Under the pieces are notes generated by a model, which saw only the letters and a program-made list of their open reading frames with translations, did not search any database and was not told where the DNA came from. A stretch of DNA of 64,000 nt from the IMG/VR virus record IMGVR_UViG_3300036886_000043, positions 1-64,000 of that record, one strand, 5' to 3'. Origin of the DNA: a virus. The first letter of the stretch is position 1; each line of letters begins with the position of its first letter. The position numbers and the translations under genes were made by a program. Positions 1 through 64,000 of this stretch are shown one piece after another.

Positions 1-50
1 CGCGAAACAACCGAACGGAGCACAGTGGAGAGCTTTTCGATAGGGGCGGT

Positions 51-245
51 ATGAGCGAGGAAGTTAAGTACGTAAATCCCATTCTTATAGTGCTGGGTCT
101 TGCGTTATGCACATGCCCTGCTGCCCATGGACTGGTCTTCTTCCCCCACCCTCATAGGCCAGAGATTGATCCCAGCTTGGCGATCAGCGCCCTCACGCTG
201 CTCGCAGGCTCACTCGCAGTGCTGAGTGTTCGGCGCAAGAAGTAG
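51..245 (+). CDS. Small exported protein with VPEID-CTERM-like (PEP-CTERM variant) sorting signal
   Basis: Hydrophobic N-terminus; C-terminal PEIDPSLAISALTLLAGSLAVLSVRRKK = PEID motif + TM helix + basic tail. Confidence 0.6.
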   Translation: MSEEVKYVNPILIVLGLALCTCPAAHGLVFFPHPHRPEIDPSLAISALTLLAGSLAVLSVRRKK

Positions 246-328
246 CTGGAAGCCAAAACAGCAGTAGCAACCGGCGCACATCATAGTCGTTTTTATGCTA
301 TGATGCCGCTTGACAGGAGGAAATAGTC

Positions 329-943
329 ATGGTTGAGGGACAAAAGAAGAGGCAGATCGGAAAGGGCATGAAAACCAGGGGAACTAAACGAGTTAAGTCG
401 CAGAGGGAGACGAAAGAGATGACAGCGCAATCCACGAATGAGGGACAGCATACACCTGTTCCAGAGGCAGTTTTGGAGCCTCAAGAGGGGAACGAAACCC
501 CCGGTAACCTAGAGCTCGAAAAAGGCGAAAATTCACTCCAAAATTTGGAAAGTTCTGAGGCGATTGTTGCACATGATGAAGGACTCGAAGCGGCCCTAAA
601 TGAGTCGGCGGGCGAGGTAATCGACGCTGAATTTCGCGAAGGCTACGAACCGGAGCAGGCAAAGCTGAACGTCGAAGCTCTTCAAGCGGCTTATGGGAGT
701 ATGAGGTTTCCCGATCCTCCAAGTGAGGCGGCGGTCAACATGGACATCCGTGGAGTCCCGACTAATTTCCATATTGGTCTGCAACCAGACGGCACCACCA
801 AGATCATCGTGACGATCCAGGAGGGCTACTGGGAAGCCGTGCAGCAGTGGGCTGAAGCGGACGGCGTTCCCGTCGAGCGTTGGCTCTCAGACAGGCTTTA
901 CGAGTACATCAGCACCTACGGGGAACCGGCGAAGGGCAGATGA
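329..943 (+). CDS. Hypothetical protein, acidic N-half, possible RHH-like C-terminus (start may be 419)
   Basis: 204 aa ORF, GGAGG upstream; stop overlaps next start. Confidence 0.6.
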   Translation: MVEGQKKRQIGKGMKTRGTKRVKSQRETKEMTAQSTNEGQHTPVPEAVLEPQEGNETPGNLELEKGENSLQNLESSEAIVAHDEGLEAALNESAGEVIDAEFREGYEPEQAKLNVEALQAAYGSMRFPDPPSEAAVNMDIRGVPTNFHIGLQPDGTTKIIVTIQEGYWEAVQQWAEADGVPVERWLSDRLYEYISTYGEPAKGR

Positions 944-1212
944 TCGTCATAATCATTGTCCGGCGGGCAGTCTGCGAGGTCTGTCAGAAGACTTGGGACT
1001 TGGAGTGGGGCGAAGATCCGCCGTCCAAGTGCAAGCTGTGCGGGAGCAAGGACTGGGAAGAGGCACCGGAGATCCGGGACGCCATCTACATCCGCAAGGG
1101 CATCACGAAGAAGAAGCGGCGGCTGAACCCAGGGGCCGCGTCAGGGGCCAGGCAGGAACGCGGGAAGAAGCAGTGGAGAAGGTTCAAAGACAAAGAGGGC
1201 AATCCTGTCTGA
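940..1212 (+). CDS. Zn-ribbon protein
   Basis: ATGA overlap; CEVC-x3-W...P..CKLC motif. Confidence 0.65.
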   Translation: MIVIIIVRRAVCEVCQKTWDLEWGEDPPSKCKLCGSKDWEEAPEIRDAIYIRKGITKKKRRLNPGAASGARQERGKKQWRRFKDKEGNPV

Positions 1213-1312
1213 GCGAAAGCCGCAGAGAAGCGGGTTGACAGCGGTTCGGAACCATCGTAGGATGTAGGCATATTGTCCTAGCCCGAAAGAGACTAGGTGA
1301 AGGGGAGCAAAG

Positions 1313-1420
1313 ATGACCGACAACTACCGCACCGAGAAGACCACCGAAAAGCATGACGACGCTCAGGGCGCCGAGCCGGCCAAGGACAGCCGAACCACCG
1401 ACGTAAAAGAGAGCAACTGA
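1313..1420 (+). CDS. Small hypothetical protein (35 aa)
   Basis: GGGGAG RBS; MTDNYRTEKTTEKHDDAQ...; below ORF-track cutoff. Confidence 0.4.
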   Translation: MTDNYRTEKTTEKHDDAQGAEPAKDSRTTDVKESN

Positions 1421-1524
1421 TTCCTGGCCGGCAGCGCCGACAGTGAAGTGAAGCACAAGCGGGGGACTTCCAAAAGTGAAGTTCCCCGTTGTGTTTTATG
1501 CCTGATTAGAGCGACAATGGAGCC

Positions 1525-1923
1525 ATGCAGCCCCTCTTCCCTTACGAAGTCGGCATCATGCGCAACGGCGGATACGTCAACGGCCTCCAAGTGTTCACAC
1601 AGCCAGGAGGACCGGGAACGCCGGTGTCTCCGCAGCCTCCGCGGACAAATCCTCCGAGTAACTGGAAAAACCAAGGCGGAATCCCCGTATACCCCACGGC
1701 GTTCGTAGGTTTGCTCAGTTGGGGATGCGGGCATTGGACGAACACGGCGGAAATTGTGACCGTGGACAACCCATACGACGATTGCCGCGCCGCACTTGTT
1801 TGTTGCCCGTGTTGTTCCTATATACAAGAAATCATTGAGCCCGCTTCGGATTGGTGGGTCGAGTGGTACTCGCTTTTCCCTGTTGGCGTGAAACAAAATG
1901 CTTTTTCTCAAGTCGAAGCCTGA
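1525..1923 (+). CDS. Hypothetical protein, Cys-containing
   Basis: GGAG RBS, 132 aa. Confidence 0.6.
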   Translation: MQPLFPYEVGIMRNGGYVNGLQVFTQPGGPGTPVSPQPPRTNPPSNWKNQGGIPVYPTAFVGLLSWGCGHWTNTAEIVTVDNPYDDCRAALVCCPCCSYIQEIIEPASDWWVEWYSLFPVGVKQNAFSQVEA

Positions 1924-1962
1924 TGTATACTTAAGGGGATGCTTGGGCGAAGAGGAAGCTCA

Positions 1963-2232
1963 ATGATAAGAGTTAAGGCGGTATGGCAATGCGATAGGTG
2001 TTCACTGCAATGGATCGCCGACACCCCGCCTGATACCTGCCCAAAATGCGTCCGACACTTCAGTGGCCCAGTCACAATCCGGCTTGCCGGCCGCGATATA
2101 GAAATCTCGTCCGTTCGCCTTTACGGCGACAATCCATTGAAGAAAGCCGCAACCGGCCTTGATTCCCTACGTCTTGGGATACGCTGCCCGCATAATTGGA
2201 TTGCCCCGCATCTTTGCCCAGAGTGCGGATAA
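1963..2232 (+). CDS. Zn-ribbon protein
   Basis: WQCDRCSLQW...PDTCPKC motif. Confidence 0.6.
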   Translation: MIRVKAVWQCDRCSLQWIADTPPDTCPKCVRHFSGPVTIRLAGRDIEISSVRLYGDNPLKKAATGLDSLRLGIRCPHNWIAPHLCPECG

Positions 2233-2255
2233 TCATTAGTGCAACAATAGGCCCC

Positions 2256-2284
2256 TTGACACAGCCCACTTCTCCCCCTATAGT
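2256..2284 (+). promoter_or_regulatory. Sigma70-type promoter
   Basis: TTGACA-17bp-TATAGT. Confidence 0.7.
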
Positions 2285-2341
2285 GAGTTTGCATGGAGAT
2301 ATGCAGGCAGTATTCCCAATGCAACTAAAAGGAGGGTACAC

Positions 2342-2548
2342 GTGAAGGTTGAAATTGTAGGGGACAATTTGGTGGTGACGGCGCCGATCAGCAAGGCGCT
2401 GTCGAGCAGTGGCAAAAGTTTTCTACTGGTAACGTCCAGCGGCAACATCACAACCGACTGCACTTTTGAGGGGCAGAAGGTGGTTGTAGGATTAAACGCC
2501 TACGTGCCCAATCCGAACTACGTGGCGCCGGTAAAGGCCAAGAAGTAA
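2342..2548 (+). CDS. Small phage hypothetical protein
   Basis: AGGAGG RBS, GTG start; SSSGKS..V.SSGN...VGLNAY pattern. Confidence 0.7.
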   Translation: MKVEIVGDNLVVTAPISKALSSSGKSFLLVTSSGNITTDCTFEGQKVVVGLNAYVPNPNYVAPVKAKK

Positions 2549-2709
2549 GACTGGCAGGCTCGTCCTGCCCAAGCCGCTACAGTTCCTCACCAACCGAGAG
2601 GCTGATGGAACATTCGCATAGCAGAACAAAGCCGTCGAACCTCAAGTAGCGGCTTGGGCAGGGCAAGAATTCCAAAATTTGGAAAAACAGGAAAGGGAGG
2701 GAACAAGAA

Positions 2710-3570
2710 ATGGCAGACCGTTTTCAGAGTGTAGGGGAAGGGAAGATCGAGGGCCGGAAGCTCGACCCGCGTACCATCATCATCCGCAAGGATTTCAACT
2801 ACCGCGACCTCTCCAGTGAGGCGACTCAGAAGCATATCGCATGGCTGAAGGAGTCGATCAAGGCCGAGGGTGTCGAGATACCCGTCAGGGTCCAATTCAT
2901 CAGCGGCAAGGTGTATCTGGTCGATGGCCAGTGCCGCGTGGAAGCCTGCAAACAACTCTTCAAAGAAGGCGAGAAGGTGCCGTACAAAGGCGGCGGCTTT
3001 GGACCTCCGCTGGTGCCGGCGCTGGCAGTGGCTGGCGATGAGGCCGACATGCTGGCGGCTTCGATGGTGGCGAACGGATCTCTGCCTCCGACGAAGATTG
3101 AGTTTGGGGTAGCGGCTGACCGGCTGCTGAAGCTGGGCTGGACGGTGGAGAAGGTCGCTCTCTACATTCCGTCGCACGTGGGCGTGAAGGGCTTCAAGGC
3201 GGCCCGGTACGTCAAAGAGGCTGTGGAGCTTCACCATGCACCGATCAGCGTCAAAAAGGCGGTACAGGAAGGCAAGGATGGGGTGAAATTGAGCGCATCC
3301 GCTGCCTTGAAGATCGCCAGGGAGAACCCGCTGGACCCGGAACCCGCAATTCAGGCCGAGGTTGACAAGGCCAAAGCCGCAGGGAAGACGGAAGCGAAGA
3401 GGCCGAAGGGCGCCGGCGAAGCAACGAAGGCCAAGGAAGCAACCAAGGCGCAGATCGACAAGTGGCTTGAGAAAGCCGATGCGTTGGCGGAGATTGCCCT
3501 TGACCTGACGCTGGGCCGGGATGAAGTGGTGTCTGCCGCGGATTCCTACGTCAGAAGCCGGGGGCGTTGA
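2710..3570 (+). CDS. ParB/Srx N-terminal domain protein
   Basis: FNYR...LKESIKAEGVEIPVRV...YLVDGQCRVEAC ParB-type motifs followed by helix-turn-helix-like region. Confidence 0.8.
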   Translation: MADRFQSVGEGKIEGRKLDPRTIIIRKDFNYRDLSSEATQKHIAWLKESIKAEGVEIPVRVQFISGKVYLVDGQCRVEACKQLFKEGEKVPYKGGGFGPPLVPALAVAGDEADMLAASMVANGSLPPTKIEFGVAADRLLKLGWTVEKVALYIPSHVGVKGFKAARYVKEAVELHHAPISVKKAVQEGKDGVKLSASAALKIARENPLDPEPAIQAEVDKAKAAGKTEAKRPKGAGEATKAKEATKAQIDKWLEKADALAEIALDLTLGRDEVVSAADSYVRSRGR

Positions 3571-3679
3571 CTTGCGCCAGTCTGGGGTTAGAGTAATGAG
3601 GTGGTTGATGCGGCTGTCTTTTGTGGCAGCGATTCTTTGGGGGTTAACCAGGTAGGATTTTCCAAAGTTTGGAGTCTTT

Positions 3680-3940
3680 ATGGAATGTCCAGTTTGCAAC
3701 GGGGATCAGTTTCTCAAGCGGCAGGTAGATGTAAGCGAAGTCTACGGCAAGCCGACCAATGCAACGGTTACGAGGATATGCCCGAACTGTTTGGGCAGCG
3801 GGGAAGGGGAATTGCCGCTATCTGGAAAAGATTTGGCGGCAGGAGGGGGTATTGGGGATGGAGAGCGACAGAATTTGTCGGGAGGAGTTCCAATCGGCAG
3901 TGGGGAACGTGATGGCGGAACTGTACAACACCCACGATGA
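3680..3940 (+). CDS. Small Zn-finger protein
   Basis: CPVCNG...CPNCLGSG; GGAG RBS. Confidence 0.55.
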   Translation: MECPVCNGDQFLKRQVDVSEVYGKPTNATVTRICPNCLGSGEGELPLSGKDLAAGGGIGDGERQNLSGGVPIGSGERDGGTVQHPR

Positions 3941-4067
3941 GTTTCGGCATGACCGTATCAGCCGAGACGCTTATGTGCAACGAGTAGCAACGCTGAGGCA
4001 GGTTGGGCAGCGGTTTCAAACGGAGTTCAGGCAGGGGCACCGCATCATGGCGGCGCCGACGAGGTAA
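3912..4067 (+). CDS. Hypothetical protein
   Basis: ATG downstream of GGGGA; 51 aa. Confidence 0.4.
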   Translation: MAELYNTHDEFRHDRISRDAYVQRVATLRQVGQRFQTEFRQGHRIMAAPTR

Positions 4068-4091
4068 CCGGCCGCACTGGAGGAAAGCACG

Positions 4092-4295
4092 ATGGCAAGG
4101 TACAAGAAAGCAGTACAGTCTAAGGGCGATTACGTCCTTGATTATGTCGAATCGTTTCGCGGCATCCGCCCCTGTCTTTTCATCGGAAGGGGACGTGTGG
4201 CGGGCAACACCAGCTCCATTCCCAGCGGCCTTCACTCAACCCCACGTAAAGCATGGGAAGCCGCTGCGATGGCATTGAAGCTGAAGGCAGTCTAA
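4092..4295 (+). CDS. Hypothetical protein
   Basis: GGAGG RBS. Confidence 0.6.
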   Translation: MARYKKAVQSKGDYVLDYVESFRGIRPCLFIGRGRVAGNTSSIPSGLHSTPRKAWEAAAMALKLKAV

Positions 4296-4415
4296 CCCCG
4301 ACAGGCTTGCCCTGCCCAGGCTGCTAGACGCTGAGGCTTGTAGGAGGTGGCCGAAATGTCAACCGATTGCTTTCCTAGCAGCCTGGGGAGCGCAAGATGC
4401 TCTAATGGAGGGATT

Positions 4416-4778
4416 ATGGCACTGATGATTCACGATACGACGGGCACTCAAACGGACTCGGTAGCTCCTTTGAGCCGGAAGAAGCTCAAGCAGTTGATGC
4501 GGAAGAATCCCAATTTGACGGCGGTTACTTTTCAGGAGAGATTCGGACGCCGCATCGGGCTCGGTTTCTTCTCCAGGCTGAACAAGAAGCGGCAGGAGAG
4601 GGCCAACAAGCGCCGGCTGCACGCCAAGCGGTCCTTGCCGGATGGCACGGCTTTCCAGTTGCTTCCGACCGTCGCGGATCTCGAAGTGATGAAGCCGACG
4701 ATCTTCGAGCGTATAGGCTCGATGTTCAAGAACCTTCGCCGGCGTGCGGAGCGCGAGAGCGCAAGGAAGGGAGCCTGA
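4416..4778 (+). CDS. Basic hypothetical protein
   Basis: GGAGG RBS. Confidence 0.6.
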   Translation: MALMIHDTTGTQTDSVAPLSRKKLKQLMRKNPNLTAVTFQERFGRRIGLGFFSRLNKKRQERANKRRLHAKRSLPDGTAFQLLPTVADLEVMKPTIFERIGSMFKNLRRRAERESARKGA

Positions 4779-5094
4779 CTTGTTCAATTATTTGGCGACT
4801 TTGCGATTGAACAACGGGGCTTTGATGGTTGGCCCCAAGCGGCGCGTGGTCTTCGCTAACGGGGTCCACTCAAAGGATTACCGCAGCAACGGCGGGTCAG
4901 CCACGCGGTATGAGGTCAAGAGGGCTTTGGCTCCTCTGTCCGGGTACTGGTCGAAGCCGAGCGAGGCCGATCATGTACCGGGAGCTCCAGTCCAAAAGGA
5001 TGTGCCGGTGATGTCTTTTTACGAGTTCCGGCTGAAGGCGAAGCGTCTTTTGACGGACGCGGGGCTGCTGCGGCCTACGCCGGCCGAGGATTAA
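4744..5094 (+). CDS. Hypothetical protein (start uncertain)
   Basis: ORF followed by terminator. Confidence 0.5.
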   Translation: MRSARAQGREPDLFNYLATLRLNNGALMVGPKRRVVFANGVHSKDYRSNGGSATRYEVKRALAPLSGYWSKPSEADHVPGAPVQKDVPVMSFYEFRLKAKRLLTDAGLLRPTPAED

Positions 5095-5112
5095 GTGCAA
5101 CCCTTTTGAGCG

Positions 5113-5142
5113 AGGCCCTGCTGAGTGCGGGGCTTCTTTTTC
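5113..5142 (+). terminator. Intrinsic terminator
   Basis: AGGCCCTGC-loop-GCGGGGCTT followed by T-run. Confidence 0.7.
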
Positions 5143-5178
5143 TCTGGAATAGTGAAACAATAGAGGTACGGAGGTAGT

Positions 5179-5532
5179 ATGTCGATCAAGCTAAATTCCA
5201 TCGTTTGCGATGTGTGCGGCATTGAGAAGAAATCAGTTAATCATTGGTGGTGGCTTCATCTGGAAGGCAGGAAGTTTGTCTCCGGTTCGTTGAAGAATCA
5301 GAGGGTGCCGCGTGAGGAAGACCACCACGCCTGCGGCTCGGATCATGCGGGGACTCTCTACCAGCGGTTTATGGCAAACGGCAATCTTGACAAAGAGATG
5401 CACGAGCGCCGGATTCCTGAGCCGGTGGGTTTGACTGAAGCTGGCGCATTGGGGAAGGAGCCGGCGGTCGAAGAATTACACGAGGAGGATGAGCAAACCG
5501 CAACCGAGGGGCTGGAAAAGAACATCCAGTAG
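5179..5532 (+). CDS. Hypothetical protein with CDVC motif
   Basis: GGAGG RBS; CDVCG...HACG..H. Confidence 0.65.
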   Translation: MSIKLNSIVCDVCGIEKKSVNHWWWLHLEGRKFVSGSLKNQRVPREEDHHACGSDHAGTLYQRFMANGNLDKEMHERRIPEPVGLTEAGALGKEPAVEELHEEDEQTATEGLEKNIQ

Positions 5533-5583
5533 GGGTCTTGCTTTCTCGTTACAAGCTGCAACAATAGAGGTATGGAGGGCGGT

Positions 5584-5814
5584 ATGACTTCTTTGGGGAA
5601 GAGGAAGACCCGTCTGATTTTTACTACCTGCGACACCGTGCGAGAGCGCGGCAAGTTGCGCGAGGTTGTGATCGAAGCACAGACGCATTATGCGGTTGTG
5701 CGACTGGCCGGGATGAGAAAGCGTTTCCCAATCAGCTATGCAACCATCTACCAAACAGCGGCGAAAATTGCCGCAGAGCGGTTGAGAGCTGAGAAGAAAG
5801 CAAAGCGGAAATAG
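5584..5814 (+). CDS. Hypothetical protein
   Basis: GGAGG RBS. Confidence 0.6.
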   Translation: MTSLGKRKTRLIFTTCDTVRERGKLREVVIEAQTHYAVVRLAGMRKRFPISYATIYQTAAKIAAERLRAEKKAKRK

Positions 5815-5865
5815 TTGGAGGCTGGGGTCTTGTAAAAGGCTCTGGCCTTCTCTATTGTGGGGAGC

Positions 5866-6309
5866 ATGAGAAACCGGCGCAGGACAATCGAATCTCTGAA
5901 GCGGCTTGCGGAGCGGCCTGGAACCAAGGCCGAAGGGGAGACTGCACGACGGCTGCTTGAGCAGATGGGTGTGAAGCCGAAGCGCAGTTTCCCAGTGGTA
6001 CAGTTCAATCCCAGCACGTTCCCGCTAGGGACGCGCATCTTTTACTGCTACTGGTGCTACCCCAACGATGCCGGCACTGTCCGAAAGCTACCGCCGCGCT
6101 GGATTCAAGGTAAGTGGTGGGTTCACATCAAGTTCGACAGGTTAAAGCAGCCGCGATGGGTTCCGGTGACGAGTGCGAAGGGATGCCATATTGCGACCGA
6201 GCCGTTTACTGGCGAATTTGCCCGCTGGATGGAATTGACATGGACTGAGGACTTGGAAGATCACGATGCCCAAATGGAAGAATTAAGGCGGGCATGTACG
6301 GGGCATTGA
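5866..6309 (+). CDS. Hypothetical protein, DUF2786-like N-terminal helix pair
   Basis: IESLKRLAERPGTKAEGETARRLL; promoter TTGTAA-17-TATTGT ends 7 nt before ATG. Confidence 0.55.
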   Translation: MRNRRRTIESLKRLAERPGTKAEGETARRLLEQMGVKPKRSFPVVQFNPSTFPLGTRIFYCYWCYPNDAGTVRKLPPRWIQGKWWVHIKFDRLKQPRWVPVTSAKGCHIATEPFTGEFARWMELTWTEDLEDHDAQMEELRRACTGH

Positions 6310-6364
6310 CAATCTGCAACGATGCGTCATTATGGGGGAGTCGGCAACTAGCCGAGGAGGAAAT

Positions 6365-6700
6365 ATGGGAATCAAGGTAAAGATTCAAGTCAAAGGTGGA
6401 GTGGCGGAAGTGGTCGAGTGTCCGCAGGATGTGGACGTGGAGATCGAAGACCTGGACGGGCAGGACGAGCCGGAGACGGGCGACGGCAAGGCAGTATGGG
6501 AAAAGGACCATCCCCCGCTCTCCGCCGAAGTGGTAGCGGCCCGCGCCGGGATACTCCCTCACGACCCGCAGGACGACGAGCCGGAAGGGGAACACGACCC
6601 GGTGACGTGCGGCTGTGCGTACATGGGGAACGACTGCTGGAGTTGCGGCCACATCGACAACGACACAATCAGCAATCTCAGGCCGCAGGAAGCGGAGTAG
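6365..6700 (+). CDS. Acidic hypothetical protein
   Basis: GAGGAGG RBS; V.GGVAEV...DVDVEI.D.D pattern. Confidence 0.65.
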   Translation: MGIKVKIQVKGGVAEVVECPQDVDVEIEDLDGQDEPETGDGKAVWEKDHPPLSAEVVAARAGILPHDPQDDEPEGEHDPVTCGCAYMGNDCWSCGHIDNDTISNLRPQEAE

Positions 6701-6936
6701 GATTCCAAAATTTGGAAAGCGGGGGGCGGTCGAGGCCGCTCCCCCGGAGGGTAGGGGCATGATGATGAGAACGCGATTCCCGAAACGTCGGGATGATGGC
6801 AAGCGGAGCGCCCGGAAGCGTTATCAGGCAATAGGGCGGAAGCTGGCACGGAAGGCGAAGGCCGCAGCGTAACGAACCAGGGCGGGGGATTGAAAAATCC
6901 CCCGTTTCTGTCAGTATGGGGATGGAGGGAAACACA

Positions 6937-7311
6937 ATGTTCGCAATACGTAAAGGGAACACAATCACAATCGCACCGTTGGAAGATGCTCTGGTGGGCT
7001 TGCAGTCCGGCTGGGCTATCCGTTTCGCCGATAAGCCTCAATTCCTCTTCCACATTTCGCGCAAGAACCTTGACGGCTCGAAAATGACAATGGATCGGGC
7101 AATTGAGAACTGTGCGCGTATCGCCAGACGCGAAGGGCTTGATCTTCGCTCCAATGCCTGTGACGCGCAAGTCTTTGAGTTGGCTACCGATGGAGAGCAC
7201 AAGGCGTGTGAGTTGCTCGGCATCCCATTTCCACCCGCTGATCGTCTTCTCCCGGCTGTGACGCTAGTGCGAGATCGCTTGGCCGCGCTGGAGGCTCCAT
7301 GCAGAATCTAG
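6937..7311 (+). CDS. Hypothetical protein
   Basis: GGAGG RBS. Confidence 0.6.
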   Translation: MFAIRKGNTITIAPLEDALVGLQSGWAIRFADKPQFLFHISRKNLDGSKMTMDRAIENCARIARREGLDLRSNACDAQVFELATDGEHKACELLGIPFPPADRLLPAVTLVRDRLAALEAPCRI

Positions 7312-7447
7312 TGTGGAGAGTCCGCTGGAAGAACCTTGAAGGATGGCAGTATTCACCCAAAACTTTCACATCGGTAGACAAGGCGCGGAAAGAAGCTGAC
7401 AGAATTCCCGTTCCATGGCCGATTGATATTGTCCCGGAGGTTAGGTC

Positions 7448-7675
7448 ATGACACTTTCTGCAATCGAGTACCTCTACCGCCCGATGTATCGCTCCGCGCA
7501 CAATTCAGCCTTTCCGCCTGATGTGACCTGGGATTACGTCGAAGCCCCTGCCTCCGATCCGATGATTGCAGTTCGGCGCGGCCTGCCACTGTCCCGTCAA
7601 CCGTTCGGCGTGATCGCCTTGAATCGCCGGCTAACGTCTCAAGAGCGCACAGAATACCAGATGGAGATCGTATGA
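7448..7675 (+). CDS. Possible DarA C-terminal-like (defence-against-restriction-related) small protein
   Basis: Y.YRP...FPP...FGVIALNRRLTSQERTEYQM resembles the DarA_C pattern as recalled. Confidence 0.4.
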   Translation: MTLSAIEYLYRPMYRSAHNSAFPPDVTWDYVEAPASDPMIAVRRGLPLSRQPFGVIALNRRLTSQERTEYQMEIV

Positions 7676-8412
7676 AAACGGCAGCTCAGAAATACTCCGA
7701 ATCCAATGCAGAGGCTATCCTAGCCTACTTTCGCGGCGTAGACGGTACGTTCGTTCCCACTCCCGCGCATCCTTCCCCCCGGTATCCGATGGTTGACGAT
7801 ACTGTCGGGATTCACACCGTCCGGCTATCACAGAGCACACTCGCCGGGTACTTGGAACAGGCGTTTGTAGCAGGCGAACGGGCAGAGTTCGGCAGGATTA
7901 CTGGAAAGAAGTCTCCCTTTAAGCGAGAAGGCTTGCACTCTCATGAGGAGCCGATGCCCGGTCGCCATTCTCCCTGGAATCGTGATTGTCCACAGTGCGT
8001 TGCCGACAAGCTGATTTCGCAAGGGAACGTACCCGGCGTTGAGGATTCATGCGTTGAGGAACCGGAGCAGCTCACTGGAAAGCCACTCCCTCCAATCGCA
8101 ATAACCATGTTAGAGAGAATGTTAGCACGGCAGAACGCTATCGCCATAATCTCCGGGAAGGATGAGAAATGCGAGGTATGTGGAGGCGATCATAAGGATT
8201 ACATGGTTCATGGGGCTACTCTGCCAACGCGCAAATTATCTAATGCGGTTGACGAACTGATCCGCCACGATGAATCACGCACTGACGAAAAGCTCTTACA
8301 GGCAATTGCAGCGGCGGACGCGGAGGCAGATCGTTTAGAGGGACGCACTCCAAAACACGGCCTGAATCTCGGAGCCTACCGGAACGTGTTCGATGCGGAC
8401 GGTGAACAATGA
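7672..8412 (+). CDS. Hypothetical protein
   Basis: 246 aa, overlapping start/stop chain. Confidence 0.6.
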   Translation: MKTAAQKYSESNAEAILAYFRGVDGTFVPTPAHPSPRYPMVDDTVGIHTVRLSQSTLAGYLEQAFVAGERAEFGRITGKKSPFKREGLHSHEEPMPGRHSPWNRDCPQCVADKLISQGNVPGVEDSCVEEPEQLTGKPLPPIAITMLERMLARQNAIAIISGKDEKCEVCGGDHKDYMVHGATLPTRKLSNAVDELIRHDESRTDEKLLQAIAAADAEADRLEGRTPKHGLNLGAYRNVFDADGEQ

Positions 8413-8717
8413 ACAACGACGAAATGGTAGTCAAGACAGTTTGGAAAAGCGCCCATGCGGTGCGGGATTGGCCGGGTAAGGTAACGATCCGCCGCTTTAG
8501 CCCATTCAAGAACGAAAAGATTGAAGGCGAAGGCGCAACGGAAGCGGATGCTTGGAAGAATACGGCTGACAAGATTCGCGCTCTTTGGAAGCCTGAGTGG
8601 GTTGTCGATGTTATTACGTCAGAGCAACAGGCGATTGCCGATGAAGCCGACTGGCAGGCAATGGTTAACGAAAAGGAAAAACAAAGACGAATTGCGAATC
8701 GAAAGGAGAACCGATAA
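8409..8717 (+). CDS. Hypothetical protein
   Basis: ATGA coupling. Confidence 0.6.
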   Translation: MNNDEMVVKTVWKSAHAVRDWPGKVTIRRFSPFKNEKIEGEGATEADAWKNTADKIRALWKPEWVVDVITSEQQAIADEADWQAMVNEKEKQRRIANRKENR

Positions 8718-9064
8718 TGAAGCCCATCGACAGAATGTGTCCAGCTTGCAAGGTTCCTCCTGGCGTTGGTTGCCTACCGTTTGGCGTTAAACCCGGCTGT
8801 GGGTATCCGATGAAAGGGTTCCACTGGGAACGGCGCAATCAAAGGGAAACAAAGATTGCCTACCCAACGCCGAGAGATTTGCAGGATTGGCGCAAGGCTC
8901 TGGCCGATGATCGCGAGAAATATGTCAATCAACCGCGAGTTAAAATCTTGGCCCTTATTGATCGTATCGCCATGCTGGAGCACAAGTTACGCGGTGCAGT
9001 CCTGGCCGTGGATATTCTCGATTACACAGTCACAGAACAGGAGAAAACAGCAAGATGCCTATGA
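8717..9064 (+). CDS. Hypothetical Zn-finger protein
   Basis: CPAC..PPG..C...H..R; AAGGAG RBS. Confidence 0.6.
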   Translation: MKPIDRMCPACKVPPGVGCLPFGVKPGCGYPMKGFHWERRNQRETKIAYPTPRDLQDWRKALADDREKYVNQPRVKILALIDRIAMLEHKLRGAVLAVDILDYTVTEQEKTARCL

Positions 9065-9300
9065 ATGAAAACATTGCCGCCGGTCCTATTGAAGGCCCCG
9101 GTCGGTGCGAGATCGAAATTCGCTGGAACGCGCAGGCGAGAGCGTTCTTTGTAGAGTACGGCAATGCGCGCTTTTCGGTGACGAGGTTAGGCGCGATTAT
9201 CCTCGGAGACGCTTTGCGTGAAGCTGTAAGGACTCTAACGGTTGCTCAGTATACCGGCCATGAAGAGAACAATTTACTGACATATACCGAGGAGGATTGA
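9061..9300 (+). CDS. Hypothetical protein
   Basis: Coupled ORF. Confidence 0.5.
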   Translation: MNENIAAGPIEGPGRCEIEIRWNAQARAFFVEYGNARFSVTRLGAIILGDALREAVRTLTVAQYTGHEENNLLTYTEED

Positions 9301-9506
9301 CAATGGATTGCACATCAGCATTTCGGCAGTGGTGGGACGATTTAACACGAGAAGGCGACCCGATGCGCATCCCTAACCCTTGCGCAAAAGGATTCACGGC
9401 AGGCTGGTACGCTTGCGAACGGGAACATGAACGCCAGAGGGAAGAAACGCTCCGCCAGAGAGAGTTTGTAGAGCGTCACGTCGAGGGAACAGCCACAAAA
9501 GCGTAG
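9297..9506 (+). CDS. Hypothetical protein
   Basis: GAGGAGG RBS. Confidence 0.55.
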   Translation: MTMDCTSAFRQWWDDLTREGDPMRIPNPCAKGFTAGWYACEREHERQREETLRQREFVERHVEGTATKA

Positions 9507-9546
9507 GGGCATTGCAACGATGCCCCTGTAGCTGCATTATGGGGAA

Positions 9547-9867
9547 GTGATGAAAGCAACAGCCCACAACACGCATTTTAGAATCATTCCGCACGATGTA
9601 GTGGAGTGGTGCCAACGCTGCCACATGGAAAAGCCGCAGGATGTAGCCGTAGCTTTCCAGCGTGACGGTACTGCAACCTTTCGGTTCCTGTGCGCGAAGT
9701 GTGAGCGTATGGAGCGCAGCCTAAACCAGCCGCGATTGTTCGGGAAAGATACGCCGATGTTGACGTTTGCGGACCCGGATGAGGCAATCGAGGCCGTGGA
9801 GGAGCCGGAGCCTGTCGAGTACGAGAGTCCGCAACTGAGCTTATTTGGTGGGGCCTTTACATTTTAG
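9547..9867 (+). CDS. Hypothetical Zn-finger protein
   Basis: CQRC...CAKC; promoter TTGCAA-17-CATTAT directly upstream. Confidence 0.6.
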   Translation: MMKATAHNTHFRIIPHDVVEWCQRCHMEKPQDVAVAFQRDGTATFRFLCAKCERMERSLNQPRLFGKDTPMLTFADPDEAIEAVEEPEPVEYESPQLSLFGGAFTF

Positions 9868-9928
9868 GAACTGCAACGATACTGAAAATGGGCGGCTAGA
9901 TCCGAAAGCCGCAGAGAGAAAGGGAATC

Positions 9929-10072
9929 ATGGAAAACTGGCAACCACGGAGACAGACACGAGGCGGGGATGTAGTTGGGTTGGCAATGCTGTTCTTGCTT
10001 ATCATCATCGGCTCTGGCTTGATCTGGCTCACAGTTCACTACGCTGCAACGATTGACGGCTGGCATTTCTAA
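9929..10072 (+). CDS. Small membrane protein
   Basis: One hydrophobic segment; purine-rich RBS. Confidence 0.5.
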   Translation: MENWQPRRQTRGGDVVGLAMLFLLIIIGSGLIWLTVHYAATIDGWHF

Positions 10073-10101
10073 GCCGCAATGGAGAGGGAGAGGGCAAAAG
10101 T

Positions 10102-10476
10102 ATGAAACTGGTATTTGACGAGCACACGTTAGGGACAGGAGCCGAAGGGCTTGAAATCAGCGTCAAGGGTTTCAAGAGCAGCCCCGCGGACCACGAGAGC
10201 GACCCTATCCAAGTTTTCATCGAGCACTATGATGGGAAGCTCCGCATCCACACCTGGGACGGATCGAGCCAAGACCCGGCCAGTGTCGTGATCGACCCGC
10301 TGCCCGGAGACGTAAAGTACACAGTGATCGTGGATTCTGAGGAGTACGGCGGGGAGACGCACGGCCCTTACGACTCCCCGGCAGAGGCGGTAGCCGCGAT
10401 TGAACGGCTGAAAGAAGCCGCAACAAAAACCGGAGACGGCGTGGAACGGAGCTATGCTATCGAACCCGCAAGCTAA
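10102..10476 (+). CDS. Acidic hypothetical protein
   Basis: Purine-rich RBS, 124 aa. Confidence 0.6.
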   Translation: MKLVFDEHTLGTGAEGLEISVKGFKSSPADHESDPIQVFIEHYDGKLRIHTWDGSSQDPASVVIDPLPGDVKYTVIVDSEEYGGETHGPYDSPAEAVAAIERLKEAATKTGDGVERSYAIEPAS

Positions 10477-10533
10477 ACCGCAACCCGGCGAAAGCCGCAA
10501 CGAAGAGAACTCAAAGGAAAGGTAGAAAAGCAA

Positions 10534-10758
10534 ATGGAACAGACGAGAGAAGAAGCAGCGTGCGCAGCAATGCTTTTAGCTTATGCCAATTCTTGCAAAC
10601 GGAGCGAGACGAGACAAAAGTGGACTATGAACGATCAACGGACTCACGAACGGCTCAAGGAAGCATTACTCCTCTTCATGGATGCCGATAATCTCGAAAC
10701 TTCTGTTATGCAGATTCGCGGTATTGGCCTAATATGTGAGCAGCCTCAAGTAGCCTAA
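10534..10758 (+). CDS. Hypothetical protein
   Basis: RBS; followed by terminator-like hairpin about 10780-10815. Confidence 0.55.
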   Translation: MEQTREEAACAAMLLAYANSCKRSETRQKWTMNDQRTHERLKEALLLFMDADNLETSVMQIRGIGLICEQPQVA

Positions 10759-11034
10759 ACACTCTAATCCTCAACACCTGGCCCGCCTCTCTTCACAGTC
10801 TGCGCGGGCCTTTCTCTGCCTTAAACTCCCCGCATTGCCTCCGCTCTGCCATTCCTTGCACCTTTTCCCTATGGTTGCAGCTCACCGGAAACACCCGCCC
10901 CACACTCCAAAGAAAAACTACGCGAGAGATGATGTCCCCGCCGTCGCCGCAGCGCCCCTCCTAAAGCCCTTGGATGTAGCGGGACTGTTATACGGGGGGC
11001 ACAATGTACCAGTGTTATGAGGTACAATGTACCA

Positions 11035-11352
11035 ATGGCGAGAGTAACGATAGAAGCGTGGAAATGCGACGTGTGCGCGTGGACGTGGATACCGGAGAGC
11101 ACGAGCGAACCGGCAAGGTGTCCGAGCCGGCAATGTAGATCGAGCCGATGGAACGCTGGCAAGATCGAGAGGCCGAAGCCGGAGAAAATGATTATCTTGA
11201 AACCGTGCGAGACGGAGAAGCCGAGAGCGCAAGAGATCGAGAGTCCGAAGCCGGCAGCGCGAGAGATACCAGCGCCGGCAGAACCCCGGAAGTTTACCAT
11301 CTGCCCGAAGTGTGGAGCATTGAACGGAAATCATTTTAGGGGCTGCAAGTAG
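11035..11352 (+). CDS. Zn-ribbon protein
   Basis: WKCDVCAWTW...PARCPSRQC...CPKC. Confidence 0.65.
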   Translation: MARVTIEAWKCDVCAWTWIPESTSEPARCPSRQCRSSRWNAGKIERPKPEKMIILKPCETEKPRAQEIESPKPAAREIPAPAEPRKFTICPKCGALNGNHFRGCK

Positions 11353-11408
11353 GGGCCTTGTACCTCTAGCGGCTTTGGGGCATAGTAGGGACATTGGAGG
11401 GAAACACC

Positions 11409-11615
11409 ATGAAGCTATGCATCCACATCGAATATGGGAATGATGCTATGCAGTTCCACGAGGACGCCGCGCCGGTACTCCGCGAATGTGCAGACGCCCT
11501 AGAGGGTTGCAATTGGAGCGGCAAGAACGCAAAGCCACTCTACGACATCAACGGAAACCGCGTCGGAACTATGGAGATGATTGGCCGTGACAAAGCAAAA
11601 GCGCAAAGCCGTTGA
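11409..11615 (+). CDS. Hypothetical protein
   Basis: GGAGG RBS; GNDAM...LRECAD...LYDINGNRVG pattern common in phage early genes. Confidence 0.65.
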   Translation: MKLCIHIEYGNDAMQFHEDAAPVLRECADALEGCNWSGKNAKPLYDINGNRVGTMEMIGRDKAKAQSR

Positions 11616-11799
11616 GTCTCACATCTTCGACGGCATGAAGACGGCCGTCACAGAGCAAGCGCAAGCCGCAGTGGAGCACAACGCGGCAGAGCTAACGGCC
11701 CGTCTGATTGAAGACCGGCCAACCATCGACGCAAGGGCAGGGGAAATGGAACGCAACAGCCCCTTGTTTTTCGGAACCATTCACCCGACACTGTTCTAA
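11581..11799 (+). CDS. Hypothetical protein (start uncertain)
   Basis: ORF fills gap. Confidence 0.45.
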   Translation: MAVTKQKRKAVESHIFDGMKTAVTEQAQAAVEHNAAELTARLIEDRPTIDARAGEMERNSPLFFGTIHPTLF

Positions 11800-11818
11800 G
11801 ACCTTGGAGGGTCGAACC

Positions 11819-12445
11819 ATGACAGCACAGAGCAAGAGAACCGAATCGTTACAGAACAAGCTCACCAGTCTTGGCGCTCGTCACCGCGCCATGACCACGG
11901 GCCCGGACAAAGGCCCACTGGACTGGTACGAACTGAACAGCCAAGTCGTGATAGTCCACCTGTACGCAAAGGGAGGCTATGAGGTTTACGCGCCAGTGGC
12001 AGGAGCCAGCTTGTCAGTACAAGAGACACTCGACGCGCTGGACAGGATAGCGGCCAGCAACCCGGCACCGCTGAGCGTGGACAGGCAGGACTACGCACAC
12101 ACAACCCAGGTAGTAAACCGCATCATTGACGAAGTCGCCGGCACGATCAGGACAAACGGAATACAGGAACTTGACCACGAACAGCGCGGCGGCATGAGCA
12201 CCTACCTGTATGTAGTCGATTGTCTGGTAGCGACAGCCTACAACGCTTGCCGCGCCCTGCCAGGGTTCGCGCTGAGCTATGGCGAATTTCACACCAGGGC
12301 AACGGCAAAGCCGCAGCCCACAGCCGCAGACCGTGGAGCCGCAAGGGGAGTAATAGCGGAGATGGAGCACGGACCGGCCATGAGCGGCACAATGGAAGAT
12401 GAAGTACGCTTGCCGAGCTATCAGCGGTACGCGGCCACGCACTGA
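11819..12445 (+). CDS. Hypothetical protein
   Basis: GGAGG RBS; followed by palindrome and terminator. Confidence 0.65.
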   Translation: MTAQSKRTESLQNKLTSLGARHRAMTTGPDKGPLDWYELNSQVVIVHLYAKGGYEVYAPVAGASLSVQETLDALDRIAASNPAPLSVDRQDYAHTTQVVNRIIDEVAGTIRTNGIQELDHEQRGGMSTYLYVVDCLVATAYNACRALPGFALSYGEFHTRATAKPQPTAADRGAARGVIAEMEHGPAMSGTMEDEVRLPSYQRYAATH

Positions 12446-12472
12446 GCGGCTTCCCAAACTTTGGAACGAATC

Positions 12473-12500
12473 GGCCTCATCTTCGGGTGGGGCCTTTCCT
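12473..12500 (+). terminator. Intrinsic terminator (related copy at about 12926-12955)
   Basis: GGCCTCATC-TTCG-GGTGGGGCC then TTTCCTT. Confidence 0.65.
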
Positions 12501-12557
12501 TTGTCCGGCAGCGGTGAGATATTGGGGATGCGGTCAAGGCCGCAGGAGGGTAACAGG

Positions 12558-12905
12558 ATGTCCCAGGCAGCGTTAAGGAATCGAATCAGGATTGAGGAGC
12601 AGATAGTCGAGCGGTGTATAGCTGACCTGCTAGCGGCTGGTTACAGTCTCGGAGTGCATGACGGGGAAGAGATAACCATCCACCACAGCCAGGATGCCGC
12701 AGCGGTCAAAGCCGCAATGTTCACCACTGACGAGGCAAGACTATTCGTCTACAAGACAGACGGCCCGCAAGGTAAGCGCGACTGGTTTGGATGGGTGTTC
12801 TTTGTCTACGGTAATGATGGGTGGGACGTAATCAACGATCACACCTGCAACCTTGAGGACGCATTGAAGGGAGTAGACGAGTACGCCGAGACCTTCGAGC
12901 GGTAG
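12558..12905 (+). CDS. Phage hypothetical protein
   Basis: AGGAGG RBS; V.DGEE...GWVFFVYGNDGWDVIND pattern. Confidence 0.7.
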   Translation: MSQAALRNRIRIEEQIVERCIADLLAAGYSLGVHDGEEITIHHSQDAAAVKAAMFTTDEARLFVYKTDGPQGKRDWFGWVFFVYGNDGWDVINDHTCNLEDALKGVDEYAETFER

Positions 12906-13277
12906 ACGGCAACCAGGCAGGGAATCGGCTCATCCTTCGGGATGGGCCTTTTCTTGCTCCAAACGGCCTCACCACTTGCCCCAGGACGCGCTGACAGGGA
13001 ACCGGGCAGCCTACCCTATGGCAGAAACGCCCAAGGCCGCCAGCCCCGCGCCCCTGCCCGCTCCTCAGCCGCTCAGCCCCGTGCGCAAGGGGGTGGGGGT
13101 GCCTCAGCGACGCGACGCGACTAACCCAGCGAAAATAAACCGGCAAATCTTAAAAAGGAAAAAGATGTAGGCAGTTTGGTTTGTCAAGGTGTGCGAAAGA
13201 AAAGGGTGGGTGTGGTATTTTACAATGTAGGCAGAATGTAGTAAGGTGACGATGTAGGCAAAAAGGAGGAATCGAAA

Positions 13278-13490
13278 ATGGCAAGAGATGGGGGGGTATT
13301 AAAAACAGAAACAGTAAATCCGATCAAACTAAACATCAAACAAATCAACGGACAAAGGCTTGAACGCTGGTGCCACTACTGGAACATCTCTTCTACTGAC
13401 ATTGATTTATTTGAAGTGAAGGACGGAAGGATTGAACAAGTAGCAGCAATAGGGAATATCGAGTCAATCGAAGAAGTAGCAAACATATAA
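13278..13490 (+). CDS. Hypothetical protein
   Basis: AGGAGG RBS. Confidence 0.6.
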   Translation: MARDGGVLKTETVNPIKLNIKQINGQRLERWCHYWNISSTDIDLFEVKDGRIEQVAAIGNIESIEEVANI

Positions 13491-13828
13491 CACAACGACG
13501 CCCGCTGACGCGGGCTGGCGGTTTTCGGGAGTCGAAAATGTCTGAGCGATTAGTTTGGTTTGAGGTTCGGGAGAAAAGGCGGTTCCGCTGGCAGTGGTGG
13601 GGCTGGAAGAAGGTTGATGCCAAACCCGTGCCAGAAGATCAAGTCAGTTTTTTCATTCAGATTGCGATGGCTCCGTATGTGCTGCAAGGGGTCGAGTACA
13701 GGTTGAGGTCGGCGTGAGCGGTTTAGGGGAGGGTTAAAATGTGGAATCCGCTTTGCATTGTGTTCGGCCACCGTAAGGTGAGTTGGAAGACGGGATCAAT
13801 TGATTTATTTGAAGTGAAGGACGGAAGG
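13401..13828 (+). repeat. 30-bp exact direct repeat (13401-13430 and 13799-13828)
   Basis: ATTGATTTATTTGAAGTGAAGGACGGAAGG occurs twice. Confidence 0.85.
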
Positions 13829-13975
13829 CACGGGAGCCGGACTGGAACGGTAGTTACCCACCAAAAGTGCATACGGCGGTTTTGCGGCTGGAGCCGGGAG
13901 TGGTGGAAAAGACTGCCAGCACAGATAGTAAAAGAAGAGTTGAGCGGTTTTGGATTCCAAATTTTGGGGGAATGA
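13739..13975 (+). CDS. Hypothetical protein
   Basis: GGAGG-like RBS; LCIVFGH...C.R.C. Confidence 0.55.
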   Translation: MWNPLCIVFGHRKVSWKTGSIDLFEVKDGRHGSRTGTVVTHQKCIRRFCGWSREWWKRLPAQIVKEELSGFGFQILGE

Positions 13976-14226
13976 TGGACGAAAAGGATACGATGGATGG
14001 CATCACCAAAGATTCTCCTAAGATCAAGGCACAGGGTCTTGTTTTTAGGAAGCACACAGATGAAAAAGGTCTTATCTCTTTGATCTGTTTTCGAAGTGAT
14101 AACTCCTCTCATGAAAGCACCGATAGGGTGTTTCATGATTACAATTTACAATTTGGAGACGAGGAAAGTATTCCAGTGATGGCAGAGAAGTTGGCGAAAT
14201 GGTATCGATCATTTGATGTGAAATGA
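13972..14226 (+). CDS. Hypothetical protein
   Basis: ATGA coupling. Confidence 0.55.
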   Translation: MMDEKDTMDGITKDSPKIKAQGLVFRKHTDEKGLISLICFRSDNSSHESTDRVFHDYNLQFGDEESIPVMAEKLAKWYRSFDVK

Positions 14227-14251
14227 TTCCAAATTTTGGAATAGGGAGGAA

Positions 14252-14491
14252 TTGATGCAGAAGTTCAAAATAAGAAGCACGGTCACATGGAACACTGGCG
14301 GGAAGAGATGCACAGCGTCCTGCTATCAGCGGACTGGGGTGGTCACGGAAGTTGTGGCTGCATGGAAGATTCCGACTACCTACACGGATGGAAAATACAC
14401 GGTAGGATCACGGGACCACGAGTCCTATGTTGTAACAGTCGGAAGTCATAAATACTGGCCGCGAGTGAACAATTTGAGCGAGAAGGCGTAA
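14252..14491 (+). CDS. Hypothetical protein
   Basis: GGAGG RBS. Confidence 0.6.
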   Translation: MMQKFKIRSTVTWNTGGKRCTASCYQRTGVVTEVVAAWKIPTTYTDGKYTVGSRDHESYVVTVGSHKYWPRVNNLSEKA

Positions 14492-14702
14492 GGAGGGTAG
14501 GATGAAGGCTCGATTGACACAAAAGAATTTGGTGTTCGGGATCTACCGCGGCGCGAAGGGGTCGTTGAATCCCGGCTTGGTATCTGGTTTGCCGGCCACT
14601 ACATCTGGCCGTGGGAGCGGAAGCATGGAGAGCAAATGAAGAAGACTCAATTCACTGGCGGTCATAGTCCGCTAGTCAAACCGCAGGAAGAGGCAGGAGA
14701 AC

Positions 14703-15047
14703 ATGGCAACTGAGAAATTCGCAAACGAAGTAACGAAGTACGAGAACATCGCGCTTGAGCAATGGAACGATCTCAAGGCCGTTCTCTTGAAAGCCTTTCG
14801 ACTTCCCATCCAGCAGAACCAAGCGAAGGTGCAGTGGGGCTCAACGGTTTACGAGTGGGATACCGGAGTGTTCGAGTGGGACTTCCACCAGAACGACAAC
14901 CCGAACCCGGACAAGATTCCCAACACCTACTACCTCGAAATCCGCATCAAGCGGCGCCCGGCTGACCCGGCGGAGTTGGCAATCGAGAGCACGATTGCCA
15001 CGTTCTTCAAGAAGGTCACCGACAAGCAAAAGCGCAAGGAGCCCTAA
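14703..15047 (+). CDS. Hypothetical protein
   Basis: AGGAG RBS. Confidence 0.65.
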   Translation: MATEKFANEVTKYENIALEQWNDLKAVLLKAFRLPIQQNQAKVQWGSTVYEWDTGVFEWDFHQNDNPNPDKIPNTYYLEIRIKRRPADPAELAIESTIATFFKKVTDKQKRKEP

Positions 15048-15301
15048 TGCGTTGGGCCGTCTGCGTCAAGAACATCGAAGTCGGGAAGATGATGCTCATC
15101 ACGCCGGATATGTCGGTGGATGTAGACGACCCGCGCCTCGGCGATGAGGTCCACATCGTTCCTGTCGTGGAGGACCAAAAAGACCCGGACTGGCTTTCAT
15201 TCGGGGTCCACGATTTTGTTCGAGACTGCTACTGCCATCCGAAGATCCAAGAACAATGTTACGGCCGTACAATCATCTCGCACAGCGCAACGGTAAATTG
15301 A
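15047..15301 (+). CDS. Hypothetical protein
   Basis: TAATG coupling; H...C.C.P motif. Confidence 0.6.
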   Translation: MRWAVCVKNIEVGKMMLITPDMSVDVDDPRLGDEVHIVPVVEDQKDPDWLSFGVHDFVRDCYCHPKIQEQCYGRTIISHSATVN

Positions 15302-15588
15302 TGGAACCTATAACCACTCACGAGCAGTTCATGCTTGCGGTCCAGAATCATTTGAAGGAGCGCGAGGGATGTCCTGTTATGGTTATCGTGCATTCTCCTA
15401 CGGGCCTGGAGATGCAATTCAACTTCATGGACTATGCACTCCAGATGGGGATTCTCGACGTTGCCAAGATGTCAACAATGATCGCCTTTGAGCGACAGAC
15501 GCGAGAAGGACTCAAGACCGGAGAAAATCAAATTATGGTGTCGAACATCAAGGACGCCATTGATTCTGAAAAGAAGAAGGTGAACTGA
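15301..15588 (+). CDS. Hypothetical protein
   Basis: TGATG coupling. Confidence 0.6.
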   Translation: MEPITTHEQFMLAVQNHLKEREGCPVMVIVHSPTGLEMQFNFMDYALQMGILDVAKMSTMIAFERQTREGLKTGENQIMVSNIKDAIDSEKKKVN

Positions 15589-15786
15589 ATGGCAAGTCTG
15601 AAACTGAAAACCGGAACGCCGGTTGAAGTGAAGAAGGGATTCGTTGATCTCAACGGACCATGCGTTGTGCTCTACGAAACTGTAAAGGGCAACTTGGTTG
15701 AGGAGCACATGGTGCTGGCCTATCATCTCCTACCAGGAGAAATCGTGAGACGTGCGGGGGATGGTGATTATGCCGTCGAATATTAA
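15589..15786 (+). CDS. Hypothetical protein
   Basis: Abuts previous stop. Confidence 0.55.
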   Translation: MASLKLKTGTPVEVKKGFVDLNGPCVVLYETVKGNLVEEHMVLAYHLLPGEIVRRAGDGDYAVEY

Positions 15787-16222
15787 GTTCATTGACCGGC
15801 GCGGAGATAAGGAAAAAGCGCCAGCCTTGGTTGCCGAAGTGGTTCCCGAACCCGCAGCCGACAGGTCATCGTGGAAGAACGTCGGCTACATGATCTGTTT
15901 GATCCCGAGCAATGCTGGCCCAATCGTGGCCGGCAGAGCGGTTGGACTGAGGTCTGATGGGAAATGCTTCATCGGAGACTATTTTCTGTCGCAGATTTAC
16001 CCCGAGCATTTTGACTGGACAGTTGAATCTCGAAAGCGGCTCGACACCTATCTTGGATGCGACTGTGCCGTAGGGATTCAATGTGCTGTCCACAAGACGT
16101 ATGTGCCGCAGTGGATCAAGGCTGACACGCAGCGGCTTGAATTGATTGGGAGTTCTCCTGTACCCGAGGCAATCGAGGCAATGGTCAAGGGGCAAAGGTC
16201 AAGCATACTTAAACCCAGGTGA
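15770..16222 (+). CDS. Hypothetical protein
   Basis: Coupled ORF. Confidence 0.55.
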   Translation: MPSNIKFIDRRGDKEKAPALVAEVVPEPAADRSSWKNVGYMICLIPSNAGPIVAGRAVGLRSDGKCFIGDYFLSQIYPEHFDWTVESRKRLDTYLGCDCAVGIQCAVHKTYVPQWIKADTQRLELIGSSPVPEAIEAMVKGQRSSILKPR

Positions 16223-16833
16223 CGGGCATGTACTTTGAAAGAAAGTTCAGGCTCTTAACCTATGGGCCGGAGATGAACAATACTCTCTCGAAGCCGATTG
16301 AAGAGGCTGAATGGCCGGAGATTCCGAGGCTGTTTGGGTACATGGCCGAAGTTTTGTGGAAAGCTGGTGGGGTTGGGCTGGCGGCTCCGCAGATAGGGTG
16401 CTTTAAGCAGTTCGTGTTGATTGCAAGGAGCCACGGATCGATAATTGGTTTGGTGAACCCGGAGATCACGCGATTGTACGGCAAGGAGATTGAGGGGAAT
16501 GAGGGGTGTTTAAGTATGCCTCCGCCGGGAAATATGTGTAGGGTTCCACGACTTGAGATCGTCGATGTTGAAGCATCTCTTGCGGATACCCCGGATATAC
16601 GCAAGAAGTTGACATTTCATGGTGGAATGGCAAGAATCGTTCAGCACGAACTCGATCATCTGACGGGAACATTCTTTATCGACCGTGTTCCAGAGCGACG
16701 AGGGAAAGAGGTTCTGGGGCGATTTCACAACTGGAAAGCAATGCGCAGGGCGCAAATAAGAAGAAGCGAGGAAAATGAGTATGTCGATGCCGGAGCTTTC
16801 GCCGCTAGTCGCGGCCAATCTCGTATGTCATGA
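16219..16833 (+). CDS. def: Peptide deformylase
   Basis: All three signature motifs: GVGLAAPQIG, EGCLS, QHELDH. Confidence 0.95.
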   Translation: MTGMYFERKFRLLTYGPEMNNTLSKPIEEAEWPEIPRLFGYMAEVLWKAGGVGLAAPQIGCFKQFVLIARSHGSIIGLVNPEITRLYGKEIEGNEGCLSMPPPGNMCRVPRLEIVDVEASLADTPDIRKKLTFHGGMARIVQHELDHLTGTFFIDRVPERRGKEVLGRFHNWKAMRRAQIRRSEENEYVDAGAFAASRGQSRMS

Positions 16834-17023
16834 GTGCGGAACCATTCTGAAGCCGAAGGTAGTGATGGGCCGCAAGGGACAGAAACAGGTTGTCGATCAC
16901 CTGGAGTACGTTTGCAAGAACCCGAAGACCGGGTGTAACTACAAAGTGCAGTCAACCATCATGACCTCAATGGAAATGCTGGCGCTGCGTGATGACGGCA
17001 GTGAAGTGAGGATCGGAGAATGA
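16775..17023 (+). CDS. Small Zn-ribbon protein
   Basis: CHECG...CKN...C. Confidence 0.55.
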   Translation: MSMSMPELSPLVAANLVCHECGTILKPKVVMGRKGQKQVVDHLEYVCKNPKTGCNYKVQSTIMTSMEMLALRDDGSEVRIGE

Positions 17024-17532
17024 ACAGCATAATCTGGCTCTACATCATCGGCGGCTTTTTTGCGCTGCTCGGCGCCTGGACGTTCGTGAGAAAGGTTGTG
17101 TTCATCTCCCGGACTTTGTTTGGCACGATCAATGACCTTGCCAGCACGTTGAAAGATGCAACCGAGATAGCGCGGGCCTACCGCGAAGACCTTGCTATTC
17201 TTCGGCAGATGGCTCAGTCGGGACAAATTCCGAATCCTGGCGATGAGCCGGAATCGATTATTCCGCAGGCTCCAGCGGCTCCGGCCACAATGCCATCGCC
17301 GTATTGGGGCCGCTTCGCAACCAAGACCGAAGAGCCCGATGCGCCGGCTGAATCGGCTGGAGCGGTCGATGTAACCGCAACCGAAGAAGAACTTGTGGAT
17401 CAGGAAAGAAACGAAGCCGCGGTGGACTTTGAGGTAACCGAAAGACAGAAGGCCGCAACTCGTGAAGCGGATCAGGCAAGGGTCAAGGAACTTGCGGACC
17501 TGGGCATCAACGCGAAGCCGGAGGACCAGTGA
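17020..17532 (+). CDS. Membrane-anchored hypothetical protein
   Basis: N-terminal TM segment, acidic tail. Confidence 0.6.
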   Translation: MNSIIWLYIIGGFFALLGAWTFVRKVVFISRTLFGTINDLASTLKDATEIARAYREDLAILRQMAQSGQIPNPGDEPESIIPQAPAAPATMPSPYWGRFATKTEEPDAPAESAGAVDVTATEEELVDQERNEAAVDFEVTERQKAATREADQARVKELADLGINAKPEDQ

Positions 17533-18140
17533 AGTCGAGCTACACAAAAGCTCTCTCCACTCGCAACATGCGCGACCCGCGTCATCTGATGCGGCTTGTG
17601 AAGTTCCGGGTTCTCACAGGAACCGATGTCGAACGCATAGCGGCTATTGCCAAGTCCGAAGGCGTGAGCAAGGAAACCATCAAGGCTTCCGTTCGCCAGA
17701 TGGAGATGTATAGCGAACAGAACAAAACCTTCAATGTCGATTTGCGCATAAACGAATCGATTCTCAGGGTGATTCCAGCGTTTGAGAACAGCATGGCTGG
17801 GCTTCTTGCAGCGACAGAGTTGGTCGAGATTAACGATACCAAGACCGGGACGAAGAAGGTTGTCAAGCAGGACGACAAGACTACTCGCCTTGAAGCTAGC
17901 CGCATCGTGAAGGACATCATCGTTGCCAAGCAGCCGAAGGGGCCAATCGCGGAAATCAATGTCAATCAGACGAATCAGGTTGCGAATCTGAGCACAGCCG
18001 AGACAACAGAAGAGCGCATGGACCGCCTCAGAAAGAAAGCGGCTGAGGCCAACTTGCTTCCTGCTGAGGTCGCAGCGGTCCCTGGCTACCTTGACCGCGA
18101 TGAAGAGCCGGACGATGAGGACGGGGATGAAGAAGAATAG
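17529..18140 (+). CDS. Candidate terminase small subunit
   Basis: Helical 203 aa with HTH-like IAKSEGVSKETI, two genes upstream of TerL. Confidence 0.45.
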   Translation: MKSSYTKALSTRNMRDPRHLMRLVKFRVLTGTDVERIAAIAKSEGVSKETIKASVRQMEMYSEQNKTFNVDLRINESILRVIPAFENSMAGLLAATELVEINDTKTGTKKVVKQDDKTTRLEASRIVKDIIVAKQPKGPIAEINVNQTNQVANLSTAETTEERMDRLRKKAAEANLLPAEVAAVPGYLDRDEEPDDEDGDEEE

Positions 18141-18573
18141 CGCCTTCAAACTTCAAGCATCGGAAGTAGAACGAATCCGAGAGATGGTCCCAACCGTAGA
18201 CGAGTTGAGGATCATCGACTTAATGAGGGATTACCGCTCTATACGCAAGAACTATTTTGGGAACAGCATCCCTCCAACTGAAGAGATTCTAATTCGGTTT
18301 CTCCCGCGCAATGAGATGGGCAGACTCAGCGGATCTAAGGATCGGGATACCGATGGATATTGCTCATGCGGGAAACATCATGGAACTCCGGTCCCGCAAA
18401 CATTATCCTTGGTAGACGATCTTGATGTTAACCAGACAAGGATCACTCTCCTTCATGAAATGGCGCACATGAAGGTAAACACGAAGTTCGGCCGCGCCAT
18501 GAAACATGGTAAGAATTTCAAAAAAGAACTGCGGCGGCTTATGGCGGCTGGCGCATTTGATGATTGGTTGTAA
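18127..18573 (+). CDS. SprT-like zinc metalloprotease
   Basis: YFGN...TLLHEMAH...HGKNFK. Confidence 0.8.
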   Translation: MKKNSAFKLQASEVERIREMVPTVDELRIIDLMRDYRSIRKNYFGNSIPPTEEILIRFLPRNEMGRLSGSKDRDTDGYCSCGKHHGTPVPQTLSLVDDLDVNQTRITLLHEMAHMKVNTKFGRAMKHGKNFKKELRRLMAAGAFDDWL

Positions 18574-18575
18574 TC

Positions 18576-20792
18576 ATGTCGATCATTCGAGCCAATAAGT
18601 ACCTCGGCGAGATCATTGAGATCCTCGACATGCACCGGCAGAAGTATCGGGCCGGGGACATCGGGGACGACGAAGCGAGAGCCTCGTTATCATCTGGCGA
18701 CAACGAGTGGATTGACGGCGAGATGTACCATAGCCTGACCGACACGCGATATTTTCTATCCAACTACTACGCCATCCGAACCGAAGATAAAGGCTTCCAA
18801 GGTCTCTACCCATTCTTTGACAGCCAAGAGATTCTCTATGAGGAACTGCGGAAGCTGGAAAAGAAGAATGGCCGTGTACGGGCAATGGTTGCCAAGGCCC
18901 GACGCATGGGGTACACGACTTACATGGTTGGGGAATTCCTTCACAAGACAGTTATACGCTACAAGCACACCGACGCAATCATTGTGTCCCAGGACGAAAA
19001 GGGCGCGAAATACAACATGGGAATGTACGAATCGGCTTTCGACTTCCTGCCGTGGTGGATGAAGCCGAGAGTCAACCTGCATCAGACTGGAGCCCTCTAT
19101 AACTTCGATGAACCGGATGAGAACTTACGAGCACGGCGCCCAGGATTGAAGAACTGGGTGTATGCCGACAACGCTAATCGACCTTCGGGCGTTGGCCGCG
19201 GTCAAGGATTCCGCTGCGGGATGTTGGATGAGTTGGCTTTCTGGAAGAATTCCTCTCAGCTTTCAAAGTCACTGTTGAGGACGTTTGTCGCCCGAGACGG
19301 TTTCTACGTGATGGGATCGACAGGAAACGGTCGTAACGATGCGTGGCACAACTTGTGGAGACGTGCCGAGGCGGGATCAATCGACTGGAATCCGATCTTC
19401 ATTCCGTTCTATCGTAGGCCGAAAACCTACTCGCTTCCGATTCCGAAGGGAGAGGTCTTTGAACTGAGTCCCGAAGAGAAAGAAATGGTGGAGCAGGTTA
19501 AGCAAAAAGAGAACTTCACCATCTCAAAGGAAACGATCAACTGGATGCGGAAAACCAAAGAAGAATTCGTTGCAACGGACGGCGACGACATGCTCTTCTC
19601 TCAGGAATATCCGACCAACGCAGAAGATAGTTTCCAGAACGCGATTATTTCCGCGATCCCGAGAGGCATCATAAATCGCTACAGCAAGCGGACTGTACAG
19701 CCGGTATGGATTGGGGAAATTAGTTTCGACTTCGTAAAGTGGCTTCCCCATCTTTACATGAAGGAACTGAAGCCGGGAGAAGAAGCGCTCTATCCCGAAA
19801 TAGAAAATCGGCTGCATCTTTGGGAAAAGCCGCAACCGGGAGAGAGATATTGCGTCGGTGTAGACGTAGCTCTTGGCCAGAAAGGCGGAGACTATTCTTC
19901 ATGCACGGTGATGAAAATCAGCGCACGCGCACAATTAGACGCGCAGGTAGCGCAGTGGCATGGATACATGGACCCGCACAATCTGACGGACATCGTGCTT
20001 GCGTTAGGCTGGTACTACAACGAAGCTCTGATAGCCGTCGAAGTAAACTCGTTTGGTATGGCGACGAATACGCGGCTGATGCGCGACTACGAGTATGAGC
20101 AGATTTATCGGTTCAAGCGCATGGACCGCCTAAAGCATTTCATGACAGACATCGTTGGATTCTGGACTGATTACAAGTCGAAGAGGACGTTAATCTCCTT
20201 CTTCTCAAAGATGATGCTCGACGACCAAGTGCTCATTCGAGACAAGTACCTGATCGACGAATTGAGGGATTTCACCGAAGATGGAGCGGAAGGTGAAGGG
20301 GCACACGATGACCTGGTGATGAGCGCCATGATTGCTCTCTACTGCGGGCATGAAGGTGAATTTGAAGAGAGACGCCAGAGGCCGGCAGAGGCCGCAAAGG
20401 ACAAAAACAATTACATCGTCTACAAGATGCAGGTGATGGATGGGATGCAGATTCCAGTGAAACTATTTCAGTCTGCATCTCCATTCGAGGCTGAAAAGTT
20501 CGCAAAGAAAAAAATCGGCTCTTACATCATCAACGAGCATGGAGCGATGGCGGATTTGGTTCTCAAGCGAAAGAATGAAAAGGGAGAGTTGGAGTCGGTC
20601 ACAAAGCGCGTGCCAGCGGATTTTCAAAACACTGCGTACAGCCCAATTCACGATAGGCCGGGGACGCGGCAACGAATGTTTGATGAGGGGATTCCTGCCG
20701 AGATGATCGATTCAGAGAGCGCAGCGGAGTTCGATGCTCGGCAGGAAGACGAGGAATTAGTGAGCGATTCAGATTCATGGAAGTGGTCCTGA
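18576..20792 (+). CDS. terL: Terminase large subunit
   Basis: KARRMGYTT Walker A variant, LDELAFW Walker B, STGNG, FSQEYP, GVDVALG and HDDLVMS RNase H-like nuclease. Confidence 0.92.
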   Translation: MSIIRANKYLGEIIEILDMHRQKYRAGDIGDDEARASLSSGDNEWIDGEMYHSLTDTRYFLSNYYAIRTEDKGFQGLYPFFDSQEILYEELRKLEKKNGRVRAMVAKARRMGYTTYMVGEFLHKTVIRYKHTDAIIVSQDEKGAKYNMGMYESAFDFLPWWMKPRVNLHQTGALYNFDEPDENLRARRPGLKNWVYADNANRPSGVGRGQGFRCGMLDELAFWKNSSQLSKSLLRTFVARDGFYVMGSTGNGRNDAWHNLWRRAEAGSIDWNPIFIPFYRRPKTYSLPIPKGEVFELSPEEKEMVEQVKQKENFTISKETINWMRKTKEEFVATDGDDMLFSQEYPTNAEDSFQNAIISAIPRGIINRYSKRTVQPVWIGEISFDFVKWLPHLYMKELKPGEEALYPEIENRLHLWEKPQPGERYCVGVDVALGQKGGDYSSCTVMKISARAQLDAQVAQWHGYMDPHNLTDIVLALGWYYNEALIAVEVNSFGMATNTRLMRDYEYEQIYRFKRMDRLKHFMTDIVGFWTDYKSKRTLISFFSKMMLDDQVLIRDKYLIDELRDFTEDGAEGEGAHDDLVMSAMIALYCGHEGEFEERRQRPAEAAKDKNNYIVYKMQVMDGMQIPVKLFQSASPFEAEKFAKKKIGSYIINEHGAMADLVLKRKNEKGELESVTKRVPADFQNTAYSPIHDRPGTRQRMFDEGIPAEMIDSESAAEFDARQEDEELVSDSDSWKWS

Positions 20793-20827
20793 TGGGATTC
20801 TAAATTTTGGAATGAGGGAGAAGAGAA

Positions 20828-21433
20828 ATGCCAATCGTAAAACTGCGTTATGCCTGCCCTCAATGCGGGGCACAGATGCAAGCCGAGAACCGCCAACTGA
20901 TATGCTCTGCGAACCGCGCCCATGCGTGGAACGACATTGCAACTTTTCAAAGTCTTAACCCGCAGGTGAAGTATGAAGAGGCGAAGCCCCCGGTCATAGT
21001 CCAGCCGAACCATGTTAAGGTGGAGGTAACCGTACCTCCAAAGGTAAAGCAGGGGCTTGAGGCCAAGTTCGGAAATACTGCATCCTCTACGATTGCCGGG
21101 GTGCTTGGGATGCTGGCTGAGGGGGAGATCCTGATTGTTCCCGAGTCGGACCTTCAGCGGATGAAAGAGCGGTTTGGCAAGAAGCCGGAGAGCTCGGCGG
21201 AATTGTTTGGTCTGCTGTACTCGCTTTCAATGGACCTCGAAACCGCAAACCTGATAGCGACCAATGCTCAGAAGGACGTTCAGGCATACGAGGGCCGCAA
21301 TCCAAACTCCGTCCTGATTGACCTTGGGACAATGTATGGCCCAACGGTCGAGAAGGCCAAGGAAGCCAATGAGCCGCTGAAGCTATGGATCGAGCGAAAC
21401 CTGAAGACTGCCATTGAAAATGCGTGGTTCTGA
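20828..21433 (+). CDS. Hypothetical protein with N-terminal Zn-finger
   Basis: CPQCG...C...H. Confidence 0.65.
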   Translation: MPIVKLRYACPQCGAQMQAENRQLICSANRAHAWNDIATFQSLNPQVKYEEAKPPVIVQPNHVKVEVTVPPKVKQGLEAKFGNTASSTIAGVLGMLAEGEILIVPESDLQRMKERFGKKPESSAELFGLLYSLSMDLETANLIATNAQKDVQAYEGRNPNSVLIDLGTMYGPTVEKAKEANEPLKLWIERNLKTAIENAWF

Positions 21434-21479
21434 GATTTCCGTAGAAAACATGGCGGTTGAGAGATACGATTAAGACGAC

Positions 21480-23345
21480 ATGGCAGACTTTGAAGCTCCA
21501 ATCCCGAAGACCCCGGAAGTAGTAGACCAGTACCTCGTGGACTACTACACAAAGATGGGGTCGTTCCTTGACGGCTGCTACGAGGAAGGTGTAGCCCGCC
21601 AAAAGACCACACCTGAACTGAAGGCAATGGACGAGGCTATCGACTACCTAGCTGGAATCCAGTGGCGAGAGAAACTCCCGAGCTACAGGCCGAAGCCGGT
21701 GTCGAATGAGGTTCTATCGAACTTTTGGGAGACGATAGGATTGCTCACCGACACGAGGCCCATCTTCCACATCTCAGAGGTCGGGATGCCAGGGAACTAC
21801 TCGAAAACCTCCAAGATTCTAAACGCGATGGTCAAGGGTTGGGCTCGGAGAGACAAATTCAACCAGACGCTTGCATTCTGGACGATGTTCGGAATGTTCA
21901 CGACTTCTCCGGCTGTCCTCTACTGGAATCGGTTTGCCAGAGGGACAAGCGGCGATGCGGCCGATGCCGATATTTCTATGAAGCATCTGAGCCCGAAGGC
22001 CCTGATGCGGCTTGGGCCTACCAGACCTCACGACATCGAAGAAGACGAGATGGTGATCTACCGTCATCGGGAGACCCTTGACTGGATCAAACGAGCCTAC
22101 CCGAACATGGGAAAGCATGTTCGTCCAGACGAGGGGATAAGCCAGTACGGTGTCGAGCAGCAGGCTTCGCCACTCGTGATGCCACAATTATTCGAGCAGT
22201 TGGGTGCAGTTCAGAGACATCTCATAGGTGGCTCTGAGCAGTCAAGGGTGAGGAGTAGGTATCCAGAGGCGGAAGTCGTAGAGTTTTGGATGATCGATGA
22301 CAGCACGAACGACAGCCAAAAGACAATTTGGATGGGACCGGGGGATGGAATAGGTCCAAATAGCGCACCTTGGGGATACTGGGTCAAGCCCGGAGAAAGG
22401 CTCTATCCGCGGGGCCGGCTGGTGATCCGCTCGAACAAGGTCACGCTCTACGATGAGCCAAACCCCTACTACCACCGCAAGAGGCCGTTTGTTTTGATGG
22501 GGCTCCACTCGGTTCCGTGGCAACAGTACGCCATGAACGTGTTGAAGCCGTGGATGGATACGAACGACGTTCTCAACCAGATCATGGCTGGACTCTTGCA
22601 GGCCACGAAGAGAGCGTTGAGCCCTGCTTTAATGGCGCCGAAGTCTGCTATTCACCCGGATGCTTTGAAAGCCATTGATGCCGGCAAACCGAACCTAAAA
22701 ATCTCCTACAACTCAAACGCGGTTACAGGGCCGACCTGGCAGACACCGCCGAACATCGGCAACTACCCGATCCCGATCTACCAGGAACTCAAGCGTTCAA
22801 TCAAGGAGAACTCGGGGACCGAAGCGGTCAACCAGGCTCTTGCGAAAAAGCAAGTTCCGGGCGGCGACACACTCGACAAGATTCAGTTCTCGAAGACTAC
22901 TCCGATCCGCTTCAAGGCAGGAAACGTTGAAACAGGAGTCAATGAAATCGGAGAACTATGGACTGGGACAGCACTCCAATTCTACGACGCTGCAAGGCGC
23001 ATGGAGAGCCTTGGGTTGGATGGATTGGTGAAAGAGGACATCGACGACAGACCGGGGAGCCTGATCCCTGAAGGAGTAAACTCGGAATCGTATGTTCGCA
23101 AGTTCGGCTTTGAATGTGAACAAGGATCTTTGTTCAACTTCCAGAGACAGGACCGGATACAAATTGCGGCCGGACTGAGAAAGAACAGAGACTTGAGCCG
23201 TAAGCAGTTCTTCAAAATCGCAATTCCTGATTGGAACGTGGATCAGAAAGAGAACGACGACGAACTCATGGAAGAGGCAAAGCAGGCTGCGATGGCGATG
23301 GCGGCATCTGGCGTGAAGCCGGGAGCGCATCATGGCAGCAAATGA
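21480..23345 (+). CDS. Portal protein (P22/podovirus-like)
   Basis: 621 aa after TerL; Y.G.QW, VVEFW, PNPY....PF patterns. Confidence 0.8.
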   Translation: MADFEAPIPKTPEVVDQYLVDYYTKMGSFLDGCYEEGVARQKTTPELKAMDEAIDYLAGIQWREKLPSYRPKPVSNEVLSNFWETIGLLTDTRPIFHISEVGMPGNYSKTSKILNAMVKGWARRDKFNQTLAFWTMFGMFTTSPAVLYWNRFARGTSGDAADADISMKHLSPKALMRLGPTRPHDIEEDEMVIYRHRETLDWIKRAYPNMGKHVRPDEGISQYGVEQQASPLVMPQLFEQLGAVQRHLIGGSEQSRVRSRYPEAEVVEFWMIDDSTNDSQKTIWMGPGDGIGPNSAPWGYWVKPGERLYPRGRLVIRSNKVTLYDEPNPYYHRKRPFVLMGLHSVPWQQYAMNVLKPWMDTNDVLNQIMAGLLQATKRALSPALMAPKSAIHPDALKAIDAGKPNLKISYNSNAVTGPTWQTPPNIGNYPIPIYQELKRSIKENSGTEAVNQALAKKQVPGGDTLDKIQFSKTTPIRFKAGNVETGVNEIGELWTGTALQFYDAARRMESLGLDGLVKEDIDDRPGSLIPEGVNSESYVRKFGFECEQGSLFNFQRQDRIQIAAGLRKNRDLSRKQFFKIAIPDWNVDQKENDDELMEEAKQAAMAMAASGVKPGAHHGSK

Positions 23346-23493
23346 GAAGTTCGAGAATGAAGACATTCCGCTGATTCTCGCCACGCTCAAGAGGGCACAC
23401 GAGGTGAAGAAATATGCCCGTGTAACCGTTGATTTTAACAAGGACGGTGGGGTTGTTTCGGTGCAATTAGACATCAAGGATAAAGTGAAGTAG
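23332..23493 (+). CDS. Small protein (53 aa)
   Basis: MAANEKFENE...KYARVTVDFNKDGGVVSVQ; GGGAG RBS. Confidence 0.5.
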   Translation: MAANEKFENEDIPLILATLKRAHEVKKYARVTVDFNKDGGVVSVQLDIKDKVK

Positions 23494-23594
23494 AAAATAT
23501 TTTTATTTTCTTGTTGCAAAGAGCAAACGAAAAGGTTTATCACATTCACAGTGGGGCAAAGCAAGAGACACCGCAAAAGCGGATTGGACTCAGG

Positions 23595-23630
23595 CAGCCG
23601 TTAAGGATTCGTCCTTGGCGGCTTTTGTTT
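23595..23630 (+). terminator. Intrinsic terminator upstream of head genes
   Basis: AGCCGTTAAGGA-TTCG-TCCTTGGCGGCT then TTTGTTTT. Confidence 0.7.
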
Positions 23631-23748
23631 TGCACATGAGACCTCCGGTATCCATTCCGGGGATTGCACGTAGTACAGCGGCGTTTGGTCCGCAACCAGA
23701 ACATCGGCGAAATAAAAACCAAGGCGAGAGCCCGGAAAGGAGACCAAA

Positions 23749-23808
23749 ATGTTTGAACTGAAGCGCAAAGCGAAGCGTCATCCCGGCCGGTCCAAGAAGG
23801 CCCGCTAG
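23749..23808 (+). CDS. 19-aa highly basic peptide MFELKRKAKRHPGRSKKAR
   Basis: AAAGGAG RBS. Confidence 0.5.
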   Translation: MFELKRKAKRHPGRSKKAR

Positions 23809-23889
23809 TTAATCGCCGGGTAAAACCGGCATGAATCAAACGGGGCGGTTTTAGGACCGCCCCCAACACTTCCGAACTGAGGCTTTGAA

Positions 23890-24096
23890 ATGGCAAAAGA
23901 CGGAAAGGGAATGGCCGCACCCATTGCAGTAGGCGGTCACTATGATGCGACCTCGGCGCCGAAGTTACACAAGGGCGAGTTCGTACAAGTTGGAACTTTT
24001 ATCGACGAAGGGGACATGACCACTGTTGAGCCCCGCGGCGTGAGTGTCAACGTGAAGACCGGCAAGACGCAGGTCGGAAACTCGGAATTCGCTTAA
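23890..24096 (+). CDS. Hypothetical head-region protein
   Basis: GAGG RBS. Confidence 0.6.
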   Translation: MAKDGKGMAAPIAVGGHYDATSAPKLHKGEFVQVGTFIDEGDMTTVEPRGVSVNVKTGKTQVGNSEFA

Positions 24097-24449
24097 TGCC
24101 TCCAATCGACAGACCGCCGATGTCACCGCAAGCCCAGGCTCAGATGGGGCCTCCCGGTGGTCCGGGTTTCGGACCAGCAATCGGGAATGCCCAGGAGCAG
24201 GTGGGCAAGAACCAAGTTGACTTGGCGGTTTCAACGGTCGAAAAGATTTTGATGGGCGTACCGGACGACACGTTCCGAACCTACGTGACGAGAGCTATGG
24301 CGATCCTGAAGACCGGAGCGGCCATGGCGCAGCAGAAGGGTCCGCAATCGCAGCCAGGGGGAGTAGGACAGCCTCCGGCGGCTGGAGCAGGCGCACCCCC
24401 CCCACAGCAACCACAGTTACCTCCAATGCCGGGGCAGATGCCCGGATAA
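24096..24449 (+). CDS. Pro/Gln/Gly-rich head-region protein
   Basis: TAATG coupling. Confidence 0.65.
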   Translation: MPPIDRPPMSPQAQAQMGPPGGPGFGPAIGNAQEQVGKNQVDLAVSTVEKILMGVPDDTFRTYVTRAMAILKTGAAMAQQKGPQSQPGGVGQPPAAGAGAPPPQQPQLPPMPGQMPG

Positions 24450-24513
24450 TCATTAACGCCCGTAGCCCGTAGCCTCGACGGAGCCCGCAAGGGAAGCGAG
24501 GAAGGACAGGGAG

Positions 24514-25455
24514 ATGGCAGTCAAGACCTTTGAAGAGATTTACTCTGCGCTCAGTGCGCAAGAGAAGACGCTCATTGACAACCTTTTTGCAAAAGAACCA
24601 GAACTGAAGGGTGGGTGGCTTCGCCAAGACGACTACAGCCGCAAGCAGAACGAGTTGAAGTCGAAGGAAGCTGTATACGAGGAAGCCGTGGCGTACAAGG
24701 CAAAAACCGAGCCTTGGACGGAAATGGCCTACGACCGGATTCACAATCTGGAAGAGGCAGGCGTCATCGCTCCCGATGGAACAGTCCTTTGGACTGACCA
24801 GAAGGCACAACTCGAACAGCAACTTGAAGCAGCGAAAGCTCTTGGAGGAGACATGGACCCGAAGGTTTTGGATGATCTGGTTACCGCGAAGGTGAAGGAA
24901 ATCGCCAAGAATGCCGGCGGTTTGACGAGAGAAGAAGCAACCGCACTCTACGCGAAAGAAAGCAAGGATCTTGTTGAAGCTGGATTCAAGGAGCGCGAAG
25001 CAAAGTTTAACGCGGAAACCATTCCGTTTGTGGCTGGATTCTCCGCAGGGGTCGCGGTACTGGCAAGCCGCTACGAGCAGGAAAGCGGCGAGAAGTGGAC
25101 AGCGGAAAAGCAGAAAGAACTCTACAAGTTGATGAGCGACGAACAGAACTTCGACGCTTTCAAGGTTGAAGAGAAGTTTCTGGCACCGATCCGTGAGAAG
25201 AGCGCGGACAAGAAGAAGCGCGAAGCCGACATCGAGGCCGAAGTAAGCAAGCGGCTTGCGGATCGCGGAATGCCTGGTGGTGGCGGTGAGCGGTATATTC
25301 CTCAAGCCCCAGGCGGAGACGCTAGAGGTCTTTTGCAGAAGGCGTTGGAAGACAGCGCCGGAAGTAGCGACAAGGGTCCGGTTGATGTGCGCGACCTTGT
25401 GCAAGCAGGTGTTGTCGAGGGCGCGAGGGAATTGATAGAAGCAGGGAAAGTTTAG
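24514..25455 (+). CDS. Probable capsid scaffolding protein
   Basis: Charged helical protein with LRQDDYSRK immediately upstream of the major capsid gene. Confidence 0.65.
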   Translation: MAVKTFEEIYSALSAQEKTLIDNLFAKEPELKGGWLRQDDYSRKQNELKSKEAVYEEAVAYKAKTEPWTEMAYDRIHNLEEAGVIAPDGTVLWTDQKAQLEQQLEAAKALGGDMDPKVLDDLVTAKVKEIAKNAGGLTREEATALYAKESKDLVEAGFKEREAKFNAETIPFVAGFSAGVAVLASRYEQESGEKWTAEKQKELYKLMSDEQNFDAFKVEEKFLAPIREKSADKKKREADIEAEVSKRLADRGMPGGGGERYIPQAPGGDARGLLQKALEDSAGSSDKGPVDVRDLVQAGVVEGARELIEAGKV

Positions 25456-25638
25456 AGTTTTGCGGTTCTTTCAAAACCGTAACTGCAATCTGTAAGCGGG
25501 AAGCCTCGTGCGGAGCCCACTCGGGATTGGCAGGGATGAATCAGCAGGAAGCATTTTGCCGAACCTGTTGATGGATGAAGCGGCGCAAGCCGAGTTGTCA
25601 GCATCTCAGGCCCGAAGGGGCGGAATCGAGGCTTTAAC

Positions 25639-26619
25639 GTGCTCACCTACAACGATCTCACGAGCAAAACGCAAGACAAGATTGTGCCGCGCATTGTGGA
25701 CAATGTGTTCAAGAACTCTCCAGTCCTCACGCGGCTCAAGAACAAGAGGCGCTTCCAGTTTGAGGGCGGTCTTACGATCCGCCACAACATCATGTACGCG
25801 CCTCTGAAGGGCGGTTCGTATACACGCGGCCAAGCGTTCGATACCTCGGCAGTGCAAACGGACACCGCTCTCTACTTCAACATCAAGCAATACTACGTCA
25901 ACGTCACTCTCTACGGTTCAGATCAGGTTTTGAACCGCGGGCCGGAAGCCGCTTTGAGCTTCATCGGCTCGAAGATGATTAACGCTTCCGGTACGATGGC
26001 GCAGTTGCTTGCAACCAATCTGTACGGCGACGGCGGCGTGAACGGTTCGACCTCATTGAACTCCACGACCGACCTCGACGGCGCGGCAGCGGCCATCAAC
26101 ATCCCAGCCAACTACCCAATCTATGGCGGTACCACCAGAACCGACATCGCATCTGCGGCAAACACAGGCATCAACGCCTACTATGCGGCCCCAACGGCTT
26201 TCTCGCTTGGCGCTGTGCAGACGGCGTTCGGCGCAAGCTGGTTTGGCCAAGAGAAGCCGGATATGCTGGTGACGACTCAGCCGGTCTGGGACGCGATGTG
26301 GAACAAGCTCCAACCGCAGCAACGTTTCAATGACGAGACATCCGACGTTCACATTGGATTCCGCTCGTTCTTCTGGAACGGAGGCCAGGTGGTTGTTGAC
26401 CAGTACCTCAACGTACTCGGCGGCGCCTACCAGATGTACTTGTTCAACACCAACTACATCTTCCTCTACGTCTCGACGATTCCGAAGTACGCTTTTGGGT
26501 TCTCGGGGTGGAAGGAAGCGCAGAACACAGATGACGTGGCCGGCCAGTATTTCTATGACGGCAACCTCGTATTCGACGCACCGCGTCTGATGGGCAACCT
26601 GGCATTTAGCGCCCTGTAA
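25639..26619 (+). CDS. Major capsid protein
   Basis: 326 aa; IVDNVFKNSPVL, LYGDG, PDMLVTT, GF.SF.WNG patterns; strongly biased codons. Confidence 0.85.
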   Translation: MLTYNDLTSKTQDKIVPRIVDNVFKNSPVLTRLKNKRRFQFEGGLTIRHNIMYAPLKGGSYTRGQAFDTSAVQTDTALYFNIKQYYVNVTLYGSDQVLNRGPEAALSFIGSKMINASGTMAQLLATNLYGDGGVNGSTSLNSTTDLDGAAAAINIPANYPIYGGTTRTDIASAANTGINAYYAAPTAFSLGAVQTAFGASWFGQEKPDMLVTTQPVWDAMWNKLQPQQRFNDETSDVHIGFRSFFWNGGQVVVDQYLNVLGGAYQMYLFNTNYIFLYVSTIPKYAFGFSGWKEAQNTDDVAGQYFYDGNLVFDAPRLMGNLAFSAL

Positions 26620-26635
26620 AGAAAAGGAGAACGAA

Positions 26636-27277
26636 ATGGGACTCTTCAGTGTAAGCAATCAGCTTCTTCAGATCGACACAGGCGTAGTTCGGACCTATCT
26701 TTATAACCCCACGCTCGGCTTTGCCCCGTGGAAGGGATTGGGCGAGAACCAGGTGCTCGGTCAACGGTACATCGCTTCAGTCAACGCAACCAGCGGCGTG
26801 AACACGGCTGTGTTAAACCCAAGCGGCGCTCCGGCGATCTTCATGCTTGTCCAGTACAAGTCCACCGGGAAGCCCGCGCCTGTAGCGGGACCGGCTCCGG
26901 TCTACTGGACGGACGAGACCTACACAACGGTCTCCGGCGTCGAATCGGAAGCCCTGCTTGGCCTCAACGGAGCGGCTGGCTACCTGATGCTGAACACCAC
27001 CGACTACAGCGGCCTTACAGACGCGCTGTTGGAAGGGGCGTATTGCCTCATCCAAGTCGGCGGGTATCTTCAGAACGCTTGGGCGCCAACGTCTGGAACT
27101 CCAGGTGTCGGCAACCTGATTACGCCGCTGGCTGGAAACTGGGCATCGCAAAATGTTGTTGCAAGCGCAACGGCAGGCGGCGTGGCGTGCCGGTCGTTTG
27201 GAGTACAGGCAACCGTAATCACCACAACCCCCATCGCTGGCTTGTGCGATGTGCTCGTCAACTGCGACATCATCTAA
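26636..27277 (+). CDS. Probable capsid decoration/minor head protein
   Basis: Follows major capsid gene, strong RBS, Gly/Ala/Thr/Val-rich. Confidence 0.55.
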   Translation: MGLFSVSNQLLQIDTGVVRTYLYNPTLGFAPWKGLGENQVLGQRYIASVNATSGVNTAVLNPSGAPAIFMLVQYKSTGKPAPVAGPAPVYWTDETYTTVSGVESEALLGLNGAAGYLMLNTTDYSGLTDALLEGAYCLIQVGGYLQNAWAPTSGTPGVGNLITPLAGNWASQNVVASATAGGVACRSFGVQATVITTTPIAGLCDVLVNCDII

Positions 27278-27289
27278 GGGAGGCAAGCG

Positions 27290-27634
27290 ATGGCGTACAC
27301 AATCACGAAACTTGCCGACGGCGATCTGTCGCTCGGTAACCTGCGGGGCGAACTCGTCAACCTTCAACCAGCGTCGTCGGACTACCCAACCGGCGGATAT
27401 CTCATCCAGGGCATTGGTGGGGCGACCGAAAGCACTGGCAATGTCGGAATGGACAAGGTTCTGGCTGTGCTACCTGTGGGTGGACAGCAGGGTTATGAAC
27501 CTGTGTGGCAACCGGCAACCTCGAAGCTCGAAATGCTCTATAACGGATCTTCGGCTCCGGGTTCAAATGTTCAGGTTCCAGCCAGTACCGATCTGTCAGC
27601 CTTGACGTTTGAACTTCTTTTGCTTGGGTACTGA
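27290..27634 (+). CDS. Probable virion structural protein
   Basis: DYPTGG...DLS pattern, followed by terminator. Confidence 0.55.
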   Translation: MAYTITKLADGDLSLGNLRGELVNLQPASSDYPTGGYLIQGIGGATESTGNVGMDKVLAVLPVGGQQGYEPVWQPATSKLEMLYNGSSAPGSNVQVPASTDLSALTFELLLLGY

Positions 27635-27656
27635 CGGCCCTTCGCGGGGCAATCAC

Positions 27657-27695
27657 CGGAAGGGCGGGGGACACTCTCTCTCGCCCTTCCGTTTT
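27657..27695 (+). terminator. Intrinsic terminator after capsid genes
   Basis: CGGAAGGGCG...CGCCCTTCCG then TTTT. Confidence 0.7.
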
Positions 27696-27706
27696 AGGAG
27701 GCAGTT

Positions 27707-27928
27707 ATGGTTTACGGTGATGATGACCGCAAAGATCACAAGGATGACCGAAAGGATAGCGGCATCCGGGGCGGGTTGAAAGCCGCTGGCAAAAGCCTTA
27801 TGTCTAGCGGCCAAGACGAATTGGACCGTGCGGCCAGTGAGCGAATCACTCCGGTATCAATGAAGCGTGGCGGCAAGGTTCGGAAGGCGAAGCGCAAAGG
27901 GAAGAGACAAGCAAAGCCGAGGGACTAA
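27707..27928 (+). CDS. Small basic protein
   Basis: AGGAGG RBS; MKRGGKVRKAKRKGKR. Confidence 0.6.
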   Translation: MVYGDDDRKDHKDDRKDSGIRGGLKAAGKSLMSSGQDELDRAASERITPVSMKRGGKVRKAKRKGKRQAKPRD

Positions 27929-28077
27929 TGGCGACGAAAAGAAACAGGCCGGTTGTCATCGTTGCCCATGAGAACGAACGGGTGATACCGGCGAACAAGC
28001 GCAAGAAGGTTGAAAGGTTGATGAAGCGGTCGGGAATGAATCTGACCGACAAAACCAGGCGTGAAGGGAGAGAGTGA
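27928..28077 (+). CDS. Small basic protein (49 aa)
   Basis: TAATG coupling; VAHENERVIP. Confidence 0.55.
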   Translation: MATKRNRPVVIVAHENERVIPANKRKKVERLMKRSGMNLTDKTRREGRE

Positions 28078-28238
28078 TGGCAATATCCAGAGACAAGAAG
28101 GGCAACTGGGAGGCCGACAAGAAGAGCGGTGGTCCTCCGAAGTGGTTATCAGTTGTCAGCCCGATTTCTAATCTTGCCAGGTTGAAAAAGGGCGGCAAGG
28201 TTCGCTCCAAAAAGAAGCGGATGAAAGCGAGGTCGTAA
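28077..28238 (+). CDS. Small basic protein (53 aa)
   Basis: TGATG coupling; LKKGGKVRSKKKRMK. Confidence 0.55.
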   Translation: MAISRDKKGNWEADKKSGGPPKWLSVVSPISNLARLKKGGKVRSKKKRMKARS

Positions 28239-28402
28239 TGGCGTCGAGAGAAATCAAACCAGCTTTCAGTGAAAAGATGCGCAAGACCGTGCGCGGCGGG
28301 GCGCCCAAGGGCAAGGTTAAGGCCGCACTAACGCCTCCGAAAGAAGAGCGGCCAAAGAAGGACACCCGGAAGGTCAAGCGGGCTCTCGCAAGCGGCCGGT
28401 AA
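28238..28402 (+). CDS. Small basic protein (54 aa)
   Basis: TAATG coupling; Lys/Arg-rich. Confidence 0.55.
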   Translation: MASREIKPAFSEKMRKTVRGGAPKGKVKAALTPPKEERPKKDTRKVKRALASGR

Positions 28403-28423
28403 TTCCAAAATTTGGAGTAGACA

Positions 28424-29407
28424 ATGCCGGTTATCTTTAGCTCGCCCCTCTTTCCCTTCCAAGTTGGGAGTTCACCATATAATCAGTCATTTTCAACACA
28501 GCTAAATTTCGGCAGTATGCTTCGTGAAGTCACGAACTGGAATCCCAACGTAGACTCCGAAGTAGCCGGCCGAATGATTAACAACCGAATGCGGCAGATC
28601 ATCGACCGGAGATCCTGGTACGCAACCAAAGTCCGCGGCGTAGCCTCAGTGCCAAACATCCAAGTTGGGGGAACCTGTACAGTAACCTACAAAAGCAACA
28701 CAGTGCAGGGAATCGGAACTGCATGGACTCCGACTCTTGTCGGGCTCCAGTTCCGGCAGACGTTCACTCAGCCCTATCAGACAATCACGGCGGTTGACGC
28801 AACAGCACAGACGCTTCAACTGGACACGCCGTACCCCGGCCCCGCGTTCAGTGGGGCATTCTACATCGTTTGCGCCTATTTGACATTTGGAGGAAACGTC
28901 AAGCGTCTTCTTCATGCCAGTAATCAACTCTTCGGATGGCCAATGGAGATCGGAGTAAAACAGGAAGAACTTAACGCAAAAGATCAATGGAGAGCGTCTA
29001 TGGGTTGGGCAACCACGATGGCAACTCTCCCCCCAACTTCAGACGGGCAGTTCCAAGTAGAAGTGTGGCCAACCCCGTATGCGGCACAAACGTTCCCGTT
29101 TGAAGCCTACACAGAGCCGCCGAATATGGTTCTCGATGGAGACTCCCCGCAGGCTTGGATCAGGTCTGACGTTCTTGTTACTGGGGCGATTGCAGACGCA
29201 CTTCTTTACAGGCCAAAACAGAACTCCTACTACGACGTGGCATCAGCAATTCAGATTGCAGCCGGCAAAGCCGCTCAGTTCGAGAAAGACCTTGAGCAGA
29301 TGGAAAACGCCGATGAAGGGCTTGAGCAGCAGGCAGTCCAGTGGGACTATAACGCTGAGTGTCAAGAGAGCAGCGACTTCAGCCTTTGGGGGCAGATGCA
29401 CCGATAG
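28424..29407 (+). CDS. Head-tail adaptor/tail tubular-like protein
   Basis: Position; N-terminal helices, VWPTP, C-terminal helices; inserted beta domain. Confidence 0.55.
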   Translation: MPVIFSSPLFPFQVGSSPYNQSFSTQLNFGSMLREVTNWNPNVDSEVAGRMINNRMRQIIDRRSWYATKVRGVASVPNIQVGGTCTVTYKSNTVQGIGTAWTPTLVGLQFRQTFTQPYQTITAVDATAQTLQLDTPYPGPAFSGAFYIVCAYLTFGGNVKRLLHASNQLFGWPMEIGVKQEELNAKDQWRASMGWATTMATLPPTSDGQFQVEVWPTPYAAQTFPFEAYTEPPNMVLDGDSPQAWIRSDVLVTGAIADALLYRPKQNSYYDVASAIQIAAGKAAQFEKDLEQMENADEGLEQQAVQWDYNAECQESSDFSLWGQMHR

Positions 29408-29467
29408 CGGTTTTTGATTGAAGCCAGCCTGCCTGACAGCGCATAATGATTTTCAAGGGGACGTAGA

Positions 29468-29866
29468 ATGTTCAAAGGGAATTGGCCGTTTGGCGAACGA
29501 CAGGATTCATTCTGCGCGAATCCCCACTGCCGCTGGCATACGGAAGTAAAAGGCGGGAGCTTCTTCCAATCTGATCGGTATCGCGGGATGGTATGTGAAG
29601 ATTGCTTTAACGGCTTCGGGCCGCGTTTGCCGAATCAAGCCAAGAGCGCGTTTGATTTCGTGACGAGCACTATCACCGGCAAGCCGATTCGAGTCAAGAG
29701 TATGCAGCACCTTCAGCGGCTTGAGAAAGAGCACGGATGTTCGAGCGTAGTCCTGAACTGTGATCGGTCGAACTGGGATACACCGAAGAGTCCGAGAGAG
29801 AACTGGCAGCAACCGCCGAGAGAGATTTTACCTCACGGCGTCACAGTAGGGGAGGCAAGGCGATGA
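29468..29866 (+). CDS. Hypothetical Zn-ribbon protein
   Basis: C..P.C..H...CEDC; ITGKPIRVKS...LEKEHG. Confidence 0.55.
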   Translation: MFKGNWPFGERQDSFCANPHCRWHTEVKGGSFFQSDRYRGMVCEDCFNGFGPRLPNQAKSAFDFVTSTITGKPIRVKSMQHLQRLEKEHGCSSVVLNCDRSNWDTPKSPRENWQQPPREILPHGVTVGEARR

Positions 29867-30066
29867 AGAAACAGTCGAAGGAAATGGAAGCGGTGCGGCA
29901 GAGGCGGTATCCGAATGACGTTCTTGGGATGTCGAACTCGATTCCGCGGGATACGGAGTTCGACTTAAAGCCGGCGCCAAGCAGAACTCACTGCGGCTTT
30001 GACGAGTGCGCGTTCGAGTCACCGAAGCCAGGTAACGCGATGTGGGAGGAGAAGAACAGGCCATGA
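29863..30066 (+). CDS. Hypothetical protein
   Basis: ATGA coupling. Confidence 0.5.
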   Translation: MKKQSKEMEAVRQRRYPNDVLGMSNSIPRDTEFDLKPAPSRTHCGFDECAFESPKPGNAMWEEKNRP

Positions 30067-30608
30067 TTAGAACCTGGGGATTTCAAACGCTTACCGGAAG
30101 TGCGCAACCGTGGTTTGGAGATAAACTGTCTGCGGCCTTCAGTAATCTCAAGCAGCCGAACGGATTCTACTTTGTGGCGGTTGCCAATGCGGCCCTGTAT
30201 CAAAACGGGGACCGGATCATTCTCGGAGCCGGCGGATCGGCGGCGACAAACTGCCTGCTTGTCGGAGGAGTCAACACCACCACAAATATCCTGTCTTGTA
30301 CGTCCGAAGGTGACGCTCTGGTATCGGCATGGCCCATCAACACTCCACTTGCGCTCGACATTGCCTGCTATGGAATTATGATTCAGGCGGCTTTGGCAAA
30401 CGCTGGTCCGGTCTACCTTGGTGCTGATTCTACTGTCACAAATGCTGGAGCGGGGTCAGCGTTCTATGAACTTTACAACGTGGCCACTGCTCAACCTAAT
30501 GCGTGGAGTCTCTTTAAGCACGACGGCCAGAATCCTCTCCGCACTACAGAGGGCTGGATTGCAGGAACTTCGGGGCAGAAGTTTGCGGTAGCGGCGTTTA
30601 TCAACTGA
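30063..30608 (+). CDS. Probable virion protein
   Basis: Gly/Ala/Asn-rich beta-type sequence in structural region. Confidence 0.55.
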   Translation: MIRTWGFQTLTGSAQPWFGDKLSAAFSNLKQPNGFYFVAVANAALYQNGDRIILGAGGSAATNCLLVGGVNTTTNILSCTSEGDALVSAWPINTPLALDIACYGIMIQAALANAGPVYLGADSTVTNAGAGSAFYELYNVATAQPNAWSLFKHDGQNPLRTTEGWIAGTSGQKFAVAAFIN

Positions 30609-30629
30609 TTCCAAAATTTGGAGTGACCA

Positions 30630-30842
30630 ATGGCAACGCGACTAGATGCGACATTTGAAGCTAACAGTAAGAGGATGAACCGAAACTCTACTCGGATGTC
30701 CTCAGATACCGCATACAACAAAGGGAAGCCCGCAACCGAAGCTCGATTTACCAGACTGGAGCAATTGAAAAGATTGCCGCGAGGGAAGGCTGCAAGTGAA
30801 ACGTGGCGCCCATCTAAGCGCAGCAAAGACAGCGGGAGGTAG
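30630..30842 (+). CDS. Small basic protein
   Basis: GGAG RBS. Confidence 0.5.
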   Translation: MATRLDATFEANSKRMNRNSTRMSSDTAYNKGKPATEARFTRLEQLKRLPRGKAASETWRPSKRSKDSGR

Positions 30843-30844
30843 CC

Positions 30845-31147
30845 GTGGTTGAAGTTCCTAAGTATACGGACTTCAGCGACCGCTCAGAGTGGAATAAGCC
30901 AAACAGCCCTGCATGGGTCTGTCCAACCCAAGACGGCAAGACACTGAAGCCTGTAATCCGATGCAACTGCGGTCAGTGGTCTGGACTTGGCCTCCATCAC
31001 GTTCACGCCGACGGGACCGTGACGGCATCTTTCTATCACAAAAAAGGAACAAACTACGCAATTGGGGAAGACCCTAACGGCTGCGAGTGGCATGTCTGGT
31101 TGAAATTGCTAGACTACGAAGGCGGCGACTTTCCTCCAAGTGCGTAG
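30845..31147 (+). CDS. Hypothetical Cys/His protein
   Basis: RCNCG...H.V..DGTVT.S...CEWH. Confidence 0.55.
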   Translation: MVEVPKYTDFSDRSEWNKPNSPAWVCPTQDGKTLKPVIRCNCGQWSGLGLHHVHADGTVTASFYHKKGTNYAIGEDPNGCEWHVWLKLLDYEGGDFPPSA

Positions 31148-31160
31148 TCTAAGGTGAATC

Positions 31161-31880
31161 ATGGCACTACTGACGCTGGCGGACCTCAAAACCGATGTTT
31201 GCGGCAGAATCGAAGAAGATCCTAGTTCTCCCGTTTTCTGGAACCTGACCGGCGAGGTCTATCCGGCTATGGTGGACGGGATCTTCGAGGCGTCTCTGAT
31301 TACGGGCGTGGTGCAGCTTACAGGGGTGCAGGTAACGCTGGCGGCTAACCGGACATGGTTTCCCCTGCAAGCCTGTGTCGGCGGCTTAGGGAGCCTACCA
31401 GGGGGCGTTGTAGAGGGCATTGTGGCGCCGTTGAGGATGAAGGCGCCCTACGGGATCAGGAAAACGAGCCTGAAGAGCTTAGACGACATGAATCCCGGCT
31501 GGCAGAAGGAAGCGGCGGGTACGCAGATCATCAGTTGGTTCCCTCTCGGAGTCAGCGGTTTTGGCATCTACCCGCAGTTGAAAGCGGGGCAGAATGTGGT
31601 CATGGACTTCCTCTACAGCCCGATCAACGCGGCGCGGCCGTACACAGGCAACGAGACCATCCCTCTCCAGCAGGAATTCAGCGACCTACTGAGCAAGTAC
31701 GCGGCGGCTCAACTCAGGGCTAAAGAGGCCGGCGCCGAGGCTGAGGAAGCCGATACGGTCTTCCAAGAGTACCTCTCTGAGACGAAGGATTTGAGCCTCT
31801 TCCAACAACGGATAGACAGCCTGGTTTATAGTTCGGCGTATGGCGGCAGGAGCCAGGTGAACCCAAGGACGGCGGTGTAA
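31161..31880 (+). CDS. Adaptor/tail tubular-like protein
   Basis: L.DL...V...IEE...FW; GIYP; YAAA.L..KE. Confidence 0.55.
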   Translation: MALLTLADLKTDVCGRIEEDPSSPVFWNLTGEVYPAMVDGIFEASLITGVVQLTGVQVTLAANRTWFPLQACVGGLGSLPGGVVEGIVAPLRMKAPYGIRKTSLKSLDDMNPGWQKEAAGTQIISWFPLGVSGFGIYPQLKAGQNVVMDFLYSPINAARPYTGNETIPLQQEFSDLLSKYAAAQLRAKEAGAEAEEADTVFQEYLSETKDLSLFQQRIDSLVYSSAYGGRSQVNPRTAV

Positions 31881-32749
31881 TGGCTGCTCCAGTAGTAGGT
31901 GCCGGTTATCTTCGAGTCATAGACCGCTTGCAGGACACGAGCCTTGCTCTGTTCGAGCCGGTAGTCAACCTCCAGTTCCCGGTTACGATAGCCGCTGGAG
32001 TCCAGACAATCGGAGTTGGCGATCCGTCCATTTATGACGGATGCCTATTGGTCGCCGGCGTTACTGGGGGGAATCTTGAGGTCATCACGGTAACAGCTTC
32101 CACAGTAAATTCCTTCACGGCGACCTTCGCCAACGCTCACGCGGCCGGCGAATGGATCAACGGCGCCACGTTCCCGGTACGGTATCCAACGGACCCTCTT
32201 TTTACCCAGGCGGAGATGCTGGCGTATATCAGCAGCGCAACGGATGATTTTCTAACTGACGTTCCTCTAGCCTACAACCTTGCAGATTTGACGGTGAGCC
32301 CGACGCAACAGAACACGCCGCTGCCGGTGGATTCGCTGTTCCCTGTGAGGATTGCATACGAGTCCTACCCGCTGAGGGAGACGAGCCAGAGCAACCTCGA
32401 CAGCATGTTCTACGGCTGGACTCAGGCTCCACTCGACAAGCCGCGAGTGTACTTCAGGGACAAGATCCCGATTCAGAATGTTGGCATCTGGCCGCGGATG
32501 GGGAACACCGTTCCGTTGGAATGTGTCTACGCACAGCGGCAGACGCAGACGATGGGATGGGGGGACGGTTTCCTGGTGCCCGATCCATTCACGGTTGCGA
32601 TCCTGCAAAGAACGCTGTCGTTTGCCTATAGCAAAGACGGCGAGGCCCGTCAACCTGGGCTGGCGAAGTATTGGGCATCGCGCTACCAAATGTCAGTCAA
32701 GATCGCCAAAATGATTTTGGATGTGGTCAACGATCCCCAGATGCAGTAG
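31880..32749 (+). CDS. Adaptor/tail tubular-like protein
   Basis: FTQAEMLAYIS; GIWP; AYSKDGE. Confidence 0.55.
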   Translation: MAAPVVGAGYLRVIDRLQDTSLALFEPVVNLQFPVTIAAGVQTIGVGDPSIYDGCLLVAGVTGGNLEVITVTASTVNSFTATFANAHAAGEWINGATFPVRYPTDPLFTQAEMLAYISSATDDFLTDVPLAYNLADLTVSPTQQNTPLPVDSLFPVRIAYESYPLRETSQSNLDSMFYGWTQAPLDKPRVYFRDKIPIQNVGIWPRMGNTVPLECVYAQRQTQTMGWGDGFLVPDPFTVAILQRTLSFAYSKDGEARQPGLAKYWASRYQMSVKIAKMILDVVNDPQMQ

Positions 32750-32899
32750 CCGAAAATACCCAAAAAGGAGGCCCGGTGGGTAACCGGGCCTTGGAGGATA
32801 GGGATGCAACTAAAAGATATGGGCGGTGTAACGCCCCTATGCACAAAACAATCGTATCACACCTCCACAATTTCCGAAAATAGTAGTTGACAGGTACAA

Positions 32900-33359
32900 G
32901 ACTGTCCAGTACAGTCAGCATCATGTTTGCTAAAGTGTTCTTCCAAATCTTTGAATCATCGATCTCTGATGATTACTTGGTCCGCCATGTGTTTATGGAC
33001 TTGCTCGTACTCTCTGACGAAGATGGCGTCGTCGATAAAACCTCGAAAGCAATATCCCGCATTACCAACGTACCCTTGGAAGTCATAGAGATGGCGGTTG
33101 CCAAACTATGCGCTCCAGATCCACAAAGTCGAACTCCAGACCATGACGGCCGGCGGCTCGTCTTGATTGACGAGAATAGGGATTGGGGATGGAAAATTGT
33201 CAACTATCTGAAATATCGTCAGATACGAGACGAAGAGGCCAGGAGAATCTCCAATCGGTCCTACAAACGAGACCAGCGAGCAAAAGAAAAGGCCGAAGCG
33301 TTACAGTCGTGACATTCAGCATTACGTCCAGTACACGTTGCTGACTGTCCAGTACAGTC
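32900..33359. repeat. 17-bp dyad GACTGT-CCAGT-ACAGTC at 32900-32916 and 33343-33359
   Basis: Two exact copies; the first overlaps the -10 of the promoter TTGACA-17-TACAGT (32887-32915). Confidence 0.8.
32923..33312 (+). CDS. Phage replisome-organizer/replication initiator N-terminal domain protein (short)
   Basis: MFAKVF..IFESS...DEDGVVD...PDPQSRT...GRRL...DWGWKIVNYLKYR. Confidence 0.7.
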   Translation: MFAKVFFQIFESSISDDYLVRHVFMDLLVLSDEDGVVDKTSKAISRITNVPLEVIEMAVAKLCAPDPQSRTPDHDGRRLVLIDENRDWGWKIVNYLKYRQIRDEEARRISNRSYKRDQRAKEKAEALQS

Positions 33360-33532
33360 GGCGGATGTCAGCACAGGAAGAAGCAGAGGAAGAAGCAGAG
33401 GGAGATATAGAATCAGAAGAAGAAAATCCCCCGCAAGGCCGCTACGAAGTAGCGAGACTTGCAAGCTCAGCGCAGCGTAAAAGCCAGTATAGTGAAATAC
33501 GCGAGACACATTAGGAAAAACGGAGGGAAGAA

Positions 33533-33685
33533 ATGAAGGTCCGGGTGATAAACAAGTTCAGCAACAACTACGACAAGGTTGGAATCGCGGACGTAGCCGC
33601 ATGGGATCGAGACGATTTCTGGATTCCTGTAACCATCAACGGGGAAAGACACTTGGTTGCCAAGAGGGATTTGGTGGAAGCGTAG
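33533..33685 (+). CDS. Small hypothetical protein (50 aa)
   Basis: GGAGG RBS. Confidence 0.5.
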   Translation: MKVRVINKFSNNYDKVGIADVAAWDRDDFWIPVTINGERHLVAKRDLVEA

Positions 33686-33763
33686 CCATTCCAAATTTTT
33701 GAATTTGCTACCCTCTTGACGAAAACTGCCAACGTGGTACGCTTGTCAGGTGAAGGGGAATAA

Positions 33764-34069
33764 ATGGCGGCTGTCACGAAGAGTCAAAGACGGGTTCTCG
33801 ACTTCATCAAGGAGTTCATCGAGAAGAGGCAATACTCTCCATCGTTTCAGGAAATCGCGGATGGGCTCGGGCTGAAATCATTAGCAACGGTTTTCAAGCA
33901 CGTTGGGCACCTGAAGAAGAAGGGGCTGTTGAAGGATTCTTTCAATCGTTCGCGGTCTTTGGAGATCGTGGAGCCGGGATCTTTAGAGGCTCGGTTTGTT
34001 CTTAATGCTACCCACTCGCATCTTTGGGACAATGTTGAGAAGTGCTGGTGGGTGAGGGAGAAGCGGTGA
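33764..34069 (+). CDS. LexA-type winged-HTH DNA-binding domain protein, no peptidase domain
   Basis: TKSQRRVLDFI......YSPSFQEIADGLGLKSLATVFKHV..LKKKG. Confidence 0.85.
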   Translation: MAAVTKSQRRVLDFIKEFIEKRQYSPSFQEIADGLGLKSLATVFKHVGHLKKKGLLKDSFNRSRSLEIVEPGSLEARFVLNATHSHLWDNVEKCWWVREKR

Positions 34070-34680
34070 TGAAGAAAATCGATGTGACAGAAGAGCGAGA
34101 ACTGAAGTGGCCGGATGGTTGTGACCGCACGCGGATTCAGGATCGCAAGGGTCAACCGGCATGGAAGAAGAACTTGGCGCAGTACAAGGATGCGCTAGTG
34201 ACGGAATTGGGAAGGCTAGGCGCAACCTCTGTTCTGGTTTGCCGCGGCCCGAATGAGCGACTGGACCCCGGCGTAGCTGTATGGTTCTCAATGGCAACGG
34301 CCGACTTTGGTTGGCAGCAAGGATTAGGCATTGACAATCCCGCCCCGCGCTTGGAGGAGATTGACGCTGCCTTCCGTGAAAAAACGCGCTCTTGTCATCC
34401 TGACCGGCCTGACGGTGGGGACAGTGAACTATTTAAGCGGCTCGTGGACTGGCGCCAACAGGCAAAGGCTTGGGTGATGGGTACTCACGACCAGAAGCAT
34501 GACTACGTGATGGCGATTGACCAGTACACGGAGCAGCGGCTTAATCTGTGCGCCCTGCGTCTGGCCTTCAGTTATATTCGTGGGCTCAAGCGCGTGGGGG
34601 CGCCGGCGATTGTGACGCAGACCCTTGGAGCGTTCCGGGCGAAGTTGACAGGAGGTTCCAGTGCCGCAGCTACAGCTTGA
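34069..34680 (+). CDS. Phage J-domain-containing protein
   Basis: LKWPDG..RT, DPGVAVWF, AFREK...CHPDRPDGG (HPD). Confidence 0.75.
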   Translation: MKKIDVTEERELKWPDGCDRTRIQDRKGQPAWKKNLAQYKDALVTELGRLGATSVLVCRGPNERLDPGVAVWFSMATADFGWQQGLGIDNPAPRLEEIDAAFREKTRSCHPDRPDGGDSELFKRLVDWRQQAKAWVMGTHDQKHDYVMAIDQYTEQRLNLCALRLAFSYIRGLKRVGAPAIVTQTLGAFRAKLTGGSSAAATA

Positions 34681-35119
34681 AGGCCGTGTTGACGATCCCT
34701 ATCAGACCATCGAATCTCTGACGGAAGAACTGAGCCAAAGGGACGCAGAGTTACGTGCCGAGCGCAGAAAGAACGCTGGAGTTGAAGCGGGAGTCCGTGA
34801 CCTGAGAGGGATCCTCGGGCCTCTTTACAAGGCTCTGCGGCTTGTGTTTGGCGAGATCGAGGCGATGGGCGTTACAGATGGTGCGAATGGGGCGGCAAGT
34901 CCGCGAAACAGCGCCGCGTGGGAGCAGTGGAAGCAGCGGCTTGGCGGAGCGACGGCACGGGCAATCGATGCGCTGATGGTGCATGGAGAGATGAATCAGA
35001 CCCAACTCCGCATCATTCTTGGATGCGCTACGCGGACTGTTACGAATGTAGTGGCTGCGTTGAACCAGGCGAAGCTCATTGATAAGAACGGCGGAAAAAT
35101 CAGCCTCAAGCAACTGTGA
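34661..35119 (+). CDS. Coiled-coil plus C-terminal winged-HTH protein
   Basis: HGEMNQTQL...GC...V......L.Q..LI.KNGG. Confidence 0.6.
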   Translation: MPQLQLEGRVDDPYQTIESLTEELSQRDAELRAERRKNAGVEAGVRDLRGILGPLYKALRLVFGEIEAMGVTDGANGAASPRNSAAWEQWKQRLGGATARAIDALMVHGEMNQTQLRIILGCATRTVTNVVAALNQAKLIDKNGGKISLKQL

Positions 35120-35143
35120 TTCCAAATTTTGGAGAGAGTAAGA

Positions 35144-36355
35144 ATGTCGCGCACCCCGGTTCTCATCATTTCCGATAACCCAAACGGATCAACGGGTTTG
35201 GGCATGATTGCGCGAGAGATCGCAACCCGCGTTCAAAAGCACCTGTCTGACGTGTGCTATGTCGGAGTAGCGGGATACGGCGGGGATAACGAGAACAAAT
35301 TGCCTTTTCCTGTCTACCCATTTAGCGAATTGAGGAACTTGACAATCCCATCCTTACCGTGGATTTGGAGGCAGTTCGCCGGCGAACGCAAGGGAATCAT
35401 CATGACGATCTGGAACATTGCATGGCTTCCTTGGTTTGCGAACCCTGAAAATCTTCAAGTGAAAGACCGCAAAGACTTAAAACTCAAAGACTTTCTGATG
35501 TCAGAAAAGTTCAAGCTCTGGTCCTACGTTCCGGTTGATTCCGTGGGTCCGAACGATAGGCTATCGGTGCATGAAGAGAGGATTCTGAAGGGACTGAACA
35601 GGGTTCTGGCATACACGAAGTTCGGAGCCGACGCGATTGACCGAACTCTTGGAAATGATTTAGGGACGACTCCGCACATCTCGCACGGAACGGACCCGTC
35701 GATCTTCTATCCGCGGGACCGCAAGGAAGCCCGGAAGACGCTTTTGAGCCGCATTGGAAGGGGGAACGGCGTTGTATCCGACGACATCATCCTCGTAGGT
35801 ATTTTTGCCACAAACACTCCTCGAAAAGATTGGGCGTTGGGGATTGAAATCTGCGGGCGATTGGTCGAGAAGGGCTATAACATTGGCTTGTTGATTCACG
35901 TCAATGCTATGCAGGGGAACTGGAACCTCACAGAGTTGTGCTTAGGTTTTGGTTTACAGGGCAGGACGATTGAATCAACACGGCCGCTAGACCGCGAAGA
36001 CGTTGCGTGGCTCTATGCGGCTTGCGATGTGACATTGGGCATCGGCTCTGGAGAGGGATGGGGTCTGCCTCTCTCGGAGAGCATGGCGATGGGGGTTCCG
36101 GTTGTGCATGGCCGGTATGCGGGCGGGACCGGGTTCATGCCTGAAGAGTGGACCGTGGAACCCTGCGGGTGGAGATACGAAGGGCCGTTCTCGAACAAGC
36201 GGCCAGTGTTCAATCCCGACGACTGGGCAGAGGTTGTAGGAAAAATCATGATTCCAAACAACAATCCTCGCACATCGTTTCTCGGAAAAGAGTTGATGTG
36301 GAACGTGGTTTGGTCACAGTTTGAGAGGTGGATCAGGGATGGGCTCAATGGATAG
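35144..36355 (+). CDS. Glycosyltransferase, GT-B/GT4-like
   Basis: SDNP..STGLG, HGTD..IFYP, RK, LYAACDV, GEGWGLPLSESMAMGVPVV. Confidence 0.88.
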   Translation: MSRTPVLIISDNPNGSTGLGMIAREIATRVQKHLSDVCYVGVAGYGGDNENKLPFPVYPFSELRNLTIPSLPWIWRQFAGERKGIIMTIWNIAWLPWFANPENLQVKDRKDLKLKDFLMSEKFKLWSYVPVDSVGPNDRLSVHEERILKGLNRVLAYTKFGADAIDRTLGNDLGTTPHISHGTDPSIFYPRDRKEARKTLLSRIGRGNGVVSDDIILVGIFATNTPRKDWALGIEICGRLVEKGYNIGLLIHVNAMQGNWNLTELCLGFGLQGRTIESTRPLDREDVAWLYAACDVTLGIGSGEGWGLPLSESMAMGVPVVHGRYAGGTGFMPEEWTVEPCGWRYEGPFSNKRPVFNPDDWAEVVGKIMIPNNNPRTSFLGKELMWNVVWSQFERWIRDGLNG

Positions 36356-36908
36356 AAACTTCGAGTCTCTTTGGGAGCCAATTGCAGGCATCAAAGGAGA
36401 ATACGCCATCTCCAAGGAATCCTTGCGCTACGTGCATTCCAAAGCAGCCATCCCTCTCAATCCGGTGTTTTTGGAAATAGGCGTCTGTCATGGACGGACC
36501 TTGGCTTTTCTTAGTCAGTGGGCCGCGTCTGTCAGCGGACGAGCCTACGGAATAGATAACTTCCTTATGGTGGAGGGAAGCCTTGAAGGGGTATTTGTAG
36601 AGTTCGAGTCAAGAAAATTGACGAACTGGATAGTCATTGCGTCCGACACGCAGACGGCCCATTGGCGCTTGCCTATTGATCTTCTTATTGTCGATGGTGG
36701 TCACGCCGAAGAAGTTGTTTCAAGAGATATTGAAAAATATCTTCCATTTGTGAAATTCGGTGGGTATGTGTTTTTCCATGATTATGACGACCCTTACACG
36801 CGGGACAGTTGCCATTGGGCGATACGGTACTATGCGGATCAAGCCTGCAAAAAATGGGAAGATTTAGGCGCCAGAGTCGAGGGCCTGAAAGGATGGAGAA
36901 AGCCATGA
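36348..36908 (+). CDS. Class I SAM methyltransferase (Methyltransf_24-like)
   Basis: LEIGVCHGRT, IDLLIVDGGH, GGYVFFHDY. Confidence 0.85.
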   Translation: MDRNFESLWEPIAGIKGEYAISKESLRYVHSKAAIPLNPVFLEIGVCHGRTLAFLSQWAASVSGRAYGIDNFLMVEGSLEGVFVEFESRKLTNWIVIASDTQTAHWRLPIDLLIVDGGHAEEVVSRDIEKYLPFVKFGGYVFFHDYDDPYTRDSCHWAIRYYADQACKKWEDLGARVEGLKGWRKP

Positions 36909-37462
36909 TTCCAATTCCTTATTATCCGAAGTTCTATCGTGTTCCGCTCCGCTTGGCCGATGTCCCTACGGCTTGGGGTCCGAACGAGTCTATCCTCATG
37001 GATATGATTCAGCGGTTCGATATTCCCACAAACAGAGCCCTTGAGTTTGGGGTGGACTATGGGTATTCCGCGTCGGCGCTGGCAAACTACTTCGATGAAG
37101 TAATCGCTGTAGACCACTTCCAGGGAGATCCGCAGACCGGGGAACGGGACAACTTGTATGAGCAGGCTTTGAAGGCCCTTCAGAACTTTCCTAACATTCG
37201 TTTGGTCTGCCAAGACTATCGAGAGTTCATTAAGGTCGATAAAGACGAATACGGACTTATCCATGTAGACATGTTCCACGATTACGAATGTACCTACGGT
37301 GCCGGCCGGTGGGCCGCAGATCATGCCAGGGTAGTGATCTTCCACGATACTGAAGGGTGGGTAGAAGTGAAGGACGCGGCAGGGAAGATTTCTGAGGAGA
37401 CAGGGATGAAGTTCTACAACTACGCCGTGAACTTTGGTCTCGGAATTCTAGTGAGGCAATAA
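36905..37462 (+). CDS. Class I SAM methyltransferase (Methyltransf_24-like)
   Basis: LEFGVDYGYS, VDHF.GD, LIHVD.FH, IFHDT. Confidence 0.8.
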   Translation: MIPIPYYPKFYRVPLRLADVPTAWGPNESILMDMIQRFDIPTNRALEFGVDYGYSASALANYFDEVIAVDHFQGDPQTGERDNLYEQALKALQNFPNIRLVCQDYREFIKVDKDEYGLIHVDMFHDYECTYGAGRWAADHARVVIFHDTEGWVEVKDAAGKISEETGMKFYNYAVNFGLGILVRQ

Positions 37463-37980
37463 TGCACCCCTCGGCGCTGAAGAGCGGAAAGCAGTTTTTC
37501 GAGAAGTACGCCATCCGCGGCTCTATCGTGGAGATCGGAAGTTGCGTGGTCGGTGGGGGGAGCCTTCGGGATGTTTCTCCCGCCGGCTGTAAATATCTTG
37601 GCTTGGATATATGTGAAGGCCCTGGGGTAGACGTGGCGATGCCAGACCCGTACAGCTTTCCTATTCTTGACGGCTGTGCGGATTGTGTGGTTTGCTCCTC
37701 GGTTTTTGAGCATGTTGAGTTCTTTTGGCTGACCTTCTTGGAAATGGTCAGGGTCGTTAAAGTCGGGGGATTGATCTACGCGAACGCCCCAAGTAACGGC
37801 ATAGTTCACGGTTACCCTGTAGACTGTTGGAGGTTTTACCCTGATGCTGGACAGGCTTTGGCAAAATGGGCATTGAGGAGTGGTCTTCCGGTCGAAGTGG
37901 TGGAAACGTGGATAGGTCCGCCCGACGGGGCAGATTCCGCAAGGTGGGAAGACTGGGTGTGCGTGTGGAGGAAACTGTGA
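37462..37980 (+). CDS. SAM methyltransferase (Methyltransf_11-like)
   Basis: VEIGS, YLGLD...GPGVD, VFEH, YPVDCWRFYPD. Confidence 0.85.
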   Translation: MHPSALKSGKQFFEKYAIRGSIVEIGSCVVGGGSLRDVSPAGCKYLGLDICEGPGVDVAMPDPYSFPILDGCADCVVCSSVFEHVEFFWLTFLEMVRVVKVGGLIYANAPSNGIVHGYPVDCWRFYPDAGQALAKWALRSGLPVEVVETWIGPPDGADSARWEDWVCVWRKL

Positions 37981-39014
37981 TGGAAAACATTCTAGTAACG
38001 GGCGGCGCGGGGTTCATCGGGAGCCATTTGACGGACTACCTGCTCAACCAAGAACACAATGTTGTAGTCCTCGACGACCTCAGCGGAGGGTTCAAGAAGA
38101 ATCTCGAATTTCTACTTTCCGGCAAGTCGTCTGACGAGCCAATTGTGAGGAGGGACTGCATTTTTGTTAAAGGGTCCATCCTCGACGTTCCGCTGGTGGA
38201 CAAGTTGTTCGACCAGTATCGTTTTTCTCGTGTCTACCATCTTGCAGCATACGCAGCGGAGGGGCTTTCTCACTTTATCAAGCGGTTCAACTACCAGAAC
38301 AATCTTATCGGTTCGGTGAACCTCATCAACGCGGCCGTAAAATACGGGACGGAATGTTTTGTGTTCACTTCTTCAATGGCCGTGTACGGGTCGGCCCAAG
38401 TTCCATTTGATGAAAGCATGAGGCCGGCGCCGGAGGACTCCTACGGAATTGCCAAGTATGCGGTAGAGCAGGAATTGGCAATCAGCAAAGATGTGTTCGG
38501 ATTGGACTATGTGATATTCCGTCCGCACAACGTAATTGGAGAGAGGCAGAATATCGGCGACCCCTACCGAAACGTAGTCGGAATTTTCATGAATAAAACT
38601 CTCTTAGGGGAGCCCATGACCATCTTTGGCGACGGAGAGCAGGCCCGAGCTTTCAGTTACATCGGGGACATCGTTCCCACGATTGCGGACTCCCCCTCTA
38701 TTTCGGCGGCAAGGGGGAATATCTTCAACATTGGCGGAGACACGCCCTGCACCATCAATGAACTGGCGAATCTTGTTGCGGAGGCTATGGGTGTTGAAAA
38801 GAAAGTGGTTCACCTGGAAGAGAGGCATGAGGTAAAGTACGCCTACTGCAATCATGACCGAGCCGCCGAAACATTCAACTATGCGCCGCGAACATCGTTG
38901 CGCGATGGGATCTCTCTGATGGCGGAGTGGGTTAAGAGGCATGGTTCGCGGCGGGGAAAGGATTTTGACGGCATTGAAATTACAAAGAATTTACCGACTT
39001 TCTGGAGGAGATAG
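37980..39014 (+). CDS. NAD-dependent nucleotide-sugar epimerase/dehydratase
   Basis: TGGAGFIG, HLAA, SSMAVYG, YGIAK. Confidence 0.92.
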   Translation: MENILVTGGAGFIGSHLTDYLLNQEHNVVVLDDLSGGFKKNLEFLLSGKSSDEPIVRRDCIFVKGSILDVPLVDKLFDQYRFSRVYHLAAYAAEGLSHFIKRFNYQNNLIGSVNLINAAVKYGTECFVFTSSMAVYGSAQVPFDESMRPAPEDSYGIAKYAVEQELAISKDVFGLDYVIFRPHNVIGERQNIGDPYRNVVGIFMNKTLLGEPMTIFGDGEQARAFSYIGDIVPTIADSPSISAARGNIFNIGGDTPCTINELANLVAEAMGVEKKVVHLEERHEVKYAYCNHDRAAETFNYAPRTSLRDGISLMAEWVKRHGSRRGKDFDGIEITKNLPTFWRR

Positions 39015-39016
39015 GG

Positions 39017-39844
39017 ATGGAAATACTGCAAATGTCAGATAGGCCGCTAAGTAGTCGTATGCTGCTTGGAAGACCATCTGCGCGTTGGTTGGGTCAGTCA
39101 GAAAAAACCGGGGAAGGCTGGGGGTATCAGTCATGCTGGTTCTCGCATGATGTAACGGCCGCTAACAGGTATCCCATCTGCGAAGTGTATGACACTCCCA
39201 TGATGGAGGCGTACCAAAAGTGCTTTGAAGCGTCGTTTCGGGAGGGCTGTGAATTCGTTGGAATGATCCACGATGACCTCTCGATTTATGAAATGGGATG
39301 GGACTTGCGCGTTCTGGAAGAATTCGAAGATCCCGAGGTCGGAGCGGTGGGATTCTTTGGGGCGTTCTCTCATTGCCAGCCGCAACTTTATGATGAGCCA
39401 TGCAAGCCGGTGAACTTTACTCGCTCTGGGGTGGTTTCCAACCTGCGCCGCGACGCTCATTTTTGTGGGGAGAGGTACACGGGGTCGTGTGATGTGGCGG
39501 TGTTCGATGGACTGGCCTTGTTCATCCGGCGAGACGCATTAGTTAAGATCAACGGTTGGCCGGTTGGTACTGCAATTCAATACTGGGCGTATGATTATTG
39601 GCTGTCTATGGAGCTTCGACGTATAGGGTATCGCCTGCGCGTGGTTGGAATCGATTGCGACCATTGGAGCGGAAAGGGAATGCCGATCGCTAAACAACTG
39701 GCCGAAGCTGTCGGTAAAATCAACCCCTGCGGCGATGAGGCACACATTCTCGCTCATCAGTATCTCTACGACCTCTACAAAGGAACAGGCGTTATTCCGT
39801 ACACGGTTGTGGACCAACATCGAAAGGAGAAATCTCTTGGATAA
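39017..39844 (+). CDS. Glycosyltransferase-like protein (GT-A)
   Basis: MIHDD, VAVFDGLALF, YD..LS.E. Confidence 0.65.
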   Translation: MEILQMSDRPLSSRMLLGRPSARWLGQSEKTGEGWGYQSCWFSHDVTAANRYPICEVYDTPMMEAYQKCFEASFREGCEFVGMIHDDLSIYEMGWDLRVLEEFEDPEVGAVGFFGAFSHCQPQLYDEPCKPVNFTRSGVVSNLRRDAHFCGERYTGSCDVAVFDGLALFIRRDALVKINGWPVGTAIQYWAYDYWLSMELRRIGYRLRVVGIDCDHWSGKGMPIAKQLAEAVGKINPCGDEAHILAHQYLYDLYKGTGVIPYTVVDQHRKEKSLG

Positions 39845-40526
39845 TCAGGACTACGCAATCTTTTGCCCAGTAGTCAATCGATTTGACTTACTTGACGCGG
39901 CGGTAGCCAGCACTGCGCCATACAACATGACCGTCATCGACAACTCGAACGGGAAGTTAGGTGACCGCTACAAGGGCGCCGAGCATGTCACTGTCTATAT
40001 TCCGTCGGTTCCTCTTACGTTTCAACAGACCTCAAATCTTGAATGTTGGTTGGCGAAACAGCGTGGTGCGAAGTATTACGTTCACATGCACTCTGATGCT
40101 CAGTTCCCGACAGAGCGCATTGGCGAACTACTGGATATTGCACGCAGGGCCGATGGAAAGCGGTGGCTGGTAATCTTCACGCTCTATGACATTCTCTGCG
40201 TCTACAATGTCGCCGCGATGGAAGACCTGGGGGGCTATGACGCGCATCTCTTCCATCTTTACCACGGGGACAACGATCTTTGGCGAAGGGCGAAACTTTC
40301 CGGGTATGAGCGCATCGAGGCCGGTGGGGAAGGCATCATTCACAATGGAGGAGGGTCGGCAACAATCAACTCCGATTCGCGTTGGAAAATCTGCAACGAC
40401 AATCAATTTCCGTTATCGGCGGAAATTTTCAGGCGCAAGTGGGGAGGCAATCCCGAGCATGAGACTTACACTGCTCCCTTCAACCGGCCAGACGTATTTA
40501 CCGACATGAAGCCTGTCATCCCATAG
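39837..40526 (+). CDS. Glycosyltransferase-like protein (GT-A)
   Basis: TTG start after AAGGAG; VIDNS, MHSD, GGYD..F..Y..D.D, RKWGG. Confidence 0.65.
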   Translation: MDNQDYAIFCPVVNRFDLLDAAVASTAPYNMTVIDNSNGKLGDRYKGAEHVTVYIPSVPLTFQQTSNLECWLAKQRGAKYYVHMHSDAQFPTERIGELLDIARRADGKRWLVIFTLYDILCVYNVAAMEDLGGYDAHLFHLYHGDNDLWRRAKLSGYERIEAGGEGIIHNGGGSATINSDSRWKICNDNQFPLSAEIFRRKWGGNPEHETYTAPFNRPDVFTDMKPVIP

Positions 40527-40564
40527 GGTTCCAAAATTTGGAGTGGACGTTGAATCTTCAGAGA

Positions 40565-40729
40565 ATGACAAACCGGGATCTATGGAACGAATGGACTGAA
40601 GCCCTGGAGTCCGCGGCATTGGATGAGAGCAACGACTCCGCGAAGCGCCGGGAAGAGCAGTGCTTGAACGAGATCATCAGACGGATGCAGGAAGCGTCCA
40701 CGAGGCCGCTGGTGCGGCAGGAGGCATGA
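40565..40729 (+). CDS. Hypothetical protein
   Basis: Short ORF. Confidence 0.45.
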   Translation: MTNRDLWNEWTEALESAALDESNDSAKRREEQCLNEIIRRMQEASTRPLVRQEA

Positions 40730-41001
40730 TGGGAAATGAAGTCATTGTCGAAGAGCACGAGAACATACGGCCTACGTGGAAGGTGTCCTGTAATATCGGG
40801 ACATTGTTGTTTACTGGATGGAAAAAGGGGTGCGCTCAGTTACAATGGACTCCGCCTGATGATATTCATTGCTTGCAGTGTTACGTGAATTTCTCTCCGG
40901 CGCCGAAAATGTGGAGGATTGTCGAAATTCTGAATCGCTTTATACGCCAAGAGTCGCACAGAGAAGACATCGTGGTAAAGGCTCAGGAGGTGCAGGCGTG
41001 A
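40726..41001 (+). CDS. Hypothetical protein
   Basis: AGGAGG RBS. Confidence 0.5.
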   Translation: MMGNEVIVEEHENIRPTWKVSCNIGTLLFTGWKKGCAQLQWTPPDDIHCLQCYVNFSPAPKMWRIVEILNRFIRQESHREDIVVKAQEVQA

Positions 41002-41228
41002 GTCGTGAAGTTATAGTCCGCGACGAGTTCTATCGGTTAGGGAAAGAGGTTCGGCAACGCCGATGGATAGGCGGTGTGCTGATATTTGATATTGGTTCTC
41101 CGGTTGTCGCCGTGGACTGCTGGAACCTCCAGAGCGCGTGGACTACTCTTGTGAAGCTGCCAGCCGCTCTTATGAAAGAGGGACCAAAGTCCCTGATGAT
41201 TAAGAAATCTGTAGCATCTACGGCTTAG
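40998..41228 (+). CDS. Hypothetical protein
   Basis: AGGAGG RBS, GTGA coupling. Confidence 0.5.
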   Translation: MSREVIVRDEFYRLGKEVRQRRWIGGVLIFDIGSPVVAVDCWNLQSAWTTLVKLPAALMKEGPKSLMIKKSVASTA

Positions 41229-41247
41229 ACAGCGGTACGATACACCT

Positions 41248-44200
41248 ATGCCGGACGCTGTTTACAAAGAGTACCCTCTCATCTTCCAAAGCAAGGGAAT
41301 CTTCGCCCGCCAGGTCGATGACCTTGTGGACCCGCAAGGGCTTTTGAATGAGGATAATGTTGAGGAGTTGGCAGAAGGCGCTTATGCTCAAAAATTGGGC
41401 AGTGTCCTCGTAAACGCCCAGGGGACCATCGGCCAGCCGGTCTACCCGTTATCGGGGAAAGTGGTCAGCCTATCCAAATTAGGCCAGTTGGCGGGGGCAT
41501 ACGCAAGATATGCGGTTACGGCAGACGGGGCTCTCTGGCGCAGATCGTTGCTTTCGGCGGGGCAGTTCACAAAGATTTCTACATCCTTCAGCGGGAGCCC
41601 TTGCTCGATTCAGTCTTACTGCAACACGGATTTTACCTCAGTATCGACGGAATTTTTTGCAGACGCCGCAGGGATGTTCAAGGACGACGGAACCTTTGCG
41701 GCTCCACAGCAGATGGGCATCTTCCAGCCCCAGTTTCCAGTGCAGGCGCAGGCGCAGCCGCCCTCATCCGTGATACTTGACAACTATGTGACCTCGGCGG
41801 GGAGCTATTCATACACCGGGATCTCTGGAGGAACCAACGCAGGATACGTGAATACGACGATCCCTGCTGGAGTTCCCGCCGCAGGGCTTCAATCGGTAAC
41901 GGTGGTCGATCCTACGCAGCCGGGCCTATTCCAGCTTTTGACTGTTGACTCAGGCGGAAATGCGGAGACGGTCCTTGTCCTCTTAGTGACTCCCACGGGG
42001 TTTGTGGCGAACTTCACAAAGATTCACTCAAGTGGAGTCACGGTCACGAGCGCAGACCTCTCGGTTTCGGTTCCTGCAAGCACTACGGCAACAATAAGTG
42101 CCTCATTCGGCATCCTTCCATGTGGGGCTAAACCGATACTTGTGAACTGGCCCGTTACAAACCAGCCACTACAGCAAGCGGACTACCTTGGCTTGTATCT
42201 TTTTGTCAGTGATCCAACCCAGATACAGAGCATCACGCTCAAGCTCGATTGCGGGGATGGTTCATTCGATAGTGATTATTTCTACAAGGTCATTGCTCAA
42301 GGTCCACTCCAAAATTTGGTATCTTCGGCAACCTCTTCAACAGACCCAACAACTGCATTGACGGACGCGCTCCTGTCAGACAGCCTCAATCTCTACGGCA
42401 ACCAAGCCGGAGGGATCGGTGAACTGAATACCGGGCTCGACAACTGGACACCGCTCCTCTTTCAACTCTCCGACTTTGCCGGCTCAGGCCGTGCGGACTT
42501 CAACGATCCGGTCTACAACTGGGCCAACGTCAACGGCTACCAGATTCAGATTGTCACCAACGACAACACGAGCGTGACGGTCAATCTTGCGGCCCTGGTG
42601 CTCTTTGGCGGAGCCGGTCCAGATACGCTCGGAGGCGTAGCTTACGACTACGTGTGGACGTTTTTCAATCCGGTGGATGGAACAGAGTCAAACCCGTCAA
42701 TGATTGTGACGAACCAGAACCCGCCGAATCAGACGAACCGGGTCTATCCGCGGCGCCAGCCGGTGTTGTTGAACATGGACGTTACCACTTACGGACCATT
42801 AGGGCAGTTGCAAGACGGTCAGATCGGGTATCTGAGAATCTACAGGCGAGGTGGAACACTCGGGGACAACTTCCGAAGGGTAGATCAAATTCCGGTCAAC
42901 ATAGCGGCCGGGGGAATCGTCCAGTACATCGACACAGCGCCGGACTACCTAGTAGCCGGAGCAGATATTGTCTCGTTTACCAACGATGTTCCGGTCCCGA
43001 GCCTACTCCCGGTCCCGGTCAACACGACATTGATGACTCCGATCTATACAGAAAATCAGGTGACGAACGTCTTCCCTGTGTCGATGGCAAACATCTCTGT
43101 GCGCCAGCAGGTAACAATCGGAAGTCCTACTGCAATAGCAAACAACTTTGAAACCGTAATTGTTCTAACCCTCGACGAAGCAAGTTTTACTGCGTTTGTG
43201 CAAAACGCTCATGCGGCTGGAGAGCCGGTACAGGCAAGCTATCAGGTAGGCCAGCCGGTTTATGGAATGGTCATAGCCTTCAACAAGGCATGGTATTGGG
43301 GAGATCCGAATAACCCGTCTACCCTCTACTTCAGCACCGGAAATGCTCCGCAGTACGTGGGAGAGGCGAACAACGTCATTGTCTCCACCCCGGACGACTA
43401 CATCACAACAGTTAAGCCTTACAAGGGAAACATCTTCGTCAGTTGCGTCAAAAGCGGGTGGTGGATGATTCCTCCGGGCTCTCCTGCCAGCCAGCCGCCG
43501 TATCCTACGGCCTGCGTACATGGCTGCGTGGCTCCGTTCGGGGCCGTGGCGACAGAGGAAATGATTCTCTATCAGGCGGCGGACGGAATACGCGCTTTCG
43601 CTGGAGGGGCATCGGAGTATATGAGTCTCCCGATTGAATTCATTTTTCAAGGCGTGGGTTCTACTCCGATTGTCGAAGCGGATCAAACGAAGTTGTCTCA
43701 GACGGTGGCCGCGTATTGGAACTCGATGGTATTTTTCAGCTACATCGGGACGGATGGGAACCGGCATCGAGTGATTGCCCACGCTCAATACAAGAGGTTC
43801 AGGAATGACGACGTGGACGCTCAATGCCTCTTGCTTGAGGCCGACACGAATCAGTTGCTCTATGGAGACTCAAACGGACTGGTTCACATCGACCGTCAGA
43901 ACCTTCCCTATGACCAGGTAAACAGCGGCGGTGTGCTGGCCGCGGGACCGATTGCGATCAATTTGCAAACAGCCTATAGCTTCCAAGGAAGCCCCGCGAA
44001 CCAGAAACAGTATCAGGCCGTTCAGATCGACTGCAACACAGGGGGCCAAACGCTCAACGTCAACCTTCTCTTCAATGATGGAGAGATCACAGTCGCGCTC
44101 GGAACGATCAGCAATGCACAGCGCGGCAAGATCAATCTGCCAGTGAACTTAGGGTTGGGCCAACAGGCGTATAAGATTTCGCTTCAGATCACCGGCAACG

Positions 44201-44589
44201 TGTCTGCCTTCGCGTACCTCTATCAAGCCGCAGTTGAGGCTCTGGTGCTGCCGAGGACGCGGAAAACCGTAGATACCTACGACCTGAATTGCGGATTTGC
44301 AGACTCGAAATACTGCAAGGATTTTTGGGCACAGTACACGGCTACGGCTCCGATCAACGTGCAAGTGTATTATGACGACAACGCAACCCCAGGGTTCACT
44401 TTCACGATGCCTCAAGCCGGAGGCGTCAGGAACCCTCTTAGGGTAAGATTACCGGCAGTCTCATTCAGGACGATCCGCGTGGTAGCGGAATCGACAGGGG
44501 ACTTTCTCTGGTGGCCCGATACCTGTCTTTGGGTCAAGCCCCAGTGCGCTTCGAGGGGCTATGAGAAGGTGTTGATTGTTGAGAACTAA
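41248..44589 (+). CDS. Tail nozzle/tubular protein B-like virion protein
   Basis: 1113 aa beta-rich; Y.Y..TF....GTESNPS, IYRRGGT, LYFS, HGCVAP beta-propeller patterns. Confidence 0.7.
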   Translation: MPDAVYKEYPLIFQSKGIFARQVDDLVDPQGLLNEDNVEELAEGAYAQKLGSVLVNAQGTIGQPVYPLSGKVVSLSKLGQLAGAYARYAVTADGALWRRSLLSAGQFTKISTSFSGSPCSIQSYCNTDFTSVSTEFFADAAGMFKDDGTFAAPQQMGIFQPQFPVQAQAQPPSSVILDNYVTSAGSYSYTGISGGTNAGYVNTTIPAGVPAAGLQSVTVVDPTQPGLFQLLTVDSGGNAETVLVLLVTPTGFVANFTKIHSSGVTVTSADLSVSVPASTTATISASFGILPCGAKPILVNWPVTNQPLQQADYLGLYLFVSDPTQIQSITLKLDCGDGSFDSDYFYKVIAQGPLQNLVSSATSSTDPTTALTDALLSDSLNLYGNQAGGIGELNTGLDNWTPLLFQLSDFAGSGRADFNDPVYNWANVNGYQIQIVTNDNTSVTVNLAALVLFGGAGPDTLGGVAYDYVWTFFNPVDGTESNPSMIVTNQNPPNQTNRVYPRRQPVLLNMDVTTYGPLGQLQDGQIGYLRIYRRGGTLGDNFRRVDQIPVNIAAGGIVQYIDTAPDYLVAGADIVSFTNDVPVPSLLPVPVNTTLMTPIYTENQVTNVFPVSMANISVRQQVTIGSPTAIANNFETVIVLTLDEASFTAFVQNAHAAGEPVQASYQVGQPVYGMVIAFNKAWYWGDPNNPSTLYFSTGNAPQYVGEANNVIVSTPDDYITTVKPYKGNIFVSCVKSGWWMIPPGSPASQPPYPTACVHGCVAPFGAVATEEMILYQAADGIRAFAGGASEYMSLPIEFIFQGVGSTPIVEADQTKLSQTVAAYWNSMVFFSYIGTDGNRHRVIAHAQYKRFRNDDVDAQCLLLEADTNQLLYGDSNGLVHIDRQNLPYDQVNSGGVLAAGPIAINLQTAYSFQGSPANQKQYQAVQIDCNTGGQTLNVNLLFNDGEITVALGTISNAQRGKINLPVNLGLGQQAYKISLQITGNVSAFAYLYQAAVEALVLPRTRKTVDTYDLNCGFADSKYCKDFWAQYTATAPINVQVYYDDNATPGFTFTMPQAGGVRNPLRVRLPAVSFRTIRVVAESTGDFLWWPDTCLWVKPQCASRGYEKVLIVEN

Positions 44590-44615
44590 GGTGTATGCTG
44601 TATCTGAGGTGATTT

Positions 44616-44783
44616 ATGCTCAACATCATTTTGGTAATTCTGATGTTTCTGTGCGGATTTGGCGGATATGCGATCCCAGTTACGCAGCCGGCCGGTTTCC
44701 GGTATGGCGTCGGTCTTCTCGGCGCTGTGCTTTTTATCTTGTTTTGCCTCATCAACCTTGGCCTGATTCACCCAGGGCTATAA
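44616..44783 (+). CDS. Small two-TM membrane protein
   Basis: GAGG RBS; MLNIILVILMFLCG...GLLGAVLFILFCLINLG. Confidence 0.6.
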   Translation: MLNIILVILMFLCGFGGYAIPVTQPAGFRYGVGLLGAVLFILFCLINLGLIHPGL

Positions 44784-44786
44784 GCG

Positions 44787-44951
44787 ATGATTATCTTGCT
44801 CATCATTGTTCTAGTTCTGCTCTTTGGCGGCGGCTTCGGTTACTACGGCCACACTCAATGGGGCGCGAATAACGTCTATGCAGGGCCGGGAATCGGCCTT
44901 GGAACCATCCTGATTATCCTGCTGATTCTGTTCCTGCTCGGCGTCATTTGA
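44787..44951 (+). CDS. DUF3309-like small membrane protein
   Basis: MIILLIIVLVLLFGGGFGYYG...WG...GIGLGTILIILLILFLLG. Confidence 0.65.
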   Translation: MIILLIIVLVLLFGGGFGYYGHTQWGANNVYAGPGIGLGTILIILLILFLLGVI

Positions 44952-45046
44952 GTCGTGTCCGCATGTGCATGTAGGACAGTGTTTAGTCGTTCCCGCTCTG
45001 TGGAAATCTCTCCGGTTGTCGAGAAGGGGTTACTATTCAGGTAGCC

Positions 45047-45075
45047 TTGACGCAAATCATTTTCCGTGCGATGAT
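45047..45075 (+). promoter_or_regulatory. Promoter of tRNA block 1
   Basis: TTGACG-17-GATGAT with TGn extension; ATG 6 nt after the -10. Confidence 0.7.
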
Positions 45076-45081
45076 TTTGAT

Positions 45082-45153
45082 ATGAGATTTGACCGCAACA
45101 GTTTATGCCTCTCCTATTCACTCCTGTCGAGTGACGGGGAGGCTGCGGTCTGA
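45082..45153 (+). CDS. Attenuator leader peptide 1 MRFDRNSLCLSYSLLSSDGEAAV
   Basis: 11 consecutive Ser/Leu/Cys/Tyr codons; precedes terminator and the Leu/Cys/Ser/Tyr tRNAs. Confidence 0.8.
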   Translation: MRFDRNSLCLSYSLLSSDGEAAV

Positions 45154-45180
45154 TTCCAAAGTTTGGAATTTCAGCGAAGC

Positions 45181-45204
45181 GGCCTCCAGAAATGGAGGCT
45201 TTTT
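45181..45204 (+). terminator. Attenuator terminator 1
   Basis: GGCCTCCA-GAAA-TGGAGGCT-TTTT; alternative pairing 45138-45146 with 45179-45187. Confidence 0.85.
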
Positions 45205-45209
45205 GTTGT

Positions 45210-45293
45210 GCGGGATTGGCGAAACGGCAGCCGCGCCCGATTTAAGATCGGGTGTCTTAGGACGTGGGAGTTCAAGTCTCCCATCCCGCACCA
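45210..45293 (+). tRNA. tRNA-Leu(TAA)
   Basis: Cloverleaf, long variable arm, encoded CCA. Confidence 0.9.
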
Positions 45294-45294
45294 T

Positions 45295-45371
45295 GTATCG
45301 GAAGGTAAAGTTTTGGAACCAGTGGTCCGCAAAACCACTTTTAGCCGGTGGGACTCCGGCCCGGTACTCCA
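45295..45371 (+). tRNA. tRNA-Cys(GCA), atypical T-loop
   Basis: GTGGT-CCGCAAA-ACCAC; U73; CCA. Confidence 0.8.
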
Positions 45372-45383
45372 AAGTTTAGTAGT

Positions 45384-45462
45384 GCTCGCGTAGCCCAATT
45401 TGGCAGGAGGCACTTCATTCAAAACGAAGACAGTGCTGGTTCAAATCCAGCCGCGAGTACCA
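45384..45462 (+). tRNA. tRNA-Leu(CAA), short variable region
   Basis: Loop TTCAAAA; TTCAAAT T-loop; CCA. Confidence 0.85.
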
Positions 45463-45470
45463 AAATATGT

Positions 45471-45549
45471 GCCCCGTTAGCCCAATTGGCAGGAGGCGTC
45501 TGACTTAGGATCAGAACAGTGATGAGTTCGAATCTCTCACGGGGTACCA
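45471..45549 (+). tRNA. tRNA-Leu(TAG), short variable region
   Basis: TCTGA-CTTAGGA-TCAGA; CCA. Confidence 0.85.
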
Positions 45550-45593
45550 AAATTTAGATTGCAACGGGTACCAATCTACTGTAAAATATTGGT

Positions 45594-46193
45594 ATGAATG
45601 GTGATTCGAGTATTTGCAATGGATGTGGTTTAAGTGAGCCAGAAGTGAGATTTCGATTGCGGAAGGCGAACGGGAAAACTTACAGAAAACACTTGTGTAC
45701 AAAATGTGATGATGAATATCAAAAGAAGTACACTAAACCTCAAGGCGTAAAAGATAGGAATAGAAAATCGTATCTGAAAAGAAAGGAGAGAAGAGCACGG
45801 GGAGAAATAGTCGAGATTTTCCTTCTTGAGGACTGTCGAAGAATTGACAGAAAAAAAGGTATCAAATCCGATTTAGACTCTGAATATATTGCGGAGATAA
45901 TAAAGGATGGATGCGCGTATTGCGGAGATATAGAATCACGCATTGGGCTTGATCGGATAGATAATTCACTGGGCCACATGAAGGGAAATGTTAACGCCTG
46001 TTGTATGAGATGTAATCTTATTCGTAGGGATATGCCATACGAAGCATGGCTGATTGTAGCGCCCACGATGAAGATTGCGAGAGAATCAAAAGCGTTTGGG
46101 AATTGGAATGTGCTTTTTGGAAACAAGAAGAAAACGGAGCGCGGGCCGGACGATAAGGCAACGGGTTGCTACCCCGCACAGCCGCAAGGCTGA
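45594..46193 (+). CDS. HNH-type endonuclease inside tRNA array
   Basis: CAYCG...GLDRIDNSLGH...NVNACC..CN; AT-rich; own promoter TTGCAA-17-TAAAAT at 45559-45587. Confidence 0.8.
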   Translation: MNGDSSICNGCGLSEPEVRFRLRKANGKTYRKHLCTKCDDEYQKKYTKPQGVKDRNRKSYLKRKERRARGEIVEIFLLEDCRRIDRKKGIKSDLDSEYIAEIIKDGCAYCGDIESRIGLDRIDNSLGHMKGNVNACCMRCNLIRRDMPYEAWLIVAPTMKIARESKAFGNWNVLFGNKKKTERGPDDKATGCYPAQPQG

Positions 46194-46221
46194 CTGAGTT
46201 TGACTCTCAGGCGCTCCGCCA
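46136..46221 (+). tRNA. tRNA-Ser(GCT)
   Basis: Long variable arm, G73, CCA. Confidence 0.85.
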
Positions 46222-46225
46222 GTTC

Positions 46226-46310
46226 GGAAGGTACCGCTGAAAGGTCGGCAAACGGTCCTGAAAACCGTGGCTCCTTCGGGATGGGCGTTCGATTCGTCTA
46301 CCTTCCGCCA
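46226..46310 (+). tRNA. tRNA-Ser(TGA)
   Basis: ACGGT-CCTGAAA-ACCGT; long variable arm; G73. Confidence 0.85.
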
Positions 46311-46315
46311 AGTTT

Positions 46316-46402
46316 GGGAGTGATGCTCTGTAGGGAGAGCAGCAGGCCGTAACCCTGCCGTCACTTGTGGCATAGGGGGTTCGATTCCCTCCACTCCCAC
46401 CA
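46316..46402 (+). tRNA. tRNA-Tyr(GTA)
   Basis: GCAGG-CCGTAAC-CCTGC; long variable arm. Confidence 0.85.
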
Positions 46403-46405
46403 TAC

Positions 46406-46434
46406 TTGTCAACACGGAAGAGTAGTGGTATACT
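46406..46434 (+). promoter_or_regulatory. Internal promoter for fMet/Asp/Glu tRNAs, no leader peptide or terminator
   Basis: TTGTCA-17-TATACT with TGn extension. Confidence 0.7.
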
Positions 46435-46439
46435 GAAAT

Positions 46440-46514
46440 CGCGGGTTGGTAGCGCAGCGTCATACGTCAGGCTCATACCCTGAAGATCCGGTGCAAATCC
46501 GGTACCCGCAACCA
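46440..46514 (+). tRNA. tRNA-Met(CAT), initiator-like
   Basis: C1:A72 mismatch; TCAGG-CTCATAC-CCTGA. Confidence 0.8.
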
Positions 46515-46515
46515 A

Positions 46516-46591
46516 GGTCACGTCGTCTAACTGGAAGGATACTTCCCTGTCTAGGAAGCTGGCGCGGGTTCGATTCCCGTCGTGATCGCCA
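46516..46591 (+). tRNA. tRNA-Asp(GTC)
   Basis: CTTCC-CTGTCTA-GGAAG; G73. Confidence 0.9.
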
Positions 46592-46597
46592 AGTTTA

Positions 46598-46676
46598 GCC
46601 GATGCACTCTGTACTGGATTCGGAGCACTCCCCTTCAAGGAGTTGGATGCGAGTTCGATTCTCGTCGTCGGCGCCA
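46598..46676 (+). tRNA. tRNA-Glu(TTC)
   Basis: ACTCC-CCTTCAA-GGAGT. Confidence 0.85.
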
Positions 46677-46684
46677 AGTTTTAC

Positions 46685-46761
46685 GGGGTCACCGTCTAAT
46701 TGGTCTGGACGCCAGATTCTCAATCTGGAAACTGTGAGTTCGATCCTCACTGGCCCTACCA
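46685..46761 (+). tRNA. tRNA-Glu(CTC)
   Basis: CCAGA-TTCTCAA-TCTGG. Confidence 0.9.
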
Positions 46762-46770
46762 GAAAATGAT

Positions 46771-46799
46771 TTGACAGAAATTGCGAACGGCGGTACAGT
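46771..46799 (+). promoter_or_regulatory. Promoter of tRNA block 2
   Basis: TTGACA-17-TACAGT. Confidence 0.8.
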
Positions 46800-46809
46800 A
46801 GAAAACGAG

Positions 46810-46878
46810 ATGAAAAACCGAGTCAATCACGGATTTACACCAGCGACGGCGCAACCGACGCAGGGTAATCCTATGTAG
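46810..46878 (+). CDS. Attenuator leader peptide 2 MKNRVNHGFTPATAQPTQGNPM
   Basis: Contains codons for all 12 downstream tRNAs; followed by antiterminator/terminator. Confidence 0.85.
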   Translation: MKNRVNHGFTPATAQPTQGNPM

Positions 46879-46903
46879 CGGCTCGTGGAGTTTGAAGCAA
46901 AGC

Positions 46904-46935
46904 GCCCACCGAGCCAATCAGCCGGTGGGTTTTTT
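46904..46935 (+). terminator. Attenuator terminator 2
   Basis: GCCCACCG/CGGTGGGT + T-run; alternative pairing 46880-46888 with 46906-46915. Confidence 0.85.
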
Positions 46936-46943
46936 GTTGATGT

Positions 46944-47019
46944 TCCAGCGTAGCAAAAAGGTAATGCGCCGCACTGTTAATGCGGAAATGTGCAGGTTCG
47001 AGTCCTGCCGCTGGAGCCA
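46944..47019 (+). tRNA. tRNA-Asn(GTT)
   Basis: CCGCA-CTGTTAA-TGCGG. Confidence 0.92.
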
Positions 47020-47028
47020 GTTTGAAGT

Positions 47029-47103
47029 TGCCCGTTCGTTCATGTGGCAGGACGGCTGACTCTGGATCAGCGGAGCGAGGTTCAAGTCCTCGACGGGCAG
47101 CCA
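47029..47103 (+). tRNA. tRNA-Gln(CTG)
   Basis: GCTGA-CTCTGGA-TCAGC. Confidence 0.92.
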
Positions 47104-47111
47104 AGTTTTAC

Positions 47112-47187
47112 AGGGAGATGGCCGAGCGGCTTAGGCGACAGCCTTTGGAACTGTCTCAGGTAGGTTCGACTCCTACTCTCCCTGCCA
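47112..47187 (+). tRNA. tRNA-Gln(TTG)
   Basis: Loop CTTTGGA; G73. Confidence 0.85.
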
Positions 47188-47188
47188 T

Positions 47189-47264
47189 GCGGACGTAGCT
47201 CAATTGGTAGAGCACAGCGTTGCCAATGCTGAGGTTGCCGGATCGTTGCCGGTCGTTCGCTCCA
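47189..47264 (+). tRNA. tRNA-Gly(GCC)
   Basis: CAGCG-TTGCCAA-TGCTG; U73; atypical T-loop. Confidence 0.88.
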
Positions 47265-47349
47265 AATTTTGGAGGTTGACATGCCGCACAGGTATCATTT
47301 CAATGCCGATCTCCGAGAAGTGTACAGAAGGCTGGCGGGACAATTTCGA

Positions 47350-47424
47350 GCACCGTTAGTTGAGTCGGCACAACACGACACTCGTAACGTCGAGGCTCCG
47401 GTTCGAGGCCGGGACGGTGCTCCA
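47350..47424 (+). tRNA. tRNA-Thr(CGT)
   Basis: Loop CTCGTAA; CCA. Confidence 0.82.
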
Positions 47425-47441
47425 GAATTGGAAGGTGAGTG

Positions 47442-47978
47442 ATGAATTTGATGCGGAAGCCGGTATTGCAGTTGAATGCAAGCTACGAGCCGCTTCGCAT
47501 CATCGCGGCAAGAAGGGCATTGACGCTCATAACCAAGGGCGTAGCCGTGGTGGAAGTGCCAACCAGCACAGTAGTCTATCCTGGCATCTACTTGCCCTCA
47601 GTGATTCGGTTGCGGACTTACCGGCATGTGCCTATTAGGATGCAGGTGATGAGCCGCAAGAACATTCTCCTTCGGGATGGCGGCCGCTGCATGTATTGCG
47701 GACAGAGGTCAAACGAATTGACGCTTGACCATGTGATTCCGCGTTCCCGTGGCGGATTGAATACGTGGGACAATCTTGTGGCTTGCTGCAAACGCGACAA
47801 TCACAAGAAGAACGACAGGACTCCAGAGGAAGCGGGAATGAACTTGATTCACAGGCCGCTTCCGCAAACGATCCACACGCCGCGGTTTGTTCTACGGTCT
47901 ATGGGTTTGGAAGTAAATGAGTGGAGCCCGTACTTGTGGGCCGACTCCGAAGGCGACAAGAAGTATGCGTTTAACTGA
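47442..47978 (+). CDS. HNH endonuclease (McrA/COG1403-like)
   Basis: VLQLNASYEP, PSVIRL, RD...CMYCG...TLDHVIPRSRGG..TWDNLVACC...N. Confidence 0.92.
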   Translation: MNLMRKPVLQLNASYEPLRIIAARRALTLITKGVAVVEVPTSTVVYPGIYLPSVIRLRTYRHVPIRMQVMSRKNILLRDGGRCMYCGQRSNELTLDHVIPRSRGGLNTWDNLVACCKRDNHKKNDRTPEEAGMNLIHRPLPQTIHTPRFVLRSMGLEVNEWSPYLWADSEGDKKYAFN

Positions 47979-48050
47979 GCCGGGTGAACATCGAATGTTG
48001 CGGGCGCTTGTATCGCTTGCTAGTGGGTTCGACTCCCACATCCGGCCCCA
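47979..48050 (+). tRNA. tRNA-Thr(TGT)
   Basis: GGGCG-CTTGTAT-CGCTT; short D-arm. Confidence 0.75.
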
Positions 48051-48060
48051 ACAAGTTCAT

Positions 48061-48135
48061 GGGGAATATCGTTCAGCGATAGGACGCTAAGTTGTGGCCT
48101 TAGTCACCGCAGTTTGATTCTGCGTATTCCCCCCA
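48061..48135 (+). tRNA. tRNA-His(GTG)
   Basis: G-1:C73; CTAAG-TTGTGGC-CTTAG. Confidence 0.88.
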
Positions 48136-48148
48136 AGTTTTAAGTAGT

Positions 48149-48223
48149 GGGCGTGTGGTGCTAATGGGAACACATCCGGCCTGCACCCGGAAGTTGAGAG
48201 TTCGATTCTCTCCATGTCCACCA
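48149..48223 (+). tRNA. tRNA-Ala(TGC)
   Basis: G3:U70; TCCGG-CCTGCAC-CCGGA. Confidence 0.9.
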
Positions 48224-48229
48224 AGTTTT

Positions 48230-48305
48230 GCCGACTTAGCTGATGAGGTCATAGCGGTCGCCTGAAGAGCGATAGAAGCCCGCTCGATACGGGCAGTCGG
48301 CACCA
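48230..48305 (+). tRNA. tRNA-Phe(GAA)
   Basis: GTCGC-CTGAAGA-GCGAT. Confidence 0.88.
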
Positions 48306-48306
48306 T

Positions 48307-48384
48307 CGGTGTGTAGCGTAGTCTGCTTAACGCGCTCCGTTCGGGACGGAGAGATCGCAGGTCGAAATCCTGCCACGCCGACCA
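48307..48384 (+). tRNA. tRNA-Pro(CGG)
   Basis: CTCCG-TTCGGGA-CGGAG. Confidence 0.9.
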
Positions 48385-48390
48385 GTTTAC

Positions 48391-48464
48391 CGGGGTGTAG
48401 TGTAAAGGAAACATCCGTGGCCTGGGACCACGTGTTGGGCTTTCGAGATGCCCCACCCCGACCA
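48391..48464 (+). tRNA. tRNA-Pro(TGG)
   Basis: CGTGG-CCTGGGA-CCACG. Confidence 0.82.
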
Positions 48465-48470
48465 ATTTAC

Positions 48471-48545
48471 GGCCCGTTCGTTCAATGGACAGGACTTCGG
48501 ATTACGAATCCGACAATCAGAGTTCGACTCTCTGGCGGGCTACCA
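48471..48545 (+). tRNA. tRNA-Arg(ACG)
   Basis: TCGGA-TTACGAA-TCCGA. Confidence 0.92.
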
Positions 48546-48546
48546 C

Positions 48547-48575
48547 TTGCAAGAAAAGAAAAGTTGATGTACAGT
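48547..48575 (+). promoter_or_regulatory. Promoter of tRNA block 3
   Basis: TTGCAA-17-TACAGT; ATG 7 nt after the -10. Confidence 0.75.
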
Positions 48576-48582
48576 GGAATTC

Positions 48583-48651
48583 ATGCAGATCAGGACCAAA
48601 CACGGAATAACCAGAATGACCAAGCGGGTCATTTGGGGGATCGTGTGTTGA
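48583..48651 (+). CDS. Attenuator leader peptide 3 MQIRTKHGITRMTKRVIWGIVC
   Basis: Contains codons for all 12 downstream tRNAs; stop codon overlaps antiterminator strand. Confidence 0.85.
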   Translation: MQIRTKHGITRMTKRVIWGIVC

Positions 48652-48677
48652 GGGTCTGAGCATTTTGGTACGCACAG

Positions 48678-48702
48678 ACCTTCGCTCAGGCGAGGGTTTT
48701 TT
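48678..48702 (+). terminator. Attenuator terminator 3
   Basis: ACCTTCGC-TCAG-GCGAGGGT + T-run; alternative pairing 48650-48658 with 48675-48683. Confidence 0.85.
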
Positions 48703-48718
48703 ATTGCTCTTTGAAAAT

Positions 48719-48793
48719 AGGGGAGTGCTGGCGGCACAGCGGTTGGTCTCCAAAACCAACGTCACGGCGGTTCGAGTCCGCTCTCCCCTGCCA
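48719..48793 (+). tRNA. tRNA-Trp(CCA)
   Basis: TTGGT-CTCCAAA-ACCAA; G73. Confidence 0.85.
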
Positions 48794-48798
48794 TTTTT

Positions 48799-48867
48799 GG
48801 CACGTACCCAAGGCGGGAAGCGATCCTCATAAGATCGTAAACTGGTTCGAGTCCAGGCGTGCTACCA
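48799..48867 (+). tRNA. tRNA-Met(CAT) elongator (or Ile2), compact D-arm
   Basis: CGATC-CTCATAA-GATCG. Confidence 0.72.
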
Positions 48868-48872
48868 GTTTT

Positions 48873-48966
48873 GGGCGATAGCACCGGCCGTGCGGCGGAG
48901 TCTTATAAACTCTGGAGAGCGCCAGATTAGCGCAACGGGAAGGATCGACACCTTCATCGCCTACCA
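48873..48966 (+). tRNA. tRNA-Ile(TAT) with long variable arm
   Basis: GGAGT-CTTATAA-ACTCT; extra GCGC/GCGC stem; CCA. Confidence 0.72.
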
Positions 48967-48969
48967 TGT

Positions 48970-49044
48970 GGGTCGCAGATGTTTTTGGCGGCATACCCGG
49001 CTCTTACCCGGAATGGCGGGGTTCGACTCCCCGGCGACCCACCA
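48970..49044 (+). tRNA. tRNA-Lys(CTT)
   Basis: Loop CTCTTAC. Confidence 0.85.
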
Positions 49045-49053
49045 TCTGTTTTC

Positions 49054-49127
49054 GGACTGCGAGTGTGATGGTGCATAACGCCCTTTTAAGGCGTTTGGAT
49101 AGAGTTCGATTCTCTAGCGGTCCACCA
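49054..49127 (+). tRNA. tRNA-Lys(TTT)
   Basis: ACGCC-CTTTTAA-GGCGT. Confidence 0.85.
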
Positions 49128-49128
49128 T

Positions 49129-49203
49129 GGCCCTATAGCTCAAGGGGATAGAGTGCGGTCTTCTAAGCCGTCGATCACCGTTCGACTCGGTGTAGGGCTC
49201 CCA
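49129..49203 (+). tRNA. tRNA-Arg(TCT)
   Basis: GCGGT-CTTCTAA-GCCGT. Confidence 0.9.
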
Positions 49204-49208
49204 GTTTT

Positions 49209-49285
49209 GCCGCTGTATCTCTCCGGTTTCCTAAACCGGCAAGAGTAGTTGGATGACGCCGGTTCGACTCCGGCCAGCGGCCCCA
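49209..49285 (+). tRNA. Non-canonical tRNA-Arg(CCT) lacking a 5' D-arm
   Basis: 7-bp acceptor, 7-nt linker, CCGGT-TTCCTAA-ACCGG, 18-nt extra region, canonical T-arm, CCA. Confidence 0.7.
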
Positions 49286-49290
49286 GGTTT

Positions 49291-49368
49291 GCTGCCGTAT
49301 TCGGTTCTGGTTCCGAACCAGAGGGCCGTAGATGGAGAAGGCAGGTTCGAGTCCTGTCGGCAGCGCCA
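49291..49368 (+). tRNA. Non-canonical tRNA-Arg(CCG) lacking a 5' D-arm
   Basis: 7-bp acceptor, 8-nt linker, TCTGG-TTCCGAA-CCAGA, 18-nt extra region, canonical T-arm, G73, CCA. Confidence 0.7.
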
Positions 49369-49373
49369 GTTTA

Positions 49374-49449
49374 GCCGGGTTCGCCCAAAGGCTTAGGGCC
49401 GATGGTCTACACCCATCTGATAGGGGTTCGAGTCCTCTACCCGGCACCA
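49374..49449 (+). tRNA. tRNA-Val(TAC)
   Basis: GATGG-TCTACAC-CCATC. Confidence 0.88.
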
Positions 49450-49454
49450 AGATT

Positions 49455-49528
49455 GTCGATGTAGCTCAGTGGTAGAGCACCGCAATGGTAATGCGGCGAC
49501 GAGGGTCCGATTCCCTCCTTCGGCTCCA
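49455..49528 (+). tRNA. tRNA-Thr(GGT)
   Basis: CCGCA-ATGGTAA-TGCGG. Confidence 0.88.
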
Positions 49529-49532
49529 TTTT

Positions 49533-49607
49533 GCCGATGTAGCTCAATGGCAGAGCATTCGCTTGATAAGCGAAAGGTCAGTGGATCAGTACCACTCATC
49601 GGCACCA
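49533..49607 (+). tRNA. tRNA-Ile(GAT)
   Basis: TTCGC-TTGATAA-GCGAA; atypical T-loop. Confidence 0.88.
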
Positions 49608-49613
49608 AGTTGA

Positions 49614-49688
49614 GCGGGATTAGCCAAGTGGAAAGGCAATGGGCTTCCAACCCATTATGCGTCGGTTCAACCCCGACATCCCGCTCCA
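49614..49688 (+). tRNA. tRNA-Gly(TCC)
   Basis: ATGGG-CTTCCAA-CCCAT; U73. Confidence 0.92.
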
Positions 49689-49719
49689 CTTTTCTGCCAA
49701 CAAGCGTTATACTACTTTC

Positions 49720-50655
49720 ATGCCGAAGTCGCCCAAACTCGGAAAGATTACATTCTCCTCTTTGTCTCTTCCAGAGCAAATCCAGATGAGCAACTTGCAG
49801 GATGCCGTGAACATCCTCGGCGGTCATTCGGGGGAAGTCGAGTTAAGCAATCATCTAAACCTCGGCGGGAACAAAATAACGAACGTGGCGGCGCCGGCCG
49901 CGGATAGCGATGTGTTGACGAGCGGAGCGGCAGAAACAAAGTATTCCGCGGCGGCTTTACGTCCGCAGCTTGAGTCGAGCGGGACGCATCCATTCGTAGG
50001 CTACAGACAAGTCAATAATCAAGGACAGCGCGAAAAAACCTCAAGCTGGCTCAACGAGCTTCTCTCTACCCCTCCGAACTCCAACAACATCAATCCCATC
50101 GTCAGTTCTTCGGGAGGCTCAACGAGCGTCACGATCCCGGCCAGCATCTTGCAGATGGGGGATGGAACCACGCGATACCTTCCTTCGCGGACGGACACGT
50201 TGACCAACCCGGCAAGCTACTCCATTACCTCGTTTACGATTGCTTTGGGAGTGGCAACGGTGGTTTTGTCCTCGACTCCATCGCCGGCTTTGGCTGCGCC
50301 TACGGTGGTGTACATTTCAGGGACGAGTGAGATTGACGGGACGTTCCCGATTGCAAGCATTGTCAGCCCGACGACGTTCACGATCAACGTAAGCAGTGGG
50401 GTGTCTGGCACTGGAGGGACGGTAGAGACGGGAGGAATCTGCTACTATTACCTCAACAAGTCATTCCAGAAGGTGATGCTATCCGTCCTTCCGTCATCTT
50501 CAGACACCCCGTTTAGGCGTCTCGGAATTTCTGGAGACGGATACCAGTTGCTTGCGGTTGTCAGCATCAATTCGAGCGGAACTGTCCAAGTGGGGACGGC
50601 CGGAGGGGGAACGCCGAGCGTCGTTAGCACAGCCAATGCAGGAAGCAGGTTCTAA
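49720..50655 (+). CDS. Probable tail/fiber-associated virion protein
   Basis: LNLGGNKITNVAAP motif; Ser/Thr-rich beta domain. Confidence 0.6.
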   Translation: MPKSPKLGKITFSSLSLPEQIQMSNLQDAVNILGGHSGEVELSNHLNLGGNKITNVAAPAADSDVLTSGAAETKYSAAALRPQLESSGTHPFVGYRQVNNQGQREKTSSWLNELLSTPPNSNNINPIVSSSGGSTSVTIPASILQMGDGTTRYLPSRTDTLTNPASYSITSFTIALGVATVVLSSTPSPALAAPTVVYISGTSEIDGTFPIASIVSPTTFTINVSSGVSGTGGTVETGGICYYYLNKSFQKVMLSVLPSSSDTPFRRLGISGDGYQLLAVVSINSSGTVQVGTAGGGTPSVVSTANAGSRF

Positions 50656-50840
50656 TGGGAATTCGAATTACAAAAGAACAAGAAGTCCATGATGGAGAAA
50701 AGCTATGGCGCATCAAAGCAACATGGGACTCTAAGCATGGAGGAACTGAATCTCATGTACGTTTTGCCAAAACTCTAGTTGCGCAGCGAAGGATAGTCTA
50801 CGGATTTAAGATGAAGTTCCGTATGGGGGAGTACGACTGA
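50655..50840 (+). CDS. Hypothetical protein
   Basis: TAATG coupling. Confidence 0.5.
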   Translation: MGIRITKEQEVHDGEKLWRIKATWDSKHGGTESHVRFAKTLVAQRRIVYGFKMKFRMGEYD

Positions 50841-50860
50841 TCCAAAAATCAGGAGGAAAT

Positions 50861-51505
50861 ATGGAAACGAAAATTCTCGAAGCGGTTGAAACGAGTAAGA
50901 TGTCAGTTTGTTCACCAGTCAAAGTATGGAAGTTCCCAGAACCGGGAAAGAACTACATCTTGTCGGCAGACCCCTGCTTGGGGACTGAAACAGATAGCTC
51001 CAATGCCGCAATCGAAGTAATTGATGCGGAGACTGGGGAACAGTGTGCAGAGTTTGCTCAGGTGGTGTCTCCTGAAAACCTAGCACCGATAATCTTCGAT
51101 TTGGCGAAGAGATACAATAATGCGGAAGTGGCGGTAGAGGTAAACAGTGTCGGCATGTTGACGAACAAACTCCTGATTCACAAGTTTAATTACGAAAACA
51201 TCTACCGCTTCAAACGGCTTGATCGCCTTCAAAATACCATGACGGACATCGTTGGATGGTGGACCGATTACAAGTCTAAGGCGCAAATGGAAGCCATATT
51301 CAGGGATTTTTTGGGGAATAATATAGGATTGATCCACAGTAAAAAATTGCTAAATGAGATTCTTTTCTACAACGAAGATAGTCCTAAACCGAATGATCGG
51401 TTTGCAGCCATGATGATTGCTCTGGCCGTTCGGGACGAGTTACTGAAGTCTAGGGCTTCTATTCTGAAGGCAGAAGAGAAGATGAGGAATAGGGGAGTGG
51501 ATTGA
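50861..51505 (+). CDS. Stand-alone terminase nuclease-domain paralog
   Basis: Aligns by eye to the TerL C-terminal domain: AVEVNS.G, IYRFKR.DRL...MTDIVG.WTDYKSK; AGGAGG RBS. Confidence 0.85.
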   Translation: METKILEAVETSKMSVCSPVKVWKFPEPGKNYILSADPCLGTETDSSNAAIEVIDAETGEQCAEFAQVVSPENLAPIIFDLAKRYNNAEVAVEVNSVGMLTNKLLIHKFNYENIYRFKRLDRLQNTMTDIVGWWTDYKSKAQMEAIFRDFLGNNIGLIHSKKLLNEILFYNEDSPKPNDRFAAMMIALAVRDELLKSRASILKAEEKMRNRGVD

Positions 51506-51706
51506 CGAACTGGAAGCGATCTGCCGAGCAGATGGATTGGAGCTTCCGACAATGTACGTGGCGTGGAATCCACGTTGCCCAGTCCACGGCTTTCCTGAAG
51601 GTTCCGAGGAATATCAGAACGCTGCAATCTTGTCTGAAACTAAGGTAATGGAGACGAAGTGGTATCAGCGTTGGCGTGACCTGATGGCAAAGGAAATGGA
51701 AGCCCA

Positions 51707-51961
51707 ATGAAAATCATCGTCAAAGACGTGAAGGTTCATCCGGTAACCGGCTACATGGAAGTGGACGTGGTGGCCGTGAACGATAAGGGCGTGGAGGGTC
51801 CGAAGAAGACGTATGGAACGGACGCTCATCAACTTCAATCGGCATACAGTGGGGACATTAACTTGTGGCTGGCATCGGTGAAGGGGACTCACGAACAGCA
51901 CCATGGGCACCACGAGGTTTTGGCCGCGCAGTTGTTGGGGATGAAAGGGAAGGAACTATGA
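51707..51961 (+). CDS. Hypothetical protein
   Basis: 84 aa, coupled. Confidence 0.6.
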   Translation: MKIIVKDVKVHPVTGYMEVDVVAVNDKGVEGPKKTYGTDAHQLQSAYSGDINLWLASVKGTHEQHHGHHEVLAAQLLGMKGKEL

Positions 51962-52152
51962 AGAAGTTTAGAGGCAAGCCGAATCCAACACGAACAAATA
52001 GGGCATTTGAGGCTTTAGCTAAAAACTTCTACACGGACACTCCAATGTGGAGGTTTGTTGCGAGGGGTGGTAGGGGGCGTAGGTTGATGATCTTGTATCG
52101 GCGGCTGAAGGGGAGTCGGAGGCCGCAGTGCTTTCGGCAGGATGTTTGGTGA
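51958..52152 (+). CDS. Basic hypothetical protein
   Basis: ATGA coupling. Confidence 0.45.
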   Translation: MKKFRGKPNPTRTNRAFEALAKNFYTDTPMWRFVARGGRGRRLMILYRRLKGSRRPQCFRQDVW

Positions 52153-52178
52153 TTCCAAAATTTGGAATGGAGGGTGAT

Positions 52179-52649
52179 ATGGGATTGATTTTCAAAGACG
52201 AAGTAACGTCATCGGAGCCGCTGGATATGCCTCCTGTCAATCGACGGATTGCAAAGAACTCCGTTACAGGCGAGGACTACATCCCTGGATATGTGATTGG
52301 CCGCGGCGTAAATGTTGGCACAGAAACCTGTATTTACAGTCTTGAACAAGTGGACGGTCAGCCGCCAATGACCGCGGCGCAGAAAGCATTCGGAGTTCTT
52401 TGGTATGGGGATCTAAAACCAGACCTCATACTTTCTTCTGAGGTATACATGAAGAAGATGGTCCGCCGCATAATTCCGAATCAGCGCAAGGCGGGGATGT
52501 ACGGCTGTAATTTTGGCTTCTTTCTTAACGGGGCAATATGGTCCTATAGCGAAGAGGTTGATTGCAGTGAAGGATGGGTGTTTATTTTGAACACGAAATA
52601 CCCGACAGCACCGCATCTCAATGGGTGCTATAAGGCGATGGAGGAGTGA
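52179..52649 (+). CDS. Hypothetical protein
   Basis: GGAGG RBS. Confidence 0.6.
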   Translation: MGLIFKDEVTSSEPLDMPPVNRRIAKNSVTGEDYIPGYVIGRGVNVGTETCIYSLEQVDGQPPMTAAQKAFGVLWYGDLKPDLILSSEVYMKKMVRRIIPNQRKAGMYGCNFGFFLNGAIWSYSEEVDCSEGWVFILNTKYPTAPHLNGCYKAMEE

Positions 52650-53257
52650 TGGACGGCTGGAAGTACATGACGAAGAATGCAGCGGTGGTTCCGTTCTCCC
52701 CCGGAACCGTGGTCTATCAAGATGGGATGCTCTCGACGCTTTACTACCGCAGCAAGGAACTTGGGCGTCTGGAGTATATGTTCTGTGGCGACAAGCCAGG
52801 TCATGACCAGTTCATCCGAATGTTCGACGAGTCCAAAAGGATTACTCAGATACTTTGCGAGGTTGAGAATCAGGGCACACCGCAGGAGGTTTGTCATCCG
52901 GCTGGATGTTCTTGGGTTGAGCTTTCAAAGGGCGTCGATGGCGAGAGAGCCGCAATGTGCGGGTTTGCGTTTATCAAGCGAAGCCGCTACATGGTTGATT
53001 TGGGGATGCTTGGAATTGCATATTGGATGGAGGGGCTGAAGATCGACGTTCTTCATGGCGTTTTGCTTGAGGAGAACAAGGCGGCGCAACACTTTGCTGA
53101 AAGGCTCGGGTTCAAAAAAGAAGGCGTAGTCCGACGTTTTCACTCCTACCGAGGCAAGTTGGTTTCTGCGGTTGCCATGATGATTGAGAAGGAATTTTTC
53201 CTCCCCGGATACGAAGAATGGTATGAATCGAAGAAAGTTGTAGAAACTGTAGAGTGA
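52646..53257 (+). CDS. GNAT-family acetyltransferase-like protein
   Basis: ENKAAQHFAERLGFKKEG motif; typical position before ejection proteins. Confidence 0.75.
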   Translation: MMDGWKYMTKNAAVVPFSPGTVVYQDGMLSTLYYRSKELGRLEYMFCGDKPGHDQFIRMFDESKRITQILCEVENQGTPQEVCHPAGCSWVELSKGVDGERAAMCGFAFIKRSRYMVDLGMLGIAYWMEGLKIDVLHGVLLEENKAAQHFAERLGFKKEGVVRRFHSYRGKLVSAVAMMIEKEFFLPGYEEWYESKKVVETVE

Positions 53258-53291
53258 TTTAACGTAACCTCCCATTTAGGGAGAGACTTCC

Positions 53292-53849
53292 TTGAGCAAG
53301 CCAACAGGCGAGGACCAGCAACTTCAGGCCAGTCAGGCGAATCTTGCCGACGTAATGAGTGCAACCGGCAAGCAATCGGCCCAAGAGGGTGCAACTCTCT
53401 TCAATCTCGGTCTGCCTGGATTAGAGAAGTCGGAATCGTATTATGGCAAACTGGCCAGCGGCGACCCGAACGCATTGGCAAGGGCAAACGCGCCAGCTAT
53501 CCAGTCGATTACCGGACAATCCGATCAACAACTCAAAAACATCATGCAGAACTCCCCGAGGGGGGGAGCGCGAGACCTTGCGGCCTCGGAAGCGGATTTG
53601 TCTAAGGGCGCTGGTATCAGCAACCTTACGACAGGCTCGTACACAAATGCCTTTCCGTCCCTCGCCAGCCTTGGAGGGCAGAACGTGGGGCAGGGGAATC
53701 AGGCTACGTCCACGGGCATTTCTGGTATGAATGCCGCGGCTAACCAGTACGGACAGTTGCAGCAGTTGAATAACGAGCAGAAGGCGACTCAGCTTGGTCT
53801 GTTCTCGTCCTTGGCCGGAGCCGGTGCATCGGCAGCGGGGGCGATGTGA
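53292..53849 (+). CDS. Probable internal virion/ejection protein
   Basis: Ala/Gly/Gln/Ser-rich, C-terminal GLFSSLAGAG. Confidence 0.6.
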   Translation: MSKPTGEDQQLQASQANLADVMSATGKQSAQEGATLFNLGLPGLEKSESYYGKLASGDPNALARANAPAIQSITGQSDQQLKNIMQNSPRGGARDLAASEADLSKGAGISNLTTGSYTNAFPSLASLGGQNVGQGNQATSTGISGMNAAANQYGQLQQLNNEQKATQLGLFSSLAGAGASAAGAM

Positions 53850-53850
53850 T

Positions 53851-55911
53851 ATGCCAGTAAACGCCGATCAGTTCGCAGTGACCCCGTACACCTCGACGGT
53901 GCCTCTTCTCCAGATCCCGCCAGGGGCGATAGAGCAGCAGAGCCGACCGGCGCAGCCGCTACAGGGGCAATTTGGCCGGAAGGGGACCGGCGCTCTTGCA
54001 ATCGGGGACTCTCTACTCAAGGGGTTTATGCTCGGCCACGAACAGAAGGAGCAGAGGAAAAACGAGCAGGCCAAGGCGACAATCAACGCGGCCGATGCCG
54101 CAAGCGAAGCGGCCTACCGGGCATACCAGGATGCGCTTACGAAGGTTGGAGGCAAGCAGGACGATCCGGCGGCTCAGTCTGCGTATGAGGCGTATAAGGC
54201 TACCTTTAATGCCGGAAAGCAGGCCAAGGCGCAGTTTGTCATTCCAGAGAAGGGGCAGAAGGGGAAGAAGAGTTCTTCAGATAGTGTTGGCTCAACGGGA
54301 ACTGGCGGCAAAGGCGGCAAAGACAAGAAACAGGCCAGTGCGGGCTTCAACAATATCAGGGAATTCTTTGAGGCGAACCCTCATATCGTTCCTCAGATTG
54401 CATTGATGACTATGCAGCCAAAGCCGCAGGGGCTTGAGCCGCAGCGTCAAGTCCAAAGTTTGGAATTGGATACAGCCCAGCGCCAGAACAACGACTTGAA
54501 GCAAAAAGATTCTGACCGAAACATGATCGCCATGTACGGCAAGCTGACCCCAGAGGAGATAGCCAAACTACCGGCAGACGTACAAAAGCAGATCAATGAC
54601 CCGCAGAATGGTCTTAAAGTTGCTCAGTCCCGGTATGCGATGGAGGCTCCTCAGAAGGGCAAGGACCGCATCTGGACGAACGGAAAGGGAGATTTTAGCT
54701 CTCTTCCTGAAGGGGAAGCTCCTCCAGTTAATTCTGGATACTACCCGTATGAGAAGACTCCAGCAAACGGCCCGAAGGGCGAGGAAGCGTTCGTTGCCGA
54801 ATATGCCACGAAGAACAATATCAGTCCTGCTTCGATGGACCCGGCAACCCGGAAGTACCTGCACGATGTTTGGACGTATCGGAACCCGCAGACGACTTCA
54901 TCGGTAAGCGGGGCTACGGTTGATGCGCAAGGAAACCGCACCGCTACGAACAGGTCTACTCGTGGCTCTGCCGAGCCTAGACCGCCATCGGGTGTGGCTC
55001 CTGTTAGCGGGATGGGCATACAGCCTCCACCGGGGGCAGCAGCGGCCCCTACAGCCCAAGGAGTACCACCCACAGCGCCTCAAGGATCGACTCAGTACAC
55101 GGTTGGAGAGAAGCCGCAAGGAATTGTCGAGGAAGGCAACCTACCGATTTGGAATCGTCCTACGGTACAGAATTCCGATGGTAAGCACAGCACTGAATAT
55201 TCGACATCGATGGAGGAGGACGGTAAAGAGGTTCTTGTCCCAACGGTGGTCAACGGGAAGTTTCTTACTCCAGACGGAAAGAAACCGAAAGAAGGTTCTC
55301 CGGAAGAGAAAGCCATGTTCAAGTCAGCATGGCAGCACTATAAGGACACCGGAGAAAATCTCGGAAAGTTCAAGAGCGCAAAGGATGCCAATGCATACGC
55401 GGACACTTTGCATAATCGGGGATCGGCAAAGTCTGATTCAAGGGGAGGTATCCCCCATCCTCCAACAGTGAAGTCGGCCTCTAGCGGGCAAGGAATTACT
55501 CGTCCTCCGCAGGCTGGAAAGACCGCAAAGGCTGGAATGACACCGCCGCCAAGAGGCAAGGAAACGGCCCTCACGGCTTCAGTGACCCGGCAGGCAGTCA
55601 AGGCTCAGCAGGAAGGCTACCGGAAGGCGGAAGCACAGTACACGAAGGATATTGCCGACGCGGACAAGGCATTTGCGACGATTCAGGAGAATGCTTCCAA
55701 GAACACCGATCCGACGATTCTCCAAGCCGCCCAACAGGCCAAGGATGCAGCCTACGCCAGAGCAAAAACCTTTCTTGAAGGAGCAAAGGCCAGTGTTGCA
55801 GAGGAGTACGATGCTGCCGTAAAGTCGATTAGGGGGACGCCGGGAGGCCAATCTGGAGGAACGGCGGGAGGGCAGCAACCGAGCGGTAATTTACCTCCAG
55901 GGTGGCAATGA
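53851..55911 (+). CDS. Probable internal virion/ejection protein
   Basis: 686 aa, low complexity, one globular insert at about 55120-55420. Confidence 0.65.
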   Translation: MPVNADQFAVTPYTSTVPLLQIPPGAIEQQSRPAQPLQGQFGRKGTGALAIGDSLLKGFMLGHEQKEQRKNEQAKATINAADAASEAAYRAYQDALTKVGGKQDDPAAQSAYEAYKATFNAGKQAKAQFVIPEKGQKGKKSSSDSVGSTGTGGKGGKDKKQASAGFNNIREFFEANPHIVPQIALMTMQPKPQGLEPQRQVQSLELDTAQRQNNDLKQKDSDRNMIAMYGKLTPEEIAKLPADVQKQINDPQNGLKVAQSRYAMEAPQKGKDRIWTNGKGDFSSLPEGEAPPVNSGYYPYEKTPANGPKGEEAFVAEYATKNNISPASMDPATRKYLHDVWTYRNPQTTSSVSGATVDAQGNRTATNRSTRGSAEPRPPSGVAPVSGMGIQPPPGAAAAPTAQGVPPTAPQGSTQYTVGEKPQGIVEEGNLPIWNRPTVQNSDGKHSTEYSTSMEEDGKEVLVPTVVNGKFLTPDGKKPKEGSPEEKAMFKSAWQHYKDTGENLGKFKSAKDANAYADTLHNRGSAKSDSRGGIPHPPTVKSASSGQGITRPPQAGKTAKAGMTPPPRGKETALTASVTRQAVKAQQEGYRKAEAQYTKDIADADKAFATIQENASKNTDPTILQAAQQAKDAAYARAKTFLEGAKASVAEEYDAAVKSIRGTPGGQSGGTAGGQQPSGNLPPGWQ

Positions 55912-55914
55912 TAA

Positions 55915-58900
55915 ATGGCAGACCAACAGACTTGGAATCCAGTACCGGAACTCAAGCAGAAGTATCCGGGCTTGAAGGACTGGTCGGATGAGAAAATCTA
56001 CAATAATTTGTCGGACCCGAATAAGTTTCGGTCTGCTTTCCCGCAGTACGCCAATCTTGGCGACGATGTAATCAAGCGGAACATTGACCATCTGAAGCCC
56101 TCAATCCAACCACAGGCCGCGCCAGCGAATGTACAGGCTCCGGTTATGCCTTCAAAGGCGCCTGAGCAACGCCCACCGGATGAATTGAGGGCATGGACTC
56201 CCACTCCGCTTCAAGAAGCGTCTATCTGGTTTCGCAACACTCAGACCGGCAAGACTCTGGCGAATTCTTTTAACGATATTCGCCAAATGGCAAGCAGCGC
56301 GTGGACTAAAGCTCAAGAGCCGTTCGGCGGTGATCCTGAAGATGTTGAAAACTTGCGTAAGAAGCAAAACCAGTTCATTGATGACTATTTTCCAGAGAGT
56401 ATTGCGGGAAGCAAAAAAGTCGCCTCTGCTGTAAGAGGAGGAGCTAAAGGGGCGCTCCAGTTTGGAGAAGAGCTGACCTCTCCGGTCCAGATCGGATTGA
56501 TGGTCGGGACGTTTGGCGAGAGTGCTCTTGCTCGGACTGCGGCTTCGATGGGACTACCGAAGTTGGTCCCAGCGGCTCGGGTAATGGGAAAGCTAATTCA
56601 GGCTCAGTTCATCTCTCAGATGGTCGAAGGTGGATACACGAGCATTCGTGATTCCGTGAAGACCTATATTAGCGGGGATTGGGACACGGCGACACAGCAG
56701 GCGGTAGTCGGATTGGGTAGCCTACTGATGGCAAGGGCTGGCATCAGCCACGCTGAGGCTACAGAGAAAATACACGCCGACTTGGACAAGACCGCTGTCG
56801 AAAAGCACGGCCAGAAATTCAATAAGCTCTCTCCAGAAAATCAAGGTCTGGTTATCGAAGAAACTGTCAATCGTTCGCCAGAGTACAAGGCGATGATGGA
56901 GACGGTTGACGCCAAGAACGCCGAAGTCGCAGACAGCATTCAGAAAAAGCGGCAGATGCAAGTTGCACGCTACTCTGGAATCGCATGGGATCAGGCGTGG
57001 AATCCAGATGCCGCGCATCGGGCGGTAGATGCTCTCCACGCGGAACGCGCTGAAACTGCGAGGAAGGAACAAGTACAAAAAGTCGTCGGAACAATCAGGG
57101 CCAGGGTCAAGCAGCGCACCGACGAGATCAAAGCGGAAAACGAGGAACGTCTGGCCGCTGCCCGTGAGGGTCGCGAAGAGAAGCGCAAGGCCGCGGCTGA
57201 GGATCGTGAATCCGTACAGCAAACCGCAGAGGAAATCATCAAAGGCAGAGATGAGACCTTCGCTGGACGACAGGCAATCGGTGAAATCCCAACTGAAGAG
57301 GAAATGTCGCGCCCAGTCGAGGCCGCAGTTGACAACTCAGGCCACGTCAGCTACCCGGTCCAATACTGGGGAGAGGAAAACAGGTTCGGAGTCGGAACTG
57401 ACGGAGAGAGGCATTCGGTTTACCGTCAGACTCCACGCGGAGTCGAGTGGCTGGACCGCAGCGGCAATTTCACTGAAACTCCAGAGGCGCTTTACTTCAA
57501 TACCGACGACAAGACTTCAGATACAGTTGCAAGACTCTCTTCGCTGAAACTTGAGTCCGACGGCGTAGCAGCGCAGCCGGAAGCTACTGCCGAGCAAGTT
57601 AAGGACGCTGAGACGCTGGGCGAGATTCGCCGGCAGTTGATTGAAGGGGAGATCAACGCAGCCGAAGCGCAGAAACGCGCCGGCATCGCAGAGAAGACTA
57701 CTCTTCCAGACGTGTATGCGGCGGCTCGGGAAGGCCGTCTCAGTGGACCCTTCAGTGAGAAGTCTGCAACGGATTACGAACATGAAGTTGTGTTGGAACT
57801 ACTCAACAACGGCGCCAGCGAAGAAGAAGTCCAGGCGACACTTGAAAGCCTGCCAGCACTCGCAAGGGTGGACATCGAAAGAAACCTTCATCACGTCTAC
57901 CAGCCGGGAGACTATATCATCTCGAAGCGTGACGTGAAGTGGACACTTGACGCAAAAGGCTTGTTGCATCCTTCGGATGGTGGAATATCTGTACCTTTAA
58001 TGAAGCGGGGAACGTACTCGAATCAAGCTATGCAACTTGCGGCTTCGGGCAGGGTTGGGTATGGTACGAAGACCCGGCTGGAGCGGAGAGCCGACTTCTC
58101 AAGAAACCGCGACATCAAGAGGCAAATCGCAGTCCGGCAAGAAGAGTTTGACCGGGAGATGCGGGTTGCTCAACAGAACGCCGGCCTGGAAGCAATTCCA
58201 CAGGAAGGCGACGTTCACTACGAAGGGGAGCGTGAAGAACGCCGCAAGCAGTTCCTTGGCAGACCTCCGGTTCCCGAGGAAACTCACAAGGCAAGAGTAG
58301 AACGCAGGGCGGCTTACAAAGCCTCGAACGATCCAAACAACATCATCAACCAACTGGCAAAGCAGTTTGGAGTGACACCGGATGAAGTGATGCGGATTGG
58401 ACTGTCTGAGAGGACTCCGACCATCGAGGCAAAGGTGGCTTCGCTTGAAGTCGGGGACAGGGTTTCAGATCCATTCAGGCCGGACAGACCTTGGATTGTC
58501 GAGGAGAAGAATGGCCAAACCTACCTGCGGTCTGGACAGGCCAACCCGATTCCGTTTGACAGGCTGAATCCGAGCCCTCGCGTTTTCCAAATTTTGGAAA
58601 AAGGCGACATCACGCATGACCGCGACTGGACCGCAGAGGAGAAGGAAAAAGTCGCGTTTGAGAAACCGTACCTGGTTCACCAAAGATTCCTCGTAGATGG
58701 CGTTCGGGACCGGATGGAGGGCAAAGTCGTTGACCCAGAGCCGAAGACACAGGTGCAGGCCGAAACGCAGGCGGCCGCGGCAGAGAGCCGGAAAGCCGCA
58801 GCCCACTCAGTGGCAGTGGAAGCCGCGGAGAAGGCCACAAATCCAGAGATTGCCCATGACGACACTCCAGAGAAGGCAGTAGCCAAGGCAGAAGAACTCG

Positions 58901-61900
58901 CAAGGAAGGCCGAAGACGCGAAGAAGGTAGCGAAGGAAGCTGTAGCTCAATCCGCGGAAGCAAAGGCTAAAACTGGACCGAAGGGGAACTTCCCGCAGCG
59001 TTATGTCCCAAATTATCCTCTTGGGAAACCGACGACTATAGATCAAAATGGCCGTCAGTTAAAAGCGCACTATCGTCTTGTTCCAGTGGGGGCGGTAATC
59101 ATTTCGCATACTTGGAAGGGTGACACATTGGTGCGGACGCCGGAGAATGAATATCCGAAGGTCTTGCAGCCAAGGGAGCCAAACGAAAGAACGATTCTCC
59201 AAAGACGCATCGACGCGCAGCGGTTTTCTCGATCTGAAGATGGAAGAATTTCTGGTTACAACTTCGACAAGTACGCAAACAAGACGATTGATGCTATGTC
59301 GGGGCCGACAGTAGTTGAGCATGGTCTCCGGTCGGTAGCTGGTACGGGTAGATTCCAGCGGTTCCTGATGCACATTCAAGTTCTCAAAGAGATACCAGAC
59401 GTTGAAGAGAGGGAGGGCGCCCTTGCCGTCCTGAAGGAAAGGTTAGTTAAACTCGCCGAAGATTCAGGATTTAGGGTTTATCCAGAGGACGGACAATTTC
59501 ACATTGTTGTTAGAGAATTAGACGATCCAATTCAGACAATGGAAGAGGCAACCAAACTCGGACTTCTCTTTAACGAATCAGAAGCCGACAACATCAGCGA
59601 CTCACAGAAAGGATTGGTCTACAGCCGCAGTTTCGATCAGGATGTAATCAACAAAATCGGTCGCATGGTGGAAGGCTCTGAAGGCGGAATGAACGCGGCC
59701 ATGCGTGACAATCCTCTCTTCTTCGCGGAGGTTGTCGCGTCGAGATTCGATATTCCGGTATCGCAGGCGTCCGCATGGTTCGTGAAAGATAAGATGGGCA
59801 ACGACGTTCTTACTGAAGAGGGAGAACGTCTGTTCCGCAGAGCCATGAACGGGTACGTCATACAAGACCCGGACTTACTGGCCGGCGTGGAGAATGAGGT
59901 TGCTTACAGGGCTTTTGAGAATGCCATCGGGTACATCTCGCGGCTGAAGGCGTTCCCCGAGTTGGACCTTACCGGAAAGATCAAGGAGTCTCTCGAAGCG
60001 GCGCGGTTGACAGGGAGCGTCAATCGGGATTTGGCGGCAAGCGGCGATCCTTGGGATGCGGTCTATCAGCCGAGCCAGATTGACTTGGCTGGAATGGAAG
60101 AAGAACCGCCGCCGGAACCGGATCGAATGACGGAGACTTTATGGAGATCACTCAATGCCTCTAAGGTGGCGGCTCCCCGCGTATTCAGCGACCGGATGAA
60201 GCGGTGGATTTCAGATGAAGATACTCAGGCCGGTATGTTTGATTCAACAGAGAAGGCGCTGGAGAAACCAGTTGACAAGTTCAACAGGGTATTCGCTCCA
60301 GAGTTGAAGCAAGTCGCTCTACGGCGCAATAAGGGGACGCCCAGAGAGGGAACACCGGACGGATGGATGCTTTCTCAGACCGAGTACGATGCGGCTATGC
60401 AGGGCCGTGAAGTGAGCGACGAAGAGAGGGTAGAGGAGAAGCCGGAAGCGACTCCAAAATTCGAGCACATGGATCTCGTGACGGTAGTTCGTGGGCCTGG
60501 AGATTTGACCACGAACGTACCGGGATGGGTCTCCGATGTCCTTCCAGACGGAAGATTGAAAGTTGTCCCCGACAGTAAACTTCACGGCGGAATGATGACC
60601 GTTCCGGCTGAGTGGGTCGTTAAGAGGGAAGAGACTCCAAAATTTGGACCTCCGCCCAAGGCCGCATCCACCGTTGAAGTTGGGAAGCGTGTTACGTTCA
60701 CCCCGACAAACTTTAATCACAATGAAATAGTCGGCGTAGTGCGAGATACCATTACCAGTACGTCTGGAGCCAAAGGCTATCAAATTGTCGATGATGCAGG
60801 CATCGAGCATAGGGTGTGGGAGAAAGATGGGACAATCGGCGCAGAGACGAAGGCGGTAGATCAAAAAGCGATCAACGGTCTCAATGACGAAGAAAGAAGT
60901 TTGCGGAAGCGGCAGGCGGTTTTGGAGGCCCAAGTCAAGAAGCCTTCTGGAATGATTCCTCCAGCTATTACGTCCGAACTAAACGTCAAGCGTAGCGCCG
61001 AGTTACATGATATTCAGAAGCGCCTCGATGCGATTATCGATGAACGGCGAAAGTTAATGAAGGGCGGCATCAAACCCCCGCCCGAGGCCGCATCTCCAGC
61101 GGTTGTCGCAGACCGCAAGATAGCAGCAGAGAAGACAGAGCAGGGGTACATCACCCCTCACACCTTTAAGGAAATGTTGAATGCTTTCCCGGTAACCAAG
61201 GAGAATGCTGGAACTATATACGACACTGCTAAGGCTTTGGCGGCAGCGAGATGGGAGCGCCGCAAACCGGAGGGAGTGGAGCATAAAGACGCCCTAGCAT
61301 GGGTATTGAAAGAAATTGGCTTCAAGGGTATCGAAAAGGGAGACGACCCTCGTCATCGCGGGGAATATGACTTTGCGACCGGGGTTATGCGGCTAAACAA
61401 AGCCGCAGACAAAACGACGGCTATTCACGAGTTCATCCATGCAATTTCTCCCCTTCTCGACGAAGAGGAGTGGGAACAAATCGATACAATCAAGGTCAAT
61501 AAGGCTGCTTACAAGAGGGAATACGGAAAAGATTGGGCCTACACAGGTCAAAACGAAAGGATGGAAAAACTGGCTTATGGAAGCGAGAAATTCTTTCGTG
61601 ACGAAAATGCGGTGGACTTTCAGCCAGGATTTGAACTGCGGAAAGTCCTCAAAGACATCAAAGAAATGTTCATCTCCGTCTATCGTAAACTGCAAAGTGA
61701 TCCTCTATCTCCGTTCAAACTCAGCGACGACTTCAGGCAGTGGATGGCAGACAACCTCGGAATTACCGGCTTCGATGTCGCGGACGATTGGCGTGAGGAA
61801 GTTAAGAAGGCCAGAGCAGCAGAGAAAAAGATTGTTAGGCCGGAAGAGCAGCCGCATCCCGTGGTCACATTGGCAAGAGAGCTTGGAGGAACGGGACTAA

Positions 61901-64000
61901 GGGAATCAATCGATGGAAAAGTTGTCGATGAGGTTGGGGACCGCGTAGACCCGAAGAAGCCGGTTGTGGTAATCATGTTCCCATCCGAAGAGGAGGCGAC
62001 TTCGGCAGTGAGCCGAATTGCCGATGGCAAGGACAAGATTAACGGCGCCGAACTGATTCATGGGAAAGACGGAACCTGGGCGATGAAGATCAGCGCTGCG
62101 ACGAAGATTCCGCGGGGAAGTTTGTTCCAAGAGTTGCCAAAAAGTGAAATTATGCTGGCAAACAGACGGCCAAATGTCGTTGTTCGCCAACTGAAAGACA
62201 TCGATGGCAATGTACTTGGACAAATTGTTGAACCCTATGATGGGACAGAGGAAGGAGCAATTAAAGCTGCTCGTATAACATACGACAAAATGATTAGACT
62301 GCCACGTTACGGTATGTCGGGGATGAGTAGAGTTGCGGCTACAGATGCAGAAGGAACCCCGAAATGGATGATTTCTCCCTATAGCAGTTCCGCCTACAAA
62401 GAAAGCATAGCGGAAATTGGCACAGATGAAGCTCGTGAGATGTTCGATTTTCCAGAGAAGGTAGGATCGAGAACAAGACGTGTTGATACACGCGCTTTAC
62501 TGGCTAAGTGGGACGAAGAAGCAAAACAGGCAATAGAAGCGAAGAAAAAAGATTTTCTCGAAAAGACGGCGCAGCGTTCACCGATTGCTCCGCCTTCTGC
62601 TCATCCATCTGCGGATGTTATGACGATTGCCGAGCGTCATCCCGGCCTTCAACTCGAAGACCTTGAGAAGCGGCTGCGCGAAACACCATCGTACAAAACA
62701 TTTGAGCGCCGGTTGGTTCAAGGCCAGATTGACAGACTCAAGGCGAGAATCAGGAACGAAGCAGGGCTCAATGAACCGGAGCCGCAGCGTGATCCTGAAT
62801 TGCCAAAACAAGTATTGCAAGAGGTGAAAAATGCCCAAGCATCCGACAGAGGAAGAACAGCGAATGATGACGCTCCTGGGATTTCAAAGCCTCCGCGAGT
62901 TGGAGGAATTCCTAAACCTCCCCAGTTGGGGGTGTCAGGATATGCAGGAGCCAAGCGTGGAGGGCCAACTCCAAGAAGCAGCGTACCAAGAGCGCCAGTA
63001 AACCTTGAGAACGTCAAGCCGGTGACTCTGGAGCCGCTGGCAGGCGTCCGCGGTGAGCCGGTAGGAATGACCACTGGCGAGAAGTTCGACCAGAAGGCGT
63101 GGGTTGAGAGAAAGAAAAAAGGTGGTATAGCTGAGGGCACGCCGTATCCTACGTGGGCACTTGAGCATAAGACTGCATCGCAATTGATGAGCGGACAGCC
63201 AGTAGTTGTCCAGACCGTGATGAGTGCGTTGGAACAAGGAGATGGTGTTGTCGTCGTGACGCCTCCTGGCACGGGGAAATCGAAATATGTTGGTCCGGCT
63301 ATCATCAAGGAATACTTGCGTAAGAAACCAGACGCGAACATCCTAAATGTGTCGATGAATAAGCGTCTGCTTAAAGAAGCAAAGAAGAGTGCTGCAAACA
63401 ATTTCGGACTTGACTATGATCTTGATCCCCCAAGTGGTGAGCCGGGAATCTATTGTGTGAGTTTTATGGGGATGCTAAACAACGAGATTTACAAGAATAC
63501 GAAGTGGGATTTGGTGTTAGTAGACGAGAGCGGTGGGGCTCGAAGGGCGCATGACGAAAATACGCAGTGGGGTCCAATGTTGATGGATGTGGTTGCTAAC
63601 TCAGAGAAGGCTGTCTACATGAGCGCCACTCCCTTCCACTCCCCAAATGAATACTTTTATATCTACGATAAGCTGAATCTCGGGCCGAAGGGACAGTTCG
63701 ACAAGTGGATTCAGGAGAACTTCGCTCACGAGAAGATTGGAGACAAGATCGTTGCGCGTCTCGACCCCGGCAAACAGGCGAAGTTGAGAGAGCAGTTAAT
63801 CGCGGATGGCCGGTTTGTTTCTCAGGCAATCTCGTATGACGGCTATAACGCGCATTTTGGAGTAGTGCCGGTCACTGACCACATGAAGCGCGGCCTCGAC
63901 CGCATCAGAGAAGGGTTTGACAGGGCCAGGGATCAGTTTGTGCGGATGGGCAAGCAGGGGCTCGCAAGGAAAGCCGCAGCGTTTGAGGCGGTTTACACGA
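55915..64000 (+). CDS. Giant polyvalent (DarB-like) protein, 3' truncated: DdrB-like ParB domain, zincin metallopeptidase, SF2 helicase
   Basis: Frame apparently open to window end (about 2695 codons; spot-checked, and no closed ORF in this frame in the track); YRLV...ISH...YPKVLQPRE near 59100, ADKTTAIHEFIH near 61420, TPPGTGKS near 63260, LVLVDES near 63520, YMSATP near 63620. Confidence 0.85.
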   Translation, partial: MADQQTWNPVPELKQKYPGLKDWSDEKIYNNLSDPNKFRSAFPQYANLGDDVIKRNIDHLKPSIQPQAAPANVQAPVMPSKAPEQRPPDELRAWTPTPLQEASIWFRNTQTGKTLANSFNDIRQMASSAWTKAQEPFGGDPEDVENLRKKQNQFIDDYFPESIAGSKKVASAVRGGAKGALQFGEELTSPVQIGLMVGTFGESALARTAASMGLPKLVPAARVMGKLIQAQFISQMVEGGYTSIRDSVKTYISGDWDTATQQAVVGLGSLLMARAGISHAEATEKIHADLDKTAVEKHGQKFNKLSPENQGLVIEETVNRSPEYKAMMETVDAKNAEVADSIQKKRQMQVARYSGIAWDQAWNPDAAHRAVDALHAERAETARKEQVQKVVGTIRARVKQRTDEIKAENEERLAAAREGREEKRKAAAEDRESVQQTAEEIIKGRDETFAGRQAIGEIPTEEEMSRPVEAAVDNSGHVSYPVQYWGEENRFGVGTDGERHSVYRQTPRGVEWLDRSGNFTETPEALYFNTDDKTSDTVARLSSLKLESDGVAAQPEATAEQVKDAETLGEIRRQLIEGEINAAEAQKRAGIAEKTTLPDVYAAAREGRLSGPFSEKSATDYEHEVVLELLNNGASEEEVQATLESLPALARVDIERNLHHVYQPGDYIISKRDVKWTLDAKGLLHPSDGGISVPLMKRGTYSNQAMQLAASGRVGYGTKTRLERRADFSRNRDIKRQIAVRQEEFDREMRVAQQNAGLEAIPQEGDVHYEGEREERRKQFLGRPPVPEETHKARVERRAAYKASNDPNNIINQLAKQFGVTPDEVMRIGLSERTPTIEAKVASLEVGDRVSDPFRPDRPWIVEEKNGQTYLRSGQANPIPFDRLNPSPRVFQILEKGDITHDRDWTAEEKEKVAFEKPYLVHQRFLVDGVRDRMEGKVVDPEPKTQVQAETQAAAAESRKAAAHSVAVEAAEKATNPEIAHDDTPEKAVAKAEELARKAEDAKKVAKEAVAQSAEAKAKTGPKGNFPQRYVPNYPLGKPTTIDQNGRQLKAHYRLVPVGAVIISHTWKGDTLVRTPENEYPKVLQPREPNERTILQRRIDAQRFSRSEDGRISGYNFDKYANKTIDAMSGPTVVEHGLRSVAGTGRFQRFLMHIQVLKEIPDVEEREGALAVLKERLVKLAEDSGFRVYPEDGQFHIVVRELDDPIQTMEEATKLGLLFNESEADNISDSQKGLVYSRSFDQDVINKIGRMVEGSEGGMNAAMRDNPLFFAEVVASRFDIPVSQASAWFVKDKMGNDVLTEEGERLFRRAMNGYVIQDPDLLAGVENEVAYRAFENAIGYISRLKAFPELDLTGKIKESLEAARLTGSVNRDLAASGDPWDAVYQPSQIDLAGMEEEPPPEPDRMTETLWRSLNASKVAAPRVFSDRMKRWISDEDTQAGMFDSTEKALEKPVDKFNRVFAPELKQVALRRNKGTPREGTPDGWMLSQTEYDAAMQGREVSDEERVEEKPEATPKFEHMDLVTVVRGPGDLTTNVPGWVSDVLPDGRLKVVPDSKLHGGMMTVPAEWVVKREETPKFGPPPKAASTVEVGKRVTFTPTNFNHNEIVGVVRDTITSTSGAKGYQIVDDAGIEHRVWEKDGTIGAETKAVDQKAINGLNDEERSLRKRQAVLEAQVKKPSGMIPPAITSELNVKRSAELHDIQKRLDAIIDERRKLMKGGIKPPPEAASPAVVADRKIAAEKTEQGYITPHTFKEMLNAFPVTKENAGTIYDTAKALAAARWERRKPEGVEHKDALAWVLKEIGFKGIEKGDDPRHRGEYDFATGVMRLNKAADKTTAIHEFIHAISPLLDEEEWEQIDTIKVNKAAYKREYGKDWAYTGQNERMEKLAYGSEKFFRDENAVDFQPGFELRKVLKDIKEMFISVYRKLQSDPLSPFKLSDDFRQWMADNLGITGFDVADDWREEVKKARAAEKKIVRPEEQPHPVVTLARELGGTGLRESIDGKVVDEVGDRVDPKKPVVVIMFPSEEEATSAVSRIADGKDKINGAELIHGKDGTWAMKISAATKIPRGSLFQELPKSEIMLANRRPNVVVRQLKDIDGNVLGQIVEPYDGTEEGAIKAARITYDKMIRLPRYGMSGMSRVAATDAEGTPKWMISPYSSSAYKESIAEIGTDEAREMFDFPEKVGSRTRRVDTRALLAKWDEEAKQAIEAKKKDFLEKTAQRSPIAPPSAHPSADVMTIAERHPGLQLEDLEKRLRETPSYKTFERRLVQGQIDRLKARIRNEAGLNEPEPQRDPELPKQVLQEVKNAQASDRGRTANDDAPGISKPPRVGGIPKPPQLGVSGYAGAKRGGPTPRSSVPRAPVNLENVKPVTLEPLAGVRGEPVGMTTGEKFDQKAWVERKKKGGIAEGTPYPTWALEHKTASQLMSGQPVVVQTVMSALEQGDGVVVVTPPGTGKSKYVGPAIIKEYLRKKPDANILNVSMNKRLLKEAKKSAANNFGLDYDLDPPSGEPGIYCVSFMGMLNNEIYKNTKWDLVLVDESGGARRAHDENTQWGPMLMDVVANSEKAVYMSATPFHSPNEYFYIYDKLNLGPKGQFDKWIQENFAHEKIGDKIVARLDPGKQAKLREQLIADGRFVSQAISYDGYNAHFGVVPVTDHMKRGLDRIREGFDRARDQFVRMGKQGLARKAAAFEAVYT

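Follow-up and report, generated by a model that had tools for sequence, protein, structure and literature searches.

Probable trp-operon-style control of tRNA genes in a phage by leader peptides matched to the tRNAs they precede

Leader-peptide attenuators are well known from the enterobacteria, where examples include thrL (Thr, Ile), ilvL of ilvGMEDA (Ile, Leu, Val), trpL, hisL, leuL and pheL. Multivalent leaders of this kind combine a promoter and a short ORF enriched in regulatory codons with the mutually exclusive helices 1:2, 2:3 and 3:4 and with an intrinsic terminator. Termination is favoured when a ribosome has reached the stop codon, and one leader can sense several amino acids. The phage locus described here shares with these the promoter, the ORF, the three exclusive helices, the terminator and the reliance of a single leader on several amino acids. 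It differs in that the genes regulated would be tRNA genes and not those for biosynthetic enzymes, in that a leader covers 4–9 amino acids down to the level of the isoacceptor with all tRNAs of the block sampled, and in its leaderless mRNAs; the two are related neither by sequence nor through Rfam. The pheST operon (with its pheM leader) and the T-box riboswitches that precede aminoacyl-tRNA synthetase genes are also alike, since in each a part of the translation apparatus responds to its own tRNA's state by a choice of terminator or antiterminator. However, pheM responds to a single amino acid and its target is a synthetase, whereas T-boxes recognise uncharged tRNA themselves, with no ribosome involved; the phage locus has no T-box match. 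A further likeness is to the long tRNA arrays of cyanobacteria: the trn operon of Anabaena PCC 7120 is a supplementary array, normally silent, that comes on under impaired translation, as the phage array would, and RtcB is co-regulated with such arrays or encoded close by (PMC8421152). Two papers on these arrays mention no attenuator, leader peptide or terminator, and in the literature searched we found neither a published leader-peptide attenuator on tRNA genes nor a published codon-sensing switch on phage tRNA genes. Our observations suggest that such trp-operon-style control of phage tRNA genes probably does exist.

The window analysed is 64,000 nt of viral DNA (IMGVR_UViG_3300036886_000043:1-64000), in which the original prediction described a 35-gene tRNA array divided into blocks. 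ARAGORN, run with default and with relaxed thresholds, bore out this description together with Rfam and four anticodons read by hand; the combined result is 35 tRNA genes, all on the + strand, from 45210 to 49688, arranged as follows.

45210–46402, + strand: tRNA block 1, 7 tRNAs (Leu-taa, Cys-gca, Leu-caa, Leu-tag, Ser-gct, Ser-tga, Tyr-gta)
45594–46193: ORF inserted in block 1, between Leu-tag and Ser-gct
46406–46761, + strand: sub-block with its own promoter and 4 tRNAs (initiator-like Met-cat, Asp-gtc, Glu-ttc, Glu-ctc)
46944–48545, + strand: tRNA block 2, 12 tRNAs (Asn, Gln twice, Gly-gcc, Thr-cgt, Thr-tgt, His, Ala, Phe, Pro twice, Arg-acg)
47442–47978: HNH endonuclease ORF in block 2, between Thr-cgt and Thr-tgt
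48719–49688, + strand: tRNA block 3, 12 tRNAs (Trp, Met, Ile-tat, Lys twice, Arg-tct, Arg-cct, Arg-ccg, Val, Thr-ggt, Ile-gat, Gly-tcc)

The promoter of the sub-block (TTGTCA, 17 nt, TATACT, TG-extended) is followed by no leader, and its transcription start lies at about the 5′ end of the tRNA. Blocks 1–3 are preceded by a common arrangement, which had been predicted and was found in all three: a TTGACA-type promoter, an ATG, an ORF of 22–23 codons, an intrinsic terminator and, 10–20 nt further on, the first tRNA. The elements, including the strands proposed to act in the RNA switch, are these.

45047–45075, + strand: promoter of leader 1 (-35 TTGACG, 17-nt spacer with TG before the -10, -10 GATGAT)
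45082–45153, + strand: leader ORF 1, 23 codons, ATG 6 nt past the -10
45090–45115, + strand: segment 1 of attenuator 1 (protector strand), within the sensor codons
45137–45151, + strand: segment 2 of attenuator 1 (antiterminator 5′ strand), from the ORF end to the stop codon
45154–45168, no strand assigned: 15-bp palindrome, one of a genome-wide set, between the stop codon and terminator 1
45181–45209, + strand: intrinsic terminator 1 (hairpin 45181–45200 with an 8-bp GC-rich stem and 4-nt loop; T-tract)
46771–46799, + strand: promoter of leader 2 (TTGACA, 17 nt, TACAGT)
46810–46878, + strand: leader ORF 2, 22 codons
46880–46894, + strand: segment 2 of attenuator 2, starting 2 nt past the stop codon
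46904–46940, + strand: intrinsic terminator 2 (hairpin 46904–46930, then T-tract)
48547–48575, + strand: promoter of leader 3 (TTGCAA, 17 nt, TACAGT)
48583–48651, + strand: leader ORF 3, 22 codons, leaderless
48648–48662, + strand: segment 2 of attenuator 3, overlapping the stop codon
48677–48706, + strand: intrinsic terminator 3 (hairpin 48677–48698, then T-tract)

All three promoters have a -35 hexamer, a 17-nt spacer and a -10 hexamer, with the ATG 6–10 nt past the -10 and at, or no more than about 4 nt from, the predicted start site. The promoter of leader 3 agrees with the consensus at only 8 of 12 positions; homologous promoters are present in related phages. The -35 hexamer and 17-nt spacer of the leader 1 promoter also occur in the related contigs L006, L016, L028 and L042, and the leader 2 promoter has a near-identical counterpart in L006. 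Since the ATG of leader 1 is 6 nt past the -10, its mRNA is leaderless; leaderless initiation was assumed for all three leaders of the window, and no host is known. Terminator 1 with its T-tract ends 1 nt short of tRNA-Leu, and terminator 2 was missed in a simple hairpin scan because its loop is 11 nt long. No promoter-like site was found between the terminator and the first tRNA of any of the three blocks, and the gap of 10–20 nt leaves no room for one; therefore, as far as can be judged from the sequence, these blocks can only be expressed by reading through their terminators.

It is informative to compare the codons of each leader with the tRNAs that follow it, as the original prediction held that every leader is made of the codons read by its own block. 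This match is confirmed and lies far beyond chance. By strict wobble rules, 8 of 22 codons in leader 1, 16 of 21 in leader 2 and 17 of 21 in leader 3 are read by tRNAs of their own block (11/22, 18/21 and 18/21 at the amino-acid level), with leader 1 reaching 11/22 (14/22) if the sub-block is counted with block 1; codons 7–17 of this leader are exclusively Ser, Leu, Cys or Tyr. The enrichment is block-specific, as strict matches to the other attenuated blocks number just 0–4, and binomial probabilities based on the phage's own codon usage are 1.7e-2, 7e-5 and 5e-7 for leaders 1, 2 and 3, with a product of ~1e-12. Among 189 small ORFs scored against the three blocks, leader 3 comes out first and leader 2 second. 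The leaders sample 6 of 7, 12 of 12 and 12 of 12 tRNAs of their own blocks, and a full roster arises in simulation with P 4e-4 (leader 2) and 5e-5 (leader 3); the roster of leader 3 includes the tRNAs for ATA, AGA, AGG and CGG. The claim does not extend to every codon: leader 1 lacks a codon for Leu-caa, and a GGA in leader 2 belongs to block 3. It was correct down to the isoacceptors for Thr (ACA/ACG in leader 2, ACC in leader 3) and Arg (CGA in leader 2, AGG/AGA/CGG in leader 3), and 13 of the 14 Thr, Gly and Arg codons suit the isoacceptors of their own block, compared with 7.1 expected. All three leaders thus meet one defining property of an attenuator, a codon-enriched ORF that reports on the regulated product.

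At least 12 related contigs share this layout, as does Tunturi_5, a cultured jumbo phage of Acidobacteria, and homologues of leader 1 occur in L002, L006, L016, L028, L032, L033, L038, L042 and Tunturi_5. The relatives' leaders keep the amino-acid set and, even in phages whose anchor protein is merely 52–78% identical, the start codon and the reading frame (indels come in threes); the sensor codons are reordered and still specify the amino acids of the block, so that composition and not peptide sequence is conserved. The signal is specific to the frame, as matching codons make up 160 of 272 in frame (59%) versus 75/250 (30%) and 57/251 (23%) out of frame. In a fully curated set of four phages (12 leaders with their blocks), the own block gives the top score in 12 of 12 leader-block sets, and 9 of the 12 leaders sample every tRNA of their block. 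For Tunturi_5, the three leaders match their own blocks with P 3e-5, 7e-4 and 1e-4. The leaders also covary with tRNA content. Within the curated set, Asp or Glu codons occur in 3 of 4 leaders with downstream Asp/Glu tRNA genes and in 0 of 8 without; likewise, leader 3 carries such codons in all four phages that have Asp/Glu tRNA genes in block 3 (L028, L042, L043 and Tunturi_5), and among the other leader 3s seen only in L044, where Glu codons are present yet the block has no Glu tRNA gene. Other exceptions are that leader 3 keeps Thr-ACC in L028 and L042, whose Thr-ggt belongs to block 2, and in L016, which lacks Thr-ggt, and that ATA is retained in relatives where Ile-tat is absent.

These observations bear on one alternative, that the terminators are leaky insulators between tRNA units and that the ORFs are not sensors but match by chance or composition. 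Leader 1 by itself is only modestly significant, some of the alternative pairings described below are no better than shuffles, and L050/L051, an AT-rich phage whose tRNA order is similar, lacks leaders. Nonetheless, we consider this explanation extremely unlikely, as it does not account for the joint probability of the three matches, the frame-specific signal, the complete rosters of leaders 2 and 3, the retention of start codon and frame at such low protein identity, or the covariation of Asp and Glu between leader and block.

The leader RNA can form the alternative helices expected of an attenuator, most convincingly in leaders 1 and 3 and weakly in leader 2. In attenuator 1, segments 1 and 2 pair with dG -27.1 (z -4.1) in a helix that belongs to the minimum free energy (MFE) fold, and segment 2 pairs alternatively with the 5′ arm of the terminator (dG -20.6, z -3.6). 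Segment 2 of attenuator 3 has as its alternative partners codons 1–7 (48583–48603) or the terminator 5′ arm (dG -18.7, z -2.9). That of attenuator 2 pairs with codons 3–5 (46818–46824) in the MFE fold, and with the terminator arm it forms a weaker duplex than the other two (dG -13.5, z only -0.5). Each of the 13 leaders has a strand of this type, located at or over the stop codon, that pairs with the terminator 5′ arm (dG -13.5 to -25.6), and every MFE fold contains a 5′ hairpin linking early codons to the stop-codon stretch, plus the terminator; several of the antiterminator or protector duplexes do not exceed shuffled sequence in stability (z -0.5 to +0.8). Relative to the stop codon, segment 2 of the window's leaders either ends there, overlaps it or begins 2 nt past it, a placement that would let a ribosome terminating there mask it. 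The leader-1 class has three unrelated terminator sequences with segment 2 complementary to each, two other sequence pairs making this pairing in the relatives; the antiterminator strand and terminator change in concert, and the 2:3 and 3:4 helices covary across the class.

We modelled the effect of a ribosome by equilibrium folding with its footprint masked. With early or middle codons masked, terminator probability falls below 0.1 for leaders 1 and 3 of the window and leader 1 of L006, and for leader 3 of L016 when the whole 5′ side is masked; with the ribosome at the stop codon or last codons, it returns to ~0.99. The switch is not seen throughout: values for leader 2 of the window are mixed, and in leader 2 of L006 the terminator is favoured at all modelled positions. 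The proposal that stalling on any listed codon permits readthrough goes too far, since in the model the antiterminator is freed by stalls in the early and middle codons alone; the last 3–5 codons are structural.

Taken as leader-peptide attenuation, the reading put forward in the original prediction, the locus has all the hallmarks that can be established from sequence (the anatomy, the codon-tRNA match and the alternative pairings), to which the relatives add conservation of start codon and frame, with covariation. We therefore think it likely that these are three ribosome-mediated transcription attenuators, each gauging the decoding speed of its own block's codons; in the absence of expression data, it is inferred that the leaders are translated and that ribosome and polymerase are coupled, and so are the direction in which readthrough responds and its natural trigger. 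RNA polymerase would start and a ribosome load at the 5′-terminal or near-terminal AUG and trail it. If all listed codons were decoded quickly, the ribosome would reach the stop codon and cover segment 2, the terminator would form, and transcription would end ~10 nt before the first tRNA. If a charged tRNA of the block were scarce, a stall at an early or middle codon would cover segment 1 and leave segment 2 free to pair with the terminator 5′ arm, and the polymerase would read through into the block. Without translation, 1:2 and 3:4 would both form and transcription would terminate.

It is also worth considering that the leaders might sense decoding speed with a different output, in the form of trans-acting short terminated RNAs or peptides, or of precursor processing or stability. 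Terminated leader transcripts of ~120 nt would be abundant, the palindrome inside leader 1 hints at an extra processing or binding step, and an sRNA and a peptide derived from trpL (rnTrpL, peTrpL) are described in Sinorhizobium, as far as the available part of that source goes. We regard this as unlikely, since the blocks begin 10–20 nt past the terminators with no promoter, so that readthrough must occur and somehow be controlled; moreover, segment 2 changes with the terminator arm, which is needed solely for an antiterminator, and only the composition of the peptide is conserved.

The palindrome invites another explanation, in which readthrough depends not on the ribosome but on some other factor, protein or RNA, such as a phage antiterminator, a palindrome binder or T-box-like tRNA pairing. 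The window contains 21 copies against 0.38 expected, and one lies between the leader 1 stop codon and terminator here and in L002, L006 and L016. However, it is absent from leaders 2 and 3 of the window and from leader 1 of L028 and L042, and a cmscan of 44000–50500 at E up to 1, covering the Rfam leader families (Thr, Leu, Trp, His, Phe) and the T-box, returned only tRNA-like matches, with no T-box or other cis-regulatory family in the leaders. As such a factor would also leave the in-frame codon roster unexplained, we consider it very unlikely.

If the attenuator reading is true, tRNA supply is fed back onto tRNA transcription, and the net effect would be demand-driven, self-limiting synthesis of each block, which would also come on if the matching host tRNAs were lost. 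The stronger claim, that cleaved or uncharged host tRNAs are the sole condition under which a block is made, goes beyond what has been shown, as the circuit would answer slow decoding of whatever cause, such as a mere shortage of tRNA early in infection; it would therefore serve primarily as a supply feedback and only secondarily as a depletion sensor. Amino-acid starvation would also trigger the response, although extra tRNA is then no help. We hesitate to go further, and only tentatively suggest that the attenuators constitute an inducible, block-wise counter-defence that detects host tRNAs cut or withdrawn and switches on the matching replacement block. That its triggers would be anticodon nucleases or other tRNA-targeting immunity is a similarly doubtful inference, the link to nucleases being circumstantial. 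Phage tRNA sets are known to replace host tRNAs lost during infection, in work concerned, in the part of the source available, with which tRNAs evade defence (PMC11555353). In relatives, though not in this phage, RtcB, or Ro60 with Y-like RNAs, is found inside the arrays; were the counter-defence interpretation true, an RNA-repair arm would there be part of the same array.

ARAGORN, run with default and with relaxed thresholds, combined with Rfam and the hand reading of four anticodons, recovered all 35 predicted tRNA genes, which lie on the + strand at 45210–49688. The viral contig is complete, at 97,230 bp with terminal repeats, and its first 64 kb make up the window. The array is organized as four transcription units:

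45210–46402, + strand, block 1: tRNAs for Leu (three), Cys, Ser (two) and Tyr
46440–46761, + strand, sub-block: initiator-like Met, Asp and Glu (two)
46944–48545, + strand, block 2: Asn, Gln (two), Gly-gcc, Thr-cgt, Thr-tgt, His, Ala, Phe, Pro (two) and Arg-acg
48719–49688, + strand, block 3: Trp, Met, Ile-tat, Lys (two), Arg-tct, Arg-cct, Arg-ccg, Val, Thr-ggt, Ile-gat and Gly-tcc

As the original prediction held, a single layout lies ahead of blocks 1, 2 and 3, comprising a −35 element, a 17-nt spacer, a −10 element, an ATG 6–10 nt further on, an ORF of 22–23 codons (the leader) and an intrinsic terminator. Each of the three terminators carries a T-tract, and the first tRNA gene lies only 10–20 nt further downstream. 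Because these gaps have no room for a promoter, blocks 1–3 would be expressible only by readthrough of their terminators. The sub-block has a strong promoter of its own and no leader. This promoter (within 46406–46514) is TG-extended, and its predicted start is at about the first base of the initiator-like tRNA-Met (in which C1 is opposite A72); hence 5′ processing of this tRNA may be unnecessary. Immediately upstream of the first attenuator, reading by eye also finds two small hydrophobic ORFs (44617–44952).

The leaders are built from codons read by the tRNAs that follow them. With strict wobble rules, and with start and stop codons left out, the number of matching codons in each leader is as follows:

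45082–45153, leader 1: own block 8/22 (11/22 including the sub-block); other attenuated blocks 4 and 2
46810–46878, leader 2: own block 16/21; other attenuated blocks 0 and 3
48583–48651, leader 3: own block 17/21; other attenuated blocks 1 and 2

With the codon usage of the phage itself as reference, leaders 1, 2 and 3 have binomial P values of 1.7e-2, 7e-5 and 5e-7, and among the 189 ATG-initiated ORFs of 18–30 codons in the window, each scored against the three blocks, leader 3 ranks first and leader 2 second. The match in leader 1 is clustered: codons 7–17 are exclusively Ser, Leu, Cys or Tyr, amino acids that together account for 18.7% of codons in the phage. Every tRNA of block 2 has one or more strictly cognate codons in leader 2, and the same is true of block 3 and leader 3 (12/12 in both; simulated P of 4e-4 and 5e-5), and leader 1 covers six of the seven tRNAs of block 1. 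The predicted fit at the level of isoacceptors also holds, in that 13 of the 14 Thr, Gly and Arg codons, which specify amino acids shared out between blocks 2 and 3, suit the leader's own block, with 7.1 expected. Across 12 leaders from four phages, 59% of triplets match in frame versus 30% and 23% in the other frames, a frame specificity that argues the leader sequence has been selected as codons. In all 12 leader–block sets from these four fully curated phages, the leader's own block gives the top score. The central observation, that codon-matched leaders precede three tRNA blocks, is thus confirmed.

It is informative to examine these leaders in related phages, which were found through two anchors: a 1113-residue virion protein encoded just upstream of the array and an HNH endonuclease encoded between Thr-cgt and Thr-tgt. 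Full homologous arrays are present in three related phage contigs (L006, L016 and L028); ten others (L002, L032–L034, L038 and L040–L044) yielded additional arrays, whole or in part. Anchor-protein relatives are also encoded on many long contigs. An automatic block finder often lumped blocks, which made its P values meaningless, and was used only for location, after which the homologous leaders were read by eye. The ATG, the TTGACA-type promoter with its 17-nt spacing, the terminator and the amino-acid set of the leader are common to all related arrays, but the sensor codons do not keep their order. For example, the leader 2 sequences of the window phage, L006, L016 and L028 agree in a few codons at the start and in a Gly-Asn pair towards the end of the sensor region; the middle is reshuffled, yet uses block-2 amino acids throughout. 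Such reordering with retention of the block's amino acids shows selection on codon content rather than on the peptide. In the alignment of leader 3 sequences, indel lengths are multiples of three. The design is not universal, however, since leader ORFs and attenuator terminators are both absent from an AT-rich phage (contigs L050 and L051) that has the HNH gene and a similar order of tRNAs. Streptomyces phage Daubenski was rejected as a comparator; its single tRNAs are scattered among small genes.

If the leaders read out the content of their blocks, the two were expected to covary, and this was borne out in part. In L028, L042, L043 and Tunturi_5, a cultured jumbo phage, block 3, rather than the leaderless sub-block, contains the Glu and Asp tRNA genes, and the leader 3 sequences of these phages contain Glu and Asp codons, at positions that differ among phages. 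No Glu or Asp codons are found in leader 3 of the window phage, L006, L016, L033, L034, L040 or L041. Within the four curated phages, which are not phylogenetically independent, such codons occur in 3/4 leaders with Asp or Glu tRNA genes downstream versus 0/8 others (Fisher 0.018, calculated by hand). Likewise, L042 has five Leu isoacceptors and a leader 1 with five different Leu codons. The fit is nonetheless imperfect: L044 has two Glu codons in leader 3 and no Glu tRNA gene in the block, leader 3 retains Thr-ACC in phages whose Thr-ggt gene is now in block 2 (L028, L042) or missing altogether (L016), and ATA is retained where Ile-tat is missing.

The predicted RNA structures are those of a switch. 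In every leader, the minimum free energy (MFE) fold consists of a long 5′ hairpin and the terminator (helix 3:4), with the hairpin (helix 1:2) pairing the early codons (segment 1, the protector strand) with a stretch at or just past the stop codon (segment 2, the antiterminator strand). Of the three window leaders, leader 1 has a segment 2 that ends at the stop codon, whereas in leader 2 it begins 2 nt past that codon and in leader 3 it overlaps it. Because they are constrained by this structure, the last 4–6 codons of the leaders are unmatched to the block. An alternative pairing of segment 2 with the terminator 5′ arm (helix 2:3) is possible in 13/13 leaders, with ΔG from −13.5 to −25.6 kcal/mol. 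For the leader-1 class, RNAalifold on a MAFFT alignment misaligned the diverged ORFs and only partly recovered the structure, and the pairings were taken instead from per-sequence duplex searches. Across phages this class has three unrelated terminator stems, and segment 2 is complementary in each (GGAGGC with GCCUCC, a GGCCGG-type strand with a CCGGUC-type arm, and GGCGGG with CCCGCC); in these predicted pairings, the changes in segment 2 and the terminator are real covariation. Codon-by-codon masking of the ribosome footprint in an equilibrium folding model gave the expected opening only for some leaders. With stalls at early or middle codons, terminator probability falls below 0.1 in window leaders 1 and 3, returning to ~0.99 with the ribosome at the last codons, but the result for window leader 2 is mixed and in leader 2 of L006 the terminator never opens. 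Leader 2 is therefore the weak case in this model.

Classical ribosome-mediated attenuation is the best-supported reading of these features, and the codon match, the alternative pairings and the relatives support it as far as sequence can reach; translation of the leaders and the readthrough response are inferred. With fast decoding, the ribosome would reach the stop codon and mask segment 2, allowing the terminator to form. A ribosome stalled over segment 1 would leave segment 2 free to capture the terminator 5′ arm, and polymerase would proceed into the tRNA block. With no ribosome, helices 1:2 and 3:4 would both form and transcription would end. In the MFE fold of leader 3, the 5′-terminal AUG lies within helix 1:2, so we infer that its codons could be tested only by a ribosome that loads during transcription. 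The result would be a self-limiting loop, in which a block is transcribed until its tRNAs and those of the host decode the leader fast. The unattenuated promoter of the initiator-like tRNA fits this logic, in that stalling during elongation cannot sense such a tRNA. As for the trigger, proposed to be cleaved or uncharged host tRNAs, cleavage would open the switch, yet it is not required to explain it and has circumstantial support only. In L006 an RtcB gene separates block 2 from leader 3 (18233–19412), and in Tunturi_5 one is next to block 2; a Ro60 homologue (TROVE and vWA domains) with its own promoter takes the place corresponding to that in L006 in L016 (18316–19662) and in L028. A search of the whole genome of the window phage found neither RtcB nor TROVE. 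Matches to Y-RNA-like (YrlA) sequences lie beside the Ro60 homologue in L028, where the stretches concerned are 18186–19535 and 17201–18098.

Phage tRNA genes are usually viewed as simply expressed, fitting phage codon usage or replacing tRNAs lost to host defences, and to our knowledge their control is largely uncharacterized. The anatomy and logic of the leaders are those of the multivalent thr and ilv attenuators, but the regulated products in the phage are tRNAs; the design is a new variation on a known form of control. The leaders match no leader or T-box family in Rfam, and no account of attenuation at tRNA genes turned up in full-text literature searches. The closest published example is the trn array of Anabaena, where promoter repeats and a repressor mediate induction by translational stress (PMC8421152, PMC10272220). 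If correct, leaders that name each tRNA of the following block would be the first example known to us of tRNA genes controlled by how fast their own codons are decoded. Such control would couple supply directly to demand in the translation machinery, would widen classical attenuation from 1–3 amino acids to 4–9 at isoacceptor resolution, and offers a natural template for building multi-codon sensors.

A bench test is feasible, since a cultured phage carries this design too. Among cultured phages, the HNH protein has its best match in Tunturiibacter phage Tunturi_5, a myovirus of 309 kb that infects the acidobacterium Tunturiibacter psychrotolerans. The tRNA blocks of Tunturi_5 do not differ in composition, and a short ORF and a terminator lie ahead of each; each leader scores highest with its own block (P of 3e-5, 7e-4 and 1e-4), and the annotation gives leader 3 as hypothetical protein gp308. 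The description of this phage counts 43 tRNA genes and mentions no attenuator or leader (PMC11924767). For the window phage, an acidobacterial host is a reasonable inference, since the only cultured-phage relatives of its virion anchor protein are in Tunturi_1 and Tunturi_2; a profile search of genome contigs with the alignment of this protein found nothing, and so gave no host lead.

The HNH gene (47442–47978 in the window, 16929–17477 in L006, 16126–16674 in L016 and 16440–16976 in L028) occupies a constant position in all related arrays seen: it separates Thr-cgt from the following Thr tRNA gene, which is tgt or, in L028, L042, L043 and Tunturi_5, ggt. Its identity to the proteins of the three curated arrays is 55–71%, and most of its closest relatives (at least 45% identity) are encoded within large tRNA arrays of phages in IMG/VR. 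The tRNA-Thr(cgt) gene is spanned by a small ORF (47281–47441) that has a GGAGG ribosome-binding site and a stop overlapping the HNH ATG at 47442; in L006 this ORF is largely conserved over the first ~19 residues and has diverged beyond them. Because tRNA processing would cut the mRNA of this ORF, HNH expression may depend on unprocessed transcripts. The GGAG ahead of the small ORF is provided by a copy, at 47260, of a 15-bp palindrome, TTCCAAANTTTGGAA, which has 21 sites in the window with at most two mismatches versus 0.38 expected (including 2670, 6703, 14227, 45154, 52153 and 58585). One copy sits between the leader 1 stop codon and the terminator, and CCA-AGTTT, the sequence of many tRNA spacers, resembles half of the palindrome. 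In L016, an HNH-like ORF apparently splits the 5′ and 3′ parts of a tRNA-Pro (17068–17625), with a second, complete Pro-tgg between them, which suggests that a tRNA gene has received a homing-endonuclease insertion; in addition, a short HNH remnant (20500–20560) stands where the window has Thr-ggt. Finally, tRNA-Arg(cct) (49208–49282) and tRNA-Arg(ccg) (49290–49365) of the window lack a D arm and have normal acceptor, anticodon and T arms, with only 7–8 nt from the acceptor stem to an extended anticodon stem and a long segment after the anticodon arm. The tct, cct and ccg Arg tRNAs of L006 (~20023–20262) have the same D-armless form, and the Arg tRNA genes of L028 are canonical (52–69 bits in Rfam).

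Follow-up and report, generated by a model that had tools for sequence, protein, structure and literature searches.

The tRNA array and its leader units

The window analyzed here is a 64,000-nucleotide stretch of viral DNA. It forms the opening 64 kb of a phage genome of 97,230 bp that is complete and has direct terminal repeats. Its tRNA array, at 45210-49688, comprises 36 tRNAs with three leader/terminator units of the same layout. The first of these, unit 1, has a short open reading frame (ORF) and an intrinsic terminator directly ahead of the first tRNA gene. The parts of unit 1 are listed below.

45047-45075, plus strand: sigma-70-type promoter, with a -35 box at 45047-45052, a 17-nt spacer, and a TG-extended -10 box at 45070-45075 (9/12 matches)
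45082-45153, plus strand: leader ORF of 23 codons plus TGA, with an ATG start; homologous ORFs occupy the same place in 10 other contigs
45091-45123, plus strand: strand 1, the 5' arm of the 1:2 hairpin, from the fold
45100-45132, plus strand: control-codon run of 11 Ser/Leu/Cys/Tyr codons (codons 7-17)
45129-45150, plus strand: strand 2, with the antiterminator strand as its core (45138-45146), immediately before the stop codon at 45151
45152-45170, plus strand: small palindromic hairpin inside the antiterminator loop; its motif recurs genome-wide
45179-45187, plus strand: strand 3, which pairs with 45138-45146 and overlaps the 5' arm of the terminator
45181-45205, plus strand: intrinsic terminator, with an 8-bp stem and GAAA loop (45181-45200) and a T tract (45201-45205)

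Behind the terminator stands the following block, which ends at an unattenuated promoter with its own tRNAs.

45210-45293, plus strand: tRNA-Leu(TAA), called by ARAGORN at default settings
45295-45371, plus strand: noncanonical tRNA-Cys(GCA), recognized only visually, from its folding, and from homologous Cys tRNAs that are called in relatives
45384-45462, plus strand: tRNA-Leu(CAA), called by ARAGORN at default settings
45471-45549, plus strand: tRNA-Leu(TAG), called by ARAGORN at default settings
45559-45587, plus strand: promoter-like site, with a -10-like box 6 nt before the ATG of the inserted ORF
45594-46193, plus strand: putative HNH-like ORF that interrupts the block; relatives lack such an insert here
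46136-46221, plus strand: tRNA-Ser(GCT), called by ARAGORN at relaxed settings
46226-46310, plus strand: tRNA-Ser(TGA), called by ARAGORN at relaxed settings
46316-46402, plus strand: tRNA-Tyr(GTA), called by ARAGORN at default settings
46406-46434, plus strand: unattenuated promoter
46440-46514, plus strand: initiator-type tRNA-Met (C1:A72 mismatch), followed by Asp, Glu, and Glu tRNAs to 46761

Default ARAGORN and Rfam did not call the Cys gene or either Ser gene of this block. With the relaxed settings, folding, and homology added, the downstream set named by an earlier first-pass annotation of this DNA (three Leu, one Cys, two Ser, and one Tyr) is recovered in full. The tRNA-Cys(GCA) of the window genome has a C at position 33 and odd D and T arms, and it may be defective. 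The inserted ORF at 45594-46193 is called HNH-like on our own reading of its sequence only, since Pfam returned no match for it. It overlaps tRNA-Ser(GCT) by 58 nt. In three relatives (L005, L001, and G001), the Ser tRNAs stand directly behind the Leu tRNAs with no inserted ORF. The promoter-like site in front of the insert may transcribe the two Ser genes and the Tyr gene independently of the attenuator. The first-pass annotation had counted the genes up to the next unattenuated tRNA promoter as the regulated set; that promoter does exist at 46406-46434, but the site at 45559-45587 may already bypass the attenuator, so the boundary holds only in part.

The two sister units have the following coordinates.

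46771-46935, plus strand: sister unit 2, with a promoter, an ORF at 46810-46878, and a terminator at 46905-46935
48547-48705, plus strand: sister unit 3, with a promoter, an ORF at 48583-48651, and a terminator at 48676-48705

Unit 2 precedes tRNAs for Asn, Gln, Gln, Gly, Thr, Thr, His, Ala, Phe, Pro, Pro, and Arg, and unit 3 precedes tRNAs for Trp, Met, Ile, Lys, Lys, Arg (three), Val, Thr, Ile, and Gly. A conserved box, CTCTTTGA plus a few bases, lies at 48706-48718 between the unit 3 terminator and tRNA-Trp. It recurs at the same place in L005, L116, G002, and G003, and in L005 and G002 it is -35-like.

Several other observations concern the array as a whole. Some of its tRNAs depart from the usual form: Arg(CCT) and Arg(CCG) (49208-49282 and 49290-49365) have no normal D arm and a long segment after the anticodon arm, Thr(TGT) (47979-48058) has a 7-bp anticodon stem, and Ile(TAT) (48873-48966) is 94 nt long. 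Default ARAGORN calls the last of these and misses the other three. L005 and L116 have counterparts of the Arg and Thr(TGT) genes, G001 has one of Arg(CCT), and G003 has one of Arg(CCG). A second endonuclease-type ORF in the array (47439-47978) matches HNH in Pfam, and such ORFs stand elsewhere in the array in relatives. A short ORF at 47281-47443 begins at a promoter-like site between tRNA-Gly and tRNA-Thr(CGT) and extends across the tRNA; on visual comparison, the start is similar to a small ORF (about 13568-13708) of L111, a contig without the array. The half-motif AGTTT often trails tRNA 3' ends within the array. In the close relative L005, a gene for the RNA ligase RtcB (L005:18185-19414; Pfam E value, 2.5e-69) lies between block 2 and unit 3; no rtcB gene was found in the 97,230 bp of the window's own genome. 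Finally, the array of a 134-kb relative (contig G001) includes a tRNA with the anticodon UCA, which would read UGA (L129:6923-6993, minus strand). ARAGORN calls it SeC, and it could be an opal suppressor.

Alternative folds and the proposed switch

The RNA of unit 1 is far more structured than its composition requires. The fold of 45060-45210 has an energy of -63.5 kcal/mol (z = -5.7), which none of 200 shuffles equaled. Its main element is the 1:2 hairpin between 45091-45123 and 45129-45150, which alone is worth -32.2 kcal/mol. The terminator, at -15.4 kcal/mol including an extension, closes 5 nt upstream of tRNA-Leu, so that unit 1 satisfies the attenuator criterion of an intrinsic terminator placed between leader and regulated genes. 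With strand 1 taken away, the minimum-energy fold is the 9-bp antiterminator, 45138-45146 with 45179-45187. The long 1:2 hairpin, this same antiterminator, and a GAAA-capped terminator had all been proposed in the first-pass annotation, and the folds bear out each of them. It had also held that failure of the antiterminator to form with strand 1 masked would refute its reading; the antiterminator does form under that condition.

The two competing structures are closely balanced. Without strand 1, and with the RNA folded up to base 45200, the antiterminator fold has -32.9 kcal/mol and the terminator fold -32.4 kcal/mol; the terminator is favored, by 1 to 3 kcal/mol, only when the T tract is free to pair. 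Because the two are nearly isoenergetic (about 0.5 kcal/mol apart), the switch must be kinetic. According to these modeled energies, it would work only if the antiterminator, which is made earlier, is kinetically trapped. The switch of the trp attenuator is likewise kinetic.

An equilibrium scan of ribosome stalls on the full-length RNA did not separate the two states: the terminator had a probability of 0.72 to 0.97 at every stall, and it was dominant in some orthologues too. The scan was redone on a transcript cut before the 3' arm of the terminator, mimicking the order of synthesis. On the cut transcript, the 5' arm of the terminator is paired with strand 2 with a probability of 0.85 to 0.88 for stalls at codons 2 to 15, and this pairing drops to 0.35 with the ribosome at the stop codon. 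The antiterminator is worth -10.6 kcal/mol, compared with -4.9 ± 2.3 kcal/mol for shuffles of the same stretch (P = 0.03), and only -3.2 kcal/mol with the ribosome at the stop. Moreover, the antiterminator outperforms shuffles in all six unit 1 orthologues tested (P ≤ 0.033), and its energy falls below the shuffle mean in 16 of 17 units. In the folds, unit 1 therefore meets the attenuator criterion of a mutually exclusive antiterminator that depends on ribosome position.

The small hairpin at 45152-45170 was considered as a specific part of the switch and rejected, because it carries a motif that recurs throughout the genome (23 copies) and that unit 1 of distant relatives does not have. Most likely, then, it plays no part in the switch. 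The motif is the palindrome CCAAAnTTTGG, often extended to 15 bp, and its 23 copies in 97 kb (window positions 538 to 60637 and beyond) include the one at 45154-45168 in unit 1. Most copies fall just before gene starts, between a stop codon and the next ribosome-binding site, and the palindrome is repeated in related contigs too. It could be a site for a regulator or a signal for RNA processing.

Taken together with the layout of the unit, the folds suggest the following sequence of events. Transcription would begin at, or one base from, the ATG at 45082, and a ribosome would load onto the nascent, probably leaderless, RNA. If the Ser, Leu, Cys, and Tyr codons are decoded quickly, the ribosome would reach the stop codon at 45151 and cover strand 2, allowing the terminator to form and ending the transcript, at a length of about 124 nt, 5 nt before tRNA-Leu. 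If no ribosome loads, strands 1 and 2 would pair, and the terminator would form as well. If instead a matching aminoacyl-tRNA is scarce and the ribosome stalls at codons 7 to 15, strand 1 would be covered and strand 2 left free to pair with the emerging 5' arm of the terminator, and the polymerase would continue into the Leu, Cys, Leu, Leu, Ser, Ser, and Tyr genes. The new tRNAs would then relieve the stall. Such a unit would be a negative-feedback gauge of decoding capacity, opened by a shortage of any one of its inputs. That the terminator functions in the host, an unknown bacterium that probably lives in soil or peat, is inferred, as is the response to tRNA supply.

Codon-to-tRNA matching and its conservation

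Relatives of the window genome were gathered via the neighboring 1113-aa protein and three short DNA patterns, after which the regions were fetched. Unit 1 was found in 11 phage contigs, the window included (10 if the nearly identical L005 and L001 are merged), and 9 of the 11 carry all or nearly all of the array. The identity of the 1113-aa protein to the window copy extends down to 53%, a figure that refers to contigs reached through this protein only. Because the genomes are related, counts pooled across them are not independent. Five further contigs (L002, L003, L004, L109, and L111) encode the same 1113-aa protein and have one or zero tRNA at the array position, from which we infer that the tRNA array and its attenuators form an accessory module. 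The array of G003 has rearranged blocks, one of them inverted, and every leader still precedes its own block. The only cultured relatives that we found, two phages of Tunturiibacter (Acidobacteriota), appear distant by sequence: the 1113-aa protein is 23% identical to a virion structural protein of theirs, and a DNA search gave no matches beyond tRNA. Pfam searches of the neighboring proteins returned nothing except HNH.

Evidence that the leaders are tied to the genes behind them comes from the match between codons and anticodons, which is observed in all three units. Under standard wobble, leaders 1, 2, and 3 cover 6/7, 12/12, and 12/12 of the tRNAs of their own blocks and few of those of other blocks, and 41 of the 64 leader codons are read by their own block. 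When codons were shuffled among the three leaders, 15.8 ± 2.8 tRNAs were covered, compared with the 30/31 observed, and 0 of 50,000 shuffles reached the observed value. Against genome codon usage, coverage has P values of 0.02, 4e-4, and <5e-6 for units 1, 2, and 3, respectively. When default ARAGORN calls only are used, 24/25 are covered. Five other genomes show the same matching over their three units (31/31, 29/30, 29/30, 23/25, and 32/33), and no shuffle reaches the observed value in any of them; for the unit 1 leader, coverage in relatives is 7/7, 9/9, 9/9, 4/5, and 9/9.

For unit 1 of the window, the earlier claims of 11 consecutive Ser/Leu/Cys/Tyr codons and of cognate codons for six of the seven tRNAs, with none for Leu(CAA), both hold. 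Codons 7 to 17 exceed every other run of this kind in the 97,230-bp genome, all six frames considered, and about 0.02 runs of that length would be expected. The leader is thus enriched in codons tied to the regulated product, a second criterion of attenuators. Taken alone, the statistics of unit 1 are modest (P = 0.006 to 0.02). Under strict wobble, the block reads 8 of the 22 leader codons, or 11 if the U34 Leu and Ser tRNAs read whole boxes, which makes unit 1 of the window genome statistically the weakest of the three; TCC and CTC need such four-way reading by U34 tRNAs. Also, most control codons are present once or twice, with no long single-codon runs, and so the sensitivity to any single tRNA may be low.

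The codon match by itself does not say which signal such a machine reads. The same anatomy would be compatible with sensing of amino acid starvation through uncharged tRNA, as in his and trp, rather than of how large the tRNA pool is; in that case, starvation would simply turn on the tRNA genes, and a stalled ribosome cannot distinguish an absent tRNA from an uncharged one. We consider this unlikely, because the leaders discriminate among isoacceptors. For Thr, Gly, and Arg, the placing of a codon in leader 2 or leader 3 follows the location of its anticodon in block 2 or block 3 (5:1 versus 0:8 in the window and 29:8 versus 6:34 over six genomes), which points to tRNA species and not to amino acids. 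Moreover, extra tRNA does not relieve an amino acid shortage, so that the feedback would be pointless, and the tRNA ligase gene rtcB inside a relative's array fits a context of tRNA damage. Sensing of tRNA supply thus remains the preferred reading of the signal.

Any such reading requires that the leader be translated, which is inferred from its start signals and not observed. The ATG lies 6 nt past the -10 box, and the predicted transcript start falls on it or one base from it (45082), so that the unit 1 transcript is predicted to be leaderless. No Shine-Dalgarno box is present at the unit 1 leader. The same promoter layout (-35, 17 nt, nAnnnT, and 6 to 7 nt to the start codon) is found in 13 of 18 units of relatives, and units whose 5' ends are longer carry boxes that resemble Shine-Dalgarno sequences. 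At the level of sequence, the unit 1 leader therefore satisfies a further criterion of leader-peptide attenuators, a short ORF that can be started where the transcript begins.

The missing Shine-Dalgarno box and the modest statistics of unit 1 leave some room for another account, in which the ORF is not translated and the unit is no more than a promoter followed by a structured 5' leader with a leaky terminator, serving as an insulator, a processing platform, or a small RNA. The codon match would then be an accident of base composition: strand 1 is pyrimidine rich, pairs with a purine-rich strand 2, and so favors Leu, Ser, Tyr, and Cys codons. However, frames +1 and +2 of the same leader DNA match the tRNAs only at the null level, and codons for Phe and Pro, which are equally pyrimidine rich, are missing from the control run. 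The two sister leaders differ greatly in composition, and yet each covers its block completely. In addition, the start codon, the frame, and the position of the stop are kept in divergent relatives; indels within the leader ORFs are in frame, and the distance from stop to terminator is 25 to 31 nt in 15 of 17 units. An untranslated ORF is accordingly a still poorer candidate than starvation sensing. That the ORFs instead encode small peptides with functions of their own, with their place before tRNA blocks incidental, is very improbable. Residue order is partly conserved among relatives in leaders 2 and 3, but RNA pairing of the same bases explains that order equally well. Unit 1 peptides diverge strongly in both order and length, from 18 to 32 residues, yet the Leu/Ser/Tyr/Cys set is retained, and three unrelated peptides would each have to mirror the neighboring tRNA set.

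The antiterminator helices vary in sequence between genomes, with complementarity retained. A MAFFT alignment of ten unit 1 sequences was too poor at the terminator for column-wise covariation, and a swap test was used instead. Exchanging terminators between genomes weakens the antiterminator: for unit 1, 1 of 20,000 permutations equals the native pairing, and for units 2 and 3, the corresponding value is about 0.02. Judged from these sequences, strand 2 appears to co-evolve with the terminator arm.

Some differences in the tRNA content of the blocks, as far as can be told from the called genes, are mirrored in the leaders. G002 lacks both tRNA-Cys and the Cys codon in its leader, and it likewise lacks both Thr(GGT) in block 3 and the Thr codon in leader 3. 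In G003, Arg(GCG) replaces Arg(ACG), and CGC replaces CGA in the leader. Other changes are not mirrored: L116 and G003 retain ACC in leader 3 without a Thr(GGT) in block 3, and L254 has Cys codons and no called tRNA-Cys. The co-variation thus appears imperfect, and for tRNA-Cys and its codon the pattern is mixed, with G002 for and L254 against.

Interpretation and relation to known systems

We propose that unit 1 is a trp-type transcription attenuator, in which ribosomes on a leader-peptide ORF control entry into a block of phage tRNA genes, and we put the probability of this reading at roughly three in four. The first-pass annotation had reached the same reading, which is strengthened here by codon-matched sister units, by the conservation of unit 1, and by the apparent co-evolution of strand 2. 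The support is computational throughout, and no RNA or ribosome data are available.

With more reserve, we lean toward a general form of this idea, in which these phages carry a modular homeostat of their own tRNA supply. Each suboperon would be preceded by a leaderless test ORF with one codon for every encoded tRNA, isoacceptors distinguished, and a shortage of any of these tRNAs would open it, for example, when host tRNAs are cleaved by defense nucleases or after host shutoff. The initiator tRNA would be left to a separate, unattenuated promoter. L005 and G003 likewise have a tRNA-Met preceded by such a promoter, and we infer that this arrangement fits the logic of the homeostat, because stalling in elongation cannot report a shortage of initiator.

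What phages gain from tRNA genes and how these genes are expressed is a long-running question, for which the current answers are codon compensation and escape from tRNA-cleaving defenses. If our proposal is true, the phage gauges decoding capacity directly and makes tRNAs on demand. The leader sequence would then state which tRNAs matter, offering a simple test of the phage tRNA question, and the partition of Thr, Gly, and Arg isoacceptors would be a signature that amino acid sensing cannot explain. It would also extend textbook attenuation to RNA genes, where both the class of target and the logic of sensing would be new, and synthetic biology would gain a compact, programmable sensor for the level of each tRNA.

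A full-text literature search found no account of leader-peptide attenuation of tRNA genes. The nearest paper concerns the long tRNA array of Anabaena sp. PCC 7120, which is silent and is induced when translation is impaired (PMC8421152). Its control was ascribed to direct promoter repeats and a supposed repressor, with no mention of attenuators, leaders, or terminators (PMC8421152). Accessory tRNA arrays such as that of Anabaena are associated with rtcB (PMC8421152), a link that is shared with the phage arrays through the rtcB gene inside the array of L005.

Among regulators that couple the state of tRNA to readthrough of a terminator by means of an antiterminator, T-box riboswitches are another point of comparison. 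A T-box binds uncharged tRNA directly, through a specifier codon and the T-box sequence, and does so without a ribosome or an ORF, whereas the phage unit would sense tRNA by means of a translated ORF. An Rfam cmscan of 43000-51500 (E ≤ 1) returned only tRNA-type and chance matches, with no Trp, His, Leu, or Thr leader and no T-box (RF00230).

The closest likeness is to the leader-peptide attenuators of enterobacteria (trpL, hisL, leuL, and pheL and the multivalent thrL and ilvGMEDA leaders). Shared features include a short ORF rich in control codons, the 1:2, 2:3, and 3:4 pairings, an intrinsic terminator just upstream of the regulated genes, and a finishing ribosome that blocks strand 2 from the stop codon. 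The multivalent thr and ilv leaders also resemble phage unit 1 in that several kinds of codons are read by one unit. There are differences too. The phage unit samples 7 tRNA species (12 in the sister units), mostly with one or two codons each; its mRNA is probably leaderless; its owner is a phage; and it has no sequence similarity to the enterobacterial leaders, as judged by Rfam leader families at E ≤ 1. Above all, a remaining criterion of such attenuators, that the regulated genes serve amino acid biosynthesis or transport or encode synthetases, is not met, as the phage units regulate tRNA genes. An attenuator acting on tRNA genes thus departs from the ordinary members of this family in its target.

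Follow-up and report, generated by a model that had tools for sequence, protein, structure and literature searches.

How could a phage that carries tRNA genes for all 20 amino acids adjust the transcription of these genes to the need for particular tRNAs? This question is raised by a locus in a complete virus record of 97,230 bp with direct terminal repeats, the first 64 kb of which are hereafter called the window. There, a unit termed A2 places a short open reading frame (ORF) and an intrinsic terminator in front of 12 tRNA genes. For tRNA genes, regulation is usually placed at the promoter, with growth rate, the stringent response or repressors as the input. Leader-peptide attenuators, for their part, control amino-acid operons and pheST (trp, his, leu and phe, and the multivalent thr and ilvGMEDA leaders). 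Here, we examine the possibility that A2 is such an attenuator, one that reads the anticodons of the very tRNAs located downstream.

The tRNA array and its three units

The array was delimited using ARAGORN and manual cloverleaf checks, and contains 36 tRNAs. With default settings, ARAGORN called 28 of them; a relaxed threshold gave three further tRNAs, namely Ser(GCT), Ser(TGA) and an initiator-like Met, while manual cloverleaf checks added Cys(GCA), Thr(TGT) and two unusual Arg tRNAs (CCT and CCG). In the gaps of the array, low-threshold ARAGORN runs yielded spurious calls, and the manual cloverleaf checks were used instead. Two HNH endonuclease genes interrupt the array, and three units of one build (A1, A2 and A3) split it into three blocks. 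The main features are as follows:

45047-49690, + strand: tRNA array (ARAGORN and manual cloverleaf checks)
45047..45209, + strand: sister unit A1, with a promoter, leader ORF (45082-45153), palindrome (45154-45168) and terminator (45179-45201)
46771-46935, + strand: unit A2, with a promoter, 22-codon leader ORF, antiterminator segment and intrinsic terminator, followed by 12 tRNA genes (46944-48545)
46944..47424, + strand: A2-block tRNA genes Asn(GTT), Gln(CTG), Gln(TTG), Gly(GCC) and Thr(CGT) (ARAGORN; Rfam tRNA, 45-66 bits)
47439..47978, + strand: HNH endonuclease gene inside the A2 block (Pfam HNH_5, 1e-14; PHROG HNH endonuclease, 2e-28)
47979..48053, + strand: tRNA-like Thr(TGT), whose cloverleaf shows a TGT anticodon loop and a small D arm
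48062..48545, + strand: A2-block tRNA genes His(GTG), Ala(TGC), Phe(GAA), Pro(CGG), Pro(TGG) and Arg(ACG) (ARAGORN; Rfam tRNA)
48547..48706, + strand: sister unit A3, with a promoter, leader ORF (48583-48651), region 2 (48650-48659) and terminator (48675-48699)

A1 heads a Leu/Cys/Ser/Tyr block that continues with Met, Asp and Glu, and A3 heads a Trp/Met/Ile/Lys/Arg/Val/Thr/Gly block. Default ARAGORN settings recovered 11/12 tRNAs of the A2 block, the exception in the window being Thr(TGT) at 47979-48053. We accept the latter as a tRNA on two grounds: it has the anticodon arm, and it aligns with the Thr(TGT) of a related phage (L006, see below), which ARAGORN does call; given its small D arm, it must be regarded as non-canonical.

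Promoter and leader ORF of A2

The beginning of the A2 unit comprises two elements:

46771..46799, + strand: sigma-70-type promoter, with the -35 hexamer at 46771-46776, a 17-nt spacer and the -10 hexamer at 46794-46799
46810..46878, + strand: leader ORF of 22 sense codons plus stop, from the ATG at 46810 to the TAG at 46876-46878

A consensus scan matched 10/12 positions of the promoter, and the -35 hexamer together with most of the spacer is conserved in four related phage sequences (L006, L024, P45 and P36, introduced below). The start codon lies 10 nt past the -10 hexamer, implying that the mRNA is leaderless or nearly so. Across the nine leaders examined in the window, L006 and L024, seven have their start codon 6-10 nt past the -10 hexamer, so that their mRNAs should likewise be leaderless. 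The A2 ORF has no Shine-Dalgarno sequence, and its translation would depend on leaderless initiation. Elsewhere in the genome, promoter-like -10 hexamers are found 6-9 nt ahead of the starts of long ORFs, including one of the HNH genes, from which we infer that the host of this phage probably translates leaderless mRNAs. The transcription start site, translation and termination of A2 are all predictions, with no expression data behind them.

The initiator-like tRNA-Met (46440-46514) has its own promoter and no leader, an arrangement found identically in relatives with only an initiator-like tRNA-Met. This fits attenuation, since a gauge of elongation cannot report the loss of an initiator tRNA.

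The A2 leader lists the tRNAs of its own block

We compared the codons of the A2 leader with the anticodons of the three blocks. Under strict wobble rules, the block headed by A2 reads 16/21 sense codons and all 12 of its tRNAs are covered; under relaxed wobble, in which U34 reads whole family boxes, the number of codons read rises to 17/21. Blocks 1 and 3 read only one and three codons, respectively. Paired isoacceptors are listed separately (CAA and CAG, ACA and ACG, CCA and CCG), and each regulatory codon is present once or twice.

The match is far beyond chance. In Monte Carlo draws of codons from the phage's own usage, at least 16 matches occurred with P = 8e-5 and coverage of 12/12 tRNAs with P = 5e-4, while none of 200,000 draws reached both (joint P < 5e-6). 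Read in any of its other five frames, the leader stretch gave 5-8 matches. As an empirical null, all 324 ATG-initiated ORFs of 18-26 codons in the genome were compared with each of the three blocks, a total of 972 comparisons, in which A3 against block 3 and A2 against block 2 ranked first and second by both measures. The A2 and A3 leaders were also the only ones of these 324 ORFs to reach full tRNA coverage. The A3 leader shows 17/21 matches and 12/12 coverage of its own block, again with a chance P < 5e-6. For A1, the figures are 11/22 matches (14 when relaxed) and 9/11 coverage.

These results bear on an initial annotation of the locus, made by a model, which had read out the codons of the leader, assigned 12 tRNAs to the block downstream, and stated that each of these has at least one readable codon and that about 17 of 21 non-start codons are served. 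The codon list held exactly, including the ATG at 46810 and the TAG at 46876-46878. The 12-tRNA block also held, 11 of its members resting on ARAGORN and Thr(TGT) on its cloverleaf and the L006 alignment. Complete coverage (12/12) was confirmed, and the figure of 17/21 holds under relaxed wobble, to be replaced by 16/21 under strict rules.

Predicted structures of the leader RNA

Four regions of the A2 leader are predicted to pair in alternative ways:

46818..46824, + strand: region 1 (codons 3-5), the partner of region 2 when the whole leader is folded at minimum energy
46880..46888, + strand: region 2, the 9-nt 5' strand of the antiterminator, which begins 2 nt past the stop codon and is complementary to 46906-46915
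46905..46915, + strand: region 3, the 5' arm of the terminator, also used by the antiterminator (fold, and duplex with region 2)
46921..46935, + strand: region 4, the 3' arm of the terminator (46921-46929) plus a run of six T (46930-46935)

The pairing of regions 1 and 2 is also predicted in L006, and could be read from the sequences of L024 and P45. The predicted terminator stem spans 46905-46929, and the first tRNA gene begins at 46944, 9 nt past the T run. The whole A2 leader folds better than its shuffled versions (z = -2.76); the antiterminator duplex taken alone is not stronger than in shuffles (z = -0.54). In 6/7 leaders tested, the best upstream partner of the terminator 5' arm is located at the stop codon or adjoins it.

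To represent a ribosome on the leader, 28 nt around the A site were masked and the transcript was folded up to just before region 4. For A2, this model predicts that the terminator 5' arm is sequestered with a probability of about 0.80 when the ribosome stalls anywhere from codon 2 to codon 20, falling to 0.55 at codon 21 and to 0.37-0.38 once the ribosome occupies the last sense codon or the stop. The window's A1 and A3 behave like A2, whereas the model fails for the A3 of L006, for which the expected pattern is absent. In the absence of any ribosome, the 5' arm of A2 is still predicted to be sequestered (0.80), despite the 1:2 pairing seen in the minimum-energy fold. The default state of A2 is therefore not settled.

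Conservation in related phages

Relatives were sought using as query the 1113-residue protein encoded upstream of the array, which retrieved L006 (78% identity) and L002, with L024 (53%) emerging from a metagenome scan. A conserved motif of A3 led to two complete phages of 134 kb, L058 and L059, the former designated P45 and the reverse complement of the latter P36. All five display a three-block array with three units, as in the window. A set of 15 leaders was compiled from the three units of five phages (the window, L006, L024, L058 and L059).

Each of the 15 leaders fits its own block much better than either of the others. The own block reads 215/326 sense codons (66%), as against 12% on average for each other block, and own-block tRNA coverage ranges from 8/11 up to 12/12 and 13/14. 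The leader frame is open in all 15, length differences being such that the frame is kept. The codon set is retained from phage to phage whereas the order of the peptide varies: in the A2 leaders, Asn, Arg, His, Gly, Phe, Thr, Pro, Ala and Gln all remain, at permuted positions. A sensor would be expected to evolve in this way, a functional peptide would not.

Own-block codons are also unevenly distributed along the 15 leaders. They account for 13% at codon 2 and 70-100% in the middle of the ORF; among the final three sense codons, the first two positions show 40% each and the last 13%. Their scarcity near the stop is as expected if a ribosome stalled there still masks region 2.

The RNA elements vary together. 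The A2 terminator sequence differs among the window, L006, L024 and P45, and in each case region 2 is altered to match. For A1, region 2 and the terminator co-vary between a type found in the window and L024 and a type found in L006 and L002. In P36, the A2 terminator has a poor T run.

At a finer scale, we found no co-variation of tRNA gain or loss with leader codons in the relatives examined. L024 is without Thr(GGT), Ile(TAT) and Pro(CGG), and P36 without Ala and Pro(CGG), and the leaders of both retain those codons; the additional Pro(GGG) of P45 is missing from its leader. As these small differences are not mirrored, the leaders are best described as conserved lists for each block and not as exact inventories.

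Outside this group, a close DNA similarity search of public phage records gave no match, and a distant search gave generic tRNA similarity only. The downstream protein used as query returned unrelated loci only, and a scan of bacterial genomes found no prophage relative. A generic and coarse screen of a small amount of DNA, for a terminator at most 60 nt upstream of a tRNA gene together with a short ORF, returned units of this kind from this clade alone; the array of Rctr197k and eight other loci gave none.

The structural and comparative results also bear on the remaining claims of the initial annotation. It had placed a 9-nt antiterminator strand at 46880-46888, starting 2 nt after the stop; this held, the partner being 46906-46915 inside the 5' arm of the terminator. 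The position of the terminator itself was corrected, to a stem at 46905-46929 with the T run at 46930-46935. Its proposal that a terminating ribosome masks the antiterminator is supported by the masking model, hence as a prediction. It had further expected weaker induction by codons near the stop, for which the thinning of own-block codons towards the end of the leaders is a sequence-level counterpart. Its interpretation of the locus as an attenuator is thus supported at the sequence and comparative levels, while termination in vivo and dependence on translation are inferred.

A proposed mechanism

Every sequence-level feature of a leader-peptide attenuator is present in A2, with the 1:2 pairing, which would give termination without translation, backed by the minimum-energy fold but not by the truncated-transcript model. 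We consider it likely, in the absence of any experimental evidence, that A2 is a ribosome-mediated transcription attenuator that gates a phage operon of 12 tRNA genes and acts as an anticodon-level gauge of tRNA supply. Its sequence anatomy, codon statistics, conservation in five phages and predicted folds are established by the analyses above; that the ORF is translated, that transcription terminates and that stalling has an effect is inferred from sequence alone.

In the proposed scheme, host RNA polymerase would start at the A2 promoter and a ribosome would load on the ORF of 22 codons, with little or no leader ahead of it. When decoding is fast throughout, the ribosome would reach the last codons or the stop and cover region 2; regions 3 and 4 would then form the terminator, and transcription would end at about 46935, before the first tRNA. 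If a tRNA is scarce or damaged, the ribosome would wait at any codon from about 3 to 20 and leave region 2 free to pair with region 3 before region 4 is made, in which case no terminator would form and the tRNA block would be transcribed. The tRNAs produced would relieve the stall and should shut A2 off again, a negative feedback.

The presence of at least one codon for each own-block anticodon, with isoacceptors listed separately, indicates a gauge at the level of the anticodon and not of the amino acid. Classical attenuators use runs of regulatory codons, whereas those of A2 occur once or twice; sensitivity to a mild shortage is therefore doubtful, and A2 should respond best to the severe loss of one tRNA species. 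We infer that this favours a role in counter-defence or under host shut-off over compensation of a mild mismatch in codon usage.

A bolder reading is that the three units together constitute an anticodon-resolved sensor-and-replacement system, in which the 36 tRNA genes are kept quiet and only the block holding a lost tRNA is switched on. The trigger would be the cleavage or exhaustion of a host tRNA, for example by anticodon nucleases of anti-phage defence or through shut-off of host tRNA synthesis. This extension is tentative, and on balance we lean slightly against it.

Alternative explanations

Three alternatives were considered. The one that survives best is that the A2 attenuator reports general translation capacity (ribosome or elongation status) and not particular tRNAs, its codon list being a by-product. 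In its favour, codons present once or twice would give weak leverage to any single tRNA, and some relatives have lost tRNAs whose codons are still present in the leaders. However, a gauge of general capacity has no need for a block-specific codon set, yet 15/15 leaders match their own block (66% versus 12%), nor does it account for the separate listing of paired isoacceptors. We regard it as unlikely.

A second alternative dispenses with translation: in the manner of a T-box, tRNAs would bind directly to the leader RNA by codon-anticodon contacts, and the ORF would be incidental. The logic would be equivalent, with tRNA status setting the choice between terminator and antiterminator, and the codon match alone cannot distinguish the two. 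Against direct binding, Rfam detects no T-box or other known leader RNA at the locus; all listed codons lie in one frame from ATG to stop, which remains open in 15 leaders of differing length; cognate codons become scarce exactly where the footprint of a ribosome predicts; and the spacing from the -10 hexamer to the start codon is short and constant in 7/9 leaders of the window, L006 and L024. This explanation is very unlikely.

It is similarly improbable that promoters and terminators merely separate independent tRNA units, with an ORF that is untranslated or encodes a peptide with its own role and a codon match due to chance or composition: each unit's terminator would indeed also end the preceding block and there is no experimental demonstration of attenuation, but A2 and A3 each have a chance P < 5e-6 and stand out above all other ORFs compared in the genome, four other phages show the match as well, and the unconserved peptide order argues against a functional peptide.

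Relation to known regulatory systems

The attenuator reading of A2 can be set against the known leader-peptide systems of amino-acid operons and pheST. Like them, A2 has a promoter-proximal short ORF with regulatory codons and an intrinsic terminator before the structural genes. It shares, as predictions, the alternative pairings 2:3 and 3:4 and, in the minimum-energy fold, 1:2, with termination when the ribosome is at the stop and read-through when it is stalled. It differs in its target, namely tRNAs instead of biosynthetic enzymes or a synthetase. Whereas the classical leaders feature runs of one to three amino acids, the phage leader is nearly non-redundant, spanning up to 12 anticodon specificities and nine amino acids. 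The separate listing of isoacceptors, the predicted leaderless mRNA and the serial arrangement of three phage units, one per tRNA block, are further differences.

T-box riboswitches share the proposed principle that tRNA status chooses between terminator and antiterminator. A T-box, in contrast to A2 with its conserved ORF, binds one uncharged tRNA directly and does not need translation. An Rfam scan of 44500-50200, with E-values up to 1, found no T-box and no known cis-regulatory family in the leaders.

The trn operon of Anabaena sp. PCC 7120 is a long tRNA array induced by translational stress via the repressor TrcR (PMC8421152, PMC10272220). It resembles the phage array, as pictured in the proposed scheme, in being supernumerary, horizontally spread, silent by default and induced when translation is impaired (PMC8421152, PMC10272220), whereas its response is global and does not proceed codon by codon. 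Attenuation is mentioned in neither paper, and PMC8421152 contains neither of the words 'leader' and 'terminator'. As a side observation, rtcB is associated with Anabaena-type arrays, and L006 likewise carries rtcB inside its tRNA array.

The phage tRNA clusters of T4, T5, mycobacteriophages and Rctr197k are, like this one, dense arrays often interrupted by HNH genes, but no such leader has been described for them in the literature searched. In a full-text literature search, we found no paper on leader-peptide attenuation of tRNA genes, the nearest system being the repressor-controlled Anabaena array. What is new here is probably the application of a known attenuation mechanism to a new class of targets, tRNA genes, a proposal that awaits any experimental test.

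Significance

If the proposed mechanism is true, A2 could offer a possible tool, a compact and programmable sensor of the availability of a single tRNA. A leader that lists anticodons would establish a direct feedback loop between the decoding of codons and the synthesis of tRNAs. It would also account for how needless expression is avoided in phages whose tRNA sets are nearly complete, and would connect, in a testable way, to the question of what phages use their tRNAs for, whether codon supply or escape from tRNA-targeting defences.

Unusual tRNA genes in the arrays

Two tRNA-like genes for arginine depart from the usual tRNA build in the D-arm region and 3' of the anticodon arm, and codons for both are listed in the leader of A3, one of the three predicted attenuator units, in the form of AGG and CGG.

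tRNA-like genes and the RtcB gene
window 49209-49282 and 49290-49365; L006 20023-20262; L024 20345-20420: tRNA-like Arg(CCT) and Arg(CCG)
window 46406-46514: initiator-like tRNA-Met with its own near-consensus promoter
L059 9922-9993, minus strand: tRNA with anticodon TCA, 65 bits
L058 1567-1662: tRNA-like gene within the Leu cluster, 96 nt long and called Ala(TGC) by ARAGORN
L006 18236-19414: RtcB RNA ligase gene, Pfam 2e-69

The acceptor, anticodon and T arms of Arg(CCT) and Arg(CCG) are normal, only 7-8 nt occupy the place of the D arm, and a long stretch follows 3' of the anticodon arm. The related phage L006 carries three tRNA-like genes of this short-D-arm build, including Arg(TCT). Its tRNA array also encloses an RtcB gene, flanked by block 2 and unit A3; RtcB is absent from the window's phage.

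The tRNA-Met of the window is initiator-like, with a C1:A72 mismatch, and has neither leader ORF nor terminator. In three relatives (L003, L004 and L017), such a tRNA-Met is the sole tRNA and is arranged as in the window.

Two further oddities occur in the 134-kb relatives. The well-scoring TCA tRNA of L059 would read UGA and could be a suppressor or recoding tRNA. The tRNA-like gene of L058 seems to carry an insertion within or close to its anticodon arm, and we doubt that its assigned Ala(TGC) identity is correct.

Repeated palindrome and ORF starts

The window holds 15 copies of a 13-nt palindrome whose central base is free, where 0.02 would be expected; the palindrome might be a protein-binding site. 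One copy, retained in the relatives L006, L002 and L024, lies between the terminator and the stop codon of unit A1; another lies 3' of tRNA-Gly(GCC), directly followed by a promoter-like TTGACA at 47274.

Palindrome examples and promoter-proximal ORF starts
window 45155-45167 and 47261-47273: copies of the palindrome
window 45559-45594, 32887 onward and 49717-49731: long-ORF starts close behind promoter-like -10 hexamers

In several long ORFs of the window, one of them an HNH gene, the start codon lies 6-9 nt downstream of a promoter-like -10 hexamer. From sequence alone, this spacing suggests that leaderless mRNAs are frequent in the window's phage.
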